In this document: positions 1 through 64,000 of the stretch, piece after piece
How the letters are laid out: each line of letters opens with the position of its first letter
How positions within the stretch are numbered: the first letter of the stretch is position 1
Assembly: GCA_913055845.1 (NCBI GenBank)
Contig: CAJXKO010000008.1
Span: 2,881 to 66,880 of the forward strand
DNA from: an uncultured Bacteroidota bacterium
Lineage (GTDB): Bacteria; Bacteroidota; Rhodothermia; Rhodothermales; Salinibacteraceae
Direction: 5' to 3'
DNA length: 64,000 nucleotides
The notes under the pieces: model-generated
What the model was told of the DNA's origin: nothing
Seen by the model: the letters and a program-made list of their open reading frames with translations, nothing else
The model's database searches: none
Position numbers and translations under genes: made by a program

Positions 1-1769
1 AGCTTACCAACTACTTCACCGAGAACTGGGCCGATGCTCTCGACGGGCTCCGCACGCCCTACTTCACGAAGGAGGTCTTCGACAATTCGTATCCGGGCTA
101 CGGCTCGACCTACCCGAACATGCAGGGCGGGATCGGCTTCGTCTTCGAGCAGGCCAGCTCCCGCGGGCACCGGCAGCAGAGCGAGACGCGAACCGTGACG
201 TTTCCGTACACCATTCGGAACCACCTCCGCAACTCGTTGGCCACGGTCGAGACGGCCATCGAGCAGAAAGAGGTCTTCTTGCGGCACCAGCGCACGTTCT
301 TCGAGGAGGCCCTGAGCCGGGCCGAAGAGTTCCCGACCGACGCCTACGTCTTCGGCCATGCGCAGGATACCTCGCGGGTCCGGGCGTTCCTCGACCTTCT
401 GCTGCGGCACGAGATTGACGTCTACGAGCTCGGCGGTTCGTACTCGGCCGACGGCACGACGTACGAGCCCGGCTCGGCCTACGTGGTGCCCACGCGCCAG
501 CCGCAGTATTTGATGGTGCGGTCGATGTTCGAGAAAGTGACGAGCTTCCCCGACAGCACCTTCTACGACACCTCGGCGTGGTCGGCGGCGCTCTCGTACG
601 GCCTGCCCCACGCGGCGGTGCAGGATGGAGGCGTGCCCCGGGGCGACCAGGTCTCGGCGGTGCCGGGGCGCGAGGGGCTGGGCCGGGTGGCACAGCCCGC
701 CGTGGCCTACCTGCTCGACTGGGGGGACTACCGGGCGGCGGAGGCCCTCCACGTGCTTCACGAGCACGACCTTACGACGAAGACGGCCTACGAGCCGTTC
801 GAGATTACGACCCACGGGGGCGCCCGCTCGTATCCCCGCGGGACGATTCAGGTGCCGGTGCAGCCGCAAACAATCGCGCCCGACAGCCTACACCGAATCA
901 TGGAGCGGGTCGAGCGGGAGGCCCGCGTCAACGTTCAGGCCGCCCCCACGAGCCTGAGCCGCGACGGCGTCGACCTGGGGAGCGGCGCCTTCGAGCCGCT
1001 CGACGCGCCGAAGCCGCTCATGCTGGTGGGCGAGGGCGTGTCGGCGTACGAGGCGGGCGAGGTGTGGCACCTGCTCGACACCCGGGTACACATGCCCATC
1101 ACGAAGGTAGACCGTTCGGACGTCGGCCGCGTCGACCTGTCCGACTACAACACGATGGTCCTCGTGTCCGGCAACTATGGCTTCCTGGAGGACGAGCAGG
1201 TGGAGGCCCTACGGCGCTGGATCGGGGCGGGCGGGACGCTCATCACCATCCGCGGGGCCACCGAGTGGGCGGTGGAGGAGGGGCTGGTCAACGACTCCGC
1301 GCTCGTGGCGGCGGATCCCTCCGGCGCCCCGTCTAAGGGCGCCGACACCGAAAGGGAGCGCTACGACTACGCCACGGCCGACGAGCGGGCCGGTGCCCAG
1401 CGCATCGGCGGGTCGATCTACGAGGTGGACCTCGACCACACCCATCCCCTTGCGTTTGGCCTCACGCAGGATCGGTTTCCCGTCTATCGCAACCACGACA
1501 TCTTCCTGCCCCCCACGGCCAATCCGTACAGCACGGTGGCCCGCTACACCGACGCTCCCCGGCTCAGCGGGTACGTCTCGGAGAAGAATCTGGAGCGCAT
1601 CCGCGGCGGCGGGTCGCTTCTCGTGGACGACGTGAGGGAGGGGCGAATCGTCCTGTTCGTCGACAATCCGAACTTCCGGGGCATGTGGTACGGGACGAAC
1701 CGGCTTTTCCTGAACGCCCTCTTCTTCGGCCCCACGATTGAGGTGCCCGCGGCAACGGGGTACGAATAG
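1..1769 (+). CDS. M14-type metallocarboxypeptidase-like protein, C-terminal part (5' end lies upstream of the window)
   Basis: The frame is open from the window edge (in phase with nt 3) to TAG 1767-1769. Listed ORF 120..1769 is only its internal-Met part. The YPGYGSTYPNMQGGIGFVFEQASSRG segment plus a long C-terminal domain resembles large Bacteroidota M14-like proteins. Family call is from memory, not a search. Confidence 0.5.
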   Translation, partial: LTNYFTENWADALDGLRTPYFTKEVFDNSYPGYGSTYPNMQGGIGFVFEQASSRGHRQQSETRTVTFPYTIRNHLRNSLATVETAIEQKEVFLRHQRTFFEEALSRAEEFPTDAYVFGHAQDTSRVRAFLDLLLRHEIDVYELGGSYSADGTTYEPGSAYVVPTRQPQYLMVRSMFEKVTSFPDSTFYDTSAWSAALSYGLPHAAVQDGGVPRGDQVSAVPGREGLGRVAQPAVAYLLDWGDYRAAEALHVLHEHDLTTKTAYEPFEITTHGGARSYPRGTIQVPVQPQTIAPDSLHRIMERVEREARVNVQAAPTSLSRDGVDLGSGAFEPLDAPKPLMLVGEGVSAYEAGEVWHLLDTRVHMPITKVDRSDVGRVDLSDYNTMVLVSGNYGFLEDEQVEALRRWIGAGGTLITIRGATEWAVEEGLVNDSALVAADPSGAPSKGADTERERYDYATADERAGAQRIGGSIYEVDLDHTHPLAFGLTQDRFPVYRNHDIFLPPTANPYSTVARYTDAPRLSGYVSEKNLERIRGGGSLLVDDVREGRIVLFVDNPNFRGMWYGTNRLFLNALFFGPTIEVPAATGYE

Positions 1770-1816
1770 GGACCCAGTGAGGGTGTCCTGCGCGCACAGG
1801 CAGGACGACTGGAGAG

Positions 1817-2467
1817 TTACTGGCGCCGCACCGGCCAGGCGCCGGCGGGCAGCTTGGGGGCATACCGGTCGAGGGCCTGCCGCACCGCCACGGAGTCGAA
1901 GGTCCCCACCACCACGCGGTACAGGGTTGAGTCGCCTTTGGAGACGGGCGTCATGTCCACCGACAACTGCGCCTCCGAAAAGCCCTTCCGGTATCTCTGC
2001 ATGAGCGATCGGGCGGCGGTCGGGTCGGTCATGGTCCCTACCGCAATTCCCCATGTGCCGCCCCCCCGGCCCAGCGCCACGCGTCCGCCCTGATCGGCGT
2101 CGGGGTCGCGGGGGGCGTAGAGCCGCTCGGTCATGAGCGTGCGCCGGTTCCACCGTGGGCGCCGCTGGGCCTGCTGGCGGTAATAGTAGGTGGCCGAAGA
2201 GTCGACGCGCCAGTCGACGAGCACGTAGTCCCGGCGTTCGAGCCAGGCCTGCTCGGTGCTGTCGAGCGGTTCAAACCGGAACGCCCCCATGGGCATTTCC
2301 CACGCTAGCAGTCGGGCCTGTACCGTGTCGGGCGATCCGTAGGCGGGGGGCTCGCCGGTGGCGGCGCGCAGGGCCCCGGGCGGCGTGTCCTGGCACCCGC
2401 CCCAGAGCAGGAGGGCCGCGAGAAGTAGGACGGGCAAAAAGCGGGAGGGGGAAGGGGCGCAGCACAT
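1817..2467 (-). CDS. SPOR-domain lipoprotein
   Basis: ORF 1817..2536. I moved the start to ATG 2467, giving MCCAPSPSRFLPVLLLAALLLWGGC (signal peptide plus lipobox). The C-terminal STLYRVVVGTFDSVAVRQAL region is SPOR-like. Confidence 0.6.
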   Translation of the reverse strand: MCCAPSPSRFLPVLLLAALLLWGGCQDTPPGALRAATGEPPAYGSPDTVQARLLAWEMPMGAFRFEPLDSTEQAWLERRDYVLVDWRVDSSATYYYRQQAQRRPRWNRRTLMTERLYAPRDPDADQGGRVALGRGGGTWGIAVGTMTDPTAARSLMQRYRKGFSEAQLSVDMTPVSKGDSTLYRVVVGTFDSVAVRQALDRYAPKLPAGAWPVRRQ

Positions 2468-3140
2468 GGGACGCGTGATTGACGCCGCGAATTTACGAGG
2501 ACTGTGGTCGTGGGGTGGGGCGTGGGTAGACATCAACCGGTCGCAACATGGTTCCTTTATGGGGGCCGGATGGGACGCTCTTTAGCCGGGGGGCTCTCTT
2601 TAGCAGACCTCTGCGTCCACCGTCGGCCTCCGAAGCGCCCGCCCGGCAGAAATCTGTCGTGTCATGGGGCGAGCAATCCCCTCGTCGTGCAACCGACCGC
2701 CGACGCTGTGACGGCGGGCGGCACGTGCCGAGAGACAATTCCTTTCGGGGCCTCTCCGTCGGGGGGACCTTGCGCGTCAAAAGCATACGAACCATTTTCC
2801 GCTTTCGAAAGAACTCGGCACTGGCAGGTCGGGGCTACCTGGGACGGCTTCGCCCAGGCCGTTCGAGGTGCAGGAGAAACGCCTCCGGACGAACGGAAGC
2901 GCTTTTGATCCGAGACTTCGCATAGGCTTCACGGAATTGGTTTCTAGCCTTTCCCGCTCCGTTTCTACTCTTAGTGATGGTTGAACTGTACTCAACATCC
3001 GCACCGAAGCGGCCTGCATATCGCTTGGCATCTCTGTTGCAGGCGTGGCTGATGGGCGTGCGGCGCACTCCGATCCTCCTTACGGATCCTCACGGAAGAC
3101 CTTGACGGGCGCGCGCAGGGCTTCTATTCGGGAGCGTCCC

Positions 3141-3171
3141 GACTGAGGCTCCTGGACTGAGGCTCCTGGAC
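3141..3171. repeat. Perfect 14-nt tandem duplication GACTGAGGCTCCTG x2 plus partial third copy (GAC)
   Basis: Read directly: 3141-3154 and 3155-3168 are identical, and 3169-3171 repeats the first 3 nt. Lies in the non-coding gap upstream of the WecA-like gene. Confidence 0.9.
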
Positions 3172-3314
3172 CAAGACGATTTCCGTACCGGAACGTCCGG
3201 TGAGGGGAGGCCCCCTCGGAGACTGGCGGGGCGCTGGCTTTCCGCAGTGCACCGTTGTGTCCACCAGCCGAGCGCGTACCCTTTACCACCTGGCGCGTGC
3301 GCTAGAAATTTATT

Positions 3315-5183
3315 ATGGACCTGCTCTTTTCGGATGCCGCCCACACCCTGTGGGCCGGCGCCGTGTCCTTTCTTGTCGGCCTGGGACTCACGCCCGCGCT
3401 GGGGCGGTGGGCCCGGCGCCTCGACCTGGTCGACCGGCCGAGTGAAGACCGGTGGGGGCGGCGCCCTGTGGCCCTTCTCGGGGGAATGGCCATCGCCGGC
3501 GGACTCACGGCGGGCGTGCTCTGGGCGGGGGCGCAGTCGGTGTGGTCGTGGCCGGTGTGGGCCGGGGCGCTTCTCATGTTTGGGCTCGGGCTGGCCGATG
3601 ACCTGCGCGGGGTGACGCCCGTGATCAAGGTTCTCGGTCAGGTTGTGGCGGCGGCGCTGGTCCTGTACGCCGGGCTTGCCTTTTGGCGCGGCGGGCCGCT
3701 CTGGGTCTTTACCCCGCTCACGTTTTTGTGGGTGATCGGGGTCACCAACGCTGTCAACCTGATCGACGGCATCGATGGTCTTGCGGGCGGCGTGACGGCG
3801 GTCGCCGCCGCAACGCTCGCCGTCATTAGCGGGATTCTTGGGCACTGGCCGTTGGCCGCCGTGATGGCGGCCGTGGCGGGTGGGAGCCTGGGCTACCTCC
3901 CGTACAACGCCCCGCCGGCGCAGATTTTTATGGGGGACTGTGGGAGCCTGTTGCTTGGATACCTGCTGGCGGTCGGGGCCCTTGGCGTACAGGGCAGTGG
4001 GGAGCCGGTCGTCGGGACGCTCGTGCCGATTGCCGTCCTCGCGGTCCCCATTGCGGATACGACGTTTGTGACGATCACGCGCCTGCTGCGGGGGCAGTCG
4101 ATTCGAGACGGCGGCACCGACCACGTGCACCATCGGCTCGTGAAGCTCGGCTTTTCGGAGGGGGAGGCCGTGCTACTGCTCTGTGGGGCAAGTGGGCTGT
4201 TTGGGGCACTTGCGCTGTCCACATTCTGGATGGAAACTGCCCTGGTGTTGGCCCTGGCGGCCCTGGTCGCCGTGGCCCTGGCCGTGTTTGGGGTATACCT
4301 GGCCACGACCGGCGCCTACGCGGCCCCCGGCGCCTCGCGCACCCTCAGCACCAGTCAGCGCGTAGGGTCGTTTCTGCGGACCTACGGGGGCGGGGCCTCC
4401 TGGAAGGCCGTGGTGGGCATGATTGCGGACTTGCTCCTGGTTGGGGCTGCCTTTGTCGTGGCAATCCACCTGCGGCACGGGGGCGCGCCGCCGCCCGCCG
4501 TGTCTGACCTCGCCATGCAGGCGTTGCCGGCCCTCATCGTGGCCAAACTGGGGGTGTTCTACGCCGCGGGGCTCTATCAGGGCATCTGGTCGCACGCGGG
4601 GACGCCGGAAGTGCTGCGCCTCATCCTGGCCTCCATGGGTGGCTCTCTGGTCGTGGGGGCCGGGCTTTGGGGCTGGGCCGGTGCCGCGCCCGTAGCCCTC
4701 CTCATTATCGACTGGGGCATCACGACGCTGGTTGTAGGGGGCGTGCGGTTCGGCTTCCGGGCGTTGCGTCAGTCGGTGGTGGCGCACCAGGCGGCGGGGC
4801 GGCGCATTCTTCTGTACGGCAGTGGAGCCGACGAAATGCTGGCCCTGCGCTCGCTTCGCCGTTGGCCCGACGGCAATTTTGCGGTCGTCGGACTCCTGGA
4901 ACAGGACGAGCGGCGCCACGGCCAGCGTGTGCAGGGAGTGGAGGTCCTGGGGGGCGTGGCGGACCTATCCGCACTCTGTACCGATCGCGACGTCGACGAA
5001 GTCGTCGTGCCTGAGGGGGCGACCGATGAGGAGACGCGGCGCCGCATTCGGGCGCAGTGCCAGGAGGCAGGCGTGCCGTGTCGGTACTTTACCGTTGCGC
5101 TCCGGTCTCCTGAGGAGGCCGACTCGCCCTCCCTGTCCCGCGCTCCGGGCGACGGCGCGCCCACCCGCTCGTCGTCGGCGTAG
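3315..5183 (+). CDS. MraY/WecA-family (GT4) polyprenyl-phosphate HexNAc-1-phosphate transferase fused to a C-terminal TM plus Rossmann-like module
   Basis: 622-aa ORF. The multi-TM N-terminal half carries NAVNLIDGIDGLAGG, typical of MraY/WecA. The C-terminal ~250 aa add further TM segments and RILLYGSGADEMLAL...FAVVGLLEQDERRHGQRVQGVEVLG, which resembles the N-terminal module of WbaP/CapD-type proteins. Confidence 0.8.
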   Translation: MDLLFSDAAHTLWAGAVSFLVGLGLTPALGRWARRLDLVDRPSEDRWGRRPVALLGGMAIAGGLTAGVLWAGAQSVWSWPVWAGALLMFGLGLADDLRGVTPVIKVLGQVVAAALVLYAGLAFWRGGPLWVFTPLTFLWVIGVTNAVNLIDGIDGLAGGVTAVAAATLAVISGILGHWPLAAVMAAVAGGSLGYLPYNAPPAQIFMGDCGSLLLGYLLAVGALGVQGSGEPVVGTLVPIAVLAVPIADTTFVTITRLLRGQSIRDGGTDHVHHRLVKLGFSEGEAVLLLCGASGLFGALALSTFWMETALVLALAALVAVALAVFGVYLATTGAYAAPGASRTLSTSQRVGSFLRTYGGGASWKAVVGMIADLLLVGAAFVVAIHLRHGGAPPPAVSDLAMQALPALIVAKLGVFYAAGLYQGIWSHAGTPEVLRLILASMGGSLVVGAGLWGWAGAAPVALLIIDWGITTLVVGGVRFGFRALRQSVVAHQAAGRRILLYGSGADEMLALRSLRRWPDGNFAVVGLLEQDERRHGQRVQGVEVLGGVADLSALCTDRDVDEVVVPEGATDEETRRRIRAQCQEAGVPCRYFTVALRSPEEADSPSLSRAPGDGAPTRSSSA

Positions 5184-5438
5184 AAGGCCTGGTCGTAACG
5201 CCTCTACTGGGGGCGTGTCGATACCCGCGGCTCCGAAGGCGGGACGAGAGGGCCGACGTCCTGCAGAGGGCCTTTGCTGGGGCGGCTGTTTGTAGGCAGG
5301 CATCTTGCGAGAAGCCTCCTGCGGACAGATGTCCGGCGAGAAGAACCGCCCGAGTGGCCCCAAGGGCGCGCTACGGGACGCGACTCGTCCGCCCAGCCCC
5401 CCTGTTTTTGCTTTTCCCCGATACGCTTCGAGGCTCCG

Positions 5439-6287
5439 ATGTGTACACTGCTACGGCACGGACTCTTCGCCACAATTTCTGGGCTCATCCTGGTCCTCGG
5501 GGCCGTGGTGCCCTGCGGGGCGGACGCCCAGTCCCTGCGGACTCACCTGCCGCGCTCCATCAATGAGTCCGCCGGGCTGGGGTATGCAGGGGGCGAAATT
5601 GCGGGGGAGGGGCATGGGGGACAAGGGCCCGCGCCGGCCCTCACCGCCGGTACGCCGACGGCCTACGGGGCCGAGTTGGGGGATGTCTTCGGAGGGGTCG
5701 CCTACCAGCGCTACCTGGCGGCGGGCATTCCCGAGAGAGATGATGGGGCAGCGTTCATCGGCGTAGGCATAGGTGATGCGCACGAGGCTGTCGGCCTCGA
5801 ACTCACGTACGCGCCATACGATTTGGTGGAAGAGCCCCTCAGCGACGGAAGCGTGAGCCTGAAAATTCACCGCCACCTTTACAGGGGACTGGCCATCGCC
5901 GTGGGAATGGAAGACCTGATCCGCTACGGCGACCGCATTAGTGGAAGCGCCTACGTCGTGGCGAGCCAGACGGTCCGGGTGAACAGGGGCGTGCTGACTG
6001 GCATGTCGGCCACCCTGGGCGTGGGGGACGGGCGCTTCAACACCATGGAGAATCTCTCATCAGGGACGAACGCGGCCGGCGTGTTCGGGGGACTCAGCGC
6101 CCAGTTTGCCGACCGCGTACACGTGCTGGGCACCTGGCACGGGCAGGATCTCAATGTTGGAGGGTCGTTCGTGGTGCCGGGCCCCGTTCCCATGACGGTC
6201 ACGCCGGTCTGGGTGAACGTGCTCGACGAGCACGTGGATGGCCATCGATTTGCCATAAGCGTAGGGACGAGCGTCCAGGTCCTCTGA
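5439..6287 (+). CDS. Hypothetical secreted or outer-membrane protein
   Basis: ORF 5274..6287. I moved the start to ATG 5439, which gives the signal peptide MCTLLRHGLFATISGLILVLGAVVPCGADAQS. Gly/Ala-rich with beta-strand-like alternation. No family recognised with confidence (possibly YjbH-like). Confidence 0.5.
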   Translation: MCTLLRHGLFATISGLILVLGAVVPCGADAQSLRTHLPRSINESAGLGYAGGEIAGEGHGGQGPAPALTAGTPTAYGAELGDVFGGVAYQRYLAAGIPERDDGAAFIGVGIGDAHEAVGLELTYAPYDLVEEPLSDGSVSLKIHRHLYRGLAIAVGMEDLIRYGDRISGSAYVVASQTVRVNRGVLTGMSATLGVGDGRFNTMENLSSGTNAAGVFGGLSAQFADRVHVLGTWHGQDLNVGGSFVVPGPVPMTVTPVWVNVLDEHVDGHRFAISVGTSVQVL

Positions 6288-6557
6288 CGTGTCCTGGGGA
6301 AGCGGGGCAGCTCCACTCTCCCGAAGGACGAAGCGACGCGGGGTGGTCCCGGTAAAATCACCCGGAAGCTCTCCAATCCTACGGATGCTCCGTGCTCGTG
6401 GGCTGGTCCCCAGCCGATCTTCGATTCCCGGAGGGGAGGTCTGAGGGCTCCGCAGGGGGCAGGGACGGGCTGTTGCGGGATGGAGACAGAACAGCAGGTC
6501 CCCTGATTCGGGGCCGGAGGGCCGTTGCCGTGTGGCGTATCTGGGAGTCAACAGCGA

Positions 6558-7343
6558 CTACCACTGGGCAAAAACGCCCAAGGTGCCACCCGTGTGTTGA
6601 AACACCTCGTCGTCACTGTACCGAACGGCGGCGGTTACCCCAACCCCCGACGTGAGGAAATGCCGAAGGCGCACGCTCACAAAAAAGGTGCGCGTCACCA
6701 GTATCTCAGAGCGTGAATTGATGGGTTCGACGCTCCTCCCAAGCCCGCCCTCCACGTCGACGTAGGAGAGGGAAGAGGCCGGGCCGTAGAAGCGACGTGC
6801 GCCAATGCGCTGGGCAACGGCCCATGTATCCGGTCGAGGCCCGAGGGCGGTGCGCGTTCGAAGGTACCACGAGCCCACGTACCGACCGAGGCCAGGCCCG
6901 AACTGATGAACGTCCTCGCTCCGGTATCGCCGCCAGCTATACCGCCCCGATAGCTCCCACGCCCCGACAGATTGAAAGACGCCGGACTGAAGGGTCCCCT
7001 GGGGCCGGACATCTGCGGTTGGGCTGAGGCCCGCTTTCACGTGCCCGTAGGCCCCGGCCCAGAGATCGGGCCATGCGTCGATCTGCAGGCCCCCGTCCGT
7101 GGTGCCGAAGCGCTGCTGCCGGATGACGGTCGCCATTAGCGTTCCGTGGGATGTCTCTCGTTTGAGAGAGACAGTCCACCGGCGCCAGTTCTGCCTCCCT
7201 TCCGAGAGGCGGTCATAATCGTAGCGCGTGGCCGTCTCCCAGACGCGCTCAGTCAACCCAGGGTGCTGGGCGGCCGTCTGCCTCGCGCCTCCGAAGGCCA
7301 CGACGCACATCAGTGCGGCAAAAAGCAGGGCGTGATTACGCAT
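6558..7343 (-). CDS. YaiO-like outer-membrane beta-barrel protein
   Basis: ORF 6558..7595. I moved the start to ATG 7343 (MRNHALLFAALMCVVAFGGARQTAAQ signal peptide), 2 nt after the TAA of the upstream GT2 gene. Aromatic-rich alternating strands, RFGTTDGGLQIDAWPDLW segment, C-terminal ...GVFAQW. YaiO assignment is from memory of the family pattern. Confidence 0.55.
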   Translation of the reverse strand: MRNHALLFAALMCVVAFGGARQTAAQHPGLTERVWETATRYDYDRLSEGRQNWRRWTVSLKRETSHGTLMATVIRQQRFGTTDGGLQIDAWPDLWAGAYGHVKAGLSPTADVRPQGTLQSGVFQSVGAWELSGRYSWRRYRSEDVHQFGPGLGRYVGSWYLRTRTALGPRPDTWAVAQRIGARRFYGPASSLSYVDVEGGLGRSVEPINSRSEILVTRTFFVSVRLRHFLTSGVGVTAAVRYSDDEVFQHTGGTLGVFAQW

Positions 7344-8739
7344 TGGAAGTATTGAATCCTGTCCGTTCGATTGTGCCCCACTCCTCCTTGCTGCGGAGAT
7401 ACGACCACAGGCCCTTGATTCGCCACCAGGCGTTGAGCTGGCGATAGCCAAAGTTGTCGAGGATGGAGAGAAGAAGAAGCTGGAGAAGATCCGACGTCTT
7501 TTGGTATCGGTGAAAAGAAAGTTCTTCCATGGCCACGGCACTGAGCGAGAGCGCCATCCCGAGGGCGAAGGCGACCAGGAAAAATGCCAGGGCAATCGGC
7601 GCCGAGAGAGTACCGGTCGCCAGGGCGACGACGAACCAGGCGTATCCCAGAAATTCGAGAATCACGCCGAAGGTCTCCAGAAAGTAGAAGAATGGATACG
7701 CCAGCAGGCCGACCCGACCGTAGCGCGGGTTCAAGAGCATCCGCTGATGGCGAATCATCGAGTCCACCATTCCCCGGTGCCACCGATCGCGCTGACTCCC
7801 CAGGCCGGAAAGGGTCGACGGCACTTCTGTCCAGGCGACCGGATCGGGAATGAAGCGGACCCGATACTCTTCCCCTCTCTCTCGGAGCCACCGATGCATC
7901 CGAAGCACCAGCTCTAGGTCCTCCGTCACGCTATCAGTTTCGTATCCCCCGACCTCCACAACCGTCTCACGGCGAAACATCCCGAACGCACCTGAAATGA
8001 TGACCATTGCCCCGAGCGTGTCCCACCCGAGGCGCCCGAAAAAGAACGCACGGAGGTACTCGACGACCTGGAGTTTCGAGAGCAGTCTTTGAGGCATCGA
8101 TACGTTCTGAACACGGCCGGACTGGATTGTGCAGCCGTTCGCGACGCGAATGATGCCCCCCACTGCCACAGTGGAGGTGTTTTCCAGAAAGGGACGCACT
8201 ATGCGAATAAGCCCTTCCCGCTCCACAATTGTGTCCGCGTCCATCGCACAGAAGAAAGACGTCTCGCAGAAGTTGACTCCTGCGTTTAGGGCATCGGCTT
8301 TCCCGCCGTTTTCCTTGTCGATGACCCAGAGGTCTGGATGAGTACGGCTCCGGTAGACCTGTCGGATCGACTCGGTCGGCAGGTCGCTCGTCGGGGGGCG
8401 CGAGGTCGGCTGGAGTTTGAACGTGTTGCGTAGTCGTTCGAGTGTGGCGTCGGTCGACCCATCGTTCACCACCAAGACCTCAAAGTTTGGGTAGTCGACG
8501 TTCAGGAAGGCACGGATTGACGCGACACAGGTCGACTCCTCATTGTAGGTTGGGGCAATGAGGGTAATGGAGGGGAGGCTTTCCGAGGCGAGCGCCTCTT
8601 CGGGGTTGTAGGCATCGAGCACGTAGCGGTATCGCACCACTCCCCAAAACGTGATGATGCTCATGAAGACGTACCCCCCATTTAGGACCACGAAGTAGCC
8701 GATCAGTACGTACGTGGTCCACTGTAGCAGCGCGTTCAT
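7336..8739 (-). CDS. Processive family-2 glycosyltransferase (PgaC/IcaA/BcsA/NodC-type polysaccharide synthase)
   Basis: 467 aa. One N-terminal and several C-terminal TM segments. Motifs seen: VVNDGSTDAT, GGKADALNAG, AMDADT, SVTEDLEL (TED) and QRDRWHRG (Q-x-x-R-W). Confidence 0.85.
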   Translation of the reverse strand: MNALLQWTTYVLIGYFVVLNGGYVFMSIITFWGVVRYRYVLDAYNPEEALASESLPSITLIAPTYNEESTCVASIRAFLNVDYPNFEVLVVNDGSTDATLERLRNTFKLQPTSRPPTSDLPTESIRQVYRSRTHPDLWVIDKENGGKADALNAGVNFCETSFFCAMDADTIVEREGLIRIVRPFLENTSTVAVGGIIRVANGCTIQSGRVQNVSMPQRLLSKLQVVEYLRAFFFGRLGWDTLGAMVIISGAFGMFRRETVVEVGGYETDSVTEDLELVLRMHRWLRERGEEYRVRFIPDPVAWTEVPSTLSGLGSQRDRWHRGMVDSMIRHQRMLLNPRYGRVGLLAYPFFYFLETFGVILEFLGYAWFVVALATGTLSAPIALAFFLVAFALGMALSLSAVAMEELSFHRYQKTSDLLQLLLLSILDNFGYRQLNAWWRIKGLWSYLRSKEEWGTIERTGFNTSNA

Positions 8740-9836
8740 TGGTCGAAGGAGAGGAGAAGATCAGAAGCGAGTGCTGCCCGCGGATGGTCGAGGGTCCGCA
8801 GTTTGCGAAGGGGGGTTATGGAGCCGATTTCGATGAGGCTCCGCGCCGCGCCAAGGGCGACCCATCGCGACTCGTCACCGTACACGAGCGCCCCTAGAAG
8901 GACCTCGTCCTCGGGAGTCCCCAGCTGTCCAAGTGCCCGGGCCGCATGCAGGCGAACGAAGGAGGCCGGTGCGTGGCAGTAGGCGCGTATGAGCGGTCCG
9001 TGTACGCCTTTTCCCAGGTGTTTGAGCAAGCGAAGGAGACTCGCCGTCACCTTGGGGAATTGAAGCATGTCTCGAAACTTCGCGTCCTCGAGCAGCCAGG
9101 CCGCTGCGGCGACTGAGGCGGTATCCCGAAGTTCTCGGAGTGTCTCTGCGCAACAGATGCGTACGAAGGGGGGACGTTCATCATCGGCCATCGCGGCCCG
9201 CATTGTCGGGGCCGCCGCCTCGCCCAGATGAACGAGGGAGGAACTAAGGTGCCGAGGGTCCACATGGGCCAACCGCGGCAGGCAGTCGAGAAGGCGTTCG
9301 GCATCCGCGGCCCCCCCGACCCTTGCAAGCGAATGCACCGTCCGTTCTACGACTCGGGGGGAGGAATCGTCAAGCATTTGTCGAAGGGCGGCTGCTTGCT
9401 CGGGGCCGCCGAGAAGCCCAAGCCGCTGGACGGCTCGCGCCCGAACCAGTGAGCGTCGGGACGACAGGTTCGCTTTCACCCGCGGCAGGAAGGGAGCCGC
9501 CAAGGCCTGAATGATCTGTTTTTCGGAGCCATCGACGACCGTGGCGTACGGCATCAGGGCCTCCAAAAAAGAACCGTAGTACTTCTTTGGTACCGTGTCG
9601 GTGAGAGTTTGGGGCCTGAGGTCCCCCGCGAGGACCGTCACTATCTGTGCGTCCCAGTCCTCCTTTTGGCGCTTCCAGACCCGCGTCTGGTACCGCGACC
9701 AGACGTGGCTCCCGAGTGCAAACGCGGCAAAGCACACCGACAGGAGCATTAGGGCCCCAGATCCGAGAATGAGCGTCGCGATGAGGTCGGAGGCTGGGGA
9801 AAAGACCTCGAACGGGGAGGAAAGATTGGGGCGCAC
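8736..9836 (-). CDS. Membrane-anchored HEAT-repeat protein
   Basis: 366 aa. N-terminal TM segment (LIATLILGSGALMLLSVCFAAFALG) followed by repeated helical pairs such as RARAVQRLGLLGGPEQAAALRQMLDDSSPRVVERTVHSLARVGG and LHAARALGQLGTPEDEVLLGAL. Its TGA overlaps the GT2 ATG (ATGA at 8736-8739). Confidence 0.7.
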   Translation of the reverse strand: MRPNLSSPFEVFSPASDLIATLILGSGALMLLSVCFAAFALGSHVWSRYQTRVWKRQKEDWDAQIVTVLAGDLRPQTLTDTVPKKYYGSFLEALMPYATVVDGSEKQIIQALAAPFLPRVKANLSSRRSLVRARAVQRLGLLGGPEQAAALRQMLDDSSPRVVERTVHSLARVGGAADAERLLDCLPRLAHVDPRHLSSSLVHLGEAAAPTMRAAMADDERPPFVRICCAETLRELRDTASVAAAAWLLEDAKFRDMLQFPKVTASLLRLLKHLGKGVHGPLIRAYCHAPASFVRLHAARALGQLGTPEDEVLLGALVYGDESRWVALGAARSLIEIGSITPLRKLRTLDHPRAALASDLLLSFDQ

Positions 9837-9873
9837 AGGGCCAAGGAAGTCAAGTCCACGCAGGAGAGGCTGG

Positions 9874-10278
9874 TTAGGCGAGGGCCGGCACGGGCCTCTC
9901 GGTCGCCGTCGACAAAAGACGGGGCACCCGAAGAATTCGGGTCGTCACAATATTGGGGGCGAACGGCCGAGTAAAATAATCGAAGGCATTCATGTCGAAG
10001 GCGCGAATCACGTCCTCGTCGTTGCCGCGCCGTCCCATGAGCACGAAGGGGGGCTGCAGCGGAGGAACCGATTGCAGCAGCTCCAGGCCCGTTCGGCCGG
10101 GGAGGCCCGTTTCGGCCACCACGACGCCGAATGAGGTGTCCCGAATGTGCTGCAGGGCCTGCTCCCCATCGGGGGCCCGAACGACCGTGGCGCCCTTCCG
10201 GCACAACCGGTCTTCCAGCAGGTTTGCGCTCGGCTTATGAGAGAGGGCAAGCAAAATGGGCTCCTTCAGTTCTGACAT
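9874..10278 (-). CDS. Stand-alone receiver (REC) domain protein lacking the phospho-acceptor residues
   Basis: 134 aa with a CheY-like alpha/beta pattern. A hand alignment to CheY gives DD to LS (ILLALSH), D57 to E (VVVAETGLPGRTG), T87 to G (FVLMGRRG) and K109 to R (YFTRPF). Confidence 0.75.
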   Translation of the reverse strand: MSELKEPILLALSHKPSANLLEDRLCRKGATVVRAPDGEQALQHIRDTSFGVVVAETGLPGRTGLELLQSVPPLQPPFVLMGRRGNDEDVIRAFDMNAFDYFTRPFAPNIVTTRILRVPRLLSTATERPVPALA

Positions 10279-10745
10279 CGAAATGAACCAGGGGCGTGCT
10301 TGGGGCTCGTTTGTGCCGTGAAAAAGGCGGAGCCTCCAGTGCCTCTACGGGTGGGGGCTGAAGGTGGGGGAATGGACGAAGGGCGTCCGCCGTCTCCGTG
10401 GCATGGTTGCTCCCAACACGATCACAAACACTGTGCCGTACGGCCCGACCGGTCCAAAAGACCCCTATTCCGGGTGGGTTTTTATCGGGCAACATCCCTT
10501 TGGCTGGTCTGAGCTTGGGCGCTTCCCAAAGACCCGGTTCGCCGGCTTTATTGAGGAGCACTTGGTTGTCCGAAGAGGACCTTGAGACGCGGTGCCCAAT
10601 CCGCCGCTGGGGGGTGGCCTAGGCCCCGCTCTTCGTCTCCGCTACAGTAGTGGGCTGCGCGGGCGAGATCAGAAAATGTCTCCAGGATCCTGGCTCTCAA
10701 GCAGCCCCCCACGGGCCCATTGCACTACGGTCCGCCAACACCAAT

Positions 10746-10777
10746 ATCCGGCAACGCTCGCATCCGGCAACGCTCGC
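10746..10777. repeat. Perfect 16-nt tandem duplication ATCCGGCAACGCTCGC x2
   Basis: Read directly: 10746-10761 equals 10762-10777. Lies in the 720-nt gap between the divergent REC operon and the S9 peptidase gene. Confidence 0.9.
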
Positions 10778-10999
10778 CCGAACGTCACCGACTCCCTGGG
10801 GGAAGCGCTCGGCCCCGTTCCGCAACAGGGCGTAACAGTGCGTGGCGGACGCCCGTGGTCACGAATGCACAGAGGCAATTCCCTGGAATTCGGGCGCTCG
10901 ATGGTTCCTGCCTGTCCGAGGATCCGCGGGGCTAAAGCCTCCCGCCCCTTTTGAGAAGGGCGGCTCACGACACTCTACGGCCGACACTGCTCGTTTCCC

Positions 11000-13192
11000 A
11001 TGTTGGGCGTTGCGTCCACACCAGAGAGACTCGCTTCAGTCGTTGCGTTTGTTGACCGTCGTCTCTGTCGGGTTGGGAGAAGAGGGTTCTGTCTCCTCCT
11101 TGTCCTATGGATCGGGGTACCTCCCGCCCTTGCTCAGTCCACGGAGCGCCATTCCCCGGGGGCCGAGCGGCTGCCCGAGCCAACTGACCTCCTTGCCTTT
11201 GCCGATCCGCAAGAACTTGCGCTTTCTCCCGATGGGGAGGCAGTGCTTCTCCGAACTCGTCGAGGCCTCCCCGACAGCAGCACGTATGCCGACAAGACGC
11301 GGCTCGTACCGACGGGGCCTGCGGCGGCAAAGCCCCTTGATGTGCCGCCCGGAGCGCACGAGTTTGAGTGGCTGCCGGAGGGGGAGCGCCTTGCCTACCT
11401 CGCCTCGACCGACCAAGGTAACCAGGTGTGGGTAAAGGCGATCGACGCCGATTCTGCTCGGCCGGTCACCCGTCACCCAGAGGGCGTGGAAAGTTTTTCC
11501 ATCTCTCCCTCGGGAACCCAACTCGCCTACGTGACACGAGCTCGGGTCGACGTTCCGGACCGAAAAAGAGAAGACACAAAAAGTGAGAGGAAGGGGAAAG
11601 AAGTGAACATGGAGACCTTCATGTACCTTCGGCTTCGTGGAGCGCGATTAACCGCCGCCCCACCCCCGCCCTCTCGGAAGCAACTTTGGACGAAGAGCCT
11701 GGGCGGTGGGGAAGCCAGAAAAGTGGCCGATACCCTCTCTGTTGACGCCTATCGATGGTCTCCATCCGGGCATCGGCTCGCCCTTGCGGCGACCCCCTCT
11801 CGCCTTCGCGCCCAGGATCCTCAGGTGCCGATGTTGCGGACCGACCTCTACGTTTACGACCTGGAAGCACGGCGCCTACGCACGATTCACAGGGGCCATG
11901 CGGGAGGAGAGACCATCTACGACGGGGCTGTCTCCTATTCATCCCCATTCTGGGGGCCGGATGGAGACCGGCTCGGATTCCTGCGGACGGACCACAGCGA
12001 TCGGTACGCAGCCGTCGCGGAACTGGGCATTCGAGATCTGAGTGCCCAGAAGACCCGATTTGTCACCACGTCGGATCATCCAGAGCTGTACAACCCGACG
12101 TTTCACTGGCACAGCCCCGACTCGCTTCTTGTCGAGTACACGAAGCAGGGGCGACGTGGGCTTTTTCGTCTCTCCCCAAAGGACGGAACGACAGCTCCCG
12201 TGTGGCGGCCAGTGCAGTACGCCAGTGGCTTTTCATTCAGTGCCCGCGGAGCCCGAGTCGCGTGGGTACAGCAAGGCATTGGGGCCCCTCCGGAGGTGCA
12301 CGTGGCGGACCGCTCCTTCAAATCCGCCCGGCGCATTTCCCAACTCAACCAAGATCTCCGAACGAACGTCTGGTTGCCGAACGGGGAGCCGGTCACCTGG
12401 AGCTCGAGCGACGGGACTGCCGTCCAGGGATGGTTCGTCCCTCCGCGTGTCCGATCCTCGTCCGCGCCCCCACCTCCACTGATCGTGTTGCTGCACGGCG
12501 GTCCGGGCATGCCTTCGACCAACCAGTACCACCCCTACGATGGAGGGTGGCTGTATCCGGTGCAGGTCTTCGCGGCCCGGGGCTACGCGGTCTTCCTGCC
12601 GAATTACAGGCAGACGGGGTCTTTCGGGAAAGATTTCCAGCAGGTTGAGGCTCCCGACAAGGAAGCCGTCGCGGACGTCCTGACCGGGATCGACCACCTG
12701 GCATCCGAAGGACAGATCGATTCGACCCGCGTCGGCCTCATGGGACACAGCCACGGTGCCTGGCTGGGGCCCTTGGTTGCCGAAGAACGTCCGACGTTTG
12801 AGGCGGCCTCGTTTGCCGAAGGGGCAAGCAACTATCTTTCCCTCTACGGCCAGTGGTCCGGTTGGCGAAACCGGGGCCTCCACGAGTACAGCGTCGGTGG
12901 ATCTCCCTACGACCGCACGCAACGATACGTGGACCTTTCTGTGCCCTTCCAGGACCGCTTCACGGCGAATACCCCCACACTCCTCGAATACGGACAAAAC
13001 GGCACAGCCATCCAGGGCCTCGAGACGGCCACGGCGCTTTGGCGACACGGTACGCCCCACGAGCTCATCGTCTATCCCGGCGTCGGGCACGGCATCCGAG
13101 AACCAGCCATCCTTCTTGCGTCGATGCAGCGCAACCTCCAGTGGTTTGGGGAGTGGCTCCCGGTAGACTCGGCGTCGACCGCGGATGAGTAA
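11000..13192 (+). CDS. S9-family serine peptidase (prolyl oligopeptidase / acylaminoacyl-peptidase type) with N-terminal beta-propeller
   Basis: 730 aa with a signal-like N-terminus. Propeller-like repeats (SPDGE..., SPSGTQLAY, SPSGHRLAL). C-terminal alpha/beta hydrolase with nucleophile elbow GLMGHSHGAW and a late GVGHG histidine. Confidence 0.85.
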   Translation: MLGVASTPERLASVVAFVDRRLCRVGRRGFCLLLVLWIGVPPALAQSTERHSPGAERLPEPTDLLAFADPQELALSPDGEAVLLRTRRGLPDSSTYADKTRLVPTGPAAAKPLDVPPGAHEFEWLPEGERLAYLASTDQGNQVWVKAIDADSARPVTRHPEGVESFSISPSGTQLAYVTRARVDVPDRKREDTKSERKGKEVNMETFMYLRLRGARLTAAPPPPSRKQLWTKSLGGGEARKVADTLSVDAYRWSPSGHRLALAATPSRLRAQDPQVPMLRTDLYVYDLEARRLRTIHRGHAGGETIYDGAVSYSSPFWGPDGDRLGFLRTDHSDRYAAVAELGIRDLSAQKTRFVTTSDHPELYNPTFHWHSPDSLLVEYTKQGRRGLFRLSPKDGTTAPVWRPVQYASGFSFSARGARVAWVQQGIGAPPEVHVADRSFKSARRISQLNQDLRTNVWLPNGEPVTWSSSDGTAVQGWFVPPRVRSSSAPPPPLIVLLHGGPGMPSTNQYHPYDGGWLYPVQVFAARGYAVFLPNYRQTGSFGKDFQQVEAPDKEAVADVLTGIDHLASEGQIDSTRVGLMGHSHGAWLGPLVAEERPTFEAASFAEGASNYLSLYGQWSGWRNRGLHEYSVGGSPYDRTQRYVDLSVPFQDRFTANTPTLLEYGQNGTAIQGLETATALWRHGTPHELIVYPGVGHGIREPAILLASMQRNLQWFGEWLPVDSASTADE

Positions 13193-13326
13193 AAAAGCCC
13201 CTCCGTAAAGGCCCGCCGCGTCCGGTGCCAGACTCGCCAGTGCCGTTTGGCGGGTGAGCATCTCGCTTCAAATGCACGTCTCCACTTCCCTCAACAGTTC
13301 CTGCGGGGCCATTCCTGGTGGTCCCT

Positions 13327-13794
13327 TTACGGTTCGAAGGTGGTAATCACAAAAATAATCAAGGGGGTGTCGCCCGCGTTGCGGACCGCGTGAAACGCGT
13401 TGCCTCGGACCGTTGTGATCGTGCCTTTGTCGAGGGGGTAGCTGCGCGGCTCGGCATCAGCGTGGTCCTTCTCCAGGTACGTGCCGTGGCCGTGCATCAC
13501 GACGTAGACTTCTTGCTCGCCTCGATCCCCGTGCGTGTGAAAGCCGACGCTGTCCTTCCCCGTGGGAAGCACCATGTAGGCCCCAATTCGATTGTTAACG
13601 AGTTCGTCGTCTTCAAACATCTGCAGCAAGTACACGGTACCGGAGCCGTCGTACATGTCCTCCCGCTTGTCGTAGCGAACGGCCGAGCGCGAGGGGGCAC
13701 CGTAATGGTGAACCGTCGTGTCCATCACCTCATCGAGCAGGGCATCGAGGCGTTGTTTTTCGCTGGGGGAGAGGGGAAGACGCGTGCGGGCCAT
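13327..13794 (-). CDS. Cupin-domain protein
   Basis: ORF 13327..13878. The preferred start is ATG 13794 (MARTRLPLSPSEKQ...). The GFHTHGDRGEQEVYVVMHGHGTYL...GNAFHAVRNAG pattern is a two-motif cupin signature. Confidence 0.7.
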   Translation of the reverse strand: MARTRLPLSPSEKQRLDALLDEVMDTTVHHYGAPSRSAVRYDKREDMYDGSGTVYLLQMFEDDELVNNRIGAYMVLPTGKDSVGFHTHGDRGEQEVYVVMHGHGTYLEKDHADAEPRSYPLDKGTITTVRGNAFHAVRNAGDTPLIIFVITTFEP

Positions 13795-13929
13795 GGCGGG
13801 AGAAGAGAGTAGATGGTTTAGGACGTCAACAGGAGGCGCTGGGCTTGAGTCGTGCTTCGGCCCTGAAGTCCGGGGCACGCCTGAACTCGAAGACCGTTCG
13901 GCCGAGCGGCCGGACCCAAGGCCCCCATC

Positions 13930-14445
13930 CTACTGCGAGACGAATCCCTGTTCCGCGTGGCGCATCCGGTACGCCCCGTAGCCGCCCCCAAACAGGGCAA
14001 GTAAAAACGTTCCAAGCGGGCTGAGGGGCACTTCCGTTCCTCCCCCACAACCCGCGTTCATGGGCTTACAGAGAAGATTCCCACCTGGGTTCTCGCAGCA
14101 CTTCTCGTTCGGTCCGCAGTTCCCACACCCCTGGGCCTGCGTGGTCCCGTACGTCCCGCGGGCATCCCGGTCGGGGAATCCGCGCGACCGGTCCCGCTCC
14201 GGAGCAGCACGCCCGCGTTCTCGTCGATGCGAGGGCCCTGCACCAGGCGATCCGCTGCCTGGAGTGAAGATAGGGGGGGCTGGAGCCTGTGTTCTCGCTC
14301 CTGGTGCGGGAGGAGCGGTTGGCTCGGCCCATTGGGGAAGGTCCTGTGCGGAGCTAGGGGCCGGGGAGGGCGCTCCGAGAAGGACGAAAATAACGAGTAG
14401 GGCTGTTAGCCAGGAGGAGGGAGTCTGCAGTACCGCGATTCTCAT
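13930..14445 (-). CDS. Secreted Pro-rich / Cys-rich protein with C-terminal hydrophobic anchor and basic tail
   Basis: ORF 13930..14475. Start ATG 14445 gives the signal peptide MRIAVLQTPSSWLTALLVIFVLLGAPSPAPSSAQD. It continues with a Pro-rich linker, then a Cys cluster (CGNCGPNEKCCENPGGNLLCKPMNAGC), then EVPLSPLGTFLLALFGGGYGAYRMRH. Confidence 0.5.
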   Translation of the reverse strand: MRIAVLQTPSSWLTALLVIFVLLGAPSPAPSSAQDLPQWAEPTAPPAPGARTQAPAPPIFTPGSGSPGAGPSHRRERGRAAPERDRSRGFPDRDARGTYGTTQAQGCGNCGPNEKCCENPGGNLLCKPMNAGCGGGTEVPLSPLGTFLLALFGGGYGAYRMRHAEQGFVSQ

Positions 14446-14807
14446 CTCCGTTGTAGGTGGGGTGGGGGGATACACTACCCCCGAAAGACACGTCGGAGTT
14501 TAAAAGTTTCGGGCCAACGTGAAAGAATGAAAACGTGCCGGGGATTACGACGGGCTTTCACAGGCCGTCTCGGTCCCCTGTTCAGGGCGGTACCCCACGG
14601 CCGGCGCCAAAAACGACGGCGGGGCCGCCCTCGTCTGGAACGAGCCCGTTCAGGGTCGTCCCAGAATTCCCAGCGCTGAGAGGGCAGTACGTGCGCCGCT
14701 GCCGCCGGCATTGGGAAATGCTGGTCTTGTTTGCGATGTTGAACTTATGAGGCAGGGGATGCCGCCAAGGGAGCCCCGCATGTTTGTCTGGCACACCGAC
14801 CGTTCCC

Positions 14808-17309
14808 ATGGCTCACGACGCAACCGGCGACCGTCCCGCTCCCAAGGATAACTCGTCGGAGCGAGCGAAGGCGTCGGGACCCGAAGACAATCGGGCGGCG
14901 AGCCATTCCGCTGACGCGGCGCGGCCGCAGCGATCGCTTCTCAGCGACCTGATTCGCCGCCGCATTCCGCAGGTGCTGGCCGGCTATCTCGGGGTCACCT
15001 GGACCCTCTTCGAATTCATGAAGTGGCTCACCAATCAGTACCTGGTATCGCCGTATCTGGGGCAGGCCCTCCTCTTCGGCCTCCTCCTCTTCGTGCCCTC
15101 CGTCGTGCTGGTCACCTACCGGCACGGCCGCCCCGGTCCCGACGCCTGGACCCAGACCGAGCGCGTCGGAATTGCCGGGAATGCTGCGCTCGTCGCGATT
15201 GTCCTACTCGTGGCGTTTGGGGGCACCGAACTCGGGTCGATGGTACGGGCCGTGGAGGGGGGGCGAGAGACGTCGGCGGCTGCCTCTGGCCCCTCGCGTC
15301 CCGCCAGTGGAAATTTGCCCGGCGATCGTGCCGACCGCCGCACGGTTCCGAAGAAAGAGTTTCGTCGGCGCGTGGCGGTCTTTTACTTCCGGGAGGCTAA
15401 CGGCGCACGGGCCGACACGGCGCTCCGGCGGATGGTCCCGGCTGCGCTCCAGGCGGATCTGGCACAGGATCTGTTCGTCAGCCTCTTTCCGCCGGACCAG
15501 TTTGACAGTGAGCTGCGGGAGCGGGGCTACGGGGGCGGGCTTGGCGTGCCCCTCGGGCTCAAGCAGGACGTTGCCCAGCGCGTCAATGCGCAGTACGTGC
15601 TCTCCGGACGGGTGGGGCGGGCCGAGCGCGAGGTCCAGCTCACCACGCGGCTCCGGAAGACAACGACGGGAAAGCAGGTTGCAGCGCGGACGTTCGCGGG
15701 AGACACGCTGTTTGCTCTCATCGACCGGGCGAGTCGGCGGCTCAAGCAGGACCTGGGGCTGCCCGCGGCGCACCTAGAGCGCGCGACGGACCTTCCGGTG
15801 ACACAGGTGTTTACCGCCTCGGTCCCAGCGGCGAAGCACTACGCGCAGGGGCACTATCTTGACGCGATCCGGGAGGGGGAAAACCGGCGCGCCCTGGCGT
15901 CGTACCGGCAGGCGACTGCCATCGACTCCACCTTCGCCACCGCACAGATCGGAAAGGGACGGGTCTTCTGGGAGCTAGGCCAGCGCGAGAAGGCCGCCCA
16001 GGCGTTCCGGACGGCCCAGCGCCATAGCTATCGACTGCCCGAGACCCGAAAGTACTGGCTGAAGGCCCTGCGTCTCCTCCGGATCGAGAACCGGCCCGAG
16101 GCGGCCCTCCGGGTCTGTGAACAGTGGACGACCCTCTATCCCCACGACGTGATGGCCTGGGTGCTGAAAGGCGTCCTCCACGACCAGCGTTCTCAGCCCG
16201 AGGCGGTCCTCGAAAGCTACCGGCAGGCCATCACCCTGGCCCCGGAGCACAAGAAGGCCGCGACGGGGCTAATTCGGGGCCTTCTCCGCACCGGTCGGGT
16301 CGACTCAGCGGTTCGGCGTGCCGAATCGTTCGTTGACGATCGTCCGCGGGACGGGGAGGGGCATCTGCTGGCGGGGACGGCCCACTGGATGCGGGGGGAT
16401 CTGGAAGAGGCCGAAGCGGGCCTTCGGCGCGCACAGGGGCTTGATGCGCCACGCGCAACGTTTCGGCTGGTTGCCCTGCACCAAGCGCGGGGCCGGTTTG
16501 AGGAGGCGCTCTCGGCAATTCAACGGCGGATGCAGGCGGCGGACGGCGATCCCCGGGCCCGGTTTCGACGGTGGTACCAGCGCTGGCTTCGGGGCGAAAT
16601 CGACCAGAGCATCGCGGAGCTAGACACCCTCCGGGCCCAGAGCCCCGCGCCGTCGGGGGAGGCGTATCCGGCCCTGACGACTCGCGTCTGCGAGTACTAC
16701 GACGGCCTCGAGAAGCGCCTCGTTGTACGGGCGTACGAGCGCCTGCAACGGCGCGCAGGGGACGAGACCGATGAGGACGTGTCCCCCCATCGTGCGCGAA
16801 CTATGGAACTGGCCCTCGCGCACTGCGGCATTGCGGCAGGACGGCTCGCGGCGGCGCGTCGGCACCTGAGCCGTGCCGACTCGATGGCGCGCACGGAGAC
16901 GGGGCGCCCCGGGCTCCGAAGCGAGTACCTCCGGGCCCGCCTGCGAGAGAAACAGGGCGCGTACAGGCGGGCCGCCCAGCAGTACGACGCGCTGATGGAG
17001 ACCTGGTCCGTCCCGGCCCGCCTCACGTGGACCTACCGGCTTCCGTGCCTTCACCAGGCCCGGGCCTACCAGCAAATCGGACAGGCCCAGAAGGCCGAAG
17101 CAGCGTACCGGGCGGCCCTAACCATCCGCCCGGCCGATCCTCGCCTTAACCTCCACTACGGCCGGTTTTTGGCCCGGCAAGGACGCGACGACGCGGCCCG
17201 GACGCATCTGCAGCGTGCCGTAGATGCCTGGGTCCCGGCCGATCCGGACTTCCGCCCGAAACAGCGGGCCCAGGCGTGGGCCGATTCGCTCGGCGGAGCA
17301 TCGGTCTGA
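14808..17309 (+). CDS. Membrane-anchored TPR-repeat protein
   Basis: ORF 14784..17309 opens on TTG; the first ATG is 14808. Two TM segments (LLFGLLLFVPSVVLVTY, IAGNAALVAIVLLVAFGG), a periplasmic TolB-N/CsgG-like region, then many TPR-like units (YRQAITLAPEH, YRAALTIRPADPRLNLHYGRFLARQG). Confidence 0.7.
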   Translation: MAHDATGDRPAPKDNSSERAKASGPEDNRAASHSADAARPQRSLLSDLIRRRIPQVLAGYLGVTWTLFEFMKWLTNQYLVSPYLGQALLFGLLLFVPSVVLVTYRHGRPGPDAWTQTERVGIAGNAALVAIVLLVAFGGTELGSMVRAVEGGRETSAAASGPSRPASGNLPGDRADRRTVPKKEFRRRVAVFYFREANGARADTALRRMVPAALQADLAQDLFVSLFPPDQFDSELRERGYGGGLGVPLGLKQDVAQRVNAQYVLSGRVGRAEREVQLTTRLRKTTTGKQVAARTFAGDTLFALIDRASRRLKQDLGLPAAHLERATDLPVTQVFTASVPAAKHYAQGHYLDAIREGENRRALASYRQATAIDSTFATAQIGKGRVFWELGQREKAAQAFRTAQRHSYRLPETRKYWLKALRLLRIENRPEAALRVCEQWTTLYPHDVMAWVLKGVLHDQRSQPEAVLESYRQAITLAPEHKKAATGLIRGLLRTGRVDSAVRRAESFVDDRPRDGEGHLLAGTAHWMRGDLEEAEAGLRRAQGLDAPRATFRLVALHQARGRFEEALSAIQRRMQAADGDPRARFRRWYQRWLRGEIDQSIAELDTLRAQSPAPSGEAYPALTTRVCEYYDGLEKRLVVRAYERLQRRAGDETDEDVSPHRARTMELALAHCGIAAGRLAAARRHLSRADSMARTETGRPGLRSEYLRARLREKQGAYRRAAQQYDALMETWSVPARLTWTYRLPCLHQARAYQQIGQAQKAEAAYRAALTIRPADPRLNLHYGRFLARQGRDDAARTHLQRAVDAWVPADPDFRPKQRAQAWADSLGGASV

Positions 17310-17345
17310 CCGGTCCGGAACGAGACGCATGTGGGCCGAGAGGGG

Positions 17346-18056
17346 CTACTCGCCTCCCTGCGCGGGGCGCCCGGCCTGCGTGGGGGAGCGCTCCTCGGCG
17401 TACAGGTCGATCTGGAGTTGGAGGGGGGTTCCGCCGGTCCGCGACCCAACGAGGTCCATTCCGCCCCGCCAGGCCCCGACGTGCACGTGGGGGGCTCGCG
17501 AGTTGCCATTGTTGCCTACCTTGGCCACCACGTCGCCGGCCTGGACCGTCTCGCCTTCGTTGACGGCAATCTCCCGGACGTGAGCGTAGACGACGGTAAT
17601 GTCTTCACGCTTGTCACGGAAGATGATGAGGCCGGGCTGCGCGTCCCGGTTCATCGTACCGGGGGCATTAACTGTATCCGGGGCCGCCGTTCGAACGACG
17701 GTGCCCTGGAGTGGGGCTCGCACGTCGCGCCGCCACCCGAACCAGTCCTCGTTCTGTTCTCCGTCCGTGCCGGGGCGATAGGTCCTCGGGATGCCGTCGT
17801 CCCCCACCCGGGCCACCATAAAGTCCCGGGCGAGTTGGTCGCCCAGTCGAAGTTGAGAGCGGTAGGTGTGCTCCCGAGTCTTCAGGGTGAGCCGGTCCCC
17901 GCTGGCATCGACGGGGGGATGAATGAGGACCGACTGGGTGAGGGTGTCGCGTTCGGGATTCAATCCTCGCTGGGCCTGGGCCGCCCCCGGGAGGGCGAAC
18001 CACAGGAGGGAAGCAGTGAGAAGGGCGCTAAAACTGCGTGTGAGCACGTGGGACAT
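17346..18056 (-). CDS. M23-family metallopeptidase
   Basis: ORF 17346..18527. The likely start is ATG 18056 or 18071 (MSHVLTRSFSALLTASLLWFALPGAAQAQ signal peptide). C-terminal VVYAHVREIAVNEGETVQAGDVVAKVGNNGNSRAPHVHVG is the LytM/M23 signature. Confidence 0.8.
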   Translation of the reverse strand: MSHVLTRSFSALLTASLLWFALPGAAQAQRGLNPERDTLTQSVLIHPPVDASGDRLTLKTREHTYRSQLRLGDQLARDFMVARVGDDGIPRTYRPGTDGEQNEDWFGWRRDVRAPLQGTVVRTAAPDTVNAPGTMNRDAQPGLIIFRDKREDITVVYAHVREIAVNEGETVQAGDVVAKVGNNGNSRAPHVHVGAWRGGMDLVGSRTGGTPLQLQIDLYAEERSPTQAGRPAQGGE

Positions 18057-18321
18057 GGCCGTCGAATGCATTGGTGAGAGGGGATGGCTAAATGGCGGCG
18101 GGGCTGTTGGCACCATGCTTTGTCTTCGCCCTGCGTCTTCGCAGGCCGACCTTTCACAACCTGCGCGTAAAGGCAGACACCTCGCCCTCTGGTCTGGTGC
18201 GGTGCATTCGACGAGCCGGTCCTCTCGCTCGATCAGCCGGCCCAAATTGATGAGAGGCGCTCCACTCTGTAGGTTGCGCCGTGCATTGGTCTCTTCTCTC
18301 ACGCGCCCGGCCCCTTGTCCC

Positions 18322-20388
18322 ATGATCCGCAAGTCCGTCCGTTGCGTCACCGCCCTTCTGCTCTTGCTCCTGCTTGCCGGCCCCCTGACCGTCGTGGGGC
18401 AGGACGCTCCCTTCTCGCGGATGGACGTGTTCGAGCTGGAGTGGGTCGAGGACCCGCAAATCTCGCCCGATGGAGAGCGCGTCGTGTACGTGCGGCGCGG
18501 CATGGACGTGATGGAGGACCGGCGCACCGGCGCCTTGTGGCTGATCGAGCCCGACGGCGACCGTCACGTGAAGCTCACGGGGCGGGACGTGAACGAGTCG
18601 AGTCCCCGCTGGTCGCCGGATGGCTCGAAGATCGCCTTCACGAGCACCAGCGAGACGCACGGGACTGAGATTTACGTGCACTGGCTGGCGGAGAGCCGGA
18701 CGACCCGGGTCACGCAGCTCGAGCACGCCCCGAGCGGGCTCTCGTGGTCGCCCAACGGAGAGCAGATCGCGTTTTCGGCCAAGGTGTCCGCGCCGGAGCC
18801 CCAGTTCGTGACGCCGCCGGATCCGCCGGAGGGGGCCGACTGGGCGGAGCCGCCCCGCGTGGAGACGCGCCTGAACCACGAGCAGGACGGCGTCGGGGTG
18901 CTCGATTACGGCTACGACCACCTGTTCGTCGTGTCCGCAACGGGCGGGACGGCCCGGCAGGTAACCACCGGCAATTACCACCACGACGGCCGCCCGGGCT
19001 GGACGGCCGATGGCGAGGCGCTCATTTTCTCGGCCAACCGACACGAGAACTGGGCGCGTGAGCGCCGCAACTCGGAGCTCTACCGCGTCTCCGTGGAGGG
19101 GGACACGATCATGCCCCTTACCGACCGCTTTGGCCCCGATTATGCGCCCCACGTTTCCCCGAGCGGCGATCGGGTGGCCTATCTAGGCTACGACGATGAG
19201 GTGCAGACCTACCAGGTCACGAACCTCTACGTGATGAACACGGACGGCTCCGGCGCGCGCCGCGTGGACATGGGGCTGGACCGCTCCGTCGACGACATTG
19301 CCTGGGCCCCGGACGGCGACGGCCTCTATCTGCAGTACGAGGACGAGGGCACGACCATGCTGGGGCACACCACCCTGGAAGGCGACACCACGGGCGTGGC
19401 CTCCCAACTGGGCGGCACGTCCATTGGGCGGCCGTACGGGGGCGGCGACTTTTCGGTCGCCTCCACCGGGCGCCTCGCCATGAACCACACCACCCCGTCC
19501 CATCCCGCTGAGCTGGTCGTTGCGCGCCGCGGAGAGGCGCCCCAGCAGGCGACAGACCTGAACGGCGACCTGCTCGATCGGCGGGCGCTCGGCACCGTGG
19601 AGGAGATTCGCTACACGTCCTCGAAGGACGGCCGCGAGTTGCACGGGTGGGTGGTCACGCCGCCGGGCTATACCCCCGACCGCCGCTATCCGTTGCTCGT
19701 GGAAATTCACGGCGGCCCCATTAGCAACTACGGCGACCGCTTCTCGGCGGAGATTCAGCTGTACGCAGCGGCCGGGTACGTCGTCTTCTACCCCAATGCC
19801 CGGGGCAGCACCAGCTACGGCGAGGCGTTTGGCAACCTCCTCTACAATAACTTCTCGGGCGGGGAGTACCAGGACATCATCGACGGCGTAAACCGTCTCA
19901 TTGACGACGGCGTCGTGGCGCCGGACAGCCTGTACGTGACCGGGGGCAGCGCAGGGGGCACGTCGGCGGCCTGGATTGTAGGCAAGACCGATCGGTTTCG
20001 GGCCGCGGCGGTGCAGAAGCCCGTCACGAACTGGATTAGCAAGACCATGGCGGCGGACAACTACTACGCCTACGCCGACTACCGGTACCCGGGGCAATCC
20101 TGGCAGAACCCGATGGCATACTGGGAGGTCTCCCCGGTCTCCCTGCTCGACAGCATGAACACGCCCACCATGGTACTGGTCGGGGCGGCGGACCTCCGTA
20201 CGCCGCCCTGGCAGGCGAAGCAGCTTTACAACGGGCTTCAGGTCCGGGGTGTGGAGACGGCCTACGTGGAAATCCCCGGCGCCTCCCACGCGATTTCCCG
20301 CCGTCCCAGCCAGCTCATCACGAAGGTCGACCACGTGCTCGCCTGGTTCGAGCGGTACCGGTCGACGAGAGGGGCCGGTAGCGAATAG
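18322..20388 (+). CDS. S9-family serine peptidase (acylaminoacyl-peptidase type)
   Basis: ORF 17923..20388. I moved the start to ATG 18322 (MIRKSVRCVTALLLLLLLAGPLTVVGQ signal peptide). WD/TolB-like propeller repeats (SPDGERVVY, SPDGSKIAF, SPNGEQIAF, SPSGDRVAY). Hydrolase domain with YVTGGSAGG and GASHAI. Confidence 0.85.
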   Translation: MIRKSVRCVTALLLLLLLAGPLTVVGQDAPFSRMDVFELEWVEDPQISPDGERVVYVRRGMDVMEDRRTGALWLIEPDGDRHVKLTGRDVNESSPRWSPDGSKIAFTSTSETHGTEIYVHWLAESRTTRVTQLEHAPSGLSWSPNGEQIAFSAKVSAPEPQFVTPPDPPEGADWAEPPRVETRLNHEQDGVGVLDYGYDHLFVVSATGGTARQVTTGNYHHDGRPGWTADGEALIFSANRHENWARERRNSELYRVSVEGDTIMPLTDRFGPDYAPHVSPSGDRVAYLGYDDEVQTYQVTNLYVMNTDGSGARRVDMGLDRSVDDIAWAPDGDGLYLQYEDEGTTMLGHTTLEGDTTGVASQLGGTSIGRPYGGGDFSVASTGRLAMNHTTPSHPAELVVARRGEAPQQATDLNGDLLDRRALGTVEEIRYTSSKDGRELHGWVVTPPGYTPDRRYPLLVEIHGGPISNYGDRFSAEIQLYAAAGYVVFYPNARGSTSYGEAFGNLLYNNFSGGEYQDIIDGVNRLIDDGVVAPDSLYVTGGSAGGTSAAWIVGKTDRFRAAAVQKPVTNWISKTMAADNYYAYADYRYPGQSWQNPMAYWEVSPVSLLDSMNTPTMVLVGAADLRTPPWQAKQLYNGLQVRGVETAYVEIPGASHAISRRPSQLITKVDHVLAWFERYRSTRGAGSE

Positions 20389-20488
20389 AGAGGGCGGGGC
20401 ACTAGGCCTCGCCGCGTGGAAGATCCCGATCGGGCGGGCCGGGCCGTCCCCTCGGGGACGATTGAGTCCCGGACCGATTTTCCTGAGG

Positions 20489-21001
20489 CTATGTCGTCTC
20501 GGTCTCCACCCAGTCGGCGGGCACCTGCACCTTCATGGCCTGACGGATCGCTTCCACGCGGATCAGAATGTGCATCTGGCCGCGGTGCTCCTGTACCTCG
20601 CCGGTGAGGCCCTGTAAGGGCCCCTCGGTTACGGTCACGGTCTCGCCCACAGGCGGACGCAGATCGGCGACCGAGAGTCGGTTTGGGGCCTGCTGGGCCG
20701 TTTGGAGCTGCTCGACGGTTTCCTCGCGGAGCCGGGCGGGCTCGCCGTCGAAGTGCACGCACCGCACGATCCCCTTCGTGCGAAGCACGCGCAGTCGGTC
20801 TTTCTCGTCGACCCGGGCAAAAAGATAGTTGCGGAAGAGAGGGACCGTCACCTCCTTCTTACGGTCGGACCACTGCCGGATCTCCTGCTTCTTGGGCACG
20901 AGCACGTCGATGCGGCGGTCCGTGAGGCGCTCCTCGCATTTCTTCTCTGCACGGGCCCGGGTGTAAAAGACGCGCCAGAGGCGGGAATCGGACTCGCTCA
21001 T
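20489..21001 (-). CDS. UpxY/RfaH-like NusG-paralog transcription antiterminator
   Basis: ORF 20489..21133. Start is ATG 21001 (MSESDSRLWRVFYTRARAEKKCEERL). NGN-type N-terminal domain (WRVFYTRARAEKK...PLFRNYLFARV) and C-terminal KOW (GETVTVTEGPLQGLTGEV). Confidence 0.75.
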   Translation of the reverse strand: MSESDSRLWRVFYTRARAEKKCEERLTDRRIDVLVPKKQEIRQWSDRKKEVTVPLFRNYLFARVDEKDRLRVLRTKGIVRCVHFDGEPARLREETVEQLQTAQQAPNRLSVADLRPPVGETVTVTEGPLQGLTGEVQEHRGQMHILIRVEAIRQAMKVQVPADWVETETT

Positions 21002-21149
21002 TGGGAAAACGCTGGTTTTTTGCCCAGACAGCGCCTCTCGGAAAGAGCCAGCCCACAAATGGTTTCGGGACGAGGCCTCAATCGTCCTGTCCCGAGCGAA
21101 TTCCGGGCGCCCTGGGTGGACCGCCGGCACCATTTCGTCGGGGCAGCAG

Positions 21150-21560
21150 TCAAATTTTCTTGGACTCGCTGCTACACTGCTCGTGGGGCGTGGTCGGGGT
21201 GCGCGTGTAGTCCAGGGTTGTGTCCGGAAGGGCCACCGTGAGCGTATCGCCGTTGCGGGTCAGGTCCCACCGCGTGCCCGCGGAGTGTAGCAGCGCCTCG
21301 TCCTTCCAGCGCACGGTCGAAGGCATCATCATGCACTCCCCACGGTCGTCGATGCGCCACACCGAGAGCATGGGGAGTCGGATCTGAAGGTAGACCGTGT
21401 GGTCCTCGAAGCGGTGCACCCACGTCCCGTCCGGCTGGGCCGTGGCGACCGTGGGGCCGCCGAGCCACGAGACGACGCAAAGTGAGAGTGTTAGCACGAA
21501 TCCGCGGAGGGCGAAAAGACGTCGGGCCGGGACATGGTCGGAGGGGCCACGGTCGGGCAT
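21150..21560 (-). CDS. Hypothetical secreted protein
   Basis: ORF 21150..21701. Start ATG 21560 gives a hydrophobic signal-like segment (LFALRGFVLTLSLCVVSWLGGPTVATAQ). No family recognised. Confidence 0.45.
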   Translation of the reverse strand: MPDRGPSDHVPARRLFALRGFVLTLSLCVVSWLGGPTVATAQPDGTWVHRFEDHTVYLQIRLPMLSVWRIDDRGECMMMPSTVRWKDEALLHSAGTRWDLTRNGDTLTVALPDTTLDYTRTPTTPHEQCSSESKKI

Positions 21561-21920
21561 GGCATTCGGGCCAGGAGGAAAAAGAGTGTGGAGGGGCGCT
21601 GCGCGCGGGCAAGAGGGAGGAAGGGGCGGCAGGCTCCTTTGGGCATCTCGCCCCGCGTGCGTTTCGCCCATGGGGAGCGTCTTTCGTATCGGGGGGTGCA
21701 CGGGAGCGTCGCAAGCTTTCTAAAATTTTCCGTGGGTAGTGCACCGCTCGTGGCAGGGACCGTGCCGGGAGGAGGCGAGTGGCGGCGGCATCGTTGCGCG
21801 CTTTTCCCGATCACTGGTCCCAGGTCCACCGTGGTGGATCCGTCCCGGGAACAGTCGCGTCGGGGGCTAGCTTCACCGAGCGGTCATGCACACGTCCACA
21901 AGACCGTCCTGCCCGAGCCC

Positions 21921-23315
21921 ATGCTTTCGACCGGTAGTTTCCTCGTCGCTGGTCTTGTCCTCATCGCCGCCCTGTGCGGGGCCGGGGGCACTTGGTTTCT
22001 CCTGCGGCGCCGGGCGGCACGGGCCTACGAGCGGGGCCGGCAGGCCAACGACGGAGACCTCTCGGCGCTGGAGCAGGAGGTGCGTGGCCTGAAGGCGCAG
22101 TTGGAGGAGGTGAAACGCGAGCGAGAGGACCTGAATGACCAGGTGGGCGCCCTCCGGGAGACGAAGTCCACGCTCGAAACCAAGAATGAGACGCTGCGGG
22201 AGCGCCTAGAGCAGCAGGAGGCGCGCATCGAGGAGCAGCAGCAGGCGCTTCGCGACCAGTTCGAGAACCTCGCCAACGACATCCTGGAGGCGAAGGCCGA
22301 GAAGTTCACCGAGCAGAACGAGGAAAATCTCGACCAGCTTCTCACCCCGTTGCGGGAGCGGCTGGGCGAGTTCAAGCAGAAGGTGGAAGAGACATATGAG
22401 AAGGGGCTCAAGGAGCGAAGTCAGCTGGAGACGCAGATCGAGCAGCTGAGCGACCTCAACGAACAGATGTCCGAGCGGGCCGAAGCCCTCACCGAGGCCC
22501 TCGACGGCCAGTCCAAGACGCAGGGCGACTGGGGCGAGATGGTGCTCGAGCGGATTCTGGAGGAATCGGGCCTGACGGAGGGACGAGAGTACCACACCCA
22601 GGTAAGCGCGACCGATGGGCAGGGCCGCCGTCTGCGGCCGGACGTGGTGGTGGAGATGCCGGAGGAACGGTTCGTGGTGGTCGACGCCAAAGTATCACTT
22701 ACCGCGTACCGGCGGTTCGTCTCGGCCGACGCCGAGGAGACGAAAGAGGAGCACCTCCAGACCCATCTGCAGTCGGTCCGCGGCCACGTCAACGGCCTCG
22801 CCGAAAAAAACTACGACCGCCTCTACGGCGACCGAAGCCCCGATTTTGTTCTCCTGTTCATGCCGATTGAGCCGGCCTTCGCCCTTGCGCTCCAGCACGA
22901 AGAGGGCTTGTATCAGAGTGCATTCGACCAGGGGGTTGTCATCGTGAGTCCCACGACGCTGCAGGCCACGATCGCGACCATTGCCAACATCTGGCGGCAG
23001 GAGCGCCAGACCCAGAACGCCCGCGAGATTGCCGAGCGGGGCGGGCGGCTCTACGACAAGTTCGTACTCTTTGCGGAGGCGCTCGAGGAAATTGGACAGC
23101 GCATTGAGCAGGCCCGAGACAGCTACCGCACCGCCAAGAAGCGGCTCAGTGACGGCCGGGGCAACCTACTGCGACAGGTGGAAATGCTGCGTGAGTTAGG
23201 GGCCGAAAACAGCAAAACGCTGCCCGACACGTTTCAGACCGATCTTGAGTCGGTCCGAAGGACTGCCTCCGCGGACGGTACACCGTCCAATGCCGAAGCC
23301 GACGGGGACGCGTAG
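21921..23315 (+). CDS. rmuC: DNA recombination protein RmuC
   Basis: ORF 21534..23315. Start ATG 21921 gives an N-terminal TM segment (MLSTGSFLVAGLVLIAALCGAGG). A long Glu/Leu/Gln coiled coil follows, then a conserved C-terminal region (PDVVVEMPEERFVVVDAKVSLTAY...FVLLFMPIEPAF...VVIVSPTTL). Confidence 0.85.
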   Translation: MLSTGSFLVAGLVLIAALCGAGGTWFLLRRRAARAYERGRQANDGDLSALEQEVRGLKAQLEEVKREREDLNDQVGALRETKSTLETKNETLRERLEQQEARIEEQQQALRDQFENLANDILEAKAEKFTEQNEENLDQLLTPLRERLGEFKQKVEETYEKGLKERSQLETQIEQLSDLNEQMSERAEALTEALDGQSKTQGDWGEMVLERILEESGLTEGREYHTQVSATDGQGRRLRPDVVVEMPEERFVVVDAKVSLTAYRRFVSADAEETKEEHLQTHLQSVRGHVNGLAEKNYDRLYGDRSPDFVLLFMPIEPAFALALQHEEGLYQSAFDQGVVIVSPTTLQATIATIANIWRQERQTQNAREIAERGGRLYDKFVLFAEALEEIGQRIEQARDSYRTAKKRLSDGRGNLLRQVEMLRELGAENSKTLPDTFQTDLESVRRTASADGTPSNAEADGDA

Positions 23316-23333
23316 CGGCGCGGAATCCAGGCG

Positions 23334-23714
23334 TTACGCGACCCCGGCTTCGCGTCGCACCCGGTCGGCCCCACGCTCGGTGAGAATGAGGCTCGGGCTG
23401 GCCCCGTCAGGAAACCCCAGAAGAAGATCGTCGGCCGGCCGAGGCGTGTCGTCGAGCACCTCGTAGAACAACAGCGCGCCCCACTCGTCAAGCTCGTGAT
23501 CCGCGACGGGGTAGGCGGCCACCGGGCACGTTATGCCTCGGGCGTAGAAAGCTGCGCGGTCCTGCAGCGGATCGGCGGGCACGAGTGGCGCGTCCACCCG
23601 ATACCGACGCTGGGAGCGGGCCGCTTTCCGGTTGGCTTCCACCGCCTTCGCGGCGGGGAGGGGCTCGGGGGCGACCCAGAGCGGGGGGCGATCGTCGAAC
23701 GTGATTTGCTGCAT
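23334..23714 (-). CDS. Hypothetical protein
   Basis: 126-aa ORF with host-like GC-rich third codon positions. Convergent with rmuC. No family recognised. Confidence 0.5.
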   Translation of the reverse strand: MQQITFDDRPPLWVAPEPLPAAKAVEANRKAARSQRRYRVDAPLVPADPLQDRAAFYARGITCPVAAYPVADHELDEWGALLFYEVLDDTPRPADDLLLGFPDGASPSLILTERGADRVRREAGVA

Positions 23715-24114
23715 CGGTGGGGACGGTCGTGGAAAGACGGTCGTGGAGAATGTGGCACTACCTGTAGGGGCGCGCGGCGGAGCGTCTCCGAAACCAGTTT
23801 TTGCATGCCTGCATGCAGGAATCGTAGCCCAGCCGGGACCGTTTCGTCGTCCACGTTACCCGCATGGAAGGAGTTCGTTGGGAAGGGCGATCCCTTTCTT
23901 TGTGTCTCGGACCCCTTCGGCCATGGTTGATTGGGCGGAGAGGGCGTTGCGAGGCCCGGCATGGGCTGGTATGTTGGGGGCGCCGGCGCCGGGGGGCTCT
24001 GAAGAGGGCGGCAATTTTCCCGTGGTCTCCAAACGTCGAGACCACATCTCTGTTAGAGGCCGTGTTCTCGAAAACACATGCCCCGGTTTCGTCCACAGGT
24101 CCTGATTGGTCTTT

Positions 24115-25143
24115 ATGCCCGACGACGTTGACGAGCGCGCCGACATCGACGAGCTCCGCGAGCAGATTGAGGCGGCATCGATTGAGAGCGAGGAGGAGGC
24201 CGAGCAGTTTCGCATCCAGTACCTCGGCCGCAATCAGGGGGCCATTCCGGCCCTCTTCGACCAGATTGGCGACCTGCCCCCCGAGGAGCGGCCCGAGTTT
24301 GGGAAGCGACTCAACGCGCTGAAGGAGCGGGCCCAGGAGCGGCTCGACGCGGCGAAGGCTCGCCTCAAGCGCGAGGAGCAGGCGGGTGGGCCCGACATCG
24401 ACCGTACGCTGCCGGGCCGGCGCGGCTTCCGCGGCTCCACGCACCCCCTCACGCAGACGCTCGACGAGATTCTGCGCATCCTGCAGGGGCTCGGCTTCTC
24501 GACCTACGAGGGGCCGGAGATCGAGACCGACTGGCACAACTTCTCGGCGCTTAATTTCCCGCCCGACCACCCGGCGCGGGACATGCAGGACACCTTCTTC
24601 CTGAAGGACGCGCCGGAGGGGGAAGAACCGCGCGTCCTCCGCACCCACACGTCGCCCGGCCAGATTCGGATCATGGAGAATCAGGAGCCGCCCATTCGGG
24701 TGGCGGTGCCGGGACGCGTGTACCGCAACGAGGCGATCTCGTACAAGTCGTTCTGCCTCTTTCACCAGGTGGAGCTGCTGTACGTGGACGAGGGGGTGAC
24801 GATGGCGCAGCTCAAGCAGGTGCTCTACAGCCTCGCCCGCGCCCTCTTCGGCGACGACGTGACGCTCCGCTTCCGTCCCAGCTACTTCCCCTTCACTGAG
24901 CCGAGCGCCGAGGTGGACGTCTGGTGGGCGGACGAGGAGAGCGACGACGGCGGCCAGTGGATGGAAATCTTGGGTTGCGGCATGGTGCACCCCAATGTCT
25001 TCGAGGCCGTGGACGTGGACCCGGAGCGGTACACCGGCTACGCCGTGGGGATGGGCGTGGAGCGCATGGCCATGCTCCGCCACGGCATCGACGACATTCG
25101 GATCTTCTACGAGAACGATGTGCGGTTTCTCGACCAATTCTGA
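24115..25143 (+). CDS. pheS: Phenylalanine--tRNA ligase alpha subunit
   Basis: ORF 24106..25143 opens on TTG; the first ATG is 24115. Class II aaRS motifs seen: [55 protein letters not shown]. Confidence 0.95.
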
Positions 25144-25147
25144 CAAT

Positions 25148-25175
25148 TGCGAAGTGCGAATCTCGAATTTCGAAT
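25148..25175. repeat. Array of four tandem heptads NNCGAAT (TGCGAAG TGCGAAT CTCGAAT TTCGAAT), left boundary of the pheS-pheT insert
   Basis: Read directly. Starts 5 nt after the pheS TGA (25141-25143). Also part of a local hairpin, TGACAATTGCGAA...TTCGAATTGTCA (25141-25180). Confidence 0.85.
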
Positions 25176-25185
25176 TGTCAGGGGG

Positions 25186-25530
25186 CTATTTCTCGCGAGC
25201 GGTTTTCTTGGACGCGACAATGATCGAGGCAATCTGACGCGCCTCGTCCTGTAGCTCCGAAACCTGAGAAGTGGGGCCAGCGCCAAGCTCGTCGAGAAGC
25301 TCCAGCCAGAACTGCGATTCATCGGCCTCTTCTTCCACAAGAGCAAGCTTGGCAATGAAATCCTTTCGGGATCGGGCATGACAGGCGGCGCGGTAATTCG
25401 CCCCTACGGATTTGGCAGACCGGAGGAGTTGCTTCCGAATAACGCGACATTCAGGAGCATTGGGAAGCGATTTACAAAGGTGAATCACGTTCAGCGCGAA
25501 CCGCTTTGTCCGAGGTCGGAGATCTGACAT
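25186..25530 (-). CDS. Four-helix-bundle protein (23S rRNA intervening-sequence protein / Avd-like family)
   Basis: ORF 25186..25623. Start is ATG 25530 (MSDLRPRTKRFALNVIHLCKSLP...). The QLLRSAKSVGANYRAACHARSRKDFIAKLALVEEEADESQFWLELL pattern is characteristic of this family. Antisense to pheS and pheT. Confidence 0.8.
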   Translation of the reverse strand: MSDLRPRTKRFALNVIHLCKSLPNAPECRVIRKQLLRSAKSVGANYRAACHARSRKDFIAKLALVEEEADESQFWLELLDELGAGPTSQVSELQDEARQIASIIVASKKTAREK

Positions 25531-25601
25531 TGGCACCAGGAGATTCCATGACGAAAGAAGCCGTCGTGCGATAGACACGTGAGCACGATGGATGTAACGC
25601 C

Positions 25602-25629
25602 ATTCGCCATTCGAAATTCGCAACTCGAA
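25602..25629. repeat. Array of four tandem heptads ATTCGNN (ATTCGCC ATTCGAA ATTCGCA ACTCGAA), inverted copy of the 25148-25175 array
   Basis: Read directly. Its reverse complement is TTCGAGT TGCGAAT TTCGAAT GGCGAAT, matching the left array at 23 of 28 positions by my count. Ends 1 nt before the pheT ATG (25631). Confidence 0.85.
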
Positions 25630-25630
25630 A

Positions 25631-28123
25631 ATGGATATCAGTTTTCGCTGGCTAAGCAGCTACGTTGAGCATGACTGGACGCCCAAGGAGTTGGCCGAGC
25701 GCCTCACCATGGCCGGGCTGGAGGTCGAGACCGTCGAGCCCGTTGGCCAGTCGCTCGACGGCGTGGTGGTGGGCGAGGTGAAGACCGTCCGCGCGCACCC
25801 GAACGCCGATCGCCTCGTGCTCTGTGACGTGGACCTCGGCGACGGCGACCCCTCGCAGATTGCGTGCGGCGCGCCGAATGTGGCGGAGGGGCAGAAGGTC
25901 CCCGTCGCCACGGTGGGCACCACCCTGTCGCTTCCCGACCCGGACGACCCCGAGAAACGAAAAGAGCTGACGGTGGAGGCGCGCGAGCTGCGGGGCGAGG
26001 CCTCGAACGGCATGATCTGCGCGGAGGATGAACTGAGCCTCTCCGACGACCACTCCGGCATCATGGTGCTCGACGATGACGCAGCCGTCGGCACCCCCTT
26101 CCCGGACTACCTCAACGCTCACGGCATGCCGAGCACCGACGCGGTGCTCGACATCGAACTCACCCCCAACCGCCCCGACGCCGCCAGCCACATCGGCGTG
26201 GCCCGCGACGTGTCGGCCCTTGCAAAGAGTGAACTGCAGCGTCCCGAGGTGGAGACCCCGTCGGAGAGCGGCGCGGTGGCCGACCAGGTCACCGTAAACA
26301 TCGAGGACGAAACCGGCTGTCCCCGCTACGTCGCCCTTCGGGTGCGGGACGTGGACGTGATCGAGTCGCCCCTCTGGCTGCGCCGCCGCCTGACGGCCAT
26401 CGGCCTGCAGCCGCGCAACCACGTGGTGGACGTGACCAACTTCGTGCTCCACGAGTGCGGCCAGCCGCTCCACGCCTTCGACCTCGACGCGATCGCCGAC
26501 GACACGATCGTCGTCCGCTCCACGGACGCGGAGACGACCTTCACCACGCTCGACGACGAGGAACGGGAACTCCCCGAAGACACGCTTCTCATCTGCGACG
26601 CCGAGAAGCCCGTCGCCGTGGCCGGCGTGATGGGCGGGGCCAACTCCGAGGTGTCGACGGAGACGACGGACGTGCTCATCGAGAGCGCGTACTTCGACCC
26701 CTCCACGATCCGCCGCACGGCGAAGGCGCTCGACGTGCAGACCGACTCGTCGTACCGCTTCGAGCGGGGCGTGGATCGCGACGGGCAGGTGTGGGCCGCC
26801 GCCCGCGCCGCCGAACTGATCGCGGAGCTGGGCGGTGGCACGATCGTCCCCGGCATGGTCGACGCGCACCCCAGCCCCCCCGACGAAAAAACGGTCGCCC
26901 TCCGCCCCGACCGCCTCACGCAGGTGCTGGGTACCGAGGTCGCGACCGACGAGGTGACGCGTCTGCTGGGCGCCATCGGCTTCGAGATCGAGGAAGGCGA
27001 GGACGCGCTCCACTGCACCGTCCCCACCTGGCGCCCCGACGTCTCGATCGAGGAGGACCTGATCGAGGAGGTGGCGCGCCTGCACGGCTACGACCAGATT
27101 CCGGAGCCGGAGCGCGTGCCGGTGCCGAGCCGCACGCCGCACCAGCCGCCCGAAGAAACGCTGGAGCGGCAGGCGCGCGGGCTGCTGAAGGGACTCGGCT
27201 ACCGCGAGATCTACACCAACAGCATGCTGCGCCTGGACCGGGCCGAGCGCTTCAACGTGCCGCCTGCGGGGAGCGACCGGGCGCCGGTGGTGGAGACGAA
27301 GAACCCGATCTCCGAGGAGATGGCCGCCCTCCGCCCGCGCCTCCTCCCGGGCACGCTCGAAGTGATGCACCACAACCGCAACCACGGCCAGGAGGCGCTC
27401 CGCGTTTTCGAGTTCGGCCGCGTCTTCCGCCGCGCCACCGAGGACGACGCCCCGATCGTCCCCGGCTACGCCGAGCATCCGGCCCTGCTGATCGCCCTCA
27501 GCGGCCCGCACGCGCCGACCGGCTGGGACACCGAGCCGCGGGACGCGGACCTCTTCGACCTGAAAGGCACCGTCGAGACGCTGCTGGACGACCTGCGCGT
27601 GCCGGACCTCGCCCTCACGCCCCGCGACGGGGACGCCGGGACGAACGGCACGGCCCCCGTCACCCAGCACCACATCGACGTCACCGCGGGCGACACGCCC
27701 CTCGGCACCGTGGCCCGCATCCGCAACGACGTGGCCGCCGACTTTGACCTCGACACGCCTGTCTTCGTGGCCGAGTTCAACTGGGCCGCGCTCGTCGACG
27801 CCGCCAAGGCGGAGCAGCACCGCGACTACGAACCGGTGAGCCGCTTCCCGGTGGTGGACCGCGACCTCGCCGTGCTCGTCCACGCCGATCAGCCGGTGGG
27901 GCCGCTCCAGGACACGATCCGCGATGCCGGCGCCCCCTTGCTCCGCCGGGTGGACGTGTTCGACGTGTACGAGGGCGAGGGCATCGACGAGGACGCCAAG
28001 AGCGTGGCCTTCACGCTCCGCTTCGGCGCCGACCGCACGCTGACCGATGAGGAGGTGGATGGTCGGATTGAGGCCATCGTCGACCGCCTCGATGCGGACC
28101 ACGGGGCGCGCCTGCGCCGGTAG
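25631..28123 (+). CDS. pheT: Phenylalanine--tRNA ligase beta subunit
   Basis: 830 aa. N-terminal tRNA-binding fold (VVGEVKTVRAHPNADRLVLCDVDLGDG), B3/4 and B5 regions, C-terminal anticodon-binding-like domain (RFPVVDRDLAVLV...DVFDVYEGEGI...KSVAFTLRF). Confidence 0.95.
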   Translation: MDISFRWLSSYVEHDWTPKELAERLTMAGLEVETVEPVGQSLDGVVVGEVKTVRAHPNADRLVLCDVDLGDGDPSQIACGAPNVAEGQKVPVATVGTTLSLPDPDDPEKRKELTVEARELRGEASNGMICAEDELSLSDDHSGIMVLDDDAAVGTPFPDYLNAHGMPSTDAVLDIELTPNRPDAASHIGVARDVSALAKSELQRPEVETPSESGAVADQVTVNIEDETGCPRYVALRVRDVDVIESPLWLRRRLTAIGLQPRNHVVDVTNFVLHECGQPLHAFDLDAIADDTIVVRSTDAETTFTTLDDEERELPEDTLLICDAEKPVAVAGVMGGANSEVSTETTDVLIESAYFDPSTIRRTAKALDVQTDSSYRFERGVDRDGQVWAAARAAELIAELGGGTIVPGMVDAHPSPPDEKTVALRPDRLTQVLGTEVATDEVTRLLGAIGFEIEEGEDALHCTVPTWRPDVSIEEDLIEEVARLHGYDQIPEPERVPVPSRTPHQPPEETLERQARGLLKGLGYREIYTNSMLRLDRAERFNVPPAGSDRAPVVETKNPISEEMAALRPRLLPGTLEVMHHNRNHGQEALRVFEFGRVFRRATEDDAPIVPGYAEHPALLIALSGPHAPTGWDTEPRDADLFDLKGTVETLLDDLRVPDLALTPRDGDAGTNGTAPVTQHHIDVTAGDTPLGTVARIRNDVAADFDLDTPVFVAEFNWAALVDAAKAEQHRDYEPVSRFPVVDRDLAVLVHADQPVGPLQDTIRDAGAPLLRRVDVFDVYEGEGIDEDAKSVAFTLRFGADRTLTDEEVDGRIEAIVDRLDADHGARLRR

Positions 28124-28716
28124 CCCCAGTGTACTAGTACGAGCGTGTATCACCCTCGCCGCAGGAACCAACCTGGGGCTGTTGCATGAGGCGGGGGCCT
28201 CTCATTGCCAACCTACCGATCCTACGGTATGAATCGTCGCCTGCTGTACCCCTACGTCGTGATTGCAGTTCTCGTGGTCGTCCTGCTGATTTTCGGGTAG
28301 CCGACCACCGGGATGAGTGCGGCCCGTGCTCCCCTTCAGGGAAGAGGGGAACGATGCCCTCCTTACAGGGCGACACTGTTTCGGCCGTGCGGGTCCCGTT
28401 CATGTGTTGGGGGCACAGGTGCAAACCGTTCTTGAGGCCACGGTCGTACAGGACTTCCAGCAGGGAACGGTCCGGGTCGTCTCCATCGTCCAATTCATTC
28501 TGATCACCCCGGACTGCCGACAGACGCACCAGCGGTCGGGGGTAGCGAAAACGCCGGTACGCTTTCCGGCCTGCCTTGAGTTGCCGAGGGCTGTTCCCTA
28601 TCGTGCCCCCATGAGGTGCCAACGTAATACTCGAACGGATCCGGAGAACGAGCGTTTGGTTCAAGTCCTTTCCGAAGCCGCCTTTCTTGTGTCCACACCC
28701 CGCGTGGCGAGCCGCT

Positions 28717-29106
28717 ATGGATGATCCGACCCACCCGTCGGTGCCCAACTCCGACCCTGCCCCGTCCGTGCCAAACTCGCTGCAGTCCGACGTGCCGGAC
28801 GAGGCAGAAGACCTGACGCATCTTCCCCCGGAGTACCGGGCCGTGGTGCGTCGCCTGCGTGCACAGGTCGAGCGTGCCACGACCGCCCTGCACCGCCTCC
28901 AGCGCAAGAATAAGCGCCTGCGTGACCGCCTCGAAGAACTGGAGGAGCGGCCGGCGCTTCAGCCGGACACGACCACCCTGGTGCTCGACGACGATCCGGC
29001 GGATCTTCGGGAAGACATTTCCTCCTTTATCGACGCCATCGATACCTTTCTCGACGGCGAGCCGACGTCGGAGCCCGCCTCTCCTTCCTCCAACGCATCT
29101 TCGTGA
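28717..29106 (+). CDS. Hypothetical coiled-coil protein upstream of zapA (ZapB-like by position only)
   Basis: ORF 28687..29106; the likely start is ATG 28717 (MDDPTHPS...). The central heptad-like segment RRLRAQVERATTALHRLQRKNKRLRDRLEELEE is flanked by acidic low-complexity tails. Confidence 0.45.
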   Translation: MDDPTHPSVPNSDPAPSVPNSLQSDVPDEAEDLTHLPPEYRAVVRRLRAQVERATTALHRLQRKNKRLRDRLEELEERPALQPDTTTLVLDDDPADLREDISSFIDAIDTFLDGEPTSEPASPSSNASS

Positions 29107-29152
29107 TCCTCGCGCTCGCCGTTTCCGCCGCCGACTTTCTATTTCTGGTTTC

Positions 29153-29485
29153 ATGGCCAACTCGGAGCAGTCCAAGTCGATTCGTGTGCAGATCCTGGGC
29201 CGGGAGTACGCCCTGCGGGTGCAAGAGGGCGACGAGGCCCACACCCGCCGCATCGCCTCGTCCCTCGACGCCCGGATGCGGAAGTTCAACGAGGCGCATC
29301 CAGAGCAGGCGGAGCTAACGACTGCGGTCATGACGGCCCTCACGCTCGCCGAGGAGCTGTTCCTTCAACGCGATCAATACGACGATGGGACGGCTGCCCT
29401 CACGCGCGAGTTGGATGAACTCGCGCAGCGGCTGGAGGCCGCGGTGCCGGCCGAGGCCGGCACCGCGGACGATCCGGACGTGTAG
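29153..29485 (+). CDS. zapA: Cell division protein ZapA
   Basis: Internal ATG 29153 of ORF 28859..29485. MANSEQSKSIRVQILGREYALRVQEGDEAHTRRIASSLDARMRKF...AVMTALTLAEEL matches the ZapA pattern (I.G..Y.l.......l...A..ld). Confidence 0.75.
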   Translation: MANSEQSKSIRVQILGREYALRVQEGDEAHTRRIASSLDARMRKFNEAHPEQAELTTAVMTALTLAEELFLQRDQYDDGTAALTRELDELAQRLEAAVPAEAGTADDPDV

Positions 29486-29625
29486 TCCGCCGCCCCTCCC
29501 ATGATCGTGGGGCATGGATCGTCGCTGCGGCACGTTCCGACAGGCACAGAGAAACGTCGTCGGGCGGAGACGAATACCAGTGCCTGCCGTTCAGAAAGGC
29601 TCGCTGCTGCACCGATCGACGCTGC

Positions 29626-31626
<2,001 letters not shown>

Positions 31627-31782
31627 CCGCCCCGCCCCCCTGCTGAGCGTGGCGGCCCGTCCCGGATAGCAGCGTGGAACCCTTCCGTGTGAAACGCGCG
31701 CGCCTCGAACGCCGCCCAAGAGGGACCGTGCGCGGGCCCCATCCGTTCGCGTCTCCACTGTCTCGTCCGAACCGGTGTCTGC

Positions 31783-32982
31783 ATGTTTCGCCTCCGCCTC
31801 GCCGGGTTCTTTCTGGTTGCGATCCTTGCGGGCGCCGCGCCCCCTGAGGCCCTTGCCCAGATCGAGGCATTGCCCCGCCCCGACACGCTTCAGGCCGCCT
31901 CGTTTGGGGTTTCCGTGGCCATCGACGACTCGATCGCCGTTGTGGGGGCCAGTGGGGCCACGGTATGTGGCCAGGACGCCGGGGCCGTGTTTGTCTATGA
32001 GCGCCGGCCCGGCCCCCTGGTCACCTCCTGGGTCCTCACCGCCCGCCTCGTGCCGCAGCCCTGCCGCGCCAATGCATTCTTCGGGGCCGACGTGGCCCTT
32101 AGTGGCTCGCGCATTCTGGTGAGCGCGTCGAGCGAGCACTTTGCCGGCGAGGGCGAAAATGCGGCCTATGTTTTCGAACGCTCGGCGGACAGCACCTGGA
32201 GCCAAACCGCCCGCCTTACCGGTCGCTCGGATCGGACAGAGGGACTCTTCGCGGCAGGCGTGGCGCTCGATGGCGACCGGGCGGCCGTGAGCACCTCAGG
32301 GAATCCGGAGGGCGCGTACAGCGGCGCGGTGTACATCTTCGAGTACAACGGGTCGGCCGGAACGTGGGCACGGACGGCCCGACTCACGGCCACGCGCAGT
32401 CTTGAGTCCGGCATTCTCGGGGAGGAGGTGGCCCTCGACGGACCGTACGTCGCCGTGGCGGCGTCTACGTTCTTCGAGCGTGAGCCCGGCTCTGTTTACG
32501 TTTTTCGGCAGGATCCCGCCACGGGTCGCTGGCGGGAGGACGCCCACTTGAACCACATCGACGCCTTCTTCATCGATCTCGACCTGGACGGGCGCACCTT
32601 AATCGTGGGGGAGGACCGGGCCGGGGACGACGAGTCGGGCGCCGCGACCGTATACAACCGCGGCGACTCGACGTGGACCCGGTCGACCACGCTTCGCCCC
32701 TCCATCCCGTACGAGTCTGGCGCTTTTGGCTCGGCGGTCACCCTAGACGGAGCACGGGCACTGGTGACGGGCTACGACGAGCAGTTGGGCAACGAAATCA
32801 ACATCGACCGGGTGGTTTATGTCTTTCACCGTCGGGCCCCGGCCACCTGGCGGGAGCGAACGATTCTCGACCTTGGCACAGTGCACTTCGGCGCCGCGCT
32901 CGCCCTTGAGGGCCAAATTGCCCTCGTTAGCTCCGTTCCTGAAACCGAGTCGGGGACCGTGCACGTCACTCGCGTGCCGTAG
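31783..32982 (+). CDS. Secreted FG-GAP-like beta-propeller repeat protein
   Basis: 399 aa with a signal peptide (MFRLRLAGFFLVAILAGAAPPEALAQ). About seven ~50-aa repeats of the type G.SVA.DG...VVGA....GAVYVFER...W. Confidence 0.6.
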   Translation: MFRLRLAGFFLVAILAGAAPPEALAQIEALPRPDTLQAASFGVSVAIDDSIAVVGASGATVCGQDAGAVFVYERRPGPLVTSWVLTARLVPQPCRANAFFGADVALSGSRILVSASSEHFAGEGENAAYVFERSADSTWSQTARLTGRSDRTEGLFAAGVALDGDRAAVSTSGNPEGAYSGAVYIFEYNGSAGTWARTARLTATRSLESGILGEEVALDGPYVAVAASTFFEREPGSVYVFRQDPATGRWREDAHLNHIDAFFIDLDLDGRTLIVGEDRAGDDESGAATVYNRGDSTWTRSTTLRPSIPYESGAFGSAVTLDGARALVTGYDEQLGNEINIDRVVYVFHRRAPATWRERTILDLGTVHFGAALALEGQIALVSSVPETESGTVHVTRVP

Positions 32983-34711
32983 GGGTAGAGGCCTGTTCGC
33001 CGTCGATGGTCCACACGCGATCGATGGCGTGGGCACGGACGCGGTACACCACCCCTTGTTCGTCGGTCGCGCCGCCGGGGAGTCCGGTAATCACCTCGTG
33101 GAGCAGCACGGTGTTGCCCAGCGGGACGGTGTGGCGCACGTCCACGTGGAGCTGGCGGGCACGCCGGAAGAGCGGGGCCATCTGGTCACGAAGCGCGGAG
33201 CGGCCCTCGGTGGTCAGTGAGTCGGGGTGCGCGTACACCTTCACGTCAGGAGCGAAGACGTCCAGAAAGCCTCCCAAGTCCCGGGCGTTGAAGGCATTGG
33301 CGCCCTGCTGCACGAGGGCCGTCGGCGTACGGGGGACGAGAGCAGCCGGCGTGTGCATACGTCCCGCTTTCACCACCTGGTGGATCGAAGAGGCATTCCC
33401 GATGTCGTTCAGCGGGTTCGCGTCGAGCACGACGAGGTCGGCCTGCATGCCGGGTCCCAGCGCTCCCAGATCGTCACGGCCCAGGAGCCGGGCGCCGCCC
33501 GCAGTGGCGGTCGTCAGGATTTCCTGCGGCGTAAGCCCAGCGGTCCGCATCAGTTCAAACTCGCGGAAGAGGGCCGGGCCGTGTGGCGTGCCAATATTGC
33601 CCGCGTCGGTGCCCGCGGCGATGGCGACCCCGGCGTCGTGGAGGCGCTTCAGGTTGCGCATCGCCGTGGTGTCGGAGGCGACGGTCGGGGCCTGCTCGAT
33701 GCGCTGGCGGAGGCCGGCGGGCACGAGCGAGTCCGGGAGGGTGCGCAGGTCAAATAGCGAGGCAATTACGTCCTTTTGTCCCACGCGGTGCTCTATGGTC
33801 GTCAGGTCGAGCTGCTGGGCGAACGTCTCGCGGTAGCGCTCGCTCACCATGAGGGTGGGAGTGTAGAGCACGTCGTTCTCCCGTAGAAGGCGGACGAAAG
33901 CATCGTCCACCGGGGCGTTGAATACGCTGTGGACCAGAATGTCGGCTCCCGCCTCCACGGCGGCCCGGGCAGTTTCGAGCTCCGTCGCGTGGACGGCCAC
34001 CCGCAGGCCTGCGTTATGGGCCTCGTCGATGGTTGCCTCCACGACTGGACGGTAGTTGGCGGGCGTCTCGTCGCCGCCCACGATGTACCAGATCTTGATG
34101 AGGTCGACCCCGGCCATGACTTGCTCGCGCACCTCCTGTCGGGCGGCCTCCGGCTCGGTGATTTGCAGGATGGGGGGATCGCCGAGATCCAGGGACGGAC
34201 GCGAGACGCTGGAGATGAGCGGGCCCGCGACCTGGACAGTCGGGGCCATTGCCGTCGTGTCGGCCCGGGCCCGCACGTCGAGATTCCACATGGGCCCGCC
34301 CACGTCCACCACGCTCGTGACGCCGCTTCGTAGGTAGCGGTGGAAGGTGTCGGGGAGTCGTTTTTTGATGCGTTCCAGTTCCTCGGCGTACGGCCGCACC
34401 GCCCGCAGGTCGATGGCATCGGGCCGCGTGTAGAGCCCGCCGCTCTGGAAGAAGTGGACGTGCCCGTCGATGAGGCCGGGGATCACGTATTTCTCCGGCA
34501 TTTCGTGGACCGTGGCCCCCGGCGGGATCTCGACCGCACTTGACGGCCCCACCGCCGCGATGCGGTCGCCCTCCCACACGACCGTCGCGTCCTCGATCAC
34601 TGTCGAGTCAGCCGGATTGATTGCCGTGGGGCCCACCAGGGCGGTGGGTTGGGCCGTGGCGGGCAGGAACGAGAGGAGGCCAGCAAGAAGAAGGGGCCCG
34701 AATCGACGCAT
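32966..34711 (-). CDS. Amidohydrolase-superfamily metallohydrolase with C-terminal SnoaL/NTF2-like domain
   Basis: 581 aa with a signal peptide. Motifs GLIDGHVHFF, VAVHATE and AAGTDAG of metal-dependent amidohydrolases. An extra ~110-aa C-terminal domain (ANAFNARDLGGFLDVFAPDVKVY...VYRVRAHAIDRVW) follows. Confidence 0.8.
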   Translation of the reverse strand: MRRFGPLLLAGLLSFLPATAQPTALVGPTAINPADSTVIEDATVVWEGDRIAAVGPSSAVEIPPGATVHEMPEKYVIPGLIDGHVHFFQSGGLYTRPDAIDLRAVRPYAEELERIKKRLPDTFHRYLRSGVTSVVDVGGPMWNLDVRARADTTAMAPTVQVAGPLISSVSRPSLDLGDPPILQITEPEAARQEVREQVMAGVDLIKIWYIVGGDETPANYRPVVEATIDEAHNAGLRVAVHATELETARAAVEAGADILVHSVFNAPVDDAFVRLLRENDVLYTPTLMVSERYRETFAQQLDLTTIEHRVGQKDVIASLFDLRTLPDSLVPAGLRQRIEQAPTVASDTTAMRNLKRLHDAGVAIAAGTDAGNIGTPHGPALFREFELMRTAGLTPQEILTTATAGGARLLGRDDLGALGPGMQADLVVLDANPLNDIGNASSIHQVVKAGRMHTPAALVPRTPTALVQQGANAFNARDLGGFLDVFAPDVKVYAHPDSLTTEGRSALRDQMAPLFRRARQLHVDVRHTVPLGNTVLLHEVITGLPGGATDEQGVVYRVRAHAIDRVWTIDGEQASTPTARE

Positions 34712-34804
34712 GGTACCGAGAGCAGTGGCAGGAAACGCGGGCCGGATAACGTATGCACTGATGGGGAGAGGTGCAGCCTGCCCCCGACCCTTCCATCCAC
34801 CTCA

Positions 34805-34816
34805 ATGTTATAACAT
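34805..34816. promoter_or_regulatory. Perfect 12-bp palindrome ATGTTATAACAT, candidate operator / -10 region of the antitoxin-doc operon
   Basis: Read directly. Ends 36 nt upstream of the antitoxin ATG (34853), in the only AT-rich patch of that intergenic region. The regulatory role is inferred only. Confidence 0.3.
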
Positions 34817-34852
34817 CCGTAATCACAAGCACGCGAACCGCCGGATTCCGTC

Positions 34853-35083
34853 ATGCCAGAAGAGACCACGATTCGTCGCATCGGAAACTCGTCGGGACTT
34901 ACCATTCCGAAGGACCTTCTCGACCGCCAGCACCTGGAGGAGGGCGCCCGCGTTCACCTCGTCGAAACGGAGGATGGGCTCCTCATCACGCCCTACGATC
35001 CCGATGTTGAGGATGCGATGGAGGCCTACGAGGAGGGGGCGAAGGACTACCGGAATGCCCTCCGCGCGCTGTCTGACCGGTAG
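34853..35083 (+). CDS. AbrB/MazE/SpoVT-type antitoxin
   Basis: 76 aa. IRRIGNSSGLTIPKDLLDRQHLEEGARVHLVETEDGLLITP is the swapped-hairpin AbrB-type DNA-binding fold pattern. The gene lies 14 nt upstream of a doc-family gene. Confidence 0.8.
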   Translation: MPEETTIRRIGNSSGLTIPKDLLDRQHLEEGARVHLVETEDGLLITPYDPDVEDAMEAYEEGAKDYRNALRALSDR

Positions 35084-35097
35084 CCTTCACGCCTGAG

Positions 35098-35494
35098 ATG
35101 GATGATCCCCGCTGGCTCCCCCGGAAAATCGTCGACGCGATTCACGACGACCAGCTGAAGCAGCACGGAGGGGTGCCGGGGGGCGGGACGGGGGCGCAAT
35201 CGGGTCGGCCCTTGCCCGCCCGAAGCACCTCCAGACGTACGGCGACGATCCGAGCGTACACCACCTCGCCGCCGCGTATGGCTTGGGACTGGCTCGCAAC
35301 CACGGCTACCGCGACGGCAACAAGCGCACGGTCTTCATGGCGATGTTTGTTTTTCTGCGCCTCAACGGACAGCAGATCGATGCCGGGGAGGCCGTCGTCG
35401 TTGACCTGATGAAAGCAATTGCCGGGGGGACGGCGACGGAGGGAAACTCACCGCGTGGCTCGACACATACGCGGCCCCCGCCGCGGTGCCTTGA
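35098..35494 (+). pseudogene. doc: Doc (death-on-curing, Fic-fold) toxin gene interrupted by two -1 frameshifts in G6 tracts
   Basis: Three frames together spell a complete Doc. MDDPRWLPRKIVDAIHDDQLKQHGGVPG is in the frame of 35098. RDGGAIGSALARPKHLQTYGDDPSVHHLAAAYGLGLARNHGYRDGNKRTVFMAMFVFLRLNGQQIDAGEAVVVDLMKAIAGG is in the frame of 35283. DGDGGKLTAWLDTYAAPAAVP-stop is in the third frame, ending at TGA 35492-35494. The switches fall in the G6 runs 35178-35183 and 35424-35429. One extra G in each run restores a single frame. Confidence 0.8.
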
Positions 35495-35497
35495 GTC

Positions 35498-36100
35498 TCA
35501 CCTTCCTGTGGTCTTTCCCTCACTCGGTCCCGGTTCATTCGCCAGCCGTCGCAGCGCGTCGTCCAGTGCCCACTTCAGTAGCACGCCGCTGTGCTGGTAG
35601 CGGATGCGTCCCTGCTTATCGATGAGGTAGGTGCGCGGCACCACCTCGCCGGGGAAGTGGCGGGCCGCCAGGGCGGGGTCGATGATCTGCGGAAAGTTGA
35701 TGTTCTTTTCCTCCGCGAAGGGCCGCACCGCCGAGGCCCCGCCCCGATCGACAGAAAGGCCTACGAACTGCACGCCCTCGTCTTCCAGCTCGCGCTGCAG
35801 GTCCACGAAGCCGGGCATCTCCACGCGGCACGGCGGGCACCACGTGGCCCATACGTTCACCACCACGACCTCCCCGCGATAGTCCCGCAGGCGAAAACGC
35901 TCGCCCTCCATCGTCTGGGCGACAAAATTGGGGGCTTGCCCGTCGACGGTCGACAGGTCAATGCTTGGCATATACTGCTGGTAGGCGTAGATGCCCACCA
36001 CCAGGAGGACGGGCCAGTGCCAGTACCGCTTCACGTAGGTCCAGGCGGTGTGCCATGAGGAACGAGAGTGATCAGACTCGGGCATGGTGGGGCGGGGCAA
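35498..36100 (-). CDS. TlpA-family thiol:disulfide oxidoreductase (membrane-anchored thioredoxin-like)
   Basis: 200 aa. N-terminal TM segment (WHWPVLLVVGIYAYQ) and VVVNVWATWCPPCRVEMP active site. Confidence 0.85.
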   Translation of the reverse strand: MPRPTMPESDHSRSSWHTAWTYVKRYWHWPVLLVVGIYAYQQYMPSIDLSTVDGQAPNFVAQTMEGERFRLRDYRGEVVVVNVWATWCPPCRVEMPGFVDLQRELEDEGVQFVGLSVDRGGASAVRPFAEEKNINFPQIIDPALAARHFPGEVVPRTYLIDKQGRIRYQHSGVLLKWALDDALRRLANEPGPSEGKTTGR

Positions 36101-36142
36101 TCCGACGACACAGAGAGGGGGCGGTGCGGAGGGGGATCGCTG

Positions 36143-36697
36143 CTAAGACGTTTCCTGCAGCAGCGACTCCAGCACCGGACGGAGGCGGTCCTCGGTAGTC
36201 ATGCCCGGAATGTGCTTCCGGATCTTGCCCTCGGGGCCGATCACGAACGTCATGGGGAGCCCCCGCACGCCGCCGTACTTCTTTGCAATGGTGCCGTCGC
36301 CCAGCCCGATCGGGTAGTTGATGCCCATTTTGTCGGCGAACGCCTGGACCTGCTTGGGCCCGGCGCTTCGTTCGAGCGCCACGCCCACGAACTGCAGGCC
36401 CTGGTCGCCAAGGTCCTGCTGCATAGAGACAAAGTCCGGAATCTCGCGACGGCACGGCGGGCACCACGTGGCCCAAAAGTTGAGCACCACCACGTGGCCG
36501 CGGTGCTCCTCGAGCCGAAAGGTCTCGCCGTTCAGGGTTTGGAGGGCAAAGTTGGGGGCCTCGGTGGCCGCGCCCCCTGGGCTGGCGGTAGCGGGCGAGC
36601 CCGGTTGCTCAGCCATAACGAGGGCAACAATCCCGCCCACGACGAGCAGCCCCGCCGCAAACGAGCCGATCCAGTTCGGAAAAGAGAAATTCAGCAT
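36143..36697 (-). CDS. TlpA-family thiol:disulfide oxidoreductase, tandem paralog
   Basis: ORF 36143..37009. Start is ATG 36697 (MLNFSFPNWIGSFAAGLLVVGGIVALVMA TM anchor). VVLNFWATWCPPCRREIP active site. Confidence 0.85.
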   Translation of the reverse strand: MLNFSFPNWIGSFAAGLLVVGGIVALVMAEQPGSPATASPGGAATEAPNFALQTLNGETFRLEEHRGHVVVLNFWATWCPPCRREIPDFVSMQQDLGDQGLQFVGVALERSAGPKQVQAFADKMGINYPIGLGDGTIAKKYGGVRGLPMTFVIGPEGKIRKHIPGMTTEDRLRPVLESLLQETS

Positions 36698-36795
36698 TGG
36701 TGTAGAGCGGTCGTCTCCAAGAAGCGAACAGAAGGGAAGGGGCCGGAAGACCGGCGGACGACCCCCAGGCGTCAACTGGGGGCGGATGGAGACGA

Positions 36796-37164
36796 CTAAA
36801 TCTGTAAAACGACCGGGCGGAGGTGGTCCAGCACAGCGGAGCCCAACGGAGAAGGCGCACGCAGGAGCGCGTCGAAAGGAACGGCCCGGGAGGGGAGTGT
36901 GGTCGTCCCGGACGACACGTCGCCGAGGGCGAAGGACGACGGAGAATCCAGCCGTTCCGGCGATACCGCCCGGACGATCGTCGCGGCCGAGGCCTCCGTA
37001 CAGGTCCACTGGGGGCCGGACGCAACGGTTGACGTCACGGCAGGCGCGGTAGAGAAGGCGGCCGCCCGGCTGCAGGGAGACTGCATGAGAGGGCCAACGG
37101 CCAAAAACAGGCCAAGTACGACGGCCCAGCTACCAATGGAGAGGGAAGACCGGAGGCGATGCAT
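36796..37164 (-). CDS. Hypothetical small secreted protein (tentative)
   Basis: ORF 36796..37245. ATG 37164 gives MHRLRSSLSIGSWAVVLGLFLAVGPLMQ. Third codon positions are GC-rich. No family recognised. Same strand as the two TlpA-like genes and upstream of them. Confidence 0.35.
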   Translation of the reverse strand: MHRLRSSLSIGSWAVVLGLFLAVGPLMQSPCSRAAAFSTAPAVTSTVASGPQWTCTEASAATIVRAVSPERLDSPSSFALGDVSSGTTTLPSRAVPFDALLRAPSPLGSAVLDHLRPVVLQI

Positions 37165-37336
37165 GAGGCGGGATTGGTTTTGCATGCGCAAATATCCCAA
37201 CTTTCGCCGTCCAAAACGAGTTCCGTTTTGTGGTCGGAGGGGCAACTACGGGCTCGTCCCCCATCGGACGCGAACCCCATCCCCGACGGTCTGGTAGAAC
37301 AAGGCGCTGTGCGCCCCCACCAAGTCTCCTCCCCGT

Positions 37337-38458
37337 ATGTCCTTCCCTGCGTCGTCGAGTCCAGCCGTCACCTCCCTCCGCTCGACGGGCCGCACTCCAA
37401 TTCTGTTCACTGTCAACATGGGGCTGGAAGACGTGGTGATCAATGAGTTCCGGGTGCGGGCCGAACAGGCAGGGCTGGAGGTGTCCAAGACCGACGATGA
37501 ACCGTTTGGACTGCAGAGCTACGCCCTTGTGGCAGTGGACGCCGCCCCCGAGGCGGCGCTCAACATTGCCCGGCAGATGCGATCGGTACACCACGTGCTG
37601 GCTCCGCTCTATACGTTCGTGTTCCCGGGCGACGGTGAGGCGGCGCTCCAGGCGATTCACGATACTGTGATGGAGCTCGACGTGCCGGCCATGGAGACTG
37701 CGGAGACCTTTCGTGCCTCCTCGGTGCGGCAGGGCGAGCACGATTTCACGAGTGTCGACGTGCAGAAGTGGGCCGGTGGGGCCCTCGATGCCCGTTACGA
37801 CGCGGCCGTCGACCTTGAAGACTACGACGTAGAGGTACGGGTAGACGTGCACGACGACCGCTGCCTCGTGAGCGTGCAGCACACGCGGGAGGCCCTGAGC
37901 CGGCGCCAGCTGGAGGGATACCAGCCCCGAGCCGCGCTCAAGGCCAACGTGGCCTATGCGCTTCTCCACCTCGCCCACTTTGAGGGCTCGCCCGACGTGC
38001 TCCTCGACCCCTTCTGCGGCTCCGGCACCATTCTCCTGGAGGCGGCCGAGCGGTGGCCGGAGACGCGCGCTTACGGCAACGACTGGGACGAGGAGGCCGT
38101 GGCAGGGGGCCGCACGAACGTGGGGCTCGCGGGAGTCGACGACCGGGTTTCCATCCGCAAGGGCGACGTGTGGCACCTCGCGGAGACATTTGAGGACGTA
38201 ACGGCGGACCTCATCGTCACCAATCCCCCCTTCGGGGTGCGCATGGCCAGCAGCATGGACTTCTTCCCGTTTTACCGCCGCGTGCTTGAACAGATGGCCG
38301 CGGTGCTGCGTCCCGCCGGAACTGTCGTGATGCTGGTCCTCCGCGAAGGGCCCTTCAACGCGGCGATCAGCGAGACGGCGGCCTTCACCATCCGCCACGT
38401 GCGGGTGATCGAGATTGGCGGGCTCTACCCACACGTGTTCGTGCTGGAGCGGCACTAG
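37337..38458 (+). CDS. THUMP-domain class I SAM-dependent RNA methyltransferase
   Basis: 373 aa. N-terminal ferredoxin-like/THUMP region. Methyltransferase motifs LLDPFCGSGTILLEAA (motif I) and LIVTNPPFG (motif IV, NPPF). Confidence 0.8.
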   Translation: MSFPASSSPAVTSLRSTGRTPILFTVNMGLEDVVINEFRVRAEQAGLEVSKTDDEPFGLQSYALVAVDAAPEAALNIARQMRSVHHVLAPLYTFVFPGDGEAALQAIHDTVMELDVPAMETAETFRASSVRQGEHDFTSVDVQKWAGGALDARYDAAVDLEDYDVEVRVDVHDDRCLVSVQHTREALSRRQLEGYQPRAALKANVAYALLHLAHFEGSPDVLLDPFCGSGTILLEAAERWPETRAYGNDWDEEAVAGGRTNVGLAGVDDRVSIRKGDVWHLAETFEDVTADLIVTNPPFGVRMASSMDFFPFYRRVLEQMAAVLRPAGTVVMLVLREGPFNAAISETAAFTIRHVRVIEIGGLYPHVFVLERH

Positions 38459-38582
38459 GGCGCAATGCATAATACGTGAGGAGTAGTGTGTAGTGTGTAT
38501 TGCGTAGCCCTCGGCGTCGAACATCGAACATCCGACGCTCCAACCTTCGCCCCGAAACGCTCAACTCCCCAACGCCACCCCC

Positions 38583-41057
38583 GTGACCGCCGACGTCGTC
38601 CTGCCCCTTCCGCTCGATCAGGCCTACACCTACCGCGTGCCGGCGGAGCAGGCCGATGCCCTGCAGGTGGGCGCCCGTGTGCTCGTGCCCTTCCGCAACC
38701 GGCGCCTGACCGGGGTGGTCGTAGGGGAGGGGCCACCGCCGGAGGCGCTCGACTTTCAGGTCAAGCCCGTGCACGACGTCCTCGATGACGTGCCAGTGTG
38801 CACCCCTGGGCTTCTGGATCTCACGAAGTGGATTGCCGACTACTACGTGTGCGGCTGGGGGGAAGCGCTGAAGGCCGTCCTGCCCGCCGGCACCACAGTC
38901 GAGTCGGAGCACCGCCTCGCCCGCACCGACGCTGAGCCGGGTGACTGGGCCGGGCACGATGTGGGCCGGGCGGTCCTTGAGGATGTAGCAGAGCACGGCA
39001 AGACGACCCTCGCGGCCGTCCGTAAGCGGTTGGGGCCGGCCGTGCCGCTTTCGCTCATCCGTCGTATGGACGCCGACGGCGTACTCACGCTGGAGACGAC
39101 CCTCTCCGACGAACAGGTGCAGGCCAAAACCGAAATGCACCTGCGCTTTGCCCCGGCGTTTCGGCACGAGGACGCTGCGGACGATCTCATCGAGCAGCTG
39201 CGCGGGGAGAAGCAGCAAGCAGTGATTCGGGCCCTCGCGGGCTTTCGGGCACAGGGCACCCCGGAGCCGCGCCAGGCCGACGTGGTGGAGCGGACCGATG
39301 CGCCCTACTCTACCATCCGCAGCCTCGTGGACAAGGGCATGATTGAACGGGTGGAAAAGGAGGTGCTGCGCTCGCCGCTCGACGACCTGCCGCCCCCGGA
39401 TCCACCGCCCAACCACGACCTACTTCCCGCCCAGCAGGACGCCCTCGACGCCATCACGGAGGCGGTGGGCGACACCCAGTACGGCACGTTTCTCCTGCAC
39501 GGCATCACTGGAAGCGGCAAGACGGAGGTGTACATCCGCGCACTCAAGGCGGTGCGGGCGCAGGGGCGCACCGGCATCATCCTCGTGCCCGAAATTGCCC
39601 TCACCCCGCAGACTGTTCAGCGCTTCCGGTCGCACTTCGCAGGGGAGATTGCCGTTCTCCATTCGCAGATGAGTCGGGGTGAGCGCTACGACGCGTGGCG
39701 GCGACTTCGCACGGGCGACGCCGCCATCGCCATCGGCCCCCGCTCGGCCGTCCTCGCGCCGCTGGAGAACCTGGGGCTCATCGTGGTCGACGAGGAGCAC
39801 GAGACCTCGTACAAGCAGTTCGACCCGGCGCCCCGCTACCACGCCCGCGACGTGGCCGTGATGCGGGCCCACCAGGCCGATGCCGCCTGTGTTCTTGGCT
39901 CGGCGACGCCCAGCCTGGAGAGCACCATGAACGCGCGCTGGGGCAAATACACCCGGCTCGAACTGCCGGAGCGGGTGCCCGACGCCTCTGGCCAGACTGC
40001 CGCCCTCCCCGACGTGCGCGTCCTCGACCTCACGACGCAGCGGAAGAAGCACCAGCTCGACGGCGCCCTGGCCGATCCGCTACGCAGGGCCATCCGGGAG
40101 CGGGTGGACCGGGGCGAACAGGTCATTCTGCTCCAGAACCGCCGCGGCTACGCGCCGGTGCTGGAGTGTGAGGACTGTGGATGGGCCCCGTCGTGTGGCA
40201 ACTGCTCGGTGAGCCTCACGCTGCACCAGGGCGCCGGTCGGCGACAGCTCCGGTGTCACTACTGTGGCCACGCGGTGCGCGCCCCCCATCAGTGCCCGCA
40301 GTGCGGGGGGGAAGCGATCGGACAGATTGGGGTCGGCACGCAGCGCGTGGAGCAGGAGCTGGAGGCGGTGGTTCCCGAGGCCACCATCCTCCGCATGGAC
40401 CGCGACACCACGAGCCAGAAGCACGGCCACCACCGGATTCTGCGCCGCTTCCGCAACGGGGCCGACGTGCTCCTCGGCACGCAGATGATCGCGAAGGGGC
40501 TTGACTTCGGGCGCGTCACGCTCGTGGGCGTGGTGGACGCGGACGTGGGCCTCCTTTTCCCCGACTTTCGCGCCGAGGAGCGCACCTTTCAACTCCTCAC
40601 GCAGGTCGCTGGCCGGGCCGGGCGTGCCGACCTGAAGGGCGAGGTGATCCTGCAGACCCGCAACCCTGACCACCCGGCCCTCCGCCATGCGACGCAGCAC
40701 GACTACGAGGGGTTTGTGGAGGAGGAGTTGCCCACCCGTCGGCAGTTTGGCTACCCGCCGTTCGGGCACGTGGCGACGGTTGAGTTTCGGGGACCGAACG
40801 AGGACCGGGTGGAGCGCCTGGCGGTGAACTGGACGGAGCAGCTGCGTGCCCAGGCCGGACCGGTGGAGGTGATGGGGCCGGAGCCGGCGTTCATCCAGCG
40901 CGTGAAGAAGCAACACCGCTACCGTACCCTTCTCAAATCCCGAAGCGGGGGGGCGCAGCCCCTCCAGGCCGCCCTCTGCCACGCGAAAGACGCCCACGGC
41001 GCCCCGCCCAACGGCTACCACGTGGCCATCGACGTCGATGCGCAAGACGTGCTGTAG
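38583..41057 (+). CDS. priA: Primosomal replication-restart helicase PriA
   Basis: 824 aa with a GTG start. Walker A LLHGITGSGKTEVY, DEEH box VVDEEHETSYKQ, Cys-rich zinc insert (CEDCGWAPSCGNCSVSLTLH...LRCHYCGH...CPQCGG), QVAGRAGR motif. Confidence 0.9.
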   Translation: MTADVVLPLPLDQAYTYRVPAEQADALQVGARVLVPFRNRRLTGVVVGEGPPPEALDFQVKPVHDVLDDVPVCTPGLLDLTKWIADYYVCGWGEALKAVLPAGTTVESEHRLARTDAEPGDWAGHDVGRAVLEDVAEHGKTTLAAVRKRLGPAVPLSLIRRMDADGVLTLETTLSDEQVQAKTEMHLRFAPAFRHEDAADDLIEQLRGEKQQAVIRALAGFRAQGTPEPRQADVVERTDAPYSTIRSLVDKGMIERVEKEVLRSPLDDLPPPDPPPNHDLLPAQQDALDAITEAVGDTQYGTFLLHGITGSGKTEVYIRALKAVRAQGRTGIILVPEIALTPQTVQRFRSHFAGEIAVLHSQMSRGERYDAWRRLRTGDAAIAIGPRSAVLAPLENLGLIVVDEEHETSYKQFDPAPRYHARDVAVMRAHQADAACVLGSATPSLESTMNARWGKYTRLELPERVPDASGQTAALPDVRVLDLTTQRKKHQLDGALADPLRRAIRERVDRGEQVILLQNRRGYAPVLECEDCGWAPSCGNCSVSLTLHQGAGRRQLRCHYCGHAVRAPHQCPQCGGEAIGQIGVGTQRVEQELEAVVPEATILRMDRDTTSQKHGHHRILRRFRNGADVLLGTQMIAKGLDFGRVTLVGVVDADVGLLFPDFRAEERTFQLLTQVAGRAGRADLKGEVILQTRNPDHPALRHATQHDYEGFVEEELPTRRQFGYPPFGHVATVEFRGPNEDRVERLAVNWTEQLRAQAGPVEVMGPEPAFIQRVKKQHRYRTLLKSRSGGAQPLQAALCHAKDAHGAPPNGYHVAIDVDAQDVL

Positions 41058-41087
41058 AGAGTTCGGGACGCGGCCCCGATGGCGGGG

Positions 41088-41741
41088 CTACGTGTCGGGG
41101 GCGGTGTAGTGGCGAAGGAGGGTCCGGACGTGTTCTAGTTCGTCCTCGTTGGTGGTATGGCCAAGGCCTTCGTAGATGCGCGTGGTGACCTCGGCGTTCA
41201 GGGCCCGAAGCACGTCCGCCGTCTCATGCACGCGCGATTCGGGAATGTACGGATCCTCATCGCTGCATCCGAGAATGGCGGGCGTCCCGTCGAGCGAGCC
41301 CTCAAACTCGAAGTCGATGCCCTCGGGGCCAATGAGGCCGCCGCTGAGGCCTACGACACCGCCGTAGCGCTGGGGGGTCTCGGCGGCGTACGTGGTAGCC
41401 AGGCAGGCTCCCTGCGAAAAGCCAAGCAGCACCACCCGCTCCGGGCCAACGCCGTTCGCCTCCACGCTCTCCAGCGCGTCGGCAATGACTTGGAAGGCCG
41501 AGGTAAGCTCCGGCTCATTCTCCTCGCGCGGGGCCATGAACGATTGGGGATACCACGAGCGCATCGCCGCCTGCGGGGCGAGGTGTGCCACCCCCACCAC
41601 GTCGATCGCGTCGGCGAGTCGCAACATGCCCTGCGCCGAGGCCCCGCGGCCGTGCAGCAGCAGAAGAACGGCCTGGGCCTCTTTCAAGGGCGCGCCGCCG
41701 GTGCGCACGGGTTGGTCCCGATGGGGGTCGTTTGTGGACAT
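41088..41741 (-). CDS. Phospholipase/carboxylesterase-family alpha/beta hydrolase
   Basis: 217 aa. LLLLHGRGAS, nucleophile elbow LLGFSQGA, late GLGHT histidine. Confidence 0.75.
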   Translation of the reverse strand: MSTNDPHRDQPVRTGGAPLKEAQAVLLLLHGRGASAQGMLRLADAIDVVGVAHLAPQAAMRSWYPQSFMAPREENEPELTSAFQVIADALESVEANGVGPERVVLLGFSQGACLATTYAAETPQRYGGVVGLSGGLIGPEGIDFEFEGSLDGTPAILGCSDEDPYIPESRVHETADVLRALNAEVTTRIYEGLGHTTNEDELEHVRTLLRHYTAPDT

Positions 41742-41777
41742 GGGAGAGGGAGAGATCGAGGAAACGAGGGCGAGCGG

Positions 41778-42743
41778 TCAGTCGGCAGCGAGGGGCGGGG
41801 TGAGGGTGGGGAGGGCGTCTTCGAGCGTCCCGCGTCGGGATTCGAGGTGGGTGGGGAGCTTGAGGCTGTGGCCCAGCTCCGCTTCGGACTCGTCGGTGAG
41901 AAATCCCGGGCCGTCCGTGGCAATCTCGAAGAGCAGGCCCGAGGTCCAGTCCGGGTCGCGGAAGTAGATGGACTGGAAGTACTGTCGGTCCTTGACGTCG
42001 GTTACCTGCAGGCCGCGCTCGCGGAGGATGGCCTGCCAGTGTTGCTGCGCCTCCGCGTTGGGGGCCCGGAAGGCGATGTGATGCACCATGCCGCGGCCCA
42101 TGCGGCCGGATGGGTGGCGGTCGCGCACGAGCAGGTCGACCGTGGTGCCGACGCCTGTGCGGGGGGACCGGAGCCGCACGCGGTTCCCCTCCGTTCCGGC
42201 CTGCGTCCAGCCAAACACATCCATGAAAAGCTCGGGCGTACGGTCCTCGGTGAAGACCGGCAGGGTGGGCGCATGAATCCCTCGAATCGCGCGCGCTTCG
42301 GGGATTGGGCGCTCGGCCCAAGGGGGCGTGTCGGGGGCGTCGGGCGTGGCCACGAGCTCCAGGGGCAGGCCGCTCGGGTCGGGGACGCGGAGCAGCGACG
42401 CGCCGAAGCGGGTGTCCGTCTCGATGTCCGTGATTCCGTACTCGTTTAGGTGGGTCTTCCAGTCCGGCAGTGTGCCCTCGGGCACGGCAAGGGCAATGGC
42501 CTTCGCCATGCCCGCCCCCGGGCGGCCTTTGGCGGCGCGGGGCCACGGGAAGAACGTAAGCACCGTGCCGGGGCGGCCCGTGGCGTCGCCGTAGTAGAGG
42601 TGGTGCGTGGTGGGGTCGTCGAAGTTGACCGTGGTCTTCACCCGACGCAGGCCGAGCACGCCCACGTAGAAGTCAAGGTTGTCCTGCGCGTCGCCGGACA
42701 GGGCCGTGACGTGATGGATGCCAGGAAGAGCGGCCTCGGGCAT
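41778..42743 (-). CDS. VOC-superfamily ring-cleaving dioxygenase / glyoxalase-family protein (two-module)
   Basis: 321 aa. Starts GIHHVTALSGDAQDNLDFYVGVLGLRRVKTTVNFDDPTTHHLYYGD. The second module has VHHIAFRAPNAEAQQHW...YFQSIYFRDPD...LFEIATDGPGF. This is typical of MhqO/YkcA-type proteins. Confidence 0.7.
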   Translation of the reverse strand: MPEAALPGIHHVTALSGDAQDNLDFYVGVLGLRRVKTTVNFDDPTTHHLYYGDATGRPGTVLTFFPWPRAAKGRPGAGMAKAIALAVPEGTLPDWKTHLNEYGITDIETDTRFGASLLRVPDPSGLPLELVATPDAPDTPPWAERPIPEARAIRGIHAPTLPVFTEDRTPELFMDVFGWTQAGTEGNRVRLRSPRTGVGTTVDLLVRDRHPSGRMGRGMVHHIAFRAPNAEAQQHWQAILRERGLQVTDVKDRQYFQSIYFRDPDWTSGLLFEIATDGPGFLTDESEAELGHSLKLPTHLESRRGTLEDALPTLTPPLAAD

Positions 42744-42779
42744 GGGGGGAAGGTCGGAACGATAGGTGGGCCGGCTCCC

Positions 42780-43226
42780 TTACGCGGCCGGCGTCGAGTC
42801 GGATTGTTTCACGACGGCCAGCGTGCAGCGGCTTGCGCACACGAGCTGGGCGTCCGCATCGCGGATTTTAATTTCCCACACCTGCGTGGTGCGGCCGGTG
42901 TGGAGGGGAGTGGCCGTCGCCGTCAGTTGGCCCTCGCGCACCGGACGCACGTGATTCGCGTTGATCTCTACGCCCACCGCGGTGTGTCCGTCCGGCGCCG
43001 CCAGGTGGCCGCCGACGCTGGCGGCACTCTCGGCAAGGACGACGCTCACGCCTCCGTGCAGCAGCCCAAACGGCTGGTGATGATCGGGCGTGACCGGCAT
43101 CGTGGCCGTCACGCGTTCGGGGCCGCTGTCCTCGATCTCAATGTCGAGCAGGGCGGCCACACCGCCCAGAGAGTCGGACAGCGGCGTATCGTTCGGGCCG
43201 GGGGCGTTTGGCGAAGAGGCGCTCAT
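42780..43226 (-). CDS. PaaI/YdiI-type hotdog-fold thioesterase
   Basis: 148 aa. QPFGLLHGGVSVVLAESAAS core and TGRTTQVWEIKI C-terminal strand are typical of the PaaI family. Confidence 0.8.
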   Translation of the reverse strand: MSASSPNAPGPNDTPLSDSLGGVAALLDIEIEDSGPERVTATMPVTPDHHQPFGLLHGGVSVVLAESAASVGGHLAAPDGHTAVGVEINANHVRPVREGQLTATATPLHTGRTTQVWEIKIRDADAQLVCASRCTLAVVKQSDSTPAA

Positions 43227-43247
43227 GGAAGGGGCAGGGCGCGGCAG

Positions 43248-44513
43248 TTATTCGTCAAACGCCGTCAGCGCAATGGTTGTGTTGTGCCCGCCGAAGCCAA
43301 AGGCATTGGTGAGGGCCGCCTCCACATCCCGCTCGGCCGGCGTGTTGGCCGTGTAGTTGAGGTCGCAGTCCTCCCCTGGCGTGTCGAGGTTGATGGTAGG
43401 CGGCACCTGGCCGTTGCGGATGGCGAGGATGGAGGCGATGGCCTCGGCCGTGCCCGCGGCGCCCAGCATGTGGCCCGTCATGCTCTTGGTGGCAGACAGA
43501 TTGAGGTCGTAGGCGTGGTCGCCGAACACCTCCTTCACGGCGTCGGACTCGATTACGTCGCCCTTGGGGGTGGAGGTGGCGTGCATGTTGATGTGGTCCA
43601 CGTCCGTTGGGGCCAGGCCGGCGTCGTCGAGCGCTTTTTCCATGGCGAGGGCTGCGCCACGACCGTCCGGGTCCGGGGCGGCGTAGTGGTGGGCGTCGTT
43701 CGATTTGCCCACGCCGGCCACCTCGGCGTAGATCGGTGCGCCGCGCTCGCGGGCGTGTGCTAGCGTTTCGAGCATGAGGGCCCCAGCCCCTTCCGCCGGC
43801 ACGAATCCATCCCGGTCCGCATCGAACGGGCGGCTCGCCTTTTTGGGCTCGTCGTTGCGCGTGGAGAGGGCCCGCATCGAGGCAAATCCCCCTACGCAGA
43901 GCTCGTTGATCGAGGCCTCGGTGCCGCCCACCAGCATCGCCTCAGCGTGCCCCTGCCGCAGCAGGAGCAGCCCGTCGGTAATGGCGTCGTTGCCGGTGGC
44001 ACAGGCGCTCACGACGCAGTGGTTGGGACCGCGCAGCGTGTGCTCCATGGCCACCAGGCCCGCCGCCATGTTGCTGATCATCATGGGGACGAAGAAGGGC
44101 GAGATGTGACGCGCGCCGTTCTCGTCGAGGTCCAGCACCGAGTCCACGAAAAGGTTGCTCCCGCCGACGCCGGTCCCGAAGACGACCCCGATGTCGTCCC
44201 GTGTCTCCGGGGCCAGGGCCTCGGTGTCCAGGTTGGCGTCGTCGAAGGCCTGCTGGGCGACGGCCAGTGCGTACTGGCTGAACGGGTCCTGCCGTTTAGC
44301 CAGCTTGGCATCCATGTAGTCGGTGGGGTCGAAGCCGGACACCTCGCAGGCAATCCTGGAGCGCACGTCCGACGCGTCGAACTTTGTGATGGGGCCGGCC
44401 CCGCTTTCCCCGGCCAAAAGGCCCTCCCAGAACTCGGCGACGGAGTGGCCGAGGGGGGTCAGAGCCCCGAGGCCAGTAACGACGACGCGGCGAGAAGAAG
44501 CGGTAGAAGCCAT
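43248..44513 (-). CDS. fabF: Beta-ketoacyl-ACP synthase II
   Basis: 421 aa. RVVVTGLGALTPLG, active-site VVSACATGN, NMHATSTPKGD, KSMTGHMLGAAG, NAFGFGGHN. Confidence 0.9.
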   Translation of the reverse strand: MASTASSRRVVVTGLGALTPLGHSVAEFWEGLLAGESGAGPITKFDASDVRSRIACEVSGFDPTDYMDAKLAKRQDPFSQYALAVAQQAFDDANLDTEALAPETRDDIGVVFGTGVGGSNLFVDSVLDLDENGARHISPFFVPMMISNMAAGLVAMEHTLRGPNHCVVSACATGNDAITDGLLLLRQGHAEAMLVGGTEASINELCVGGFASMRALSTRNDEPKKASRPFDADRDGFVPAEGAGALMLETLAHARERGAPIYAEVAGVGKSNDAHHYAAPDPDGRGAALAMEKALDDAGLAPTDVDHINMHATSTPKGDVIESDAVKEVFGDHAYDLNLSATKSMTGHMLGAAGTAEAIASILAIRNGQVPPTINLDTPGEDCDLNYTANTPAERDVEAALTNAFGFGGHNTTIALTAFDE

Positions 44514-45082
44514 GAACGGAAGCGGGGTGGTCGGCAGTCGATGTTGGAACGCACCGCACGCCCGACGGCCTCAAAGGGCGAGGCACAGGCCCAGGTGTGC
44601 GCAATGGAACGGGCCCGTGCAATCGGTGTGCGGCCGACGGTCATGCGGCGTCGAGGCGAGCGTGCCGGTGCCGCGCTGGCGACGGGAAGAGGACCTCCCC
44701 GCCGAAAGGGCGGGGCAGGAAGTCCCGTGAGGGCACGTATGCACGCGCTCCGGAGCGGGACACCGAGGCCTCGGAATTGTGTTAGTGTAGCGTCCCACCT
44801 GTTTCGAAACAAGGGGTTCCGCCGGGGTCACGCGGATTTAACCAAGTGACGGGGGCACTGTAACGACGCCTCCCCGATCAGCGTGAGGGGGCGACCGCGC
44901 CGTCAGAAAAAGGTCTTCCGGTCCCGACCCCCTGCAGATTCGGGTCAGGCTTTCTTCTGAGATTTGCCTTCTTATATTAGGGGTGTGCATCGGCGGCAGG
45001 TAGCTGGTTGTGCCACAGGCACGAGCCGAAGCTCGCCCCTTCTTTCACTCCGACCCTTCACGAGTCGACTCTCGCAAACGTA

Positions 45083-45916
45083 ATGTCTACCCGTTCTGTC
45101 TTTCGCTTTGATCCCAAGGCCATCCTCGGGTCCTTCTTCATCGGTGTGGTGTTCGTCGTGCTATTCACGGCCCTCACCGGGAATATCTTCGGAAGGCCCA
45201 CATTCCCGCTGCTCGCCATGACCTCGGGCTTTATCCTTGCCGGCGTGGGGTACGGGTACCTCAGTGAAGGGGAAACGGTCATGGAGCCGGCGCTCGCGGC
45301 GGTCCTGGTCTCGGTGGTGGCCTACTTTATCATCGACGCCTTCAGCTTCGAGGCCTTCGGGGACCTGGTCGAAGGCGGACGGTTCACGTACATGATGGTG
45401 GTCGCGTTCTTAAACGGGCTCGTGCTTACATTTGCGGGGGCCTGGGCGGGAGAGACCCTGCAGCGAACCTATGCAGGCTCCAGCGAGTCCGTCCTGGACT
45501 GGGGATGGATCATGGCTGGCACCATCCTCGGGTTTGCCGTGAGCCTTTTCCTCACCAACTTCGTGATTTGGCTCTTTGGGGCCCTGTCGGACGCCCCGGG
45601 CGCGGCGTACGCGGCCCTAGAGCCCTCGAACGTTTGGGTGATGCTCTTCGTCGTGTTTCTGGGACTGGAGGCCACCGGGTACGTGTGCGCATTCCGCTCG
45701 CCGGGGGATACGTCCTACGAGGCCGCCATCGCGGGCCTCATCACGCTCGTCCTCCTGATCGACGTGTTCGTCTTTGCCCTCGGTGGGCAGTCCATCCTCA
45801 CCTACGGCCGCATGATTCTGGTGCTCGTCATCGGGCTTCTGGCCTCCCTCGTGGGTGGGTACATCGGGGAACGCATGCAGACGCGGGTCGAAGGGGCTCG
45901 CCCATCGGAGACGTAG
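45083..45916 (+). CDS. Hypothetical integral membrane protein with internal duplication
   Basis: ORF 45008..45916. Start is ATG 45083 (MSTRSVFRF...). About eight TM segments. The two halves resemble each other (see findings). Confidence 0.55.
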   Translation: MSTRSVFRFDPKAILGSFFIGVVFVVLFTALTGNIFGRPTFPLLAMTSGFILAGVGYGYLSEGETVMEPALAAVLVSVVAYFIIDAFSFEAFGDLVEGGRFTYMMVVAFLNGLVLTFAGAWAGETLQRTYAGSSESVLDWGWIMAGTILGFAVSLFLTNFVIWLFGALSDAPGAAYAALEPSNVWVMLFVVFLGLEATGYVCAFRSPGDTSYEAAIAGLITLVLLIDVFVFALGGQSILTYGRMILVLVIGLLASLVGGYIGERMQTRVEGARPSET

Positions 45917-45950
45917 TCGGCCCGGCGGCATGCCGCCGAGCGACCCGCTG

Positions 45951-46913
45951 CTACTGGCCGTCCACGAAAAAGGGACACTCGTCCTCACTGGGCGGGCACT
46001 GGACGGAGACGCGCTGGGTGGCGCGCACGTAGCTCGCAAAGACGCCGGTGCCGCCCTCCACGTGCTCGATGATGTTGGGAATCTCGCCCGGCCCTAGGCC
46101 GCCCCCCGGCCCGCCGGGCGATTGGGTCTGCTGCGACCGAATGAGGTCGTAGAGGTTGTCGTCAATAACGTGCACGGCGGACTCGTTCGGGCCGTAGAAG
46201 GCCACAGAGATCCACGGCAGTTCGGTCGTGATGCGTCCCTGCGCGTCGCGGCTGAAGTTAGCCTCATTGAGCACACCCGAGGAAGTGGTGCGGTACGTGT
46301 CGAGGCTGTCCTCCGCCGGGTCGTAGTCGTCCTCGTAGAACGGCGTGAGGCCCTCTCGGAGTTGTGATTCGGGGCGCCCAAAGTCGAGTAGAGAGGTGGT
46401 GGTGAGCACGAGTACAGACTGCTGCTGACGGGCACTCTCGGGCGGAGTGATCGTGAAGGCGGGCTTCGTAGGGGCCTGGTACACCGCGGTCGTGGTTTCG
46501 GCCTTCACGATCGAGATGGTGTCCGGGACGGTGGTAGTGGCTGTGACCTCCGTCCCGTCGGGGGTGATCACCGCCAGTTCGTAGGTCGTGAGGGGGCGGA
46601 TCGTCGGGGGCGGGCTCGGGGCCGGCTCGTAAACGCCGGGGGCCGTCTCGGTCAGCGACGTGGTTTCGACCGTCGATCCGTCGTCGGACAGGCGCCGGAT
46701 CGTCACCGATGCGTCCCGTATGGCGGCCTCGCTGGGGCGATAGGTGCCGTCCGTTTCCACACTCCGGGTGAGGCGGACTGCGTTCATCGGGGCATCGCCC
46801 TGGAGGTATGCCTCCACGACGATCTGCGATTCGGGCTGGGTCGCAGTCGTGTCGCAGCCAACGAGGAGGGGCGCCGAAAGGAGCAAGAGTGCGAGGAGGA
46901 GACGGCGGTACAT
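45951..46913 (-). CDS. Lipoprotein, DUF4249-like partner of the upstream TonB-dependent receptor
   Basis: 320 aa. MYRRLLLALLLLSAPLLVGC lipobox. Lies immediately downstream of a CarboxypepD_reg-type TonB-dependent receptor, the usual Bacteroidota arrangement. Family name is tentative. Confidence 0.55.
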   Translation of the reverse strand: MYRRLLLALLLLSAPLLVGCDTTATQPESQIVVEAYLQGDAPMNAVRLTRSVETDGTYRPSEAAIRDASVTIRRLSDDGSTVETTSLTETAPGVYEPAPSPPPTIRPLTTYELAVITPDGTEVTATTTVPDTISIVKAETTTAVYQAPTKPAFTITPPESARQQQSVLVLTTTSLLDFGRPESQLREGLTPFYEDDYDPAEDSLDTYRTTSSGVLNEANFSRDAQGRITTELPWISVAFYGPNESAVHVIDDNLYDLIRSQQTQSPGGPGGGLGPGEIPNIIEHVEGGTGVFASYVRATQRVSVQCPPSEDECPFFVDGQ

Positions 46914-46967
46914 AAACGTTCGGAGTGGTGGGAGGCGACACGGAGCGTCGGGACGGCGGCGCGGGGG

Positions 46968-49277
46968 TCAGAACGTGAGGGAGAACGATACATTGGGCAC
47001 CGGAATCGGGATCTGGGGCGTCTCGTCGCGGTCGAGCGTGCCGTCCGGCTCGCTCTCGAACTGGTAAAACCAGATGTTGCGCCGCGAATAGGCGTTGATG
47101 GCCTGGAGTTGCAGTTCGTACTCGGCAATTCCGAAGAACTGGCCCGTGCGGGCCACTCCCACGTCGAGCCGGTGGTAGGGGGGGAGGCGCGCGTTGTTGA
47201 AGGGGCTCACGAGCACGTTCTCCGAGTCGCCTACGCCGGGGCTGAACGAGAAGGGGCTGTCCACCAGTTCATAGCGCTGGGTGGGGGCGGTGTAGGACTG
47301 GCCGCTGGCGTAGTTGAAGGTGCTTGAGACGCGCCATTGGTCGGTGAGGTGGTAGTTTACCGCAAGCGTGAGGGTGTGCGTACGGTCGTAATTGGGCGGG
47401 TAGTACTGCGGAGTACCGGTTTCGGACTCGTTGATGTTGGGGAAGCGTCGCTCGGTACGGCCGAGGGTGTAGCTGAGGAAGCCGTTGAGGCGGCCCTGTG
47501 GCCGCCGGAGCAGGACCTCCATGCCGTAGGCCCGTCCGTCGCCCACGTGGAAGCGGTCGGGGTAGGGCACGCCCGCCGCATCGGGCAAAAACGGGTCGAG
47601 TTCGAACAGGTCGTGCATGGTACGGGCGTACCCCTCCACCTCCAGTTGCCATGCGTTGCCCAGTTGGGCATTGACGCCTAGTGCAAACTGATCGCCCGAG
47701 GACGGGGGCAGGCCCGCGTCGGCCATCAGCCACGTGTCGAACGCTGTAAAGAGCTGGCTCGTCTCCAGCGTCAGAAACTGGTGGTAGCGCCCGTAGGCGG
47801 CCTGCAACTGGACCGACGGGGTGAGGTCGTGGGTCACCGACAGGCGCGGGGCGAGCCGCACGTAGCTGCCCTCCGAGAAGTAGCTGGCCCGCAGCCCGCC
47901 CCGGAGCTCCCAGTCCGACGCGGGCGTGTAGGTGTCCTTCAGGTACAGGGCCAGCTGCTCGCCCTGCAGGCGCTGGTCGAAGGTCGTATCCTCGTCGAAC
48001 GTGTTGCGGAGCCGAAAGGCGAGCCGGCTGGCATGCAGGCCGGCCTCTACGGTGTGCGCCTCGCCGGGCACGTATTCCAGGTCGGCCTTCAGCGATACGT
48101 CGCTCACCTCGTTGGTCTGCGTGAACCGCGTGCCCCCAAGCTCGAACACTGGCGTGCTCTCGTAGCGCGAGCCCGCCACCAGGAGGGTCGAAAAGAGCTG
48201 ATCGGAAAACAAATGCGTCCACTCGGCGCTCGCCGTGCGGTTGCCGTAGTCCACGTCGAACTCCTGCGCGGGACCGGGGGTCAGGAAGAGCTGGTCCTGT
48301 CCGCCGTACACGGCCAGCGAAAGGTCGTCGTTTGGGCCCGGGCTGTAGTTGATCGTTGCGTTGACGTCGTAGAAGTAGAAGGTTTCGGGGAGGCCGTCCA
48401 CGTCGTCGAGCACCGCGAGGAGCGGCTCCAGGGTGGACCGCCGCACGGAGACCATGTAGGAGCCGGCCGGCGGGCCGTTGCCGCCGGTGCCGTAAGGGCC
48501 CTCGATGTAGCCGCGGGTGGCCAGAGTGCCCAGACTGAAGCCCCCCGTGGTTTCGCGCCGGTTTCCATCTTTGTTGTAGATGTCGACTACGCTCCCGAGC
48601 CGCCCCCCATATTCGGCCGGGTAGGTCCCCTTGTAGAGCTGTACGTCCTTGATGGCGTCGGGGTTGAAGGTGGAGAAGAAGCCGAAAAAGTGGGTGGGGT
48701 TGTAGACGGTCGTGCGGTCGAGCTGGATCAGGGTCTGGGCCGGGCCGCCGCCGCGGATGTAGAGGTTGCTGGAGTAGTCCGACGCCGTGGTCACGCCGGG
48801 CAACAGGGCGAGGGAGCGGAAGACATCGGGGGTGAGGACCGACGGCAGCTGAGTGATGGTGGCGGTCTGCAGTTTGTCGACCCCAACGCGCCGGTCGTCC
48901 TGGTTGTCGCGGTCGCCGGTTACCACCACCTCGTCGGTCTGCAGGCCGGTGGGCACGAGTTCCACGTCGAGGCGCTTTGTCTCCCCGGCGGCCAGGGTCA
49001 CCGTCTCCGTGTGCGTCTGGTAGCCGAGGTAAGAGACCGCGACCGTGTAGGTGCCGGGGGCTAGGTCGCGGAGCGTGTAGTACCCTTCGTTGTTGGTGGC
49101 GGCGCCCCGGCCCGTGCCCTGCACGAGGACGTTGGCCTGGAGGAGCGTCTCACCCGTTTCGGCGTCGCGCACGTAGCCGTTGAGGGCCGCTGGCTCTTGC
49201 GCCGCGGCGGGCGGGGCCGCAAGCAACAGGAGGGCGGTACAAAGGCCCGCAAAAAGAGAGGCGCAACGGGTGCGCAT
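46968..49277 (-). CDS. TonB-dependent receptor with N-terminal carboxypeptidase-regulatory-like domain
   Basis: 769 aa with a signal peptide. NGYVRDAETGETLLQANVLVQGTGRGAATNNEGYYTLRDLAPGTYTVAVSYLGY (CarboxypepD_reg). Plug region (VVVTGDR...IRGGG) and a beta-barrel ending ...VSFSLTF. Confidence 0.85.
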   Translation of the reverse strand: MRTRCASLFAGLCTALLLLAAPPAAAQEPAALNGYVRDAETGETLLQANVLVQGTGRGAATNNEGYYTLRDLAPGTYTVAVSYLGYQTHTETVTLAAGETKRLDVELVPTGLQTDEVVVTGDRDNQDDRRVGVDKLQTATITQLPSVLTPDVFRSLALLPGVTTASDYSSNLYIRGGGPAQTLIQLDRTTVYNPTHFFGFFSTFNPDAIKDVQLYKGTYPAEYGGRLGSVVDIYNKDGNRRETTGGFSLGTLATRGYIEGPYGTGGNGPPAGSYMVSVRRSTLEPLLAVLDDVDGLPETFYFYDVNATINYSPGPNDDLSLAVYGGQDQLFLTPGPAQEFDVDYGNRTASAEWTHLFSDQLFSTLLVAGSRYESTPVFELGGTRFTQTNEVSDVSLKADLEYVPGEAHTVEAGLHASRLAFRLRNTFDEDTTFDQRLQGEQLALYLKDTYTPASDWELRGGLRASYFSEGSYVRLAPRLSVTHDLTPSVQLQAAYGRYHQFLTLETSQLFTAFDTWLMADAGLPPSSGDQFALGVNAQLGNAWQLEVEGYARTMHDLFELDPFLPDAAGVPYPDRFHVGDGRAYGMEVLLRRPQGRLNGFLSYTLGRTERRFPNINESETGTPQYYPPNYDRTHTLTLAVNYHLTDQWRVSSTFNYASGQSYTAPTQRYELVDSPFSFSPGVGDSENVLVSPFNNARLPPYHRLDVGVARTGQFFGIAEYELQLQAINAYSRRNIWFYQFESEPDGTLDRDETPQIPIPVPNVSFSLTF

Positions 49278-49535
49278 GGGGACAGGCGAGACGGCGAGCA
49301 GAACGGCGAGCGCGACGGACCAGTGGGGAAGACGAGGATCTGCGGGGCATTCTGGGCGTGCTGCCCCTACGAATCGGGCCCATTGGCATCCTCGCCCAGG
49401 ATGTACGGCGACCCACCGGGGCTTGGTTGCGCCTCGGTGTTTCGTTTCTGCAAACCACCGTCCCTACGCGAACGGGGCCACCGTGTGCCCACGGTCGCCC
49501 CGTCACGGGAGTTGTTCGTATGTTGGAGGACGCAG

Positions 49536-49877
49536 TTAGGCCGCCTCGCCGGCCAGCGGAAGGTCCGCCCGTCGCCATCCGGTGTAGCCGGCTTCGAAGT
49601 CATATACGTTCGTGTAGCCCATCTCCTCAAGTGCCTGCGCCGCCGCAGGGGAGGCCTCGCAGTCGCCGTTGGCGCAGTACACCACGAGGGGGGCGTCCTT
49701 GTTGGGCACCAGCGACTCGACCTGCTCAATGTCGTCAACCGGGATGTTGATGGAGCCCGGGATGTGCTTTGACTTGTGGGCGCTTCGCGGCAGCGTATTG
49801 ATGAGGATGGGTGGATGCTCGCTTTCGAGCGCGTCCTTGAGGTCGGTGGCAGAGATCGTCGTCAGGGTATTAGGCAT
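49536..49877 (-). CDS. Single-domain rhodanese-like sulfurtransferase
   Basis: 113 aa. ILINTLPRSAHKSKHIPGSINIP, active-site loop VVYCANGDCEAS. Confidence 0.8.
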   Translation of the reverse strand: MPNTLTTISATDLKDALESEHPPILINTLPRSAHKSKHIPGSINIPVDDIEQVESLVPNKDAPLVVYCANGDCEASPAAAQALEEMGYTNVYDFEAGYTGWRRADLPLAGEAA

Positions 49878-50088
49878 GGGAAAGCGGAATGGTTATAGTG
49901 CACGAAATCTCACCTGGACAAGGGCCTGTCGGCAAACAGGATGTCCGAACGCGAGATTCTCTGTGAGGCGTCGCTCCGGAGGTGTTACGCGAGTTCAAGA
50001 ATTTTCTGGTTCACGGACTGGATCCGCGAAAGAGTGCATTCGTTGGGCGCCGCCTGATGGTTTCTTTTGCTCACCCTTCCCCCACCCT

Positions 50089-52005
50089 ATGACACGAGCG
50101 TACTCACTTCTCCTGTGCGTGCTTGTTCTGTTGGCGGCATCCCCGGGCCAGGCCCAGGACACGTCCGACGTGGCGTTCCGCGTGCAAATGCCCGACAGTG
50201 TAGTCGTGACGGCCTCCCGGACGGCCGACCCCGCCCAAACCACTGGCCGTCGTGTAAGCGTCTACACCCGACAAGATATCGAGGCCCTCTCGGTCAACTC
50301 CATCGACCAACTGCTCGACGTGGTGGGAGGGCTCGATGTCCAGAGCCGCGGCGGGTTTGGTGTGCAGAGCGACCTCAAAATGCGCGGTTCCACCTTCAAT
50401 GGGGTCCTCCTGCTCCTGGACGGCGCCCGCATTAACGACCCGTACACGGGCCACTTTCTGATGGACCTGCCGGTCCCGCTCTCTGAAATTGCGCGCGTGG
50501 AGGTGCTGCACGGCCCCGCCACTGCCCTCTACGGCCCCGACGCCCTAGGCGGGGTCGTGCACCTCATCACCAAGACGGCCCTGCGCAGCGGTCGGATGTC
50601 CGGGGCCGGTCTTAGGGCCCGCGCCGACGGGCGCTACGGCACGAACGACTTCTATGACGCGAGCGTGGCGGCCCGGTCGGTGGGCACGCGCACCACCGTA
50701 AGCGCGGCGGCATCGGTACAGGGGAGTGACGGCCAGACGGTCCCGGCGGCCGAGCCCCCGGAAGGGGCCAACCTCTCCAGCATCATCCAGACTGACTTTG
50801 ATCGCCGTGTGGCCACTGCCGCGGTGGCCCGCGATCTGGGCGGGGCCAATTTGTATGCCCGGGCCGGCGTGGACGACCGCGAGTTCGGCGCCTACCATTT
50901 CTACACGGACTTTAGCACCGATCGTGCTCGGGAGGCCACCTCCACGTTCTGGGTACAGAGCCGCCTGTCGAGCACGGGGGAGACGGACACGCCCTGGCAG
51001 GTCCAACTCTTCGGCAAGCAGCACCGCGACCGATACACCTACAATCCGGCTGTGGGGGCGAACCGCCATATCAGTCGCCGGCTGCGAGTGCAGGGACAGG
51101 CCTCTCACACATGGGGAACCCTGCGCGTGACGGGGGGCGCCTCCGGCGGACTCCGTGGGCTCGACAGCAACCGGGACGGTGTCCGCAGCGATCCGTCGAT
51201 GGGGACGTTTGCGAACCTGCGATGGCAGGCCACCCCGCGCCTTACGATAAACCAGAGCACTCGGCTCAGCTACGATTCCGTCTACGGCCTGGAGCCGACG
51301 CCGCAGCTTTACGTCGCCTACGACCTGGGCGCGGCTACGCTCCGGGGTGGCGGTGGGCGCGTGGTGCGGGCACCCAACTACGTGGAGCGCTTCATTGACT
51401 CCCCCACCAACCAGGGCAATCCGGATCTCGACGCCGAAACGGCCTGGTCGGCCGAGGCAGGAGCCGACGTGCGTCTGCCGGCGAACCTGTCGCTGTCGAT
51501 TACCGGGTTCCACCGCACCACCGACAGTGCCATCGATTACCTGCGGCAAGAGAGTGTGTTTGTGGCCCGCAACCTGGACCGCACCACCACGACCGGGCTT
51601 GAAACAGAGCTGTCGGTCGACCGGCGCCTCGGCGCGGTCGGGCTGACCCTGAACGCGGCCTACACGCTTCTGGACGCCACCCTGGACGCTGCGCAGTCGG
51701 CCGACGCCTACAAGTACGGCCTCAACAGCGCCCGTCATCACCTGCAGGGCAGTGCCTCGTTGAGTGCAGGCTCTGTGACGCTGGGCCTGCAGGGTACGTG
51801 GCGAGACCGGCTTCGCGATGCGGCGTTGGCGACCGACCGCTACGGGGTGGTGCACGGACGCCTGGCCTACGATACGCGCCTCTCCGGCGCCCGCACGACA
51901 CTGTCGGTAGAGCTGCGCAATGCCTTTGACCGCCGGTACACCGAAATCTTCGACGCCCCGATGCCGGGGCGCACGCTGCTGGTGGGCGCCTCCGTGCAGC
52001 TGTAG
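50089..52005 (+). CDS. TonB-dependent receptor (small BtuB/CirA size class)
   Basis: ORF 49669..52005. Start is ATG 50089 (MTRAYSLLLCVLVLLAASPGQAQ signal peptide). TonB-box-like DSVVVTASR. Plug (IEALSVNSIDQLLDVVGGLDVQSRGGFGVQSDLKMRGSTFNGVLLLLDGARINDP). The barrel ends ...LLVGASVQL. Confidence 0.85.
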   Translation: MTRAYSLLLCVLVLLAASPGQAQDTSDVAFRVQMPDSVVVTASRTADPAQTTGRRVSVYTRQDIEALSVNSIDQLLDVVGGLDVQSRGGFGVQSDLKMRGSTFNGVLLLLDGARINDPYTGHFLMDLPVPLSEIARVEVLHGPATALYGPDALGGVVHLITKTALRSGRMSGAGLRARADGRYGTNDFYDASVAARSVGTRTTVSAAASVQGSDGQTVPAAEPPEGANLSSIIQTDFDRRVATAAVARDLGGANLYARAGVDDREFGAYHFYTDFSTDRAREATSTFWVQSRLSSTGETDTPWQVQLFGKQHRDRYTYNPAVGANRHISRRLRVQGQASHTWGTLRVTGGASGGLRGLDSNRDGVRSDPSMGTFANLRWQATPRLTINQSTRLSYDSVYGLEPTPQLYVAYDLGAATLRGGGGRVVRAPNYVERFIDSPTNQGNPDLDAETAWSAEAGADVRLPANLSLSITGFHRTTDSAIDYLRQESVFVARNLDRTTTTGLETELSVDRRLGAVGLTLNAAYTLLDATLDAAQSADAYKYGLNSARHHLQGSASLSAGSVTLGLQGTWRDRLRDAALATDRYGVVHGRLAYDTRLSGARTTLSVELRNAFDRRYTEIFDAPMPGRTLLVGASVQL

Positions 52006-52024
52006 GCGGCGCGTGGGCCGGGGG

Positions 52025-52666
52025 TTACAGTTCGGTGAGCAGCAGCAGGCCAAGGAGGCCCAGGACAAAAGGAAAGGTGCCGTTCGCGTCGGGGACCGTT
52101 CCGCGCACGGCAGTGCTGGGCAGCGCCCCGGCGGGGCTCGCCGAGGTGCCTTTTCCCGTCGTTGGGGCGTCGTCGGGGGGCGTGCGCAGGGTCCCCTGCG
52201 TCTGGGCGCGCGACAGAATCACACTCCGCAGCGCCTCGACCCGCGCCAGTGTCGGGATCTGCTCGATTGGGAGCCGTCCCGACACCACGCGTCCGGCGAC
52301 TGCCGCGTTCCTGAGGCCGATTGCCTCCAGGGCCGTGCGCAGCTGTGCCCCCTCCGCCATCGCAATGGCATCGATCGTGACGTGGCCGTCCGCCACGCGG
52401 GCACGAGCGACGCTGGGCGAGAAGGTCCCGCCGTCGCGCGCCTGGAAGGCCCGGTATTCATGGTACAGCACCAGAAGATCGAGCCCCGCCTTGGCCAGGG
52501 GGCCGTCTTTGCCCTGTAGGTCGAGGCCATGGAAGTCCTTCAGCGCCTCGGTTCGGAGGCTATCGGAGGGGGGCTGTGCCGCGGCTGACGAAGGGGCGAG
52601 TACGTTCCCTAGGCAGAGGGCGAGGCCGCCCAGAATGAGCGGGGCGATCGACGACGCGTGGGGCAT
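52025..52666 (-). CDS. Secreted paralog of the N-terminal domain of the adjacent S8 peptidase, with C-terminal hydrophobic tail
   Basis: 213 aa with a signal peptide (MPHASSIAPLILGGLALCLGNVLAPSSAAAQ). GKDGPLAKAGLDLLVLYHEY and VTIDAIAMAEGAQLRTALEAIGLRNAAVAGRVVSGRLPIEQIPTLARVEALRSV align by eye with residues of ORF 52702..55302. Ends GTFPFVLGLLGLLLLTEL. Confidence 0.6.
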   Translation of the reverse strand: MPHASSIAPLILGGLALCLGNVLAPSSAAAQPPSDSLRTEALKDFHGLDLQGKDGPLAKAGLDLLVLYHEYRAFQARDGGTFSPSVARARVADGHVTIDAIAMAEGAQLRTALEAIGLRNAAVAGRVVSGRLPIEQIPTLARVEALRSVILSRAQTQGTLRTPPDDAPTTGKGTSASPAGALPSTAVRGTVPDANGTFPFVLGLLGLLLLTEL

Positions 52667-52701
52667 GGTGGCGTGGGATTGGGGCGGAAGAAACGCAACG
52701 G

Positions 52702-55302
52702 TTACCGGACGCGAACGAATTTACGAGTAGTGGCAAAGGTCTCTCCCTCAACGCGGAGGAAGTATACGCCGCTCTGCAGTCCGCGCCCCACCGTCAGGAG
52801 GGTCGGGTCGTTGGCCGGCAGGGGGCCACTGTGGAGACGCGCCACCCGTCGGCCGAGCACGTCGTAGATGCCGACACGCACGTCCTGGGCCTCTTGTACG
52901 GTAATGGACACTGTGCTATTGTCCGAGACGGGATTCGGGGACACAGGAGAGAGGCTGTAGGTGCTCGAAAGCGACCGCTGGACGGTGACCTCTGTGCTGT
53001 ACGTGGCTGAGCCGTCGAGGTCGTCCTGTCGGAGCCGAAAGGTGTGCTGACCGGGCGCCAGGGCCTTGGTCCGGTAGCGGTACGTCTGGGGCTCGTCGGT
53101 CGTGCCCGCGCCGTCTTTGTAGCCGATCGATTCGAAGGCCGCGTCGCCCCGCCTGTGCTCAATGGCGAATCCGGCGTTGTTGCTTTCCTGGGCCGTCGTC
53201 CAGGTGAGTACGGCCTTCTCGCCGCTCAGTGCGACCGCGAACCCGGACAGCTCTACGGGCAGGGCCGCCGGGGCAGCTTGCACGAAGCCGTGGCCGCTCC
53301 AGGGATCCACGCCCGTGCCGGTGGAATCGAGGTCATCGGAGATCGTCCCATTTTCCGTTTGTTGCCGGAGGCGGACATCCACCGCGGCCGCCTCCAGTTG
53401 GCCGTACGTATCCGCCGGCGCGAAGCCTGGATTGAGCTCTTGAATGAGGCCCGCGATGGCCGCCACGTTGGGGGCCGCCGCCGAGGTGCCGAAGAAGTTG
53501 GGGTGCGGGTCGTTGTCGTAGACGTCGATGTCGGTCCCGAAAAACGTATTGTCGACCGCGTCGGTACCCGTCACGTCGGGCTTGCCGCGGTCTTCCGGGG
53601 ACGGAATCGGGGCGCCCGTTTCGTCGAATCGGATCTTAATCCCGCCCTTCGAAGAAAAGAAATCGAGGACGGCGGAGGAGACGTTCGGATTGTATTCACT
53701 GGTATTGAAAAAGGGCGCCGCGGCCACGGCCATCGCGCCATTGGCCATCGGGTGGCCGTAGATTGTGGGGCCGTGCGTGTCGTACTCCTCGATGTCGTAG
53801 CTTGTCCCAGAGTGGACGTACTTTACTTGGTCGGGGGTGGGCCCCGCGGCCTTTTCGACGACGAGGTGGAAGGTAGAGTCTGGGGTGCCGTCCTGGTTGG
53901 TGTCGATGTTGCCGAGGTTGGTGTGCTCCACGACCCCCTCCACGGGCACGCCCGTTCCGTCCGCGTCGCTGTTCTGGGCAGACTGGGCGACAATGCCGAG
54001 TGTGTCGTTCACGAGAGCCACGTCGAGGTCCGTGTCCGCCGGGAGCGACCCGTCGACCAGCGCGGAGGGGTCGGTCCACTGCAGCGTGAAGATGCGGAAG
54101 GTGCCCCCCAGCCGGATCGTGATCCGTTGCAGCGTGTCGACGGTGCTGCCCGCGTCGAAATCGTGCGCCACGGCACTGTCGCTGAGCACGCCCTGTTGCC
54201 CCGAGTCGCGGAAGGGGGCCTCGTAGGAGTTTTGGCCGTCGTTACCGGCGGAGGAGAAATACGGAATGCCCTCGTTCACCACACTGTCGACGACGGTCGT
54301 AACGGGGCCGTCCTGGTAGAACGGCTCGATGTTGTACCGCACATCGTCGACGAGCACTGTGCATCCGGCATCGGCCAGGTCGCGAATGCCCTGGACGAAG
54401 GTGGCAAGGCCGCCGAAGGCAGTGTGGAAGCCGAGCTCGGCGCCGGGGGCAATGTCGTGGATGAGTTGCAGCATGGCCCGTCCCTCGTCGGTGGGCGCGG
54501 GGGTGCTCCCCGTGTAGTCCGCCAGCACGTCGACGGGGGTGGTGCGGCCCGCCGGGTTGCCACTTCCCGGCAGGTCGCCTGACGCAACGTCGTCCGCCGC
54601 GCTGGTGGACGCCCCATCGTCCTGGTCGTAACTGTCTGAAAGGGCACAGATTTTTTGGCCGTTCCCGTCGACGCCGAGCTCGGACCGTCCCTCGAACGCG
54701 TGGTGGGCAGTGTCGGCCTCCGACCCGACGCTCCCGACGTGGGTCCGGGCGTAGGCCAGCATCATGCCCCGAAGCGACCGGAGCTGGGCGGCATCTCTGA
54801 GGGCCGCGATGGGGAGTTGCCCGGACACCACCGGGCCGGTGGTTGCGCCATTCCGTAGCCCGAGGCGGCGAAGATCGGCCTGCAGCGATTGGCCCTCAAC
54901 CCGGAGGGCATGAACAGCTACAAATTCGCCGTTGTGCGAGACCGGCGAATGGTATTGAGGCCCCGAGGCGCGGTCGTGACGGCCCGCGTCGCCAAACAGG
55001 TGGCGCACCCCGGCGTTCCCCTTCGCCGCGTGCTGGTAGTAGAGCGTGGCGAGGGTGCGGCCCACTCGGGCCATCGGGCCGTCTTTGCCGCGCCGGTCGG
55101 CCCCCCGAAAGGCCCGTTCGGCCCGGGCTTGCACCGCCGGGGCGGCGCCCCGAACCGACGGCGCGAGGCGCTCTATGGGCGACGAGAGCGTGGCACCGGG
55201 AGGGGCCGGTTGCTGAGCGGCCGCGGGGCCGGCCCCCCACAAAGACAGTCCCCCGAGGGCGGACGCGACCAGGAGGGAAGAGAACAAGGAAGCGATGCGC
55301 AC
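52702..55302 (-). CDS. Subtilase-fold (S8-type) serine peptidase with N-terminal pro-like domain and T9SS C-terminal sorting domain
   Basis: 866 aa with a signal peptide. FFGTSAAAPNVAAIAGLI serine motif, FSSAGNDGQNS oxyanion-Asn region, ICALSDSYD Asp region. C-terminal ...VRVGIYDVLGRRVARLHSG...LQSGVYFLRVEGETFATTRKFVRVR is a Por/T9SS CTD pattern. Confidence 0.75.
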   Translation of the reverse strand: MRIASLFSSLLVASALGGLSLWGAGPAAAQQPAPPGATLSSPIERLAPSVRGAAPAVQARAERAFRGADRRGKDGPMARVGRTLATLYYQHAAKGNAGVRHLFGDAGRHDRASGPQYHSPVSHNGEFVAVHALRVEGQSLQADLRRLGLRNGATTGPVVSGQLPIAALRDAAQLRSLRGMMLAYARTHVGSVGSEADTAHHAFEGRSELGVDGNGQKICALSDSYDQDDGASTSAADDVASGDLPGSGNPAGRTTPVDVLADYTGSTPAPTDEGRAMLQLIHDIAPGAELGFHTAFGGLATFVQGIRDLADAGCTVLVDDVRYNIEPFYQDGPVTTVVDSVVNEGIPYFSSAGNDGQNSYEAPFRDSGQQGVLSDSAVAHDFDAGSTVDTLQRITIRLGGTFRIFTLQWTDPSALVDGSLPADTDLDVALVNDTLGIVAQSAQNSDADGTGVPVEGVVEHTNLGNIDTNQDGTPDSTFHLVVEKAAGPTPDQVKYVHSGTSYDIEEYDTHGPTIYGHPMANGAMAVAAAPFFNTSEYNPNVSSAVLDFFSSKGGIKIRFDETGAPIPSPEDRGKPDVTGTDAVDNTFFGTDIDVYDNDPHPNFFGTSAAAPNVAAIAGLIQELNPGFAPADTYGQLEAAAVDVRLRQQTENGTISDDLDSTGTGVDPWSGHGFVQAAPAALPVELSGFAVALSGEKAVLTWTTAQESNNAGFAIEHRRGDAAFESIGYKDGAGTTDEPQTYRYRTKALAPGQHTFRLRQDDLDGSATYSTEVTVQRSLSSTYSLSPVSPNPVSDNSTVSITVQEAQDVRVGIYDVLGRRVARLHSGPLPANDPTLLTVGRGLQSGVYFLRVEGETFATTRKFVRVR

Positions 55303-55735
55303 GACGGTCTGGGCAATGAGGAAGGAGTCTTGTGCCGGCCAGCCCCCAGTGAGTCAGATTAGCAAGACCAACGCTCGTGGTCTCGGCGCACTGGTCCCGT
55401 CAGGGGCTCCGGTGTAGAGGGCATGGAGACATGAGTGTGAGCAGGAATCACGCCAGCTGATCGTTGAGGGTCGGAGCGGTGAGTACAGTTGGAAATGGGT
55501 ACAATCAACAACCCCACTGAATGACAAAATGGAAACTGGGCGGAGGCCGGTTCCGCCGCCTGATGGGGGCGGCCGAAAGGTGGGGATCATAGCCCCTTCG
55601 TGCGCTTAGAGCCAAGAAGGGGCCCTCTCATCCCCGAACCGCCCGGCATCGAATAGAGGGAGCGACGGGGACAGAAGGTGCGGACTGAGTCCCCGACTTT
55701 CATCGTCACATTCCGTCACAGCCTGCTTCGGTCTC

Positions 55736-57121
55736 ATGGGGTCCTGGTGTCGCAGTACGGTTTTGGGAATTGCTATCGTGCTTCTTGGAGCTCCTGCGGC
55801 TCCGGCACAGACGACGGTGGTGGGGGCGTGGTCGGGAACGCTGGAGATTGGTGGAATGGAGCTTCAGGTCGTCTTTCACGTCGAGCCGGGCGAGGACGGG
55901 CTCACGGCCACGATGGACAGTCCCGATCAGGGGGCAACCGGCATCCCGGTGTCCGACGTGACCGTGGCGGGCGACAGTGTGACGCTTGCCGTCGATCGCA
56001 TCGGGGGCACCTACGAGGGCGTCCTGGCCGGCGACTCGCAGATTGACGGGCAGTGGACACAGGGCGGCCGCTCGTTTCCGCTCACGCTCACGCCGGCCGA
56101 CGAGAGCGACACGGCCCCGCCGCCCCGGCCCCAGCACCCGGAGCCGCCCTATCCGTACGTCGCGGACAGCGTGACCTTCCGAAACGAATCGGCCGGGATC
56201 ACACTGGCGGGCACCCTCACACGCCCCGAGAGCGAAGGGCCGCACCCCGCGGTGGTGCTCGTCTCCGGCTCAGGGCCCCAGGACCGCAACTCGGAGGTGT
56301 TCGACCATAAGCTGTTCCACGTCCTCGCCGACCACCTCACCCGCCAGGGCATGGCCGTCCTCCGCTACGACGAACGGGGCGTCGGCGCGTCCGAGGGCCG
56401 CTTCACCGGCGCCACCTCCGAGGACTTTGCCAGCGACGTGGCGGCTGCCGTCCGCTTCTTGAGGGCCCGACCCGCGATCAATTCGGACGCGGTGGGGCTA
56501 CTCGGCATGAGCGAGGGCGGTTTCGTCGCACCGATGGTGCACACCCGGTTCGAAGCGGTCGATTTTCTCGTGCTGATGGCGGGCCCGGGCGTGCCGGGGC
56601 ACGAAATTCTGGTGGAGCAGGGGGCAAAGATGGCGTCGGTCCAGGGAGCCCCGTCCGCGGTTGTTGACTCTGCCCGGTCCGTACAGCGTCGCCTGATGCG
56701 TGCGATCCGCACGGCGTCCGACTCGGCCGAAATTGCGGCCCGGGTGCGCCCGATGCTCAAAGCGCAAGGTCTTCCCAACGCACAGATTCGGTCGCAGATC
56801 GAGCAGGTAACGAGCCCCTGGTTTCGGTTTTTTGTGCGGCACGACCCGGCGCCCACGCTGCGCCAGGTGAACGTGCCCGTGCTGGCGCTCTACGGCAGCA
56901 AAGACCTCCAGGTGCCGCCCGAGCAGAACGCGGGTCCGATGCGCACGGCCCTTCAGGGCGGCCCGAGCGACGATGTAACGGTGCGCGTGTTGGACGGGCT
57001 CAACCACCTCTTCCAGCCCGCTGAGACGGGACTGCCGACTGAGTACACCCAGATTGAGACCACGATGGCGCCGGAGGCCCTGGAGGCGGTATCGGGGTGG
57101 ATTCGGGAGCGAACACCGTAA
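55736..57121 (+). CDS. Secreted alpha/beta hydrolase
   Basis: 461 aa with a signal peptide (MGSWCRSTVLGIAIVLLGAPAAPAQ). An N-terminal ~120-aa beta-rich domain precedes the hydrolase core (VVLVSGSGPQDRN, nucleophile elbow LLGMSEGG, late LNHLF histidine). Confidence 0.7.
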   Translation: MGSWCRSTVLGIAIVLLGAPAAPAQTTVVGAWSGTLEIGGMELQVVFHVEPGEDGLTATMDSPDQGATGIPVSDVTVAGDSVTLAVDRIGGTYEGVLAGDSQIDGQWTQGGRSFPLTLTPADESDTAPPPRPQHPEPPYPYVADSVTFRNESAGITLAGTLTRPESEGPHPAVVLVSGSGPQDRNSEVFDHKLFHVLADHLTRQGMAVLRYDERGVGASEGRFTGATSEDFASDVAAAVRFLRARPAINSDAVGLLGMSEGGFVAPMVHTRFEAVDFLVLMAGPGVPGHEILVEQGAKMASVQGAPSAVVDSARSVQRRLMRAIRTASDSAEIAARVRPMLKAQGLPNAQIRSQIEQVTSPWFRFFVRHDPAPTLRQVNVPVLALYGSKDLQVPPEQNAGPMRTALQGGPSDDVTVRVLDGLNHLFQPAETGLPTEYTQIETTMAPEALEAVSGWIRERTP

Positions 57122-57163
57122 AGGAGAGGCAGAGCACCCTTCCTGAAAAGACCCACCGACGCG

Positions 57164-57604
57164 ATGCGATACAAGCACACGCAGATTGGGTACGTGACCG
57201 GAGGCGTCACGCTTGCCGCCCTGCTGCTCATCTACTATGCCTTCATGGCGGAGGACGGAGAACTCGGTGCGTTTGGCATTGGCATGCTCGGCGCGTTCGG
57301 GGTCCTCGCGGTCCTCTTCTCCAGCCTGACGGTCACGGTGACCGATCGAGAACTGCTGTTCTATTTCGGGCCGGGCTTCTGGACGAGGCGCTTTCCGCTC
57401 GATGACATCAGTAGCGTGGATGTCGTCCGGAATTCTCCGCTCTACGGGTGGGGCATCCGCTACACGCACCACGGGTGGCTCTATAACGTGTCTGGGCTGG
57501 ACGCTGTGGAGGTAACGGTGCGGGGGCAGGAGCAGCTCCGCATTGGCACCGACGAGCCCGAGGCCCTGAAGCGAGCACTGGAGAAGGCGTGCACCGCCAC
57601 GTGA
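57164..57604 (+). CDS. Hypothetical membrane protein
   Basis: 146 aa. Two N-terminal TM segments followed by a small soluble domain (bacterial PH-like is a guess). Lies between two alpha/beta hydrolase genes on the same strand. Confidence 0.5.
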   Translation: MRYKHTQIGYVTGGVTLAALLLIYYAFMAEDGELGAFGIGMLGAFGVLAVLFSSLTVTVTDRELLFYFGPGFWTRRFPLDDISSVDVVRNSPLYGWGIRYTHHGWLYNVSGLDAVEVTVRGQEQLRIGTDEPEALKRALEKACTAT

Positions 57605-57660
57605 AGGGGCAGCTTTGCATCGAGTATCGCTGGCATATATCCACTAGGTCGCTCGTCCGC

Positions 57661-58656
57661 ATGCGACATCGAACTCGCAGCCCAAAATCTCGGGCGCAAT
57701 GGTGCCTTCTGGGGAGCGTGATCCTTTCCGTTCTTCTATCGGCGTGTGACACGAACAGGCCAGAAGGCGACGCCAATCGGGACGAACCGGAGTTCACGTC
57801 CACGTCCGTGACCGTGCAGAGCGATACCCTCGATCTACCGGGCGTCCTCTTCGTACCCGACACGAGTGCGGCGGTGCCAGGGGTCGTGATCGTGCATGGC
57901 TCCGGGCTTGTGGATCGGGACGGTCAGGCCGTAGGTACCTCTCTGCCCCCGATCTACGAGCGGTGGGCAGAGCGGATGGTGCGGCGTGGCCTCGCGGTGC
58001 TTCGGTACGACAAGCGCACCACACAGCCGGAGGTCCGCCAGGTCGATCCGCGGGCCATTACCTTCCTCGACTTCGTGCGCGACGCGGTTGCTGCGGGTGA
58101 GGTCCTTCGAGGCCGTTCGGGGGTCGACGCGGACCGCCTCGTGCTCGTTGGGCACAGCCAGGGCGGCAACGTGGCCCCCGCGGCCGCGACTCGATTGGAC
58201 GGCGTGGCGGGCATCGCGTCGCTCGCCGGATCGGCCCTCGCCATCGACTCTCTCTTCGTGGCGCAGCTGGAGGCGGGTGGGGGCAGTGGAAACTGCATGG
58301 CCGATCGGGCCCGGGCGCAGTTCGACTCGCTCCGAGCGGGCCAACCGGTCTCGGACGGACTCATCTGCGGGGCAGGCACGATGTTCTGGCGCCAGTGGAT
58401 CCGTCACAGCCAGGGGATGGACAGCGTCGCAGCGGCGGTAGGCCCGCCCCTCCGCGTCCAGCAAGGCCGTGCCGACCAGAACTATCCCGGCACCACCTTA
58501 CGGCAGAATCTGGGCGTCTGGCACCGCATTGCTCAGAATGGAGACGCGACCGTGAAGGCGTACGAGGGCGTCGATCACTTCTTCCTTGAGGCGGGAACGA
58601 TCACAACGGCGGACGCGCCCCTCGACGCGCTCGTCTCCTGGATTCAACATCGGTGA
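57661..58656 (+). CDS. Alpha/beta hydrolase lipoprotein
   Basis: ORF 57589..58656. Start is ATG 57661 (MRHRTRSPKSRAQWCLLGSVILSVLLSAC lipobox). VVIVHGSGLVDRDG, nucleophile elbow LVGHSQGG, late GVDHFF histidine. Confidence 0.7.
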   Translation: MRHRTRSPKSRAQWCLLGSVILSVLLSACDTNRPEGDANRDEPEFTSTSVTVQSDTLDLPGVLFVPDTSAAVPGVVIVHGSGLVDRDGQAVGTSLPPIYERWAERMVRRGLAVLRYDKRTTQPEVRQVDPRAITFLDFVRDAVAAGEVLRGRSGVDADRLVLVGHSQGGNVAPAAATRLDGVAGIASLAGSALAIDSLFVAQLEAGGGSGNCMADRARAQFDSLRAGQPVSDGLICGAGTMFWRQWIRHSQGMDSVAAAVGPPLRVQQGRADQNYPGTTLRQNLGVWHRIAQNGDATVKAYEGVDHFFLEAGTITTADAPLDALVSWIQHR

Positions 58657-58840
58657 GGAGGGCGCGGAGGCACTGCTCGCCACGACTCCGGTCCTTCCAG
58701 CACATTTTTGGGCAGTGATCCGTCCACGGGCTGGCGTCCCAAACCCCTCCGCGCGGACCGAGCAATCAGTTCGGCCCGCGCGGCGAAGGGCATCGAATCC
58801 TGTTGGGGCCCGCTCGCACCGAGGAGGGACCGTCGAGTTG

Positions 58841-59644
58841 TCAGTCGTCGAATTCGATCTCAGATACCCCGTCTTCGAACTCGTACTCCACCTCGAACTC
58901 GACCACGTTGCTGGTCCGGCCGTAGTCGTCTTGCGCGAGGTTGGTCACCGTGCCGTCCGGGGCGCGGAACCACCGGGCCGGATCCAGCTTGACCGTCAGC
59001 CGGCGGGACGGGTCATCGGTCCCAATCTCGAACGGACGATCTTCCAGCTCGAGTTCTACCTCGATTTCGGCCTCGAAGTAGGTTGTGAACGAGCGAGTGG
59101 TGTCGCCCTTGGGAGTGAAGGTGCCAACGGCCACCATGCTGGCGTTTCCGGGCCAGTTGGAAAAGCCGGCCTGGTCGATGTCGTCTTGGAGGGCCGGAAG
59201 TCCCTCGGCGTCATCGCCGTCGTCGAGCTCGGCGTCCTCAACCTCAAAGCCGAATTCGGTGTAGAGACCCGGCGGTACCTGATCCGACACCACCGATGCT
59301 ACCTCCGTCGTGTCCAGTGGGAGGTCCAAGAAGGACGGTTTTTCGGACTCAAACTCCGCGCTGTCGGCTTTGCCCTCCAGCTCGACCTCGTCGACGATCA
59401 GCCGGATGTCGGCGATGCGAAGGGTTCCATTCGGCCCGGAGAGGACCAAGGAGTCGGTCGCAGCCCCGGTACTCAGGGTGTTGGCGTTCAGGCTACTCGA
59501 CTGGGCCGACGAGGGGGCCGTGGAAAAGCCCACCTCAACGTTGGTGCTGTCGGTGGATGGGCCTGCTGAATCGCAGGCGGCAAAGACGAGGGCGACAGCC
59601 AGGAGAAGGGCGAGCGAAGCCCGACGGGGTCGGAAAGGATTCAT
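58841..59644 (-). CDS. Acidic lipoprotein (DUF4382-like, tentative)
   Basis: ORF 58841..59821. Start is ATG 59644 (MNPFRPRRASLALLLAVALVFAAC lipobox). Very acidic beta-rich body. Family name is tentative. Confidence 0.5.
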   Translation of the reverse strand: MNPFRPRRASLALLLAVALVFAACDSAGPSTDSTNVEVGFSTAPSSAQSSSLNANTLSTGAATDSLVLSGPNGTLRIADIRLIVDEVELEGKADSAEFESEKPSFLDLPLDTTEVASVVSDQVPPGLYTEFGFEVEDAELDDGDDAEGLPALQDDIDQAGFSNWPGNASMVAVGTFTPKGDTTRSFTTYFEAEIEVELELEDRPFEIGTDDPSRRLTVKLDPARWFRAPDGTVTNLAQDDYGRTSNVVEFEVEYEFEDGVSEIEFDD

Positions 59645-60082
59645 GATTGCGGAGGCTGGTTGTGCGAAAGTACCGTACGAACTGGACAGCCGTGCGGTTA
59701 CTGCAGGACTGCACGTCGATGGTCCGTTTCGGGAAGTAATGTGTCTGTACGAATCCTCGCGGCTGAGTTGCGGCGGGGATTCTGAAAACCAGCCGCACTC
59801 CACTGTGCCGGCAATCTGCATTCCGCAAGGGGCGAACTGCCGCCGATTTACAGAATGAGGACAATATGACGTTGCATCGGCGGCAGGGTGAGGTGCGGCG
59901 TGTCGGCAGTTTGGGAAATTCTCCGAGGAGTGTCTCAGCGGTGTGTTCGGTGTGTGTCACGCCTGTTGCAGATGACACAGGCATGGAGGATGCGGGCGGA
60001 GAGTCATTCTCGAGGGCGGGCGTGGAGGGTTGCGGCGGACACACCACATTTGACGTCTTGGCTGGGCCAAGCGCTGTCGGTA

Positions 60083-61582
60083 ATGAACGGGAGGAAGCGT
60101 GCCCCGTTCACTTCGGGCTTTATCGTTTGTCTGTCCTTTTCGTGTCTGCCTGTGTACCGACTGTCCAACGCCCTCCGCACCGAACTGCGCGCTACCCTCC
60201 GCCTTGCTGGCCCGGTGGTGGCGGCGCAGCTCGCACACATCTCCATGGGCTTCGTGGATACGGTGATGGTGGGGCGGCTGGGCCCGGAAGCCCTGGCGGG
60301 TGTGGCACTGGGAAACACGATCTTTTTCTTCTTCGCCATCATGGGGATGGGCATGGTACGAGCCGTGGGGCCCATGGTGTCGCAGGCAGTGGGGGCCAAG
60401 GACCCGACGGCGGTAGGACGCAGCGTGCGGCAGGGCCTTTGGCTCGCTGGAGGGCTGGGCCTCCTCGTCTTGCTGATCCTGAGCAATATCGAGCCCGTGC
60501 TGCGGTGGACCGGGCAGCGACCGGTGGCCATCGACGGGGCCACGCGTTACCTGGATGCGATTCGGTGGGGGATTCTTCCGTTTCTGGGTTTTGCCGCGCT
60601 CCGTAGCTTCGTCGAGGGTCTCTCGCGGCCCCTGCCCGTCACCCTTATTTCGTTCGTGGGTGTGGTGGTTAACATCGGTGCCAATGAGCTGCTGATGTTT
60701 GGCCACTGGGGGCTGCCGGCCCTGGGCCTTGCGGGCACCGGCTGGGCCAGTACGATCGTCTTCTCTGTCCTCTTCGGGGCGCTGGCTCTGTTTGTGCACC
60801 GGACAGCGCCGTTTGCCGAGCACGGCGTCTTTGTGCGCATTCGAGAGCCCGACCCCACCTACCTCCGCGAACTGATGCGTATCGGGGCACCGATGGGAGC
60901 CTCCCGAGGGGTAGAGTCGAGTCTTTTCACGATCACCACTGTCATGATGGGCATGCTGGGGACGACGGCGCTGGCGGCCCATCAGATCGCGTTGCAGTGT
61001 GCGGCGTTTGCGTTCATGGTGCCGCTCGGTATTGGAATGGCGGGGACCGTACGGGTGGGGCAGACGGCCGGGGCCCGCGACGAGGCCGGGGCCCGCCGGG
61101 CGGGCGGCGTGGCGATGGGGCTGGCGACCCTCTTCATGGTGGGCACGGCCGTCCTGTTCTGGACGCTACCCCGGCCGCTTGTGGGGTTGTACCTCGACCT
61201 GTCGGACCCCGGCAACGCGGAGGTAGTGGCACTGGCGGTGCAACTGCTCGGCGTGGCGGCGATCTTTCAACTGTTCGACGGCCTGCAGGTGGCGGCCCAC
61301 GGGGCACTGCAGGGCCTGAAGGACACTCGGGTGCCCATGGTTATTGCCATGATCACGTACTGGGGGCTCGGTCTCGGCACCGGGTACCTGTGGGGCGTGT
61401 GGGGCGGGGGCGGCCCCGAGGCTCTGTGGTGGGGCTTAGTCGTGGGCCTCGCCGCCGCGGCCGCACTGCTGGTGGTTCGCTTCCACCGGCAGGTGGAACG
61501 GGCCGTTCGTGAGGAGGCCGCGGCGCCTGCGGAGGAGCGACCGGCGCCCGTCTCGGCCCCGGCGGCTCCGCTGGACGACTAG
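60083..61582 (+). CDS. MATE-family efflux transporter (NorM-like)
   Basis: ORF 59888..61582; the start is uncertain (ATG 60083 chosen). LRLAGPVVAAQLAHISMGFVDTVMVGRLGPEALAGVALG with twelve TM-like segments in two homologous halves. Confidence 0.85.
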   Translation: MNGRKRAPFTSGFIVCLSFSCLPVYRLSNALRTELRATLRLAGPVVAAQLAHISMGFVDTVMVGRLGPEALAGVALGNTIFFFFAIMGMGMVRAVGPMVSQAVGAKDPTAVGRSVRQGLWLAGGLGLLVLLILSNIEPVLRWTGQRPVAIDGATRYLDAIRWGILPFLGFAALRSFVEGLSRPLPVTLISFVGVVVNIGANELLMFGHWGLPALGLAGTGWASTIVFSVLFGALALFVHRTAPFAEHGVFVRIREPDPTYLRELMRIGAPMGASRGVESSLFTITTVMMGMLGTTALAAHQIALQCAAFAFMVPLGIGMAGTVRVGQTAGARDEAGARRAGGVAMGLATLFMVGTAVLFWTLPRPLVGLYLDLSDPGNAEVVALAVQLLGVAAIFQLFDGLQVAAHGALQGLKDTRVPMVIAMITYWGLGLGTGYLWGVWGGGGPEALWWGLVVGLAAAAALLVVRFHRQVERAVREEAAAPAEERPAPVSAPAAPLDD

Positions 61583-61594
61583 CGAGCGGCCCTG

Positions 61595-62232
61595 TCAGAA
61601 GCTGCCAAAGCGAAGGGACACCAGCCCGTACGGCCCACCGAGGTCGGCGTCTGATATGCCCCGCAGGTCGCTCCCCGACACCAATCGGTACCCGCCCGTC
61701 ACACCGGCGCGGGCGTAAGGGGTCACGTTGAGTTCGAGTCGGGCACCGCCCTCCGTGACGAAAATCCCGGTCTGATCGAAGCTCTCACTGTCTCGTGGCT
61801 CAAAACCGTCGGGAACGAGCTGGGCCGAGCCGCCGCCAATTACGATGTTGGCGCCGTAGTGCACCAGTTCAGACGGCGCGCCGATGTATTCGAGGAGCAG
61901 CCCGCCGTATCCCATCTGGAGATCAGCGGAGCGGCCGTTGAACGCCACAGTCGTCTTCGGAGTGGTCGCCAGGCCTCGCCAGCCGCTCCGATCACGACGT
62001 GTCGATCGAGGATCCATCCGCCCTGTCCTCCGACAATCGTCTGGGCCTCTCCGTTTACGGAGGCAACGGCGACCGTGGGAGCTCCGTACCCACCGCTCGA
62101 GGTCACGCCCCCAAAGACTGTCTCGTCGGGGGGCGTGTCCTGAGCGAGTGCCGGAACGAAAGAGGCCATTCCCAAGAGCAGAAGGGCGACGATGGAGCGG
62201 CGCACGACAGAGGGATGCGACGAATGAGGCAT
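61595..62232 (-). pseudogene. Small outer-membrane beta-barrel protein gene with a single frameshift
   Basis: N-terminal part comes from ORF 61840..62364, starting at ATG 62232: MPHSSHPSVVRRSIVALLLLGMASFVPALAQ...GGWILDRHVVIGAAG. C-terminal part comes from ORF 61595..62257: RGLATTPKTTVAFNGRSADLQMGYGGLLLEY...GPYGLVSLRFGSF. The join is at minus-strand GCGGCTGGCGAGGCC (61972-61986). One extra G (GG to GGG) fuses the frames. Confidence 0.65.
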
Positions 62233-62576
62233 CGAGAATGATGTGGGAGAAGGCCAAAACCGAGTCTGGAAAACTACGGCCTCACGGTGGGACGATGTTA
62301 CGAAGGGCGTCGAGGCAGCGTTGGAATACACATTCATTTTGTCGATCCAAAATGCATCATTCATCGTCGATCTACGAGTAGTTCACGCAGTTCTCGCGGT
62401 GCGGGGGATGAGCGCGACGGGATCTCCCGATGTCACAGTGATGAAACAACGGATTGACCCCATCTCCACAGTCGCCGGGAAGACCCGGAGGGGTTGTAGG
62501 TACAAATGCATGCTGTACAGACTGCTTCCGAGCGGGTCCTTTCGTTTACGGTCCTCGAATCACACTTCCCTGGGAT

Positions 62577-63362
62577 ATGCACGTCGAAACCCTCGGTGAC
62601 GGCCATCCGGACTACACCATTGTCGCCTGCGTCCACGGCGATGAGACCTGCGGCTGGCACGCGTTCAACCGGCTCAAGGCGAGCGACGTGACGCTGCGGG
62701 CGCCGGTCAAGTTTGTGCTCGCCAACGAGCGCGCTTTCAAGCTGGGCTACCGATTCTGCGACGTGGACCTGAACCGTGTGATGCCGGGGGACACTGAGAG
62801 CGACAAGCACGAGGTGCGCCTTGCTGCACGCCTGCGGCGAGAGCTAGAGGGCACGAAGGTGCTCGACTTTCACTCTACCGAGTCGACGGGCTGTCCCTAC
62901 GTGATCGTGACGGGGGAGGACGACGCGTCCCGGCGTCTTGCCCAGTCCACCGGGCTCGATCGGATTGTCGACATGAGTCATCTCGGCGGTGGGGTGACGG
63001 GGCCGGTGACGGGCGTGGCGGTGGAGTGTGGGTACTACGACGAGGAGGGAGCGGCCTCACGAGCACACCGCATCCTGCTTCACTTTCTGGCCGCCGAAGG
63101 CCTCATTGATCGCCCCTACGCCCGCTCCACGCCCGAGGTCTATGAAGTGTTCGACGATGCGCCGGGACAGGGATTCACCTTCGTCGCCGACAACTTTCGG
63201 GAGGTGGCGGAGGGGGAAGTGTTTGCCGAGAAGAACGGCACCGCTCGTCGCGCCGACACGGACTTCTACCCCGTGCTCATGTCCACCCACGGGTACGATG
63301 AACGTATTGGATTCATGGCGCGGCACGTGGGACGAGTGGAAGAGGACTCCCCGAAGTGCTAG
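62577..63362 (+). CDS. Succinylglutamate desuccinylase / aspartoacylase-family zinc hydrolase
   Basis: ORF 62454..63362. Start is ATG 62577 (MHVETLGDGHPDYTIVACVHGDETCGWHAF...). HG-x-E zinc motif, VLANERAF..., DLNRVMPG, LDFHST. Confidence 0.75.
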   Translation: MHVETLGDGHPDYTIVACVHGDETCGWHAFNRLKASDVTLRAPVKFVLANERAFKLGYRFCDVDLNRVMPGDTESDKHEVRLAARLRRELEGTKVLDFHSTESTGCPYVIVTGEDDASRRLAQSTGLDRIVDMSHLGGGVTGPVTGVAVECGYYDEEGAASRAHRILLHFLAAEGLIDRPYARSTPEVYEVFDDAPGQGFTFVADNFREVAEGEVFAEKNGTARRADTDFYPVLMSTHGYDERIGFMARHVGRVEEDSPKC

Positions 63363-63495
63363 CCCGGTAACCAGTCCTGCTCTGGAGGATAAGTGGTTTA
63401 CAATCTGGGCAGGCCGGACCGGGCGGACGGATAATTCGCCGAAGAACGCCGTTTCAACGCAGTCTCGCGTCTAGTAAAAACCTCAATCATCCGCA

Positions 63496-64000
63496 ATGTC
63501 TGACGGCACGTCCCGACGCACGTTCGTGAAGCGGGCGGGAGCGGCCCTGGCGACCTCCACCGTCGGATTCCCGTCCGCCATCCTCCCTGATCGAAAGGAG
63601 AAACTTGGGGTGGCCCTCTGCGGCCTCGGGAGCTACGCTAGGGGCCAACTGGCGCCCGGTCTGCAGCGCACCGAGCACTGTGAGTTGCGCGGCATCGTTA
63701 CCGGCTCGCCCGAAAAGATTCCGCGCTGGCAGCGGCGTCACCACATCCCGGACCAGAATGTCTACAGCTACGAGACACTGCCGGACATTGCGAATAACGA
63801 CGACCTCGACGTGGTCTACATCGTGACCCCGCCGGGGGTGCACGCCCGGGATGCGATCACGGCCGCGAAGGCGGGTAAGCACGTCTGGTGCGAGAAGCCG
63901 ATGGCGATGGACGTCGAGGAGTGCCGGGCCGTCATCGACGCCGCCGAGGCGAACGGCGTACAACTGACCGTCGGCTACCGGTTGCAGCACGAGCCCAACA
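63496..64000 (+). CDS. Gfo/Idh/MocA-family oxidoreductase with Tat signal, N-terminal part (3' end beyond window)
   Basis: Not in the ORF track because it has no stop in the window. My translation from ATG 63496 is MSDGTSRRTFVKRAGAALATSTVGF (twin-arginine signal), then LGVALCGLGSYARGQL Rossmann motif and HVWCEKPMAM (EKP motif). The frame stays open to nt 64000. Confidence 0.8.
   Translation, partial: MSDGTSRRTFVKRAGAALATSTVGFPSAILPDRKEKLGVALCGLGSYARGQLAPGLQRTEHCELRGIVTGSPEKIPRWQRRHHIPDQNVYSYETLPDIANNDDLDVVYIVTPPGVHARDAITAAKAGKHVWCEKPMAMDVEECRAVIDAAEANGVQLTVGYRLQHEPN

Follow-up and report, generated by a model that had tools for sequence, protein, structure and literature searches.

Gene organisation of the locus

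Four minus-strand genes lie tightly packed in the window (the whole 64,000-nt stretch of DNA that was analysed, from a Salinibacter-like genome), and the open reading frames and coordinates read from the sequence give the order receiver (REC), membrane-anchored HEAT protein (TM-HEAT), family-2 glycosyltransferase (GT2) and YaiO-family barrel (Table 1). All four reading frames are present where an earlier note on this DNA had placed them, and its domain calls were borne out by searches with Pfam profiles and TIGR04390. The REC stop codon is separated from the GTG start of the HEAT gene by 37 nt, and the HEAT stop codon overlaps the GT2 start. At the GT2/barrel junction the coordinates first proposed are correct, but the accompanying description of a TAA lying 2 nt before an ATG was loose: the barrel ATG precedes the GT2 TAA, which gives an 8-nt overlap between the genes. 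The four genes are translationally coupled, by stop/start overlaps. In a mechanical list of open reading frames, that of the barrel is extended as far as TTG 7595. A signal peptide supports ATG 7343, as do independent gene calls from metagenomes, which give exactly 134, 366, 467 and 261 amino acids for REC, HEAT, GT2 and barrel, respectively.

A sigma-70 scan of the region upstream of the operon found nothing on the minus strand, and neither a promoter nor a terminator for the operon could be called in the scan. A 108-amino-acid open reading frame within this region has no Pfam match, and metagenome gene callers place no gene there.

Table 1. Features of the locus, with positions numbered from the first nucleotide of the window.
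Feature	Position	Strand	Evidence
YaiO-family outer-membrane beta-barrel, 261 aa, signal peptide	6558..7343	-	TIGR04390, 3.7e-46, full length
Overlap of barrel start and GT2 stop, ATGCGTAA	7336..7343	-	sequence read
PgaC-like family-2 glycosyltransferase (synthase), 467 aa	7336..8739	-	Pfam Glyco_tranf_2_3, Glycos_transf_2
QRDRW motif, synthase aa 316-320	7780..7794	-	direct sequence read
Stop/start overlap of HEAT and GT2 genes, ATGA	8736..8739	-	sequence read
Single-pass membrane protein with predicted cytoplasmic HEAT solenoid, 366 aa, GTG start	8736..9836	-	HEAT_2, 1.7e-18
Transmembrane helix of HEAT protein (about aa 18-43)	9708..9785	-	Kyte-Doolittle peak 2.3
Stand-alone pseudo-receiver (REC*), 134 aa	9874..10278	-	PF00072, 2e-12
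Intergenic region between operon and divergent S9 peptidase gene; presumed promoter region	10279..10999	.	inference only

The four predicted proteins

The synthase matches both of its Pfam families above their cutoffs and contains DGS93, DAD167, TED272 and QRDRW316, together with the hydrophobic flanks that had been reported for it (residues 10-35, 343-378 and 367-405 by hydropathy). Residues D93, G94, S95, D167, A168, D169, E273 and D274 are invariant in 15 diverse orthologues, as are Q316, R317, R319 and W320 of the QRDRW motif; the first position of TED is G in most of them. By sequence, the protein carries the motif set of processive membrane synthases of the BcsA/PgaC/NodC/HAS type. It reaches no equivalog cutoff in the curated libraries, and our best guess is that its product is a beta-linked HexNAc or hexose homopolymer.

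The HEAT protein matches HEAT_2 (PF13646) at 67 bits against a cutoff of 27.7. Its AF2 model (pLDDT 91) has a long helix at residues 15-69 and, after it, about 18 short helices in roughly nine hairpins, and its Foldseek and PDB profile matches are alphaRep, armadillo and CpcE proteins. The sole hydrophobic helix lies at residues 14-47 by hydropathy. The positive-inside rule gives an N-out/C-in orientation in all 17 family members examined, with 0 or 1 K/R residues before the helix and 1-9 after it (at least three in 16 of the 17 homologues). The HEAT domain is thus predicted to be cytoplasmic, on the same side of the membrane as the receiver, and so would partner the receiver instead of taking the place of periplasmic TPR scaffolds. 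The earlier suggestion that the solenoid occupies the usual position of such scaffolds fails on this prediction and again in the relatives, where the YaiO barrel is itself joined to true periplasmic TPR repeats. About 1,480 clusters at 50% identity make up the HEAT family (E<=1e-30), and its best-scoring members are mostly full-length proteins of about 355 amino acids. One fused REC::HEAT open reading frame (L011) was found, which is at odds with the predicted topology.

The receiver fold is present (PF00072 at 47.7 bits against a cutoff of 30.2), but the alignment shows that all of the residues for phospho-chemistry have been lost from it: S13-H14 stand in place of the acidic pair, E56 in place of the acceptor Asp, G82 at the Thr position and R104 at the Lys position. 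The equivalent gene product of S. ruber is 59% identical. The degeneration is confined to Salinibacteraceae homologues, and in other lineages the receiver beside HEAT is canonical, so on the alignment the loss of the phospho-site is a Salinibacteraceae peculiarity within a wider family.

The barrel, checked against an outer-membrane barrel model, matches TIGR04390 over model positions 1-230 of 230 at 158 bits (cutoff 32), and it matches PF19413 at 71 bits (cutoff 23.9). It is, on profile evidence, a bona fide member of the YaiO family. The AF2 model (pLDDT 87.7) consists of an N-terminal helix and 14 strands, compared with 16-18 strands in known exopolysaccharide porins, and the C-terminal residue is Trp. 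Foldseek matches the model to generic porins, OmpG having the best TM-score (about 0.6), with the PelB and PgaA barrels also among the structural matches. Pfam detects no TPR repeats in the barrel and there is no TPR-YaiO gene elsewhere in the window; at orthologous loci in relatives the barrel is often TPR-fused, as a protein of 420-445 amino acids. Single-frame GT2::YaiO fusions also exist, and these retain a signal-peptide-like segment.

A conserved REC-HEAT-GT2 unit

Our survey covered this GT2 subfamily in 80 species-level genomes, spread over about ten phyla. The loci were found in Gemmatimonadota, Marinimicrobia, Rhodothermales, Balneolaceae and Elusimicrobia, and also in Sericytochromatia, Acidimicrobiia, Chloroflexi and Lentisphaeria. 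The TM-HEAT gene adjoins GT2 in every surveyed locus with upstream DNA, and because this adjacency recurs throughout, the gene arrangement is far beyond chance. Under a strict distance rule HEAT is directly upstream of GT2 in 72 of 77 loci, the others being offset or divergent. A gene containing a receiver lies upstream of HEAT in 67/76 loci; with HEAT next to the synthase, this makes REC-HEAT-GT2 the conserved unit. The four-gene synteny that the earlier note had expected therefore holds for the triad but not for the tetrad, as YaiO accompanies REC-HEAT-GT2 only at 27 of 70 loci, every one from a diderm (outer-membrane-bearing) group. The barrel gene is directly 3' of GT2 in Salinibacteraceae, Rhodothermales, Balneolaceae and Marinimicrobia. 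No YaiO barrel was found at the surveyed loci of Actinomycetota or Chloroflexi (0/5 in Acidimicrobiia and 0/1 in Chloroflexi), and there is none in cis at 29 of 35 Gemmatimonadota loci, where the downstream genes are unrelated. Outer-membrane export is thus not universal to the family, and the triad has its YaiO back end in particular lineages only.

Outside Salinibacteraceae, the receiver next to the module forms part of Hpt-REC-GGDEF-REC or REC-GGDEF*-REC proteins, beside hybrid kinases; a MASE3-PAS hybrid kinase is among the upstream regulators. The GGEEF and RxxD motifs are intact in the Marinimicrobia Hpt-REC-GGDEF-REC proteins, whereas the GGDEF domains of Gemmatimonadota are degenerate and mostly have no RxxD I-site. 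In S. ruber, genes for GAF-GGDEF and GAF-GGDEF-EAL proteins lie directly upstream of the module. Since canonical receivers occur in relay proteins elsewhere, the family has an identifiable input pathway. The description of the receiver as phosphorylation-incompetent applies to Salinibacteraceae, the window included, and not to other lineages.

A proposed mechanism

We favour, at a probability of about 65%, the reading that the locus encodes a module for synthase-dependent glycan secretion, and that docking of the receiver on the HEAT protein switches it. The inner-membrane, PgaC-like GT2 would polymerise a UDP-sugar in the cytoplasm and thread the chain through its own transmembrane helices, as its family membership suggests. 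The single-pass membrane HEAT protein, invariably its neighbour, is by synteny its obligatory partner, and the cytoplasmic solenoid would serve as a docking platform for the receiver domain; we infer these REC-HEAT and HEAT-GT2 contacts from synteny. In most lineages the receiver is phosphorylatable; Hpt/hybrid-kinase relays, in some cases along with an active diguanylate cyclase of the GGEEF type, would supply its input, and we propose that polymer output is consequently switched by two-component signalling. In Salinibacteraceae, including the window, the receiver is probably a fixed structural or locked-state subunit. In diderm lineages the 14-stranded YaiO barrel, bare in the window and TPR-fused in relatives, would carry the chain across the outer membrane. 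Counting against the reading, the window encodes no deacetylase, hydrolase or lyase that would modify the product in the periplasm, most Gemmatimonadota loci have no barrel in cis, the barrel has fewer strands than known exopolysaccharide porins, and the REC::HEAT fusion does not fit the predicted topology.

The central proposal of the earlier note, a synthase-dependent export module, thus stands in silico on domains, synteny and GT2::YaiO fusions, with its conserved unit, its placement of HEAT and its view of the receiver revised. We likewise found no named counterpart: no curated equivalog is reached, and a REC-HEAT-GT2 module is described neither in curated protein-family libraries nor in the searchable literature.

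Alternative readings

A divergent Pga-type system, in which GT2 makes poly-beta-1,6-GlcNAc and HEAT and YaiO replace PgaD and PgaA, is an unlikely alternative. PgaC_IcaA (TIGR03937) is by far the best curated match to the synthase, at 157.5 bits compared with 102 bits for the next family; identity to E. coli PgaC is 28% over 360 amino acids (E 8e-33), and the two proteins are alike in size and in the placement of hydrophobic segments, as small membrane synthases with N- and C-terminal hydrophobic helices. Both systems pair the synthase with a translationally coupled small membrane partner (PgaD or TM-HEAT), and each has a barrel in the outer membrane, TPR-fused in PgaA and in the window's relatives. 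However, the score is far under the equivalog cutoff of 422, and the alignment to PgaC reveals family-specific insertions. The partner is a 366-amino-acid HEAT solenoid and not PgaD, and the barrel has 14 predicted strands while PgaA is a 16-strand barrel. In Pga, c-di-GMP binds at the PgaC-PgaD interface; here regulation through a receiver domain is proposed, and profiles for c-di-GMP receptors (PilZ, MshEN, I-site GGDEF*, GIL; Pfam/NCBIfam) match none of the window's four proteins. Pga export requires deacetylation, which counts against this reading, as a PgaB-type deacetylase was found neither in the window nor in any surveyed relative. None of the parts that the earlier note had looked for in vain (a PgaA/BcsC-type TPR-porin, PgaB, PgaD, BcsB or PilZ) was matched in the four proteins. 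We rejected membership of the Pga system itself on the absence of PgaB, PgaD and the PgaA TPR-porin from the four proteins, their neighbours, the rest of the window and every surveyed relative.

It is equally improbable, in our estimation, that the product stays in the envelope, whether as a glucan (periplasmic or osmoregulated), a glycan linked to the wall, or a glycolipid, with the window's barrel as an optional pore for uptake or release. Such a product would suit the majority of Gemmatimonadota loci, which have no outer-membrane component in cis, the monoderm Acidimicrobiia, in which the triad lies beside an LCP ligase gene, the relatives with a membrane TPR-sulfatase of the LtaS/OpgB/BcsG superfamily, and a host that is an extreme halophile. 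It is harder to reconcile with a YaiO gene that overlaps the synthase stop codon, with a TPR-YaiO architecture like that of the PgaA and BcsC export porins, and with the existence of GT2::YaiO fusions; moreover, profile searches did not detect a periplasmic partner resembling OpgG or OpgD.

We regard as very improbable a NodC-like synthase of short chito-oligosaccharide signal molecules with a dedicated exit pore: the GT2 is close to NodC in size and has weak NodC and Chitin_synth_2 matches, but NodC scores 44 bits, far under PgaC, there are no nodulation-type modifying genes, and TPR-porins are typical of polymer export. That the genes are unrelated and merely neighbouring could draw on the absence of a callable promoter or terminator, yet the 4-nt and 8-nt start/stop overlaps, the gene fusions and an order kept across about ten phyla speak against it, and chance adjacency is effectively refuted by synteny.

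Relationship to other secretion systems

The favoured reading, a secretion module switched through HEAT, has parallels in other synthase-dependent systems. A Bcs cellulose synthase was rejected as an identity for the GT2 (CelA at 68 bits against a cutoff of 699; no PilZ or BcsB match), and BcsQ/R are likewise missing here. In the type II Bcs system of E. coli the cytoplasmic, degenerate receiver-GGDEF protein BcsE tunes the synthase, and a small partner, BcsF, recruits BcsE to the membrane (PMC7439463). The REC-GGDEF*-REC proteins beside a membrane-anchored HEAT protein in relatives recall BcsE and BcsF, although the HEAT-adjacent receivers outside Salinibacteraceae are canonical; the sulfatase-superfamily enzyme with TPR repeats is akin to the pEtN transferase BcsG, and the TPR-porin to BcsC.

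The Pel inner-membrane complex of Pseudomonas (PelD/E/F/G) offers a conceptual likeness, a membrane-anchored alpha-solenoid between a regulator and the polymerising machinery. PelE, a TPR-like solenoid, bridges the degenerate-GGDEF protein PelD and the polymerisation machinery, and polymerisation differs from that proposed here in using a cytosolic GT4, PelF, and a separate transporter, PelG. No Pel families were detected in the window's four proteins by Pfam/NCBIfam profiles.

It is possible, though we would put it at slightly under even odds, that REC-HEAT is an unrecognised and phylogenetically ancient switch for processive GT2 enzymes and that YaiO is a third class of exopolysaccharide porin. 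If so, a phosphorylated receiver that docks on the membrane-anchored HEAT solenoid would do the work of c-di-GMP/PilZ-type gating, and the third architectural class of such porins would consist of YaiO barrels, whether or not these bear TPR repeats. The implications would extend to E. coli K-12, in which yaiO ends the same-strand cluster yaiS-yaiP-yaiX-yaiO and also follows a membrane GT2, YaiP. The differences are considerable: YaiP is 25% identical to the window's GT2 and its aligned region has no QxxRW, E. coli YaiO could not be aligned with the window's barrel by BLASTP, and neither HEAT nor REC is encoded in the cluster, which has a deacetylase and an acyltransferase split by IS2. A literature search found no reported function for E. 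coli YaiO, and the reading, if true, would supply the first function for this orphan cluster.

Organisation of the operon

Four minus-strand open reading frames (ORFs) lie between 6558 and 10278 in the window, encoding a stand-alone pseudo-receiver (REC*), a single-pass membrane protein with a HEAT solenoid (HEAT), a PgaC-like family-2 glycosyltransferase (GT2) and an outer-membrane barrel of the YaiO family. The receiver and HEAT genes are separated by 37 nt, and each of the two following junctions is a start/stop overlap. The earlier note had described this layout, and its reading frames, coordinates and domain matches were all borne out. Independent metagenome gene calls on contigs of 100% identity contain the same four products and no fifth gene, the next gene being on the opposite strand. 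A 163-aa ORF just 3' of the barrel gene was rejected as a fifth member: it has no Pfam match and is missing from the independent gene calls. A promoter and terminator scan of the operon was uninformative.

Coordinates of the operon, of its neighbours and of related loci (window positions, or positions within the surveyed locus; L, locus; P, protein)
Feature	Location	Strand	Details
Receiver gene (REC*)	window 10278-9874	-	134 aa, PF00072 match
TM-HEAT gene	window 9836-8736	-	366 aa, GTG start, HEAT_2 match, one N-terminal hydrophobic helix
GT2 gene	window, start at 8739	-	467 aa, family-2 glycosyltransferase
YaiO barrel gene	window, start at 7343	-	261 aa, TIGR04390 match
HEAT stop/GT2 start overlap	window 8739-8736	-	ATGA
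GT2 stop/barrel start overlap	window 7343-7336	-	ATGCGTAA
Rejected fifth ORF	window 6551-6060		163 aa
Glycos_transf_4 + CoA_binding_3 protein	window 3315-5183	+	622 aa
S9/Tricorn-type peptidases	window 11000-13192, 17923-20388	+	
S9/Tricorn-type peptidases	L016 9397-11526; L089 11707-14085; L093 9713-12883		
TPR protein	window 14784-17309	+	841 aa
REC::HEAT ORF	L011 6490-8004		P0174, Salinivenus MAG, 504 aa
GT2::YaiO ORF	L089 8001-10205		P0077, 734 aa
GT2::YaiO ORF	L013 7980-10472		830 aa
GAF-GGDEF and GAF-GGDEF-EAL genes	L093 1235-5211	same as cluster	S. ruber, GCA_014197235
TPR-sulfatase genes	L005 10494-13067; L079 10864-13338		also L010, L083
LCP gene	L067 9562-10875	opposite to GT2	also L071, L072
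Marinimicrobia post-YaiO genes	L019 10741-11928; L033 12007-13347, 13604-14827		homologues in L035, L041, L046, L048, L060, L063, L068
yai cluster, E. coli K-12	L088 6070-10617 (380069-384616)		

The host is a member of the Salinibacteraceae, and homologues carry the annotation Salinivenus or Salinibacter. The operon's flanks, a divergent S9 peptidase gene and an opposite-strand GT4 gene, are unrelated to it. GC content is 0.60-0.64 over the operon and the peptidase gene beside it (window 7000-14000), against 0.66-0.70 in the flanks, and the genomic context of the module differs among related Salinibacteraceae (locus L005 versus the window); both observations are compatible with lateral acquisition.

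The conserved triad and its regulators

A genome scan with a GT2 alignment, taking one genome per species, confirmed at least 598 loci. The best 80 of these (45-81% identity) were used for a neighbourhood census in which locus ORFs were searched with profiles built iteratively from the window's four proteins. They come from Salinibacteraceae, other Rhodothermales, Balneolaceae, Gemmatimonadota, Marinimicrobia, Elusimicrobia, Sericytochromatia, Acidimicrobiia, Chloroflexi and Lentisphaeria. The window GT2 is part of a large and tightly conserved subfamily. Among these best 80, wherever upstream DNA is available, a TM-HEAT homologue lies directly 5' of GT2; a strict distance rule places it there in 72/77, the remaining HEAT genes being offset by over-long ORFs or divergent (Sericytochromatia). 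In the same set, 67 of 76 loci have a receiver-containing gene immediately 5' of HEAT. The conserved unit is therefore REC-HEAT-GT2, not the four-gene set that had been proposed, YaiO being present in only a minority of loci. The HEAT-protein profile recovered about 1,480 clusters (50% identity) at E<=1e-30, the best-scoring of which are mostly full-length, single-stretch matches of 345-370 aa.

The receiver in the window lacks every residue of phosphorylation chemistry, having S13-H14, E56, G82 and R104 in their place. Outside the Salinibacteraceae, the HEAT-adjacent receiver is canonical, with DD, D, T/S and K all kept, so a dead receiver is not a general trait of the family. The regulators next to HEAT are a stand-alone canonical REC in Balneolaceae, Hpt-REC-REC in Acidimicrobiia, Hpt-REC-GGDEF-REC plus a stand-alone REC in Marinimicrobia, and REC-GGDEF-REC, preceded by a MASE3-PAS hybrid histidine kinase, in Gemmatimonadota. 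The Marinimicrobia GGDEF domain retains GGEEF, the metal and substrate residues and the RxxD I-site; that of Gemmatimonadota is degenerate and mostly without RxxD. Salinibacter ruber has a four-gene counterpart (REC* 59%, HEAT 46% and GT2 73% identical; YaiO present) with GAF-GGDEF and GAF-GGDEF-EAL genes directly 5' of it on the same strand. The regulator architectures and these S. ruber neighbours therefore show the REC-HEAT-GT2 family to be connected to two-component signalling and, in places, to c-di-GMP as well. The window holds a stripped-down version of this regulated module, with a pseudo-receiver, and the conserved partnership of receiver and HEAT points to direct two-component control of the synthase.

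In an AlphaFold2 model of HEAT (pLDDT 91), a long helix (aa 15-69) leads into about 18 short ones arranged in roughly nine hairpins; Foldseek with this model and PDB matches returned generic alpha-solenoids, which are not discriminating, and no close relative turned up in a PDB sequence search. Each of the 17 family members examined has 0-1 Lys/Arg before the hydrophobic helix, and 16 of them have 3-9 in the 20 residues after it (the other has one), a distribution from which an N-out/C-in topology with a cytoplasmic solenoid is predicted. HEAT, the receiver and the catalytic domain would then share one side of the membrane. This predicted topology contradicts the idea of HEAT as a substitute for periplasmic TPR scaffolds, and a replacement of periplasmic TPR repeats is rejected on the same ground. 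The core reading of the earlier note, a synthase-dependent export module, survives; amendments are needed to the part assigned to HEAT, to the extent of the conserved unit and to how general the dead receiver is. In one Salinivenus MAG, REC and TM-HEAT form a single ORF, which clashes with the predicted topology in that the two parts would face opposite sides of the membrane; this single case may reflect a lost stop codon.

The YaiO barrel

The barrel protein matches YaiO family TIGR04390 over its full length (158 bits, cutoff 32). Its AlphaFold2 model (pLDDT 87.7) consists of a signal-peptide helix and 14 strands. Foldseek returned generic porins, the best by TM-score being OmpG (~0.6), with the PelB (9h80_M) and PgaA (4y25) barrels among many matches; these are not discriminating and the modelled fold therefore supports a barrel pore and nothing more specific.

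YaiO homologues were sought within 4.5 kb in those of the best 80 loci that had enough downstream DNA (n=70), and 27 have one: all loci from Salinibacteraceae, Rhodothermales and Balneolaceae, 10/12 from Marinimicrobia, 2/3 from Sericytochromatia and only 6/35 from Gemmatimonadota, with none in Acidimicrobiia (0/5), Chloroflexi (0/1) or Elusimicrobia (0/2). Among these census loci YaiO is confined to diderm groups, and the lack of it in the Actinomycetota and Chloroflexi loci is in keeping with a role in the outer membrane. The barrels of Marinimicrobia, Balneolaceae, Sericytochromatia and some Salinibacteraceae have an N-terminal TPR region (TPR-YaiO, 420-445 aa), the same design as PgaA, BcsC and PelB. 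In two assemblies a single ORF spans GT2 and YaiO, and a hydrophobic segment resembling a signal peptide is kept at the junction; either the fusion is genuine, and its product possibly cut by signal peptidase, or it is an artefact of a frameshift or of assembly.

A glycan retained in the envelope rather than secreted is an unlikely alternative, in whose favour many Gemmatimonadota loci have unrelated downstream genes (S9 peptidase, photolyase, CcmF) and an LCP (LytR_cpsA_psr) gene adjoins GT2 in Acidimicrobiia, a neighbour that may indicate attachment of the product to the cell wall in monoderms.

In E. coli K-12, yaiS (deacetylase), yaiP (membrane GT2), yaiX (an acyltransferase gene split by IS2) and, last, yaiO follow one another on the same strand, an arrangement suggestive of a polysaccharide cluster, cryptic or in decay, around the barrel that gave the family its name. 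YaiP shares only 25% identity with the window GT2, and the cluster is an independent GT2-YaiO association. A review passage that deals with YaiO assigns it no function and says that its structure modelled poorly.

The synthase and its product

GT2 has the motifs DGS93, DAD167, TED272 and QRDRW316, and hydrophobic segments at aa 10-35 and 343-405. A PDB sequence search found no close relative (BcsA at 1e-8). Its best curated match is PgaC_IcaA, and it is 28% identical to E. coli PgaC, both of which speak for a divergent PNAG system; we consider such a system improbable, however, since the score is 157 bits against a cutoff of 422, GT2 has family-specific insertions relative to PgaC, and no deacetylase companion of the module was found. 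CelA and NodC score much below PgaC_IcaA, and a NodC-like oligosaccharide synthase is very unlikely. Chance adjacency of the four genes can be practically dismissed.

No NCBIfam equivalog covers GT2 or HEAT, and the source annotation offers only 'HEAT repeat protein', 'hypothetical' and 'glycosyltransferase family 2'. Literature searches (HEAT repeat with synthase-dependent, PgaC, diguanylate cyclase or exopolysaccharide; YaiO with polysaccharide) found no description of a HEAT+GT2+REC system or of YaiO tied to polysaccharide, and a 2020 systematic survey of synthase-dependent operons mentions neither HEAT, response regulators, YaiO nor Gemmatimonadota. We therefore judge the accessory set, which is very widespread, to be distinct, and read the module as a probable synthase-dependent system for secreting polysaccharide.

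Alongside the observed gene content, order and coupling, the conserved triad, the diderm-only YaiO and the TPR-YaiO and GT2::YaiO fusions, we propose a mechanism in which GT2 would polymerise and translocate the glycan, the HEAT transmembrane helix would pack on the synthase as PgaD does on PgaC, the receiver would dock on the HEAT solenoid so that its phosphorylation state toggles synthesis, and the chain would cross the outer membrane through YaiO. PelD/PelE of the Pel system offer one parallel to such control. The nearest mechanistic precedent is E. coli BcsE, a degenerate receiver-GGDEF tandem that is recruited to the membrane by the small protein BcsF and tunes BcsA (PMC7439463).

The module, with 598 or more species-level loci, about 1,480 clusters of its HEAT partner and about ten phyla represented, is a widespread candidate addition to the synthase-dependent polysaccharide systems. 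Those systems (cellulose, PNAG, alginate, Pel) are central in biofilm biology and, to our knowledge, form a short list whose members are essentially all gated by c-di-GMP. Many of the host phyla are environmental and poorly studied (Gemmatimonadota, Marinimicrobia, Sericytochromatia, Salinibacteraceae). The module suggests a testable function for the YaiO family, whose E. coli namesake has no known function, and the hypothesis can be tested because Salinibacter ruber and Gracilimonas are cultured hosts.

Neighbouring genes

In some relatives a membrane protein of 820-860 aa, with a Sulfatase domain (alkaline-phosphatase superfamily) and C-terminal TPR repeats, adjoins TPR-YaiO. It is reminiscent of BcsG, OpgB and LtaS, and the lineages that carry it may decorate their polymer in the periplasm. 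A tblastn search of the window found neither this TPR-sulfatase nor a further TPR-YaiO gene; the window's 841-aa protein, whose C-terminal half contains TPR repeats and whose N-terminal 360 aa have no domain assignment, is unrelated to the TPR-sulfatase and was rejected as its equivalent.

Conserved genes of 391-412, 445-478 and 407 aa follow TPR-YaiO in Marinimicrobia loci and are candidate additional components. The first two have no Pfam match and their PDB sequence searches were empty; for the 407-aa gene the sole Pfam match is CBM-like, weak and below threshold.

The window's 622-aa protein is of the polyprenyl-phosphate sugar-phosphate transferase type and belongs to a separate, lipid-carrier-dependent glycan pathway. 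S9/Tricorn-type peptidase genes recur beside the module in Salinibacteraceae and two Gemmatimonadota loci; such peptidases are plentiful in the phyla concerned, so the recurrence may be fortuitous.

Follow-up and report, generated by a model that had tools for sequence, protein, structure and literature searches.

Why are two essential tRNA-synthetase genes, pheS and pheT, held apart by an antisense gene that lies between two arrays of heptads, and at which level do these arrays act? In the 64-kb stretch of DNA that we analysed (the window), pheS (phenylalanyl-tRNA synthetase alpha; 24106..25143 from its predicted start; Pfam tRNA-synt_2d 4.8e-96 and Phe_tRNA-synt_N 3.4e-19) runs on the + strand to a TGA stop at 25141-25143, and pheT (phenylalanyl-tRNA synthetase beta; 25631..28123; Pfam B3_4, tRNA_synthFbeta, FDX-ACB, B5 and tRNA_bind) starts on the same strand with the ATG at 25631-25633. 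The 487-nt gap between them (25144-25630) holds a gene for a 114-aa protein on the - strand (25530-25186), and its only repeats are two heptad arrays, one composed of TGCGAAG, TGCGAAT, CTCGAAT and TTCGAAT (25148-25175) and the other of ATTCGCC, ATTCGAA, ATTCGCA and ACTCGAA (25602-25629). Re-reading the sequence bore out all the coordinates that a sequence-only reading of the window had proposed for the arrays, the antisense ORF and the gap. The cassette amounts to the whole spacer, beginning 5 nt past the pheS stop and ending 1 nt short of the pheT ATG. As that reading also held, the arrays are more AT-rich than their surroundings (GC 43%, against 66% for the window; 48-55% across the gap). 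No Rfam family, rRNA included, was found in the window, and the element is inserted between pheS and pheT, not inside a 16S or 23S rRNA helix.

Profile and structure matches place the gene in the 23S_rRNA_IVP / S23p / TIGR02436 family. Its product matches PF05635 (1e-17; 64.7 bits for a cut-off of 33.8), TIGR02436 (1.4e-24; 86.4 bits for a cut-off of 24) and the sequence of PDB 2RLD (2e-16). The AlphaFold monomer model (pLDDT 96.2) has four helices (5-20, 26-50, 55-82 and 87-113), and Foldseek aligns it with TM 0.84-0.87 to 2RLD and 2GSC and with TM 0.77-0.79 to the Avd structures 4DWL and 8UB7. The earlier assignment to an Avd-like four-helix bundle is thus supported by the profiles, the model and the structural search. 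The solved relative 2RLD has five chains, and 2GSC has been described as a pentamer (PMC4990558). The fold is shared with Avd of diversity-generating retroelements (DGRs) at a sequence identity of about 17%; unlike Avd, the gene adjoins no reverse transcriptase, template or variable repeat, and with pheS and pheT as its two neighbours it does not qualify as a DGR component. Its antisense orientation is a rare case within the PF05635/TIGR02436 family. Compared with the orthologue in a related cassette (L004), it shows a dN of 0.106 and a dS of 1.85.

The heptad arrays are not a chance arrangement: the pattern CGAA-N3-CGAA-N3-CGAA occurs three times in the window, always at this spacer, for 0.01 expected, and TRF finds a period of 7 with 4.7 and 3.4 copies in the two arrays. 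The arrays are reverse complements, as had been noticed, at 22 of 28 positions in register and not at 23 as first counted. If G·U pairs are included, 22 of 28 positions pair in + strand RNA and 24 of 28 in - strand RNA. Flanking bases lengthen this pairing beyond the heptads on both sides, giving a pheS-proximal arm at 25144..25177 and a pheT-proximal arm at 25602..25633 that reaches into the pheT ATG. In an inverted-repeat search the arms accordingly reach 32 nt (25144-25175 and 25602-25633; 78% complementary, pheT ATG included), so that the extended pairing spans the entire spacer. The TTCGAA within the arrays is itself a palindrome, which the sequence-only reading had overlooked; as a result, the two arrays also match at 78% when compared in direct orientation, and the left array is able to fold on itself.

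Is this build peculiar to the site? Among 77 unrelated PF05635/TIGR02436 family members sampled from metagenomes, arrays of period 7 or 8 adjoin the gene in 82%, against 2.4% of control windows; counted by spacer, 61% of those next to the gene contain them, compared with 17% of the rest. The upstream flank complements the downstream flank at 56% of loci and in 0.2% of controls. The arm consensus is identical within a locus in 13 of 19 cases, between loci in 16 of 342. TGCGAAT heptads also flank a copy lying between lpxC/fabZ and lpxA, with the spacers filled from stop to start, and each of the six copies inspected on plasmids, which come from four phyla, likewise has arrays. Far from being unique to the present spacer, then, the arrays flank family members widely, and the heptad hairpin is the norm for the PF05635 gene family and not a local oddity. 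Several of these regularities would suit heptads to which the pentameric four-helix-bundle protein itself, or some other factor, binds with one subunit per heptad; array and gene would then go together because the repeats are protected or propagated or the gene regulates itself, and not because of a passive stem. The arms loosely share the consensus GCGGAWT across phyla; array length is narrowly distributed (median 4.4 units; 66 of 97 arrays have 4 or 5) and the solved relatives are pentameric; whichever strand is read, the 5' arm has many G and few C; and in the DGR ribonucleoprotein a defined structured RNA element is bound by the homologue Avd, whose pentamer carries a positive charge. Protein identity also rises with heptad similarity (rho = -0.30), a correlation that common descent alone would produce. 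Heptad hairpins without the gene are widespread, however; a check of 120 array loci in viral contigs found no copy of it within 200 nt, and in the related cassettes L001-3 the gene is frameshifted while the arrays are intact. We therefore regard such binding sites as an improbable explanation of the arrays.

The known element that most resembles the cassette is the 23S rRNA intervening sequence (IVS), of which S23p-type examples have been reported in Leptospira too. The IVS of Coxiella burnetii combines a 28-bp stem and tandem heptamers with an S23p ORF; in vitro, its stem is cut by RNase III, and the IVS ends mapped by RACE fall there too (PMC4990558). The analogy with rRNA IVSs drawn by the sequence-only reading is hence stronger than was then apparent. 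Both elements have an inverted-repeat stem of about 28 bp around a PF05635-family ORF, a total size of about 430-490 nt, and, on the 5' side of the stem, tandem heptamers of variable copy number (PMC4990558). In both, the protein appears dispensable in some lineages, as indicated by a deletion in Coxiella AuQ01 (PMC4990558) and by the frameshift in L001-3. The differences concern the heptad (TGCGAAT here, GACAGAT in Coxiella), the orientation of the ORF, here antisense to the host transcript, and the host site, which is an operon spacer from stop to start codon instead of helix 25 or 45 of the 23S rRNA. Taken together, the locus is very probably a family-typical, IVS-like cassette.

The arms do have the long stem-forming terminal inverted repeats that define an IVS, with a left:right duplex energy of -27.3 kcal/mol in the pheS-pheT sense (z = -2.7 against shuffles) and -34.0 kcal/mol in the sense of the gene (z = -5.3); across all seven pheS-pheT cassettes it ranges from -23 to -43 kcal/mol. 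On the - strand, the long stem forms in both the MFE and the centroid folds. The + strand is less clear-cut. There, the MFE and centroid folds contain, in the MFE instead of the long stem, a local hairpin at 25140..25181 in which CTGACAATT (25140-25148, including the pheS stop) pairs with AATTGTCAG (25173-25181) and encloses the self-complementary left array, whose own fold is worth -16.0 kcal/mol. The energy gap between the two structures is small once the penalty for a 430-nt loop is included, the outer pairing of the hairpin is seen in L001-3 and missing in L004 and L006, and the fold of the whole gap is not significant on this strand (z = -1.1). Of the earlier proposal that the arms pair into a long stem, its feasibility stands, while on the pheS-pheT strand the stem has to compete with the left-array hairpin. 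On balance, and by analogy with rRNA IVSs, we think it somewhat probable that the arms function as an RNA stem in the pheS-pheT transcript; the family-wide association with arrays, the intact arrays beside a frameshifted gene and the hairpins of gene-less relatives (below) count in its favour as well. Where transcription runs from pheS through the cassette into pheT, the arms would form an imperfect duplex of some 28-32 bp; this would bring the pheS stop beside the pheT start, whose ATG would be partly paired, and loop out the 430-nt antisense insert. RNase III probably excises this loop, if the Coxiella and other 23S rRNA IVSs are a guide, and pheT expression would remain tied to that of pheS despite the insert. 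A cut at this place would nonetheless sever a bicistronic mRNA, an outcome unlike the fragmentation of rRNA, whose pieces stay held by the ribosome.

The mismatches of the stem bear on this proposal. They affect about 2 of 7 stem positions, are mostly uncompensated across 55 loci, and those of the G·U type favour neither strand (52 versus 41, p = 0.30; 55 loci). Selection at the RNA level is thus not demonstrated by the mismatch pattern, and the lack of strand bias would suit a mobile or exchangeable DNA cassette whose ends are the arrays, moved or swapped, for example, by array recombination or by fold-back/template-switch copying, the arm complementarity then arising from the mode of copying and not from selection for a stem. 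The insert is also lower in GC than the window, hairpins are nested within hairpins in Planktothrix, Chlorohelix and Nostoc, and one contig (L167) terminates inside an array. At the locus itself we see no sign of a transposase, an integrase or recent copies, the sole ORF inside the arms being the four-helix-bundle gene; the arms show no target-site duplication (the flanks read CAAT... on one side and ...AATG on the other), and no further copy of the cassette was found in the window; the second cassette of a Salinibacter MAG (L167), located elsewhere in that genome, has diverged (58% identity). Identical proteins turned up in a single genomic context each time, and in many loci the boundaries fall within a few nucleotides of stop and start codons, which suggests a function in expression. 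REP/BIME elements and MITEs offer a similar picture, in that they too are intergenic inverted repeats in operons with copies that do or do not contain an internal gene; unlike them, the present arms are tandem heptads whose sequence varies by locus, and have neither a cognate transposase (for example, a REP-associated tyrosine transposase) nor a target duplication.

The same spacer in relatives provides evidence on both sides. In Salinibacteraceae, the slot may be filled by a cassette of either of two types, contain a hairpin without a gene, or lack repeats altogether, and its state does not follow the relatedness of pheS and pheT: L013, with PheS/PheT 95/90% identical, has an empty slot; L007 (92/87%) has a type-B gene at 62% identity; L001 (88/87%) has a type-A gene at 95%; and L006 (87/76%) has a type-A gene at 78%. 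This discordance, and the fact that heptad type travels with gene type, would be expected of a moving DNA unit. Yet types A and B share their orientation, a conserved CGTTA-GTGTCTA element and the pheT-proximal unit (TTCGA(A/G), kept next to the ATG in every cassette type), and so resemble alleles that have diverged since a single old insertion and been exchanged by ordinary homologous recombination. Most inner units of both arms read CGAAT/ATTCG in one type and GGAAT/ATTCC in the other; these arm changes are compensatory, which favours the RNA stem. The stem is favoured as well by the orthologous cassettes L001-L006, where the heptad type and the position of the pheS-proximal arm are kept despite saturated dS. 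Weighing these points, we consider movement as a DNA unit rather unlikely to account for the arrays. The earlier suggestion that they are the ends of an insertion cassette fares only partly well, since gene-less relatives keep a heptad hairpin at the site and transposase and target duplication are lacking.

These gene-less spacers are informative in their own right. About 10 of the 17 short-gap Rhodothermales relatives without the gene have a heptad hairpin (fold z-scores -2.7 to -5.2), the 5' arm of which begins directly past the pheS stop and the 3' array of which reaches the pheT start or comes to within a few nucleotides of it. The shorter gap is therefore not simply the same gap without repeats, with L008 and L012 as exceptions (gap ~100 nt, no repeats in either spacer). 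That hairpins fill the spacer where the gene is missing could mean that they are a regulatory element of pheS-pheT itself (an mRNA stabiliser, a processing site or a translational coupling device), the gene being an unrelated, tolerated insertion; in several gene-less hairpins, the C-rich units closest to the ATG stay out of the pairing and resemble a leader sequence. Published heptamers point the same way: GGGAATC in Xanthomonas, GGGGA(C/T)T in Nostoc and TAACTGA in Beggiatoaceae are intergenic (PMC4692102, PMC4679880), with G-rich units after stops and C-rich units before starts of co-oriented genes (PMC4692102) or units immediately upstream of start codons (PMC4679880). Our arrays fit this description, having at least three to four tandem 7-nt units, about four being preferred in both cases, between co-oriented genes, and a pheS-proximal arm that is G-richer (G7/C5 by direct count on the + strand) and a pheT-proximal arm that is C-richer (G4/C8). 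They also resemble the Xanthomonas repeats, in which convergent inverted pairs are common and cores are similar (GGAAT/GGATT). No link to a four-helix-bundle gene was drawn in those studies, which proposed G-quadruplexes or translational regulators (PMC4692102, PMC4679880); unlike the G-rich heptamers, our units cannot form G-quadruplexes, as no G-tract capable of it is present and neither TGCGAAT nor TTCGAAT contains a run of two or more G. A host element would explain neither the arrays around 82% of family members from unrelated contexts and phyla nor the joint variation of heptad type and gene type at pheS-pheT, and the close relatives L008, L012, L024 and L032 manage without any spacer hairpin. 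We consider it very unlikely. For the RNA stem that we favour, the hairpin would be the lasting feature of the site and the gene its passenger, which Salinibacteraceae would have exchanged or lost on several occasions, probably by way of recombination across pheS and pheT.

A broader and more doubtful idea, which we put forward tentatively, is that PF05635 genes and heptamer hairpins form one pan-bacterial class of elements, with gene-bearing 'full' and gene-less 'solo' forms, the pentamer acting in trans and each of its subunits reading about one heptad. If so, the solo forms would comprise the cyanobacterial STRR repeats (which we take the Nostoc GGGGA(C/T)T repeats to be), the Xanthomonas GGGAATC pairs, short rRNA IVSs and the empty pheS-pheT hairpins; the protein would bind, protect, process or propagate the repeats, and the rRNA IVS would be merely the first-noticed special case of a module residing in transcribed operon spacers.

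The gene itself is probably expressed from the opposite strand through an upstream element of its own. Between its 5' arm and its start codon lies CGTTA-N16/17-GTGTCTA (25572..25599, - strand), which occurs once in the window and is a candidate promoter or regulatory site of the gene; a scan for the sigma-70 consensus found no promoter. Absent from all remaining loci compared, this element has exact copies in five distinct Salinibacteraceae cassettes (L004 with its duplicate contig L005, L007, L009, L167 and L168) and near-copies in L001-3 and L006. If it is the promoter of the gene, the gene's own mRNA would start without the 5' arm.

The pheS (24106-25143) and pheT (25631-28123) genes, both on the plus strand and both recognized by Pfam, lie 487 nt apart in the window. 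The sole good open reading frame in this gap encodes a 114-aa four-helix-bundle protein; it runs antisense, on the minus strand, from 25530 to 25186 and is flanked by two inverted 28-nt heptad arrays, or arms (25148-25175 and 25602-25629). Re-reading of the sequence, together with the Pfam matches for pheS and pheT, returned the gene positions and both array sequences that the sequence-only reading had reported. The complementarity it had described between the arms is real, with a count in register of 22 out of 28 positions instead of 23; allowing G·U pairs, the count is 22 in plus-strand RNA and 24 in minus-strand RNA, and the pairing reaches 32 nt, running into the pheT ATG. Tandem Repeats Finder detected a period of 7 on both sides of the cassette, and three CGAA units spaced 7 nt apart occur three times in the 64-kb window against 0.01 expected, always at the pheS-pheT gap. 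Since TTCGAA is palindromic, the arrays are also mutual direct copies (78%), and folding of the left array by itself is possible. The GC content is 48-55% in the gap and 66% in the window. Scans of positions 25100-25700 with sigma-70 and intrinsic-terminator consensuses revealed no promoter or terminator. No Rfam family matched the gap at E<=10, the sole match being a chance lncRNA inside pheT, or the whole window at gathering scores, and the window holds no tRNA gene that could be an integration target. A G-quadruplex reading was rejected for this locus, where the heptad units are devoid of G-runs.

The window protein scores above the curated cut-offs of both PF05635 (1e-17) and TIGR02436 'four helix bundle protein' (1.4e-24), and matches the solved pentameric BT_0352 (2RLD; 2e-16). 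Its AlphaFold model (pLDDT 96) consists of four helices, for which Foldseek ranked 2RLD first, Xcc0516 (2GSC) second and then Avd, the accessory protein of diversity-generating retroelements (DGRs), from a Bordetella phage, both free and in its complex with reverse transcriptase and RNA (TM 0.77-0.87). The label 'Avd-like' is thus right for the fold, although no reverse transcriptase lies nearby. Between the window gene and its orthologue at locus L004, dN is 0.106 and dS 1.85, dS being saturated against the other orthologues; judged from these rates, the reading frame is under purifying selection. The family is very large (at least about 8,000 matches in one database search), and we know of no function for it except that of Avd in DGRs. 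Avd itself forms a basic pentamer, and its ligand in the DGR ribonucleoprotein is a defined RNA element.

The sequence-only reading had proposed looking for heptad arrays at other four-helix-bundle genes, and they are indeed found there. We sampled 80 diverse metagenomic members from the query's own subfamily (46-60% identical to the window protein). In most of them, tandem heptads precede the gene (GCGGATT, GCGGAAT, TTGGATT, GCGAAGT, CAGATTT and others) and their reverse complement follows it. When an array was defined by a period of 7 or 8, at least 16 of 21 lag matches and a distance of at most 150 nt from the gene, 82% of 77 genes had one on at least one side (upstream 65%, downstream 49%), against 2.4% of 3,000 control windows from the same contigs. 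A period of 7 fitted best for 75 arrays, one of 8 for 14 and one of 9 for 2. Arrays occupied 61% of 92 gene-adjacent spacers against 17% of 29 other spacers on the same contigs. Complementarity between the upstream and downstream flanks (score >=14) was seen at 56% of loci, the rate for 651 mock placements being 0.2%; the median stem measures 32 nt. The consensus heptads of the two arms were identical in 13 of 19 comparisons within a locus and in 16 of 342 between loci. Among 57 loci we counted 28 distinct heptads sharing a loose consensus, G-C-G-G-A-(T/A)-T, from which the GCGAAT-type unit of the window is one step away. Arrays are short and vary little in length (median 4.4 units; 66 out of 97 have 4 or 5), and the 5' arm is G-rich and C-poor whichever strand is considered (T626 A523 G522 C204). 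This consensus, the 4-5-unit length and the precedent of Avd would all suit heptads that are candidate binding sites for the pentameric protein, which would give a large orphan family its ligand; the arrays nevertheless persist without a working gene, and we consider this explanation unlikely.

The upstream neighbour is co-oriented with the gene at 61 of the 72 callable loci, while the layout of the window, antisense between two co-oriented genes, was seen at only 4 loci among those with callable neighbours. One metagenomic copy bearing the window's own heptads fills both spacers of an lpxC/fabZ - gene - lpxA arrangement from stop to start. Six plasmid genes annotated as 'four helix bundle protein' were inspected, and all lie among arrays, some nested and some very long; their hosts are Planktothrix, two Nostoc, Chlorohelix (Chloroflexota), Bernardetia (Bacteroidota) and Treponema. 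The Planktothrix (L303) and Chlorohelix (L304) plasmids have a complete nested heptad hairpin in each spacer flanking the gene. In Treponema saccharophilum plasmid pTS1 (L307, ~273-600), about 45 GAAAGNG units followed by their complement lie directly upstream of the gene, with another C-rich array downstream. Other metagenomic and plasmid copies reside in restriction-modification or DISARM loci: among L303, L304 and L176-L182, family genes occur in defence loci, flanked by DISARM drmD and an MmeI-type enzyme, by a DUF1156 gene and a Swt1-type HEPN gene, or by the S subunit gene of a type I restriction system and an abortive-infection gene of AIPR type. Recent transposition was considered for identical proteins present on 8-9 contigs (P0102, P0095) and rejected, the gene context being always the same.

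The genes for close homologues of the window protein, from Salinibacter and Salinivenus genomes and from hypersaline metagenomes, all occupy the pheS-pheT spacer in antisense orientation and are bordered on each side by a heptad array. These cassettes fall into two types, A (CGAAT heptads, as in the window) and B (GGAAT heptads). Further loci came from a PheS scan of species-representative genomes, and all were ranked by PheS/PheT identity to the window. L013 (95/90%) has a 67-nt hairpin of AACGTTC/G units and no gene; L007 (92/87%) has a type B gene (62% identical) with GGAAT heptads; in L001-L003 (88/87%), intact arrays flank a type A gene (95% identical) whose frame shifts past about codon 92. 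L004 (95%, partial, /79%) and L006 (87/76%) carry type A genes (84% and 78% identical), L168 (87/75%) and L009 (84/79%) type B, and the spacers of L008 and L012 (84/77%) are about 100 nt long without repeats or hairpin (fold z about 0). The content of the slot is therefore out of step with the host genes. This discordance, like the low GC of the insert, would be expected of a cassette exchanged at the DNA level, a reading that we find improbable; the lack of any transposase, of a target duplication and of recent copies speaks against it.

Types A and B share their orientation, a pheT-proximal TTCGA(A/G) unit and a CGTTA-N16/17-GTGTCTA element, situated between the 5' arm and the start codon of the four-helix-bundle gene, and hence appear to be alleles, by now diverged, of a single old cassette that lineages have exchanged, and not independent insertions. 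The element occurs once in the window and its exact form is confined, among the loci compared, to Salinibacteraceae cassettes, with near-copies in L001-L003 and L006. Most inner units of both arms read CGAAT/ATTCG in type A and GGAAT/ATTCC in type B, a difference that is compensatory across the arms. The frameshift in L001-L003 (Salinibacter sp. GCA_947077785, GCA_947077795 and GCA_947077755) is a 1-nt insertion, CTAGCAGG versus CTACAGG, at locus positions ~3270-3290 in all three isolates; the database protein for this gene (P0009, 141 aa) has its start upstream, and only 82% of the query is matched. A Salinibacter sp. MAG (L167, JBDGUL010000101.1, 1-520) carries a second, diverged cassette (58% identity) at a different site, adjoining a HIT-family gene, with GGAAT-type heptads and the CGTTA-GTGTCTA element; its contig starts inside the upstream array, suggesting that assemblies break at heptad repeats. 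In Bacteroidetes bacterium QH_7_62_13 (L011, 4006-7005), other sequence follows the pheS stop and no pheT is found within 3 kb, so that the two genes are unlinked there.

Tandem units of about 7 nt also make up about 10 of the 17 gene-less pheS-pheT spacers (67-190 nt) from more distant Rhodothermales; the units begin right past the pheS stop, and their reverse complements reach the pheT start. The unit is lineage-specific (ATGGNNN, GGTTCGG, GGGGTTG/CCCCAAT, GTTTGAG and others). The clear heptad hairpins among the folded spacers have z = -2.7 to -5.2 against shuffles, and their final C-rich units ahead of the AUG are often unpaired. A tblastn search with the window protein found no gene remnant in gene-less pheS loci, L017 and L019 included. 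The hairpin is thus a lasting feature of the spacer, and the gene is optional. The arrays are accordingly more than the terminal repeats of an insertion cassette, the alternative offered from the sequence alone, these spacers keeping heptad hairpins without the gene. Searching viral contigs for (CGAAN3)x4 yielded 120 loci, which include many solo hairpins and true heptad arrays; no family gene lies within 200 nt of any of them, implying that heptad hairpins are a broader class. Among all loci compared before the viral scan, CGAA-type arrays were confined to gene-bearing ones (0 of ~75 gene-less pheS loci). The four-helix-bundle gene strongly favours heptad hairpins as its home. If the hairpin were a regulatory element of the host and the gene an unrelated passenger, this family-wide association would be left unexplained, and we regard that reading as very unlikely.

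The likeness to 23S rRNA intervening sequences (IVSs) suggested from the sequence is well founded. The Coxiella burnetii IVS (428 nt) has a 28-bp terminal stem and, upstream of its S23p open reading frame, of the same family, three tandem GACAGAT heptamers whose copy number is strain-dependent; in vitro, RNase III cleaves at the first repeat within the stem, RACE places the IVS ends there, and its authors judged the protein dispensable (PMC4990558). The window locus is a family-typical, IVS-like cassette. On the most likely reading, the arms would pair in the pheS-pheT transcript, bringing the pheS stop and the pheT start side by side, looping out the antisense insert and offering RNase III a duplex of two to three turns, by analogy with rRNA IVSs; cutting or mere looping would equally keep pheT initiation near pheS termination. 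The arms can indeed pair, as had been proposed: the predicted duplex in the pheS-pheT sense has an energy of -27.3 kcal/mol in the window, and seven cassettes range from -23 to -39 kcal/mol (z = -1.9 to -5.0). Against the long stem, the plus-strand minimum-free-energy fold of the window prefers the local hairpin of the palindromic left array (-16 kcal/mol), 6 of 7 cassettes have a more stable stem on the strand of the gene, about two positions per heptad are unpaired, and the gene probably has an upstream element of its own within the arms. Across 55 stems of the family, G·U and A·C mismatches (52 vs 41, p = 0.30) gave no indication of which strand is transcribed. Pairing of the arms in the transcript is compatible with all three alternatives, none of which is mutually exclusive with it.

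The finding is real and wider than first supposed: an IVS-type cassette lies in an mRNA operon, antisense to it, and such a cassette can occupy an essential protein-coding operon from stop codon to start codon. The locus joins three topics kept apart in the literature found, namely rRNA IVSs, heptamer repeats and Avd-like proteins. Should RNase III cut the stem, we know of no earlier case in which an mRNA loses an insert in the manner of an IVS. Salinibacter is culturable and, with natural filled, empty and frameshifted alleles, provides a simple experimental system for the roles of stem and protein. The heptamers GGGAATC of Xanthomonas and GGGGA(C/T)T of Nostoc, preferentially in four units, lie between co-oriented genes, G-rich past the stop and C-rich ahead of the start; Xanthomonas also has 70-75 arrays in convergent inverted pairs, and that work proposed G-quadruplexes without mentioning the four-helix-bundle family (PMC4692102). 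TAACTGA heptamers immediately precede start codons in Beggiatoaceae, cyanobacteria and Bacteroidetes (PMC4679880), and the literature found holds no agreement on the role of tandem heptamers in bacterial spacers (PMC4679880, PMC4692102). Our search, with subscription journals outside it, found no publication tying four-helix-bundle genes of this family in general to heptad arrays; the gene-array rule and its link to the heptamer literature appear undescribed in the literature searched.

A second heptad spacer (38459-38582), with G-rich heptads past the stop and C-rich ones ahead of the start, separates a THUMP-domain methyltransferase gene (37337-38458) from priA (38583-41057, GTG start). In it, GTAGTGT x3.6 and then TCGAACA x2 are followed, as far as the GTG, by degenerate C-rich 7-mers; its arms lack complementarity, and 38483-38582 folds no better than shuffles. 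Upstream of pheS lies rmuC (21534-23315), and in the ~790 nt between them (23316-24105) the two longest minus-strand open reading frames contained no Pfam-recognisable gene. At L001, L006 and L168, rplT, rpmI and infC precede pheS, with thrS also present at L001 and L006; judged from gene order, the conserved rplT-rpmI-infC-pheS cluster is broken in the window genome. The window also contains two perfect tandem duplications, of a 14-nt unit, GACTGAGGCTCCTG, at 3141-3171 (2.2 copies) and of a 16-nt unit, ATCCGGCAACGCTCGC, at 10746-10777 (2 copies).
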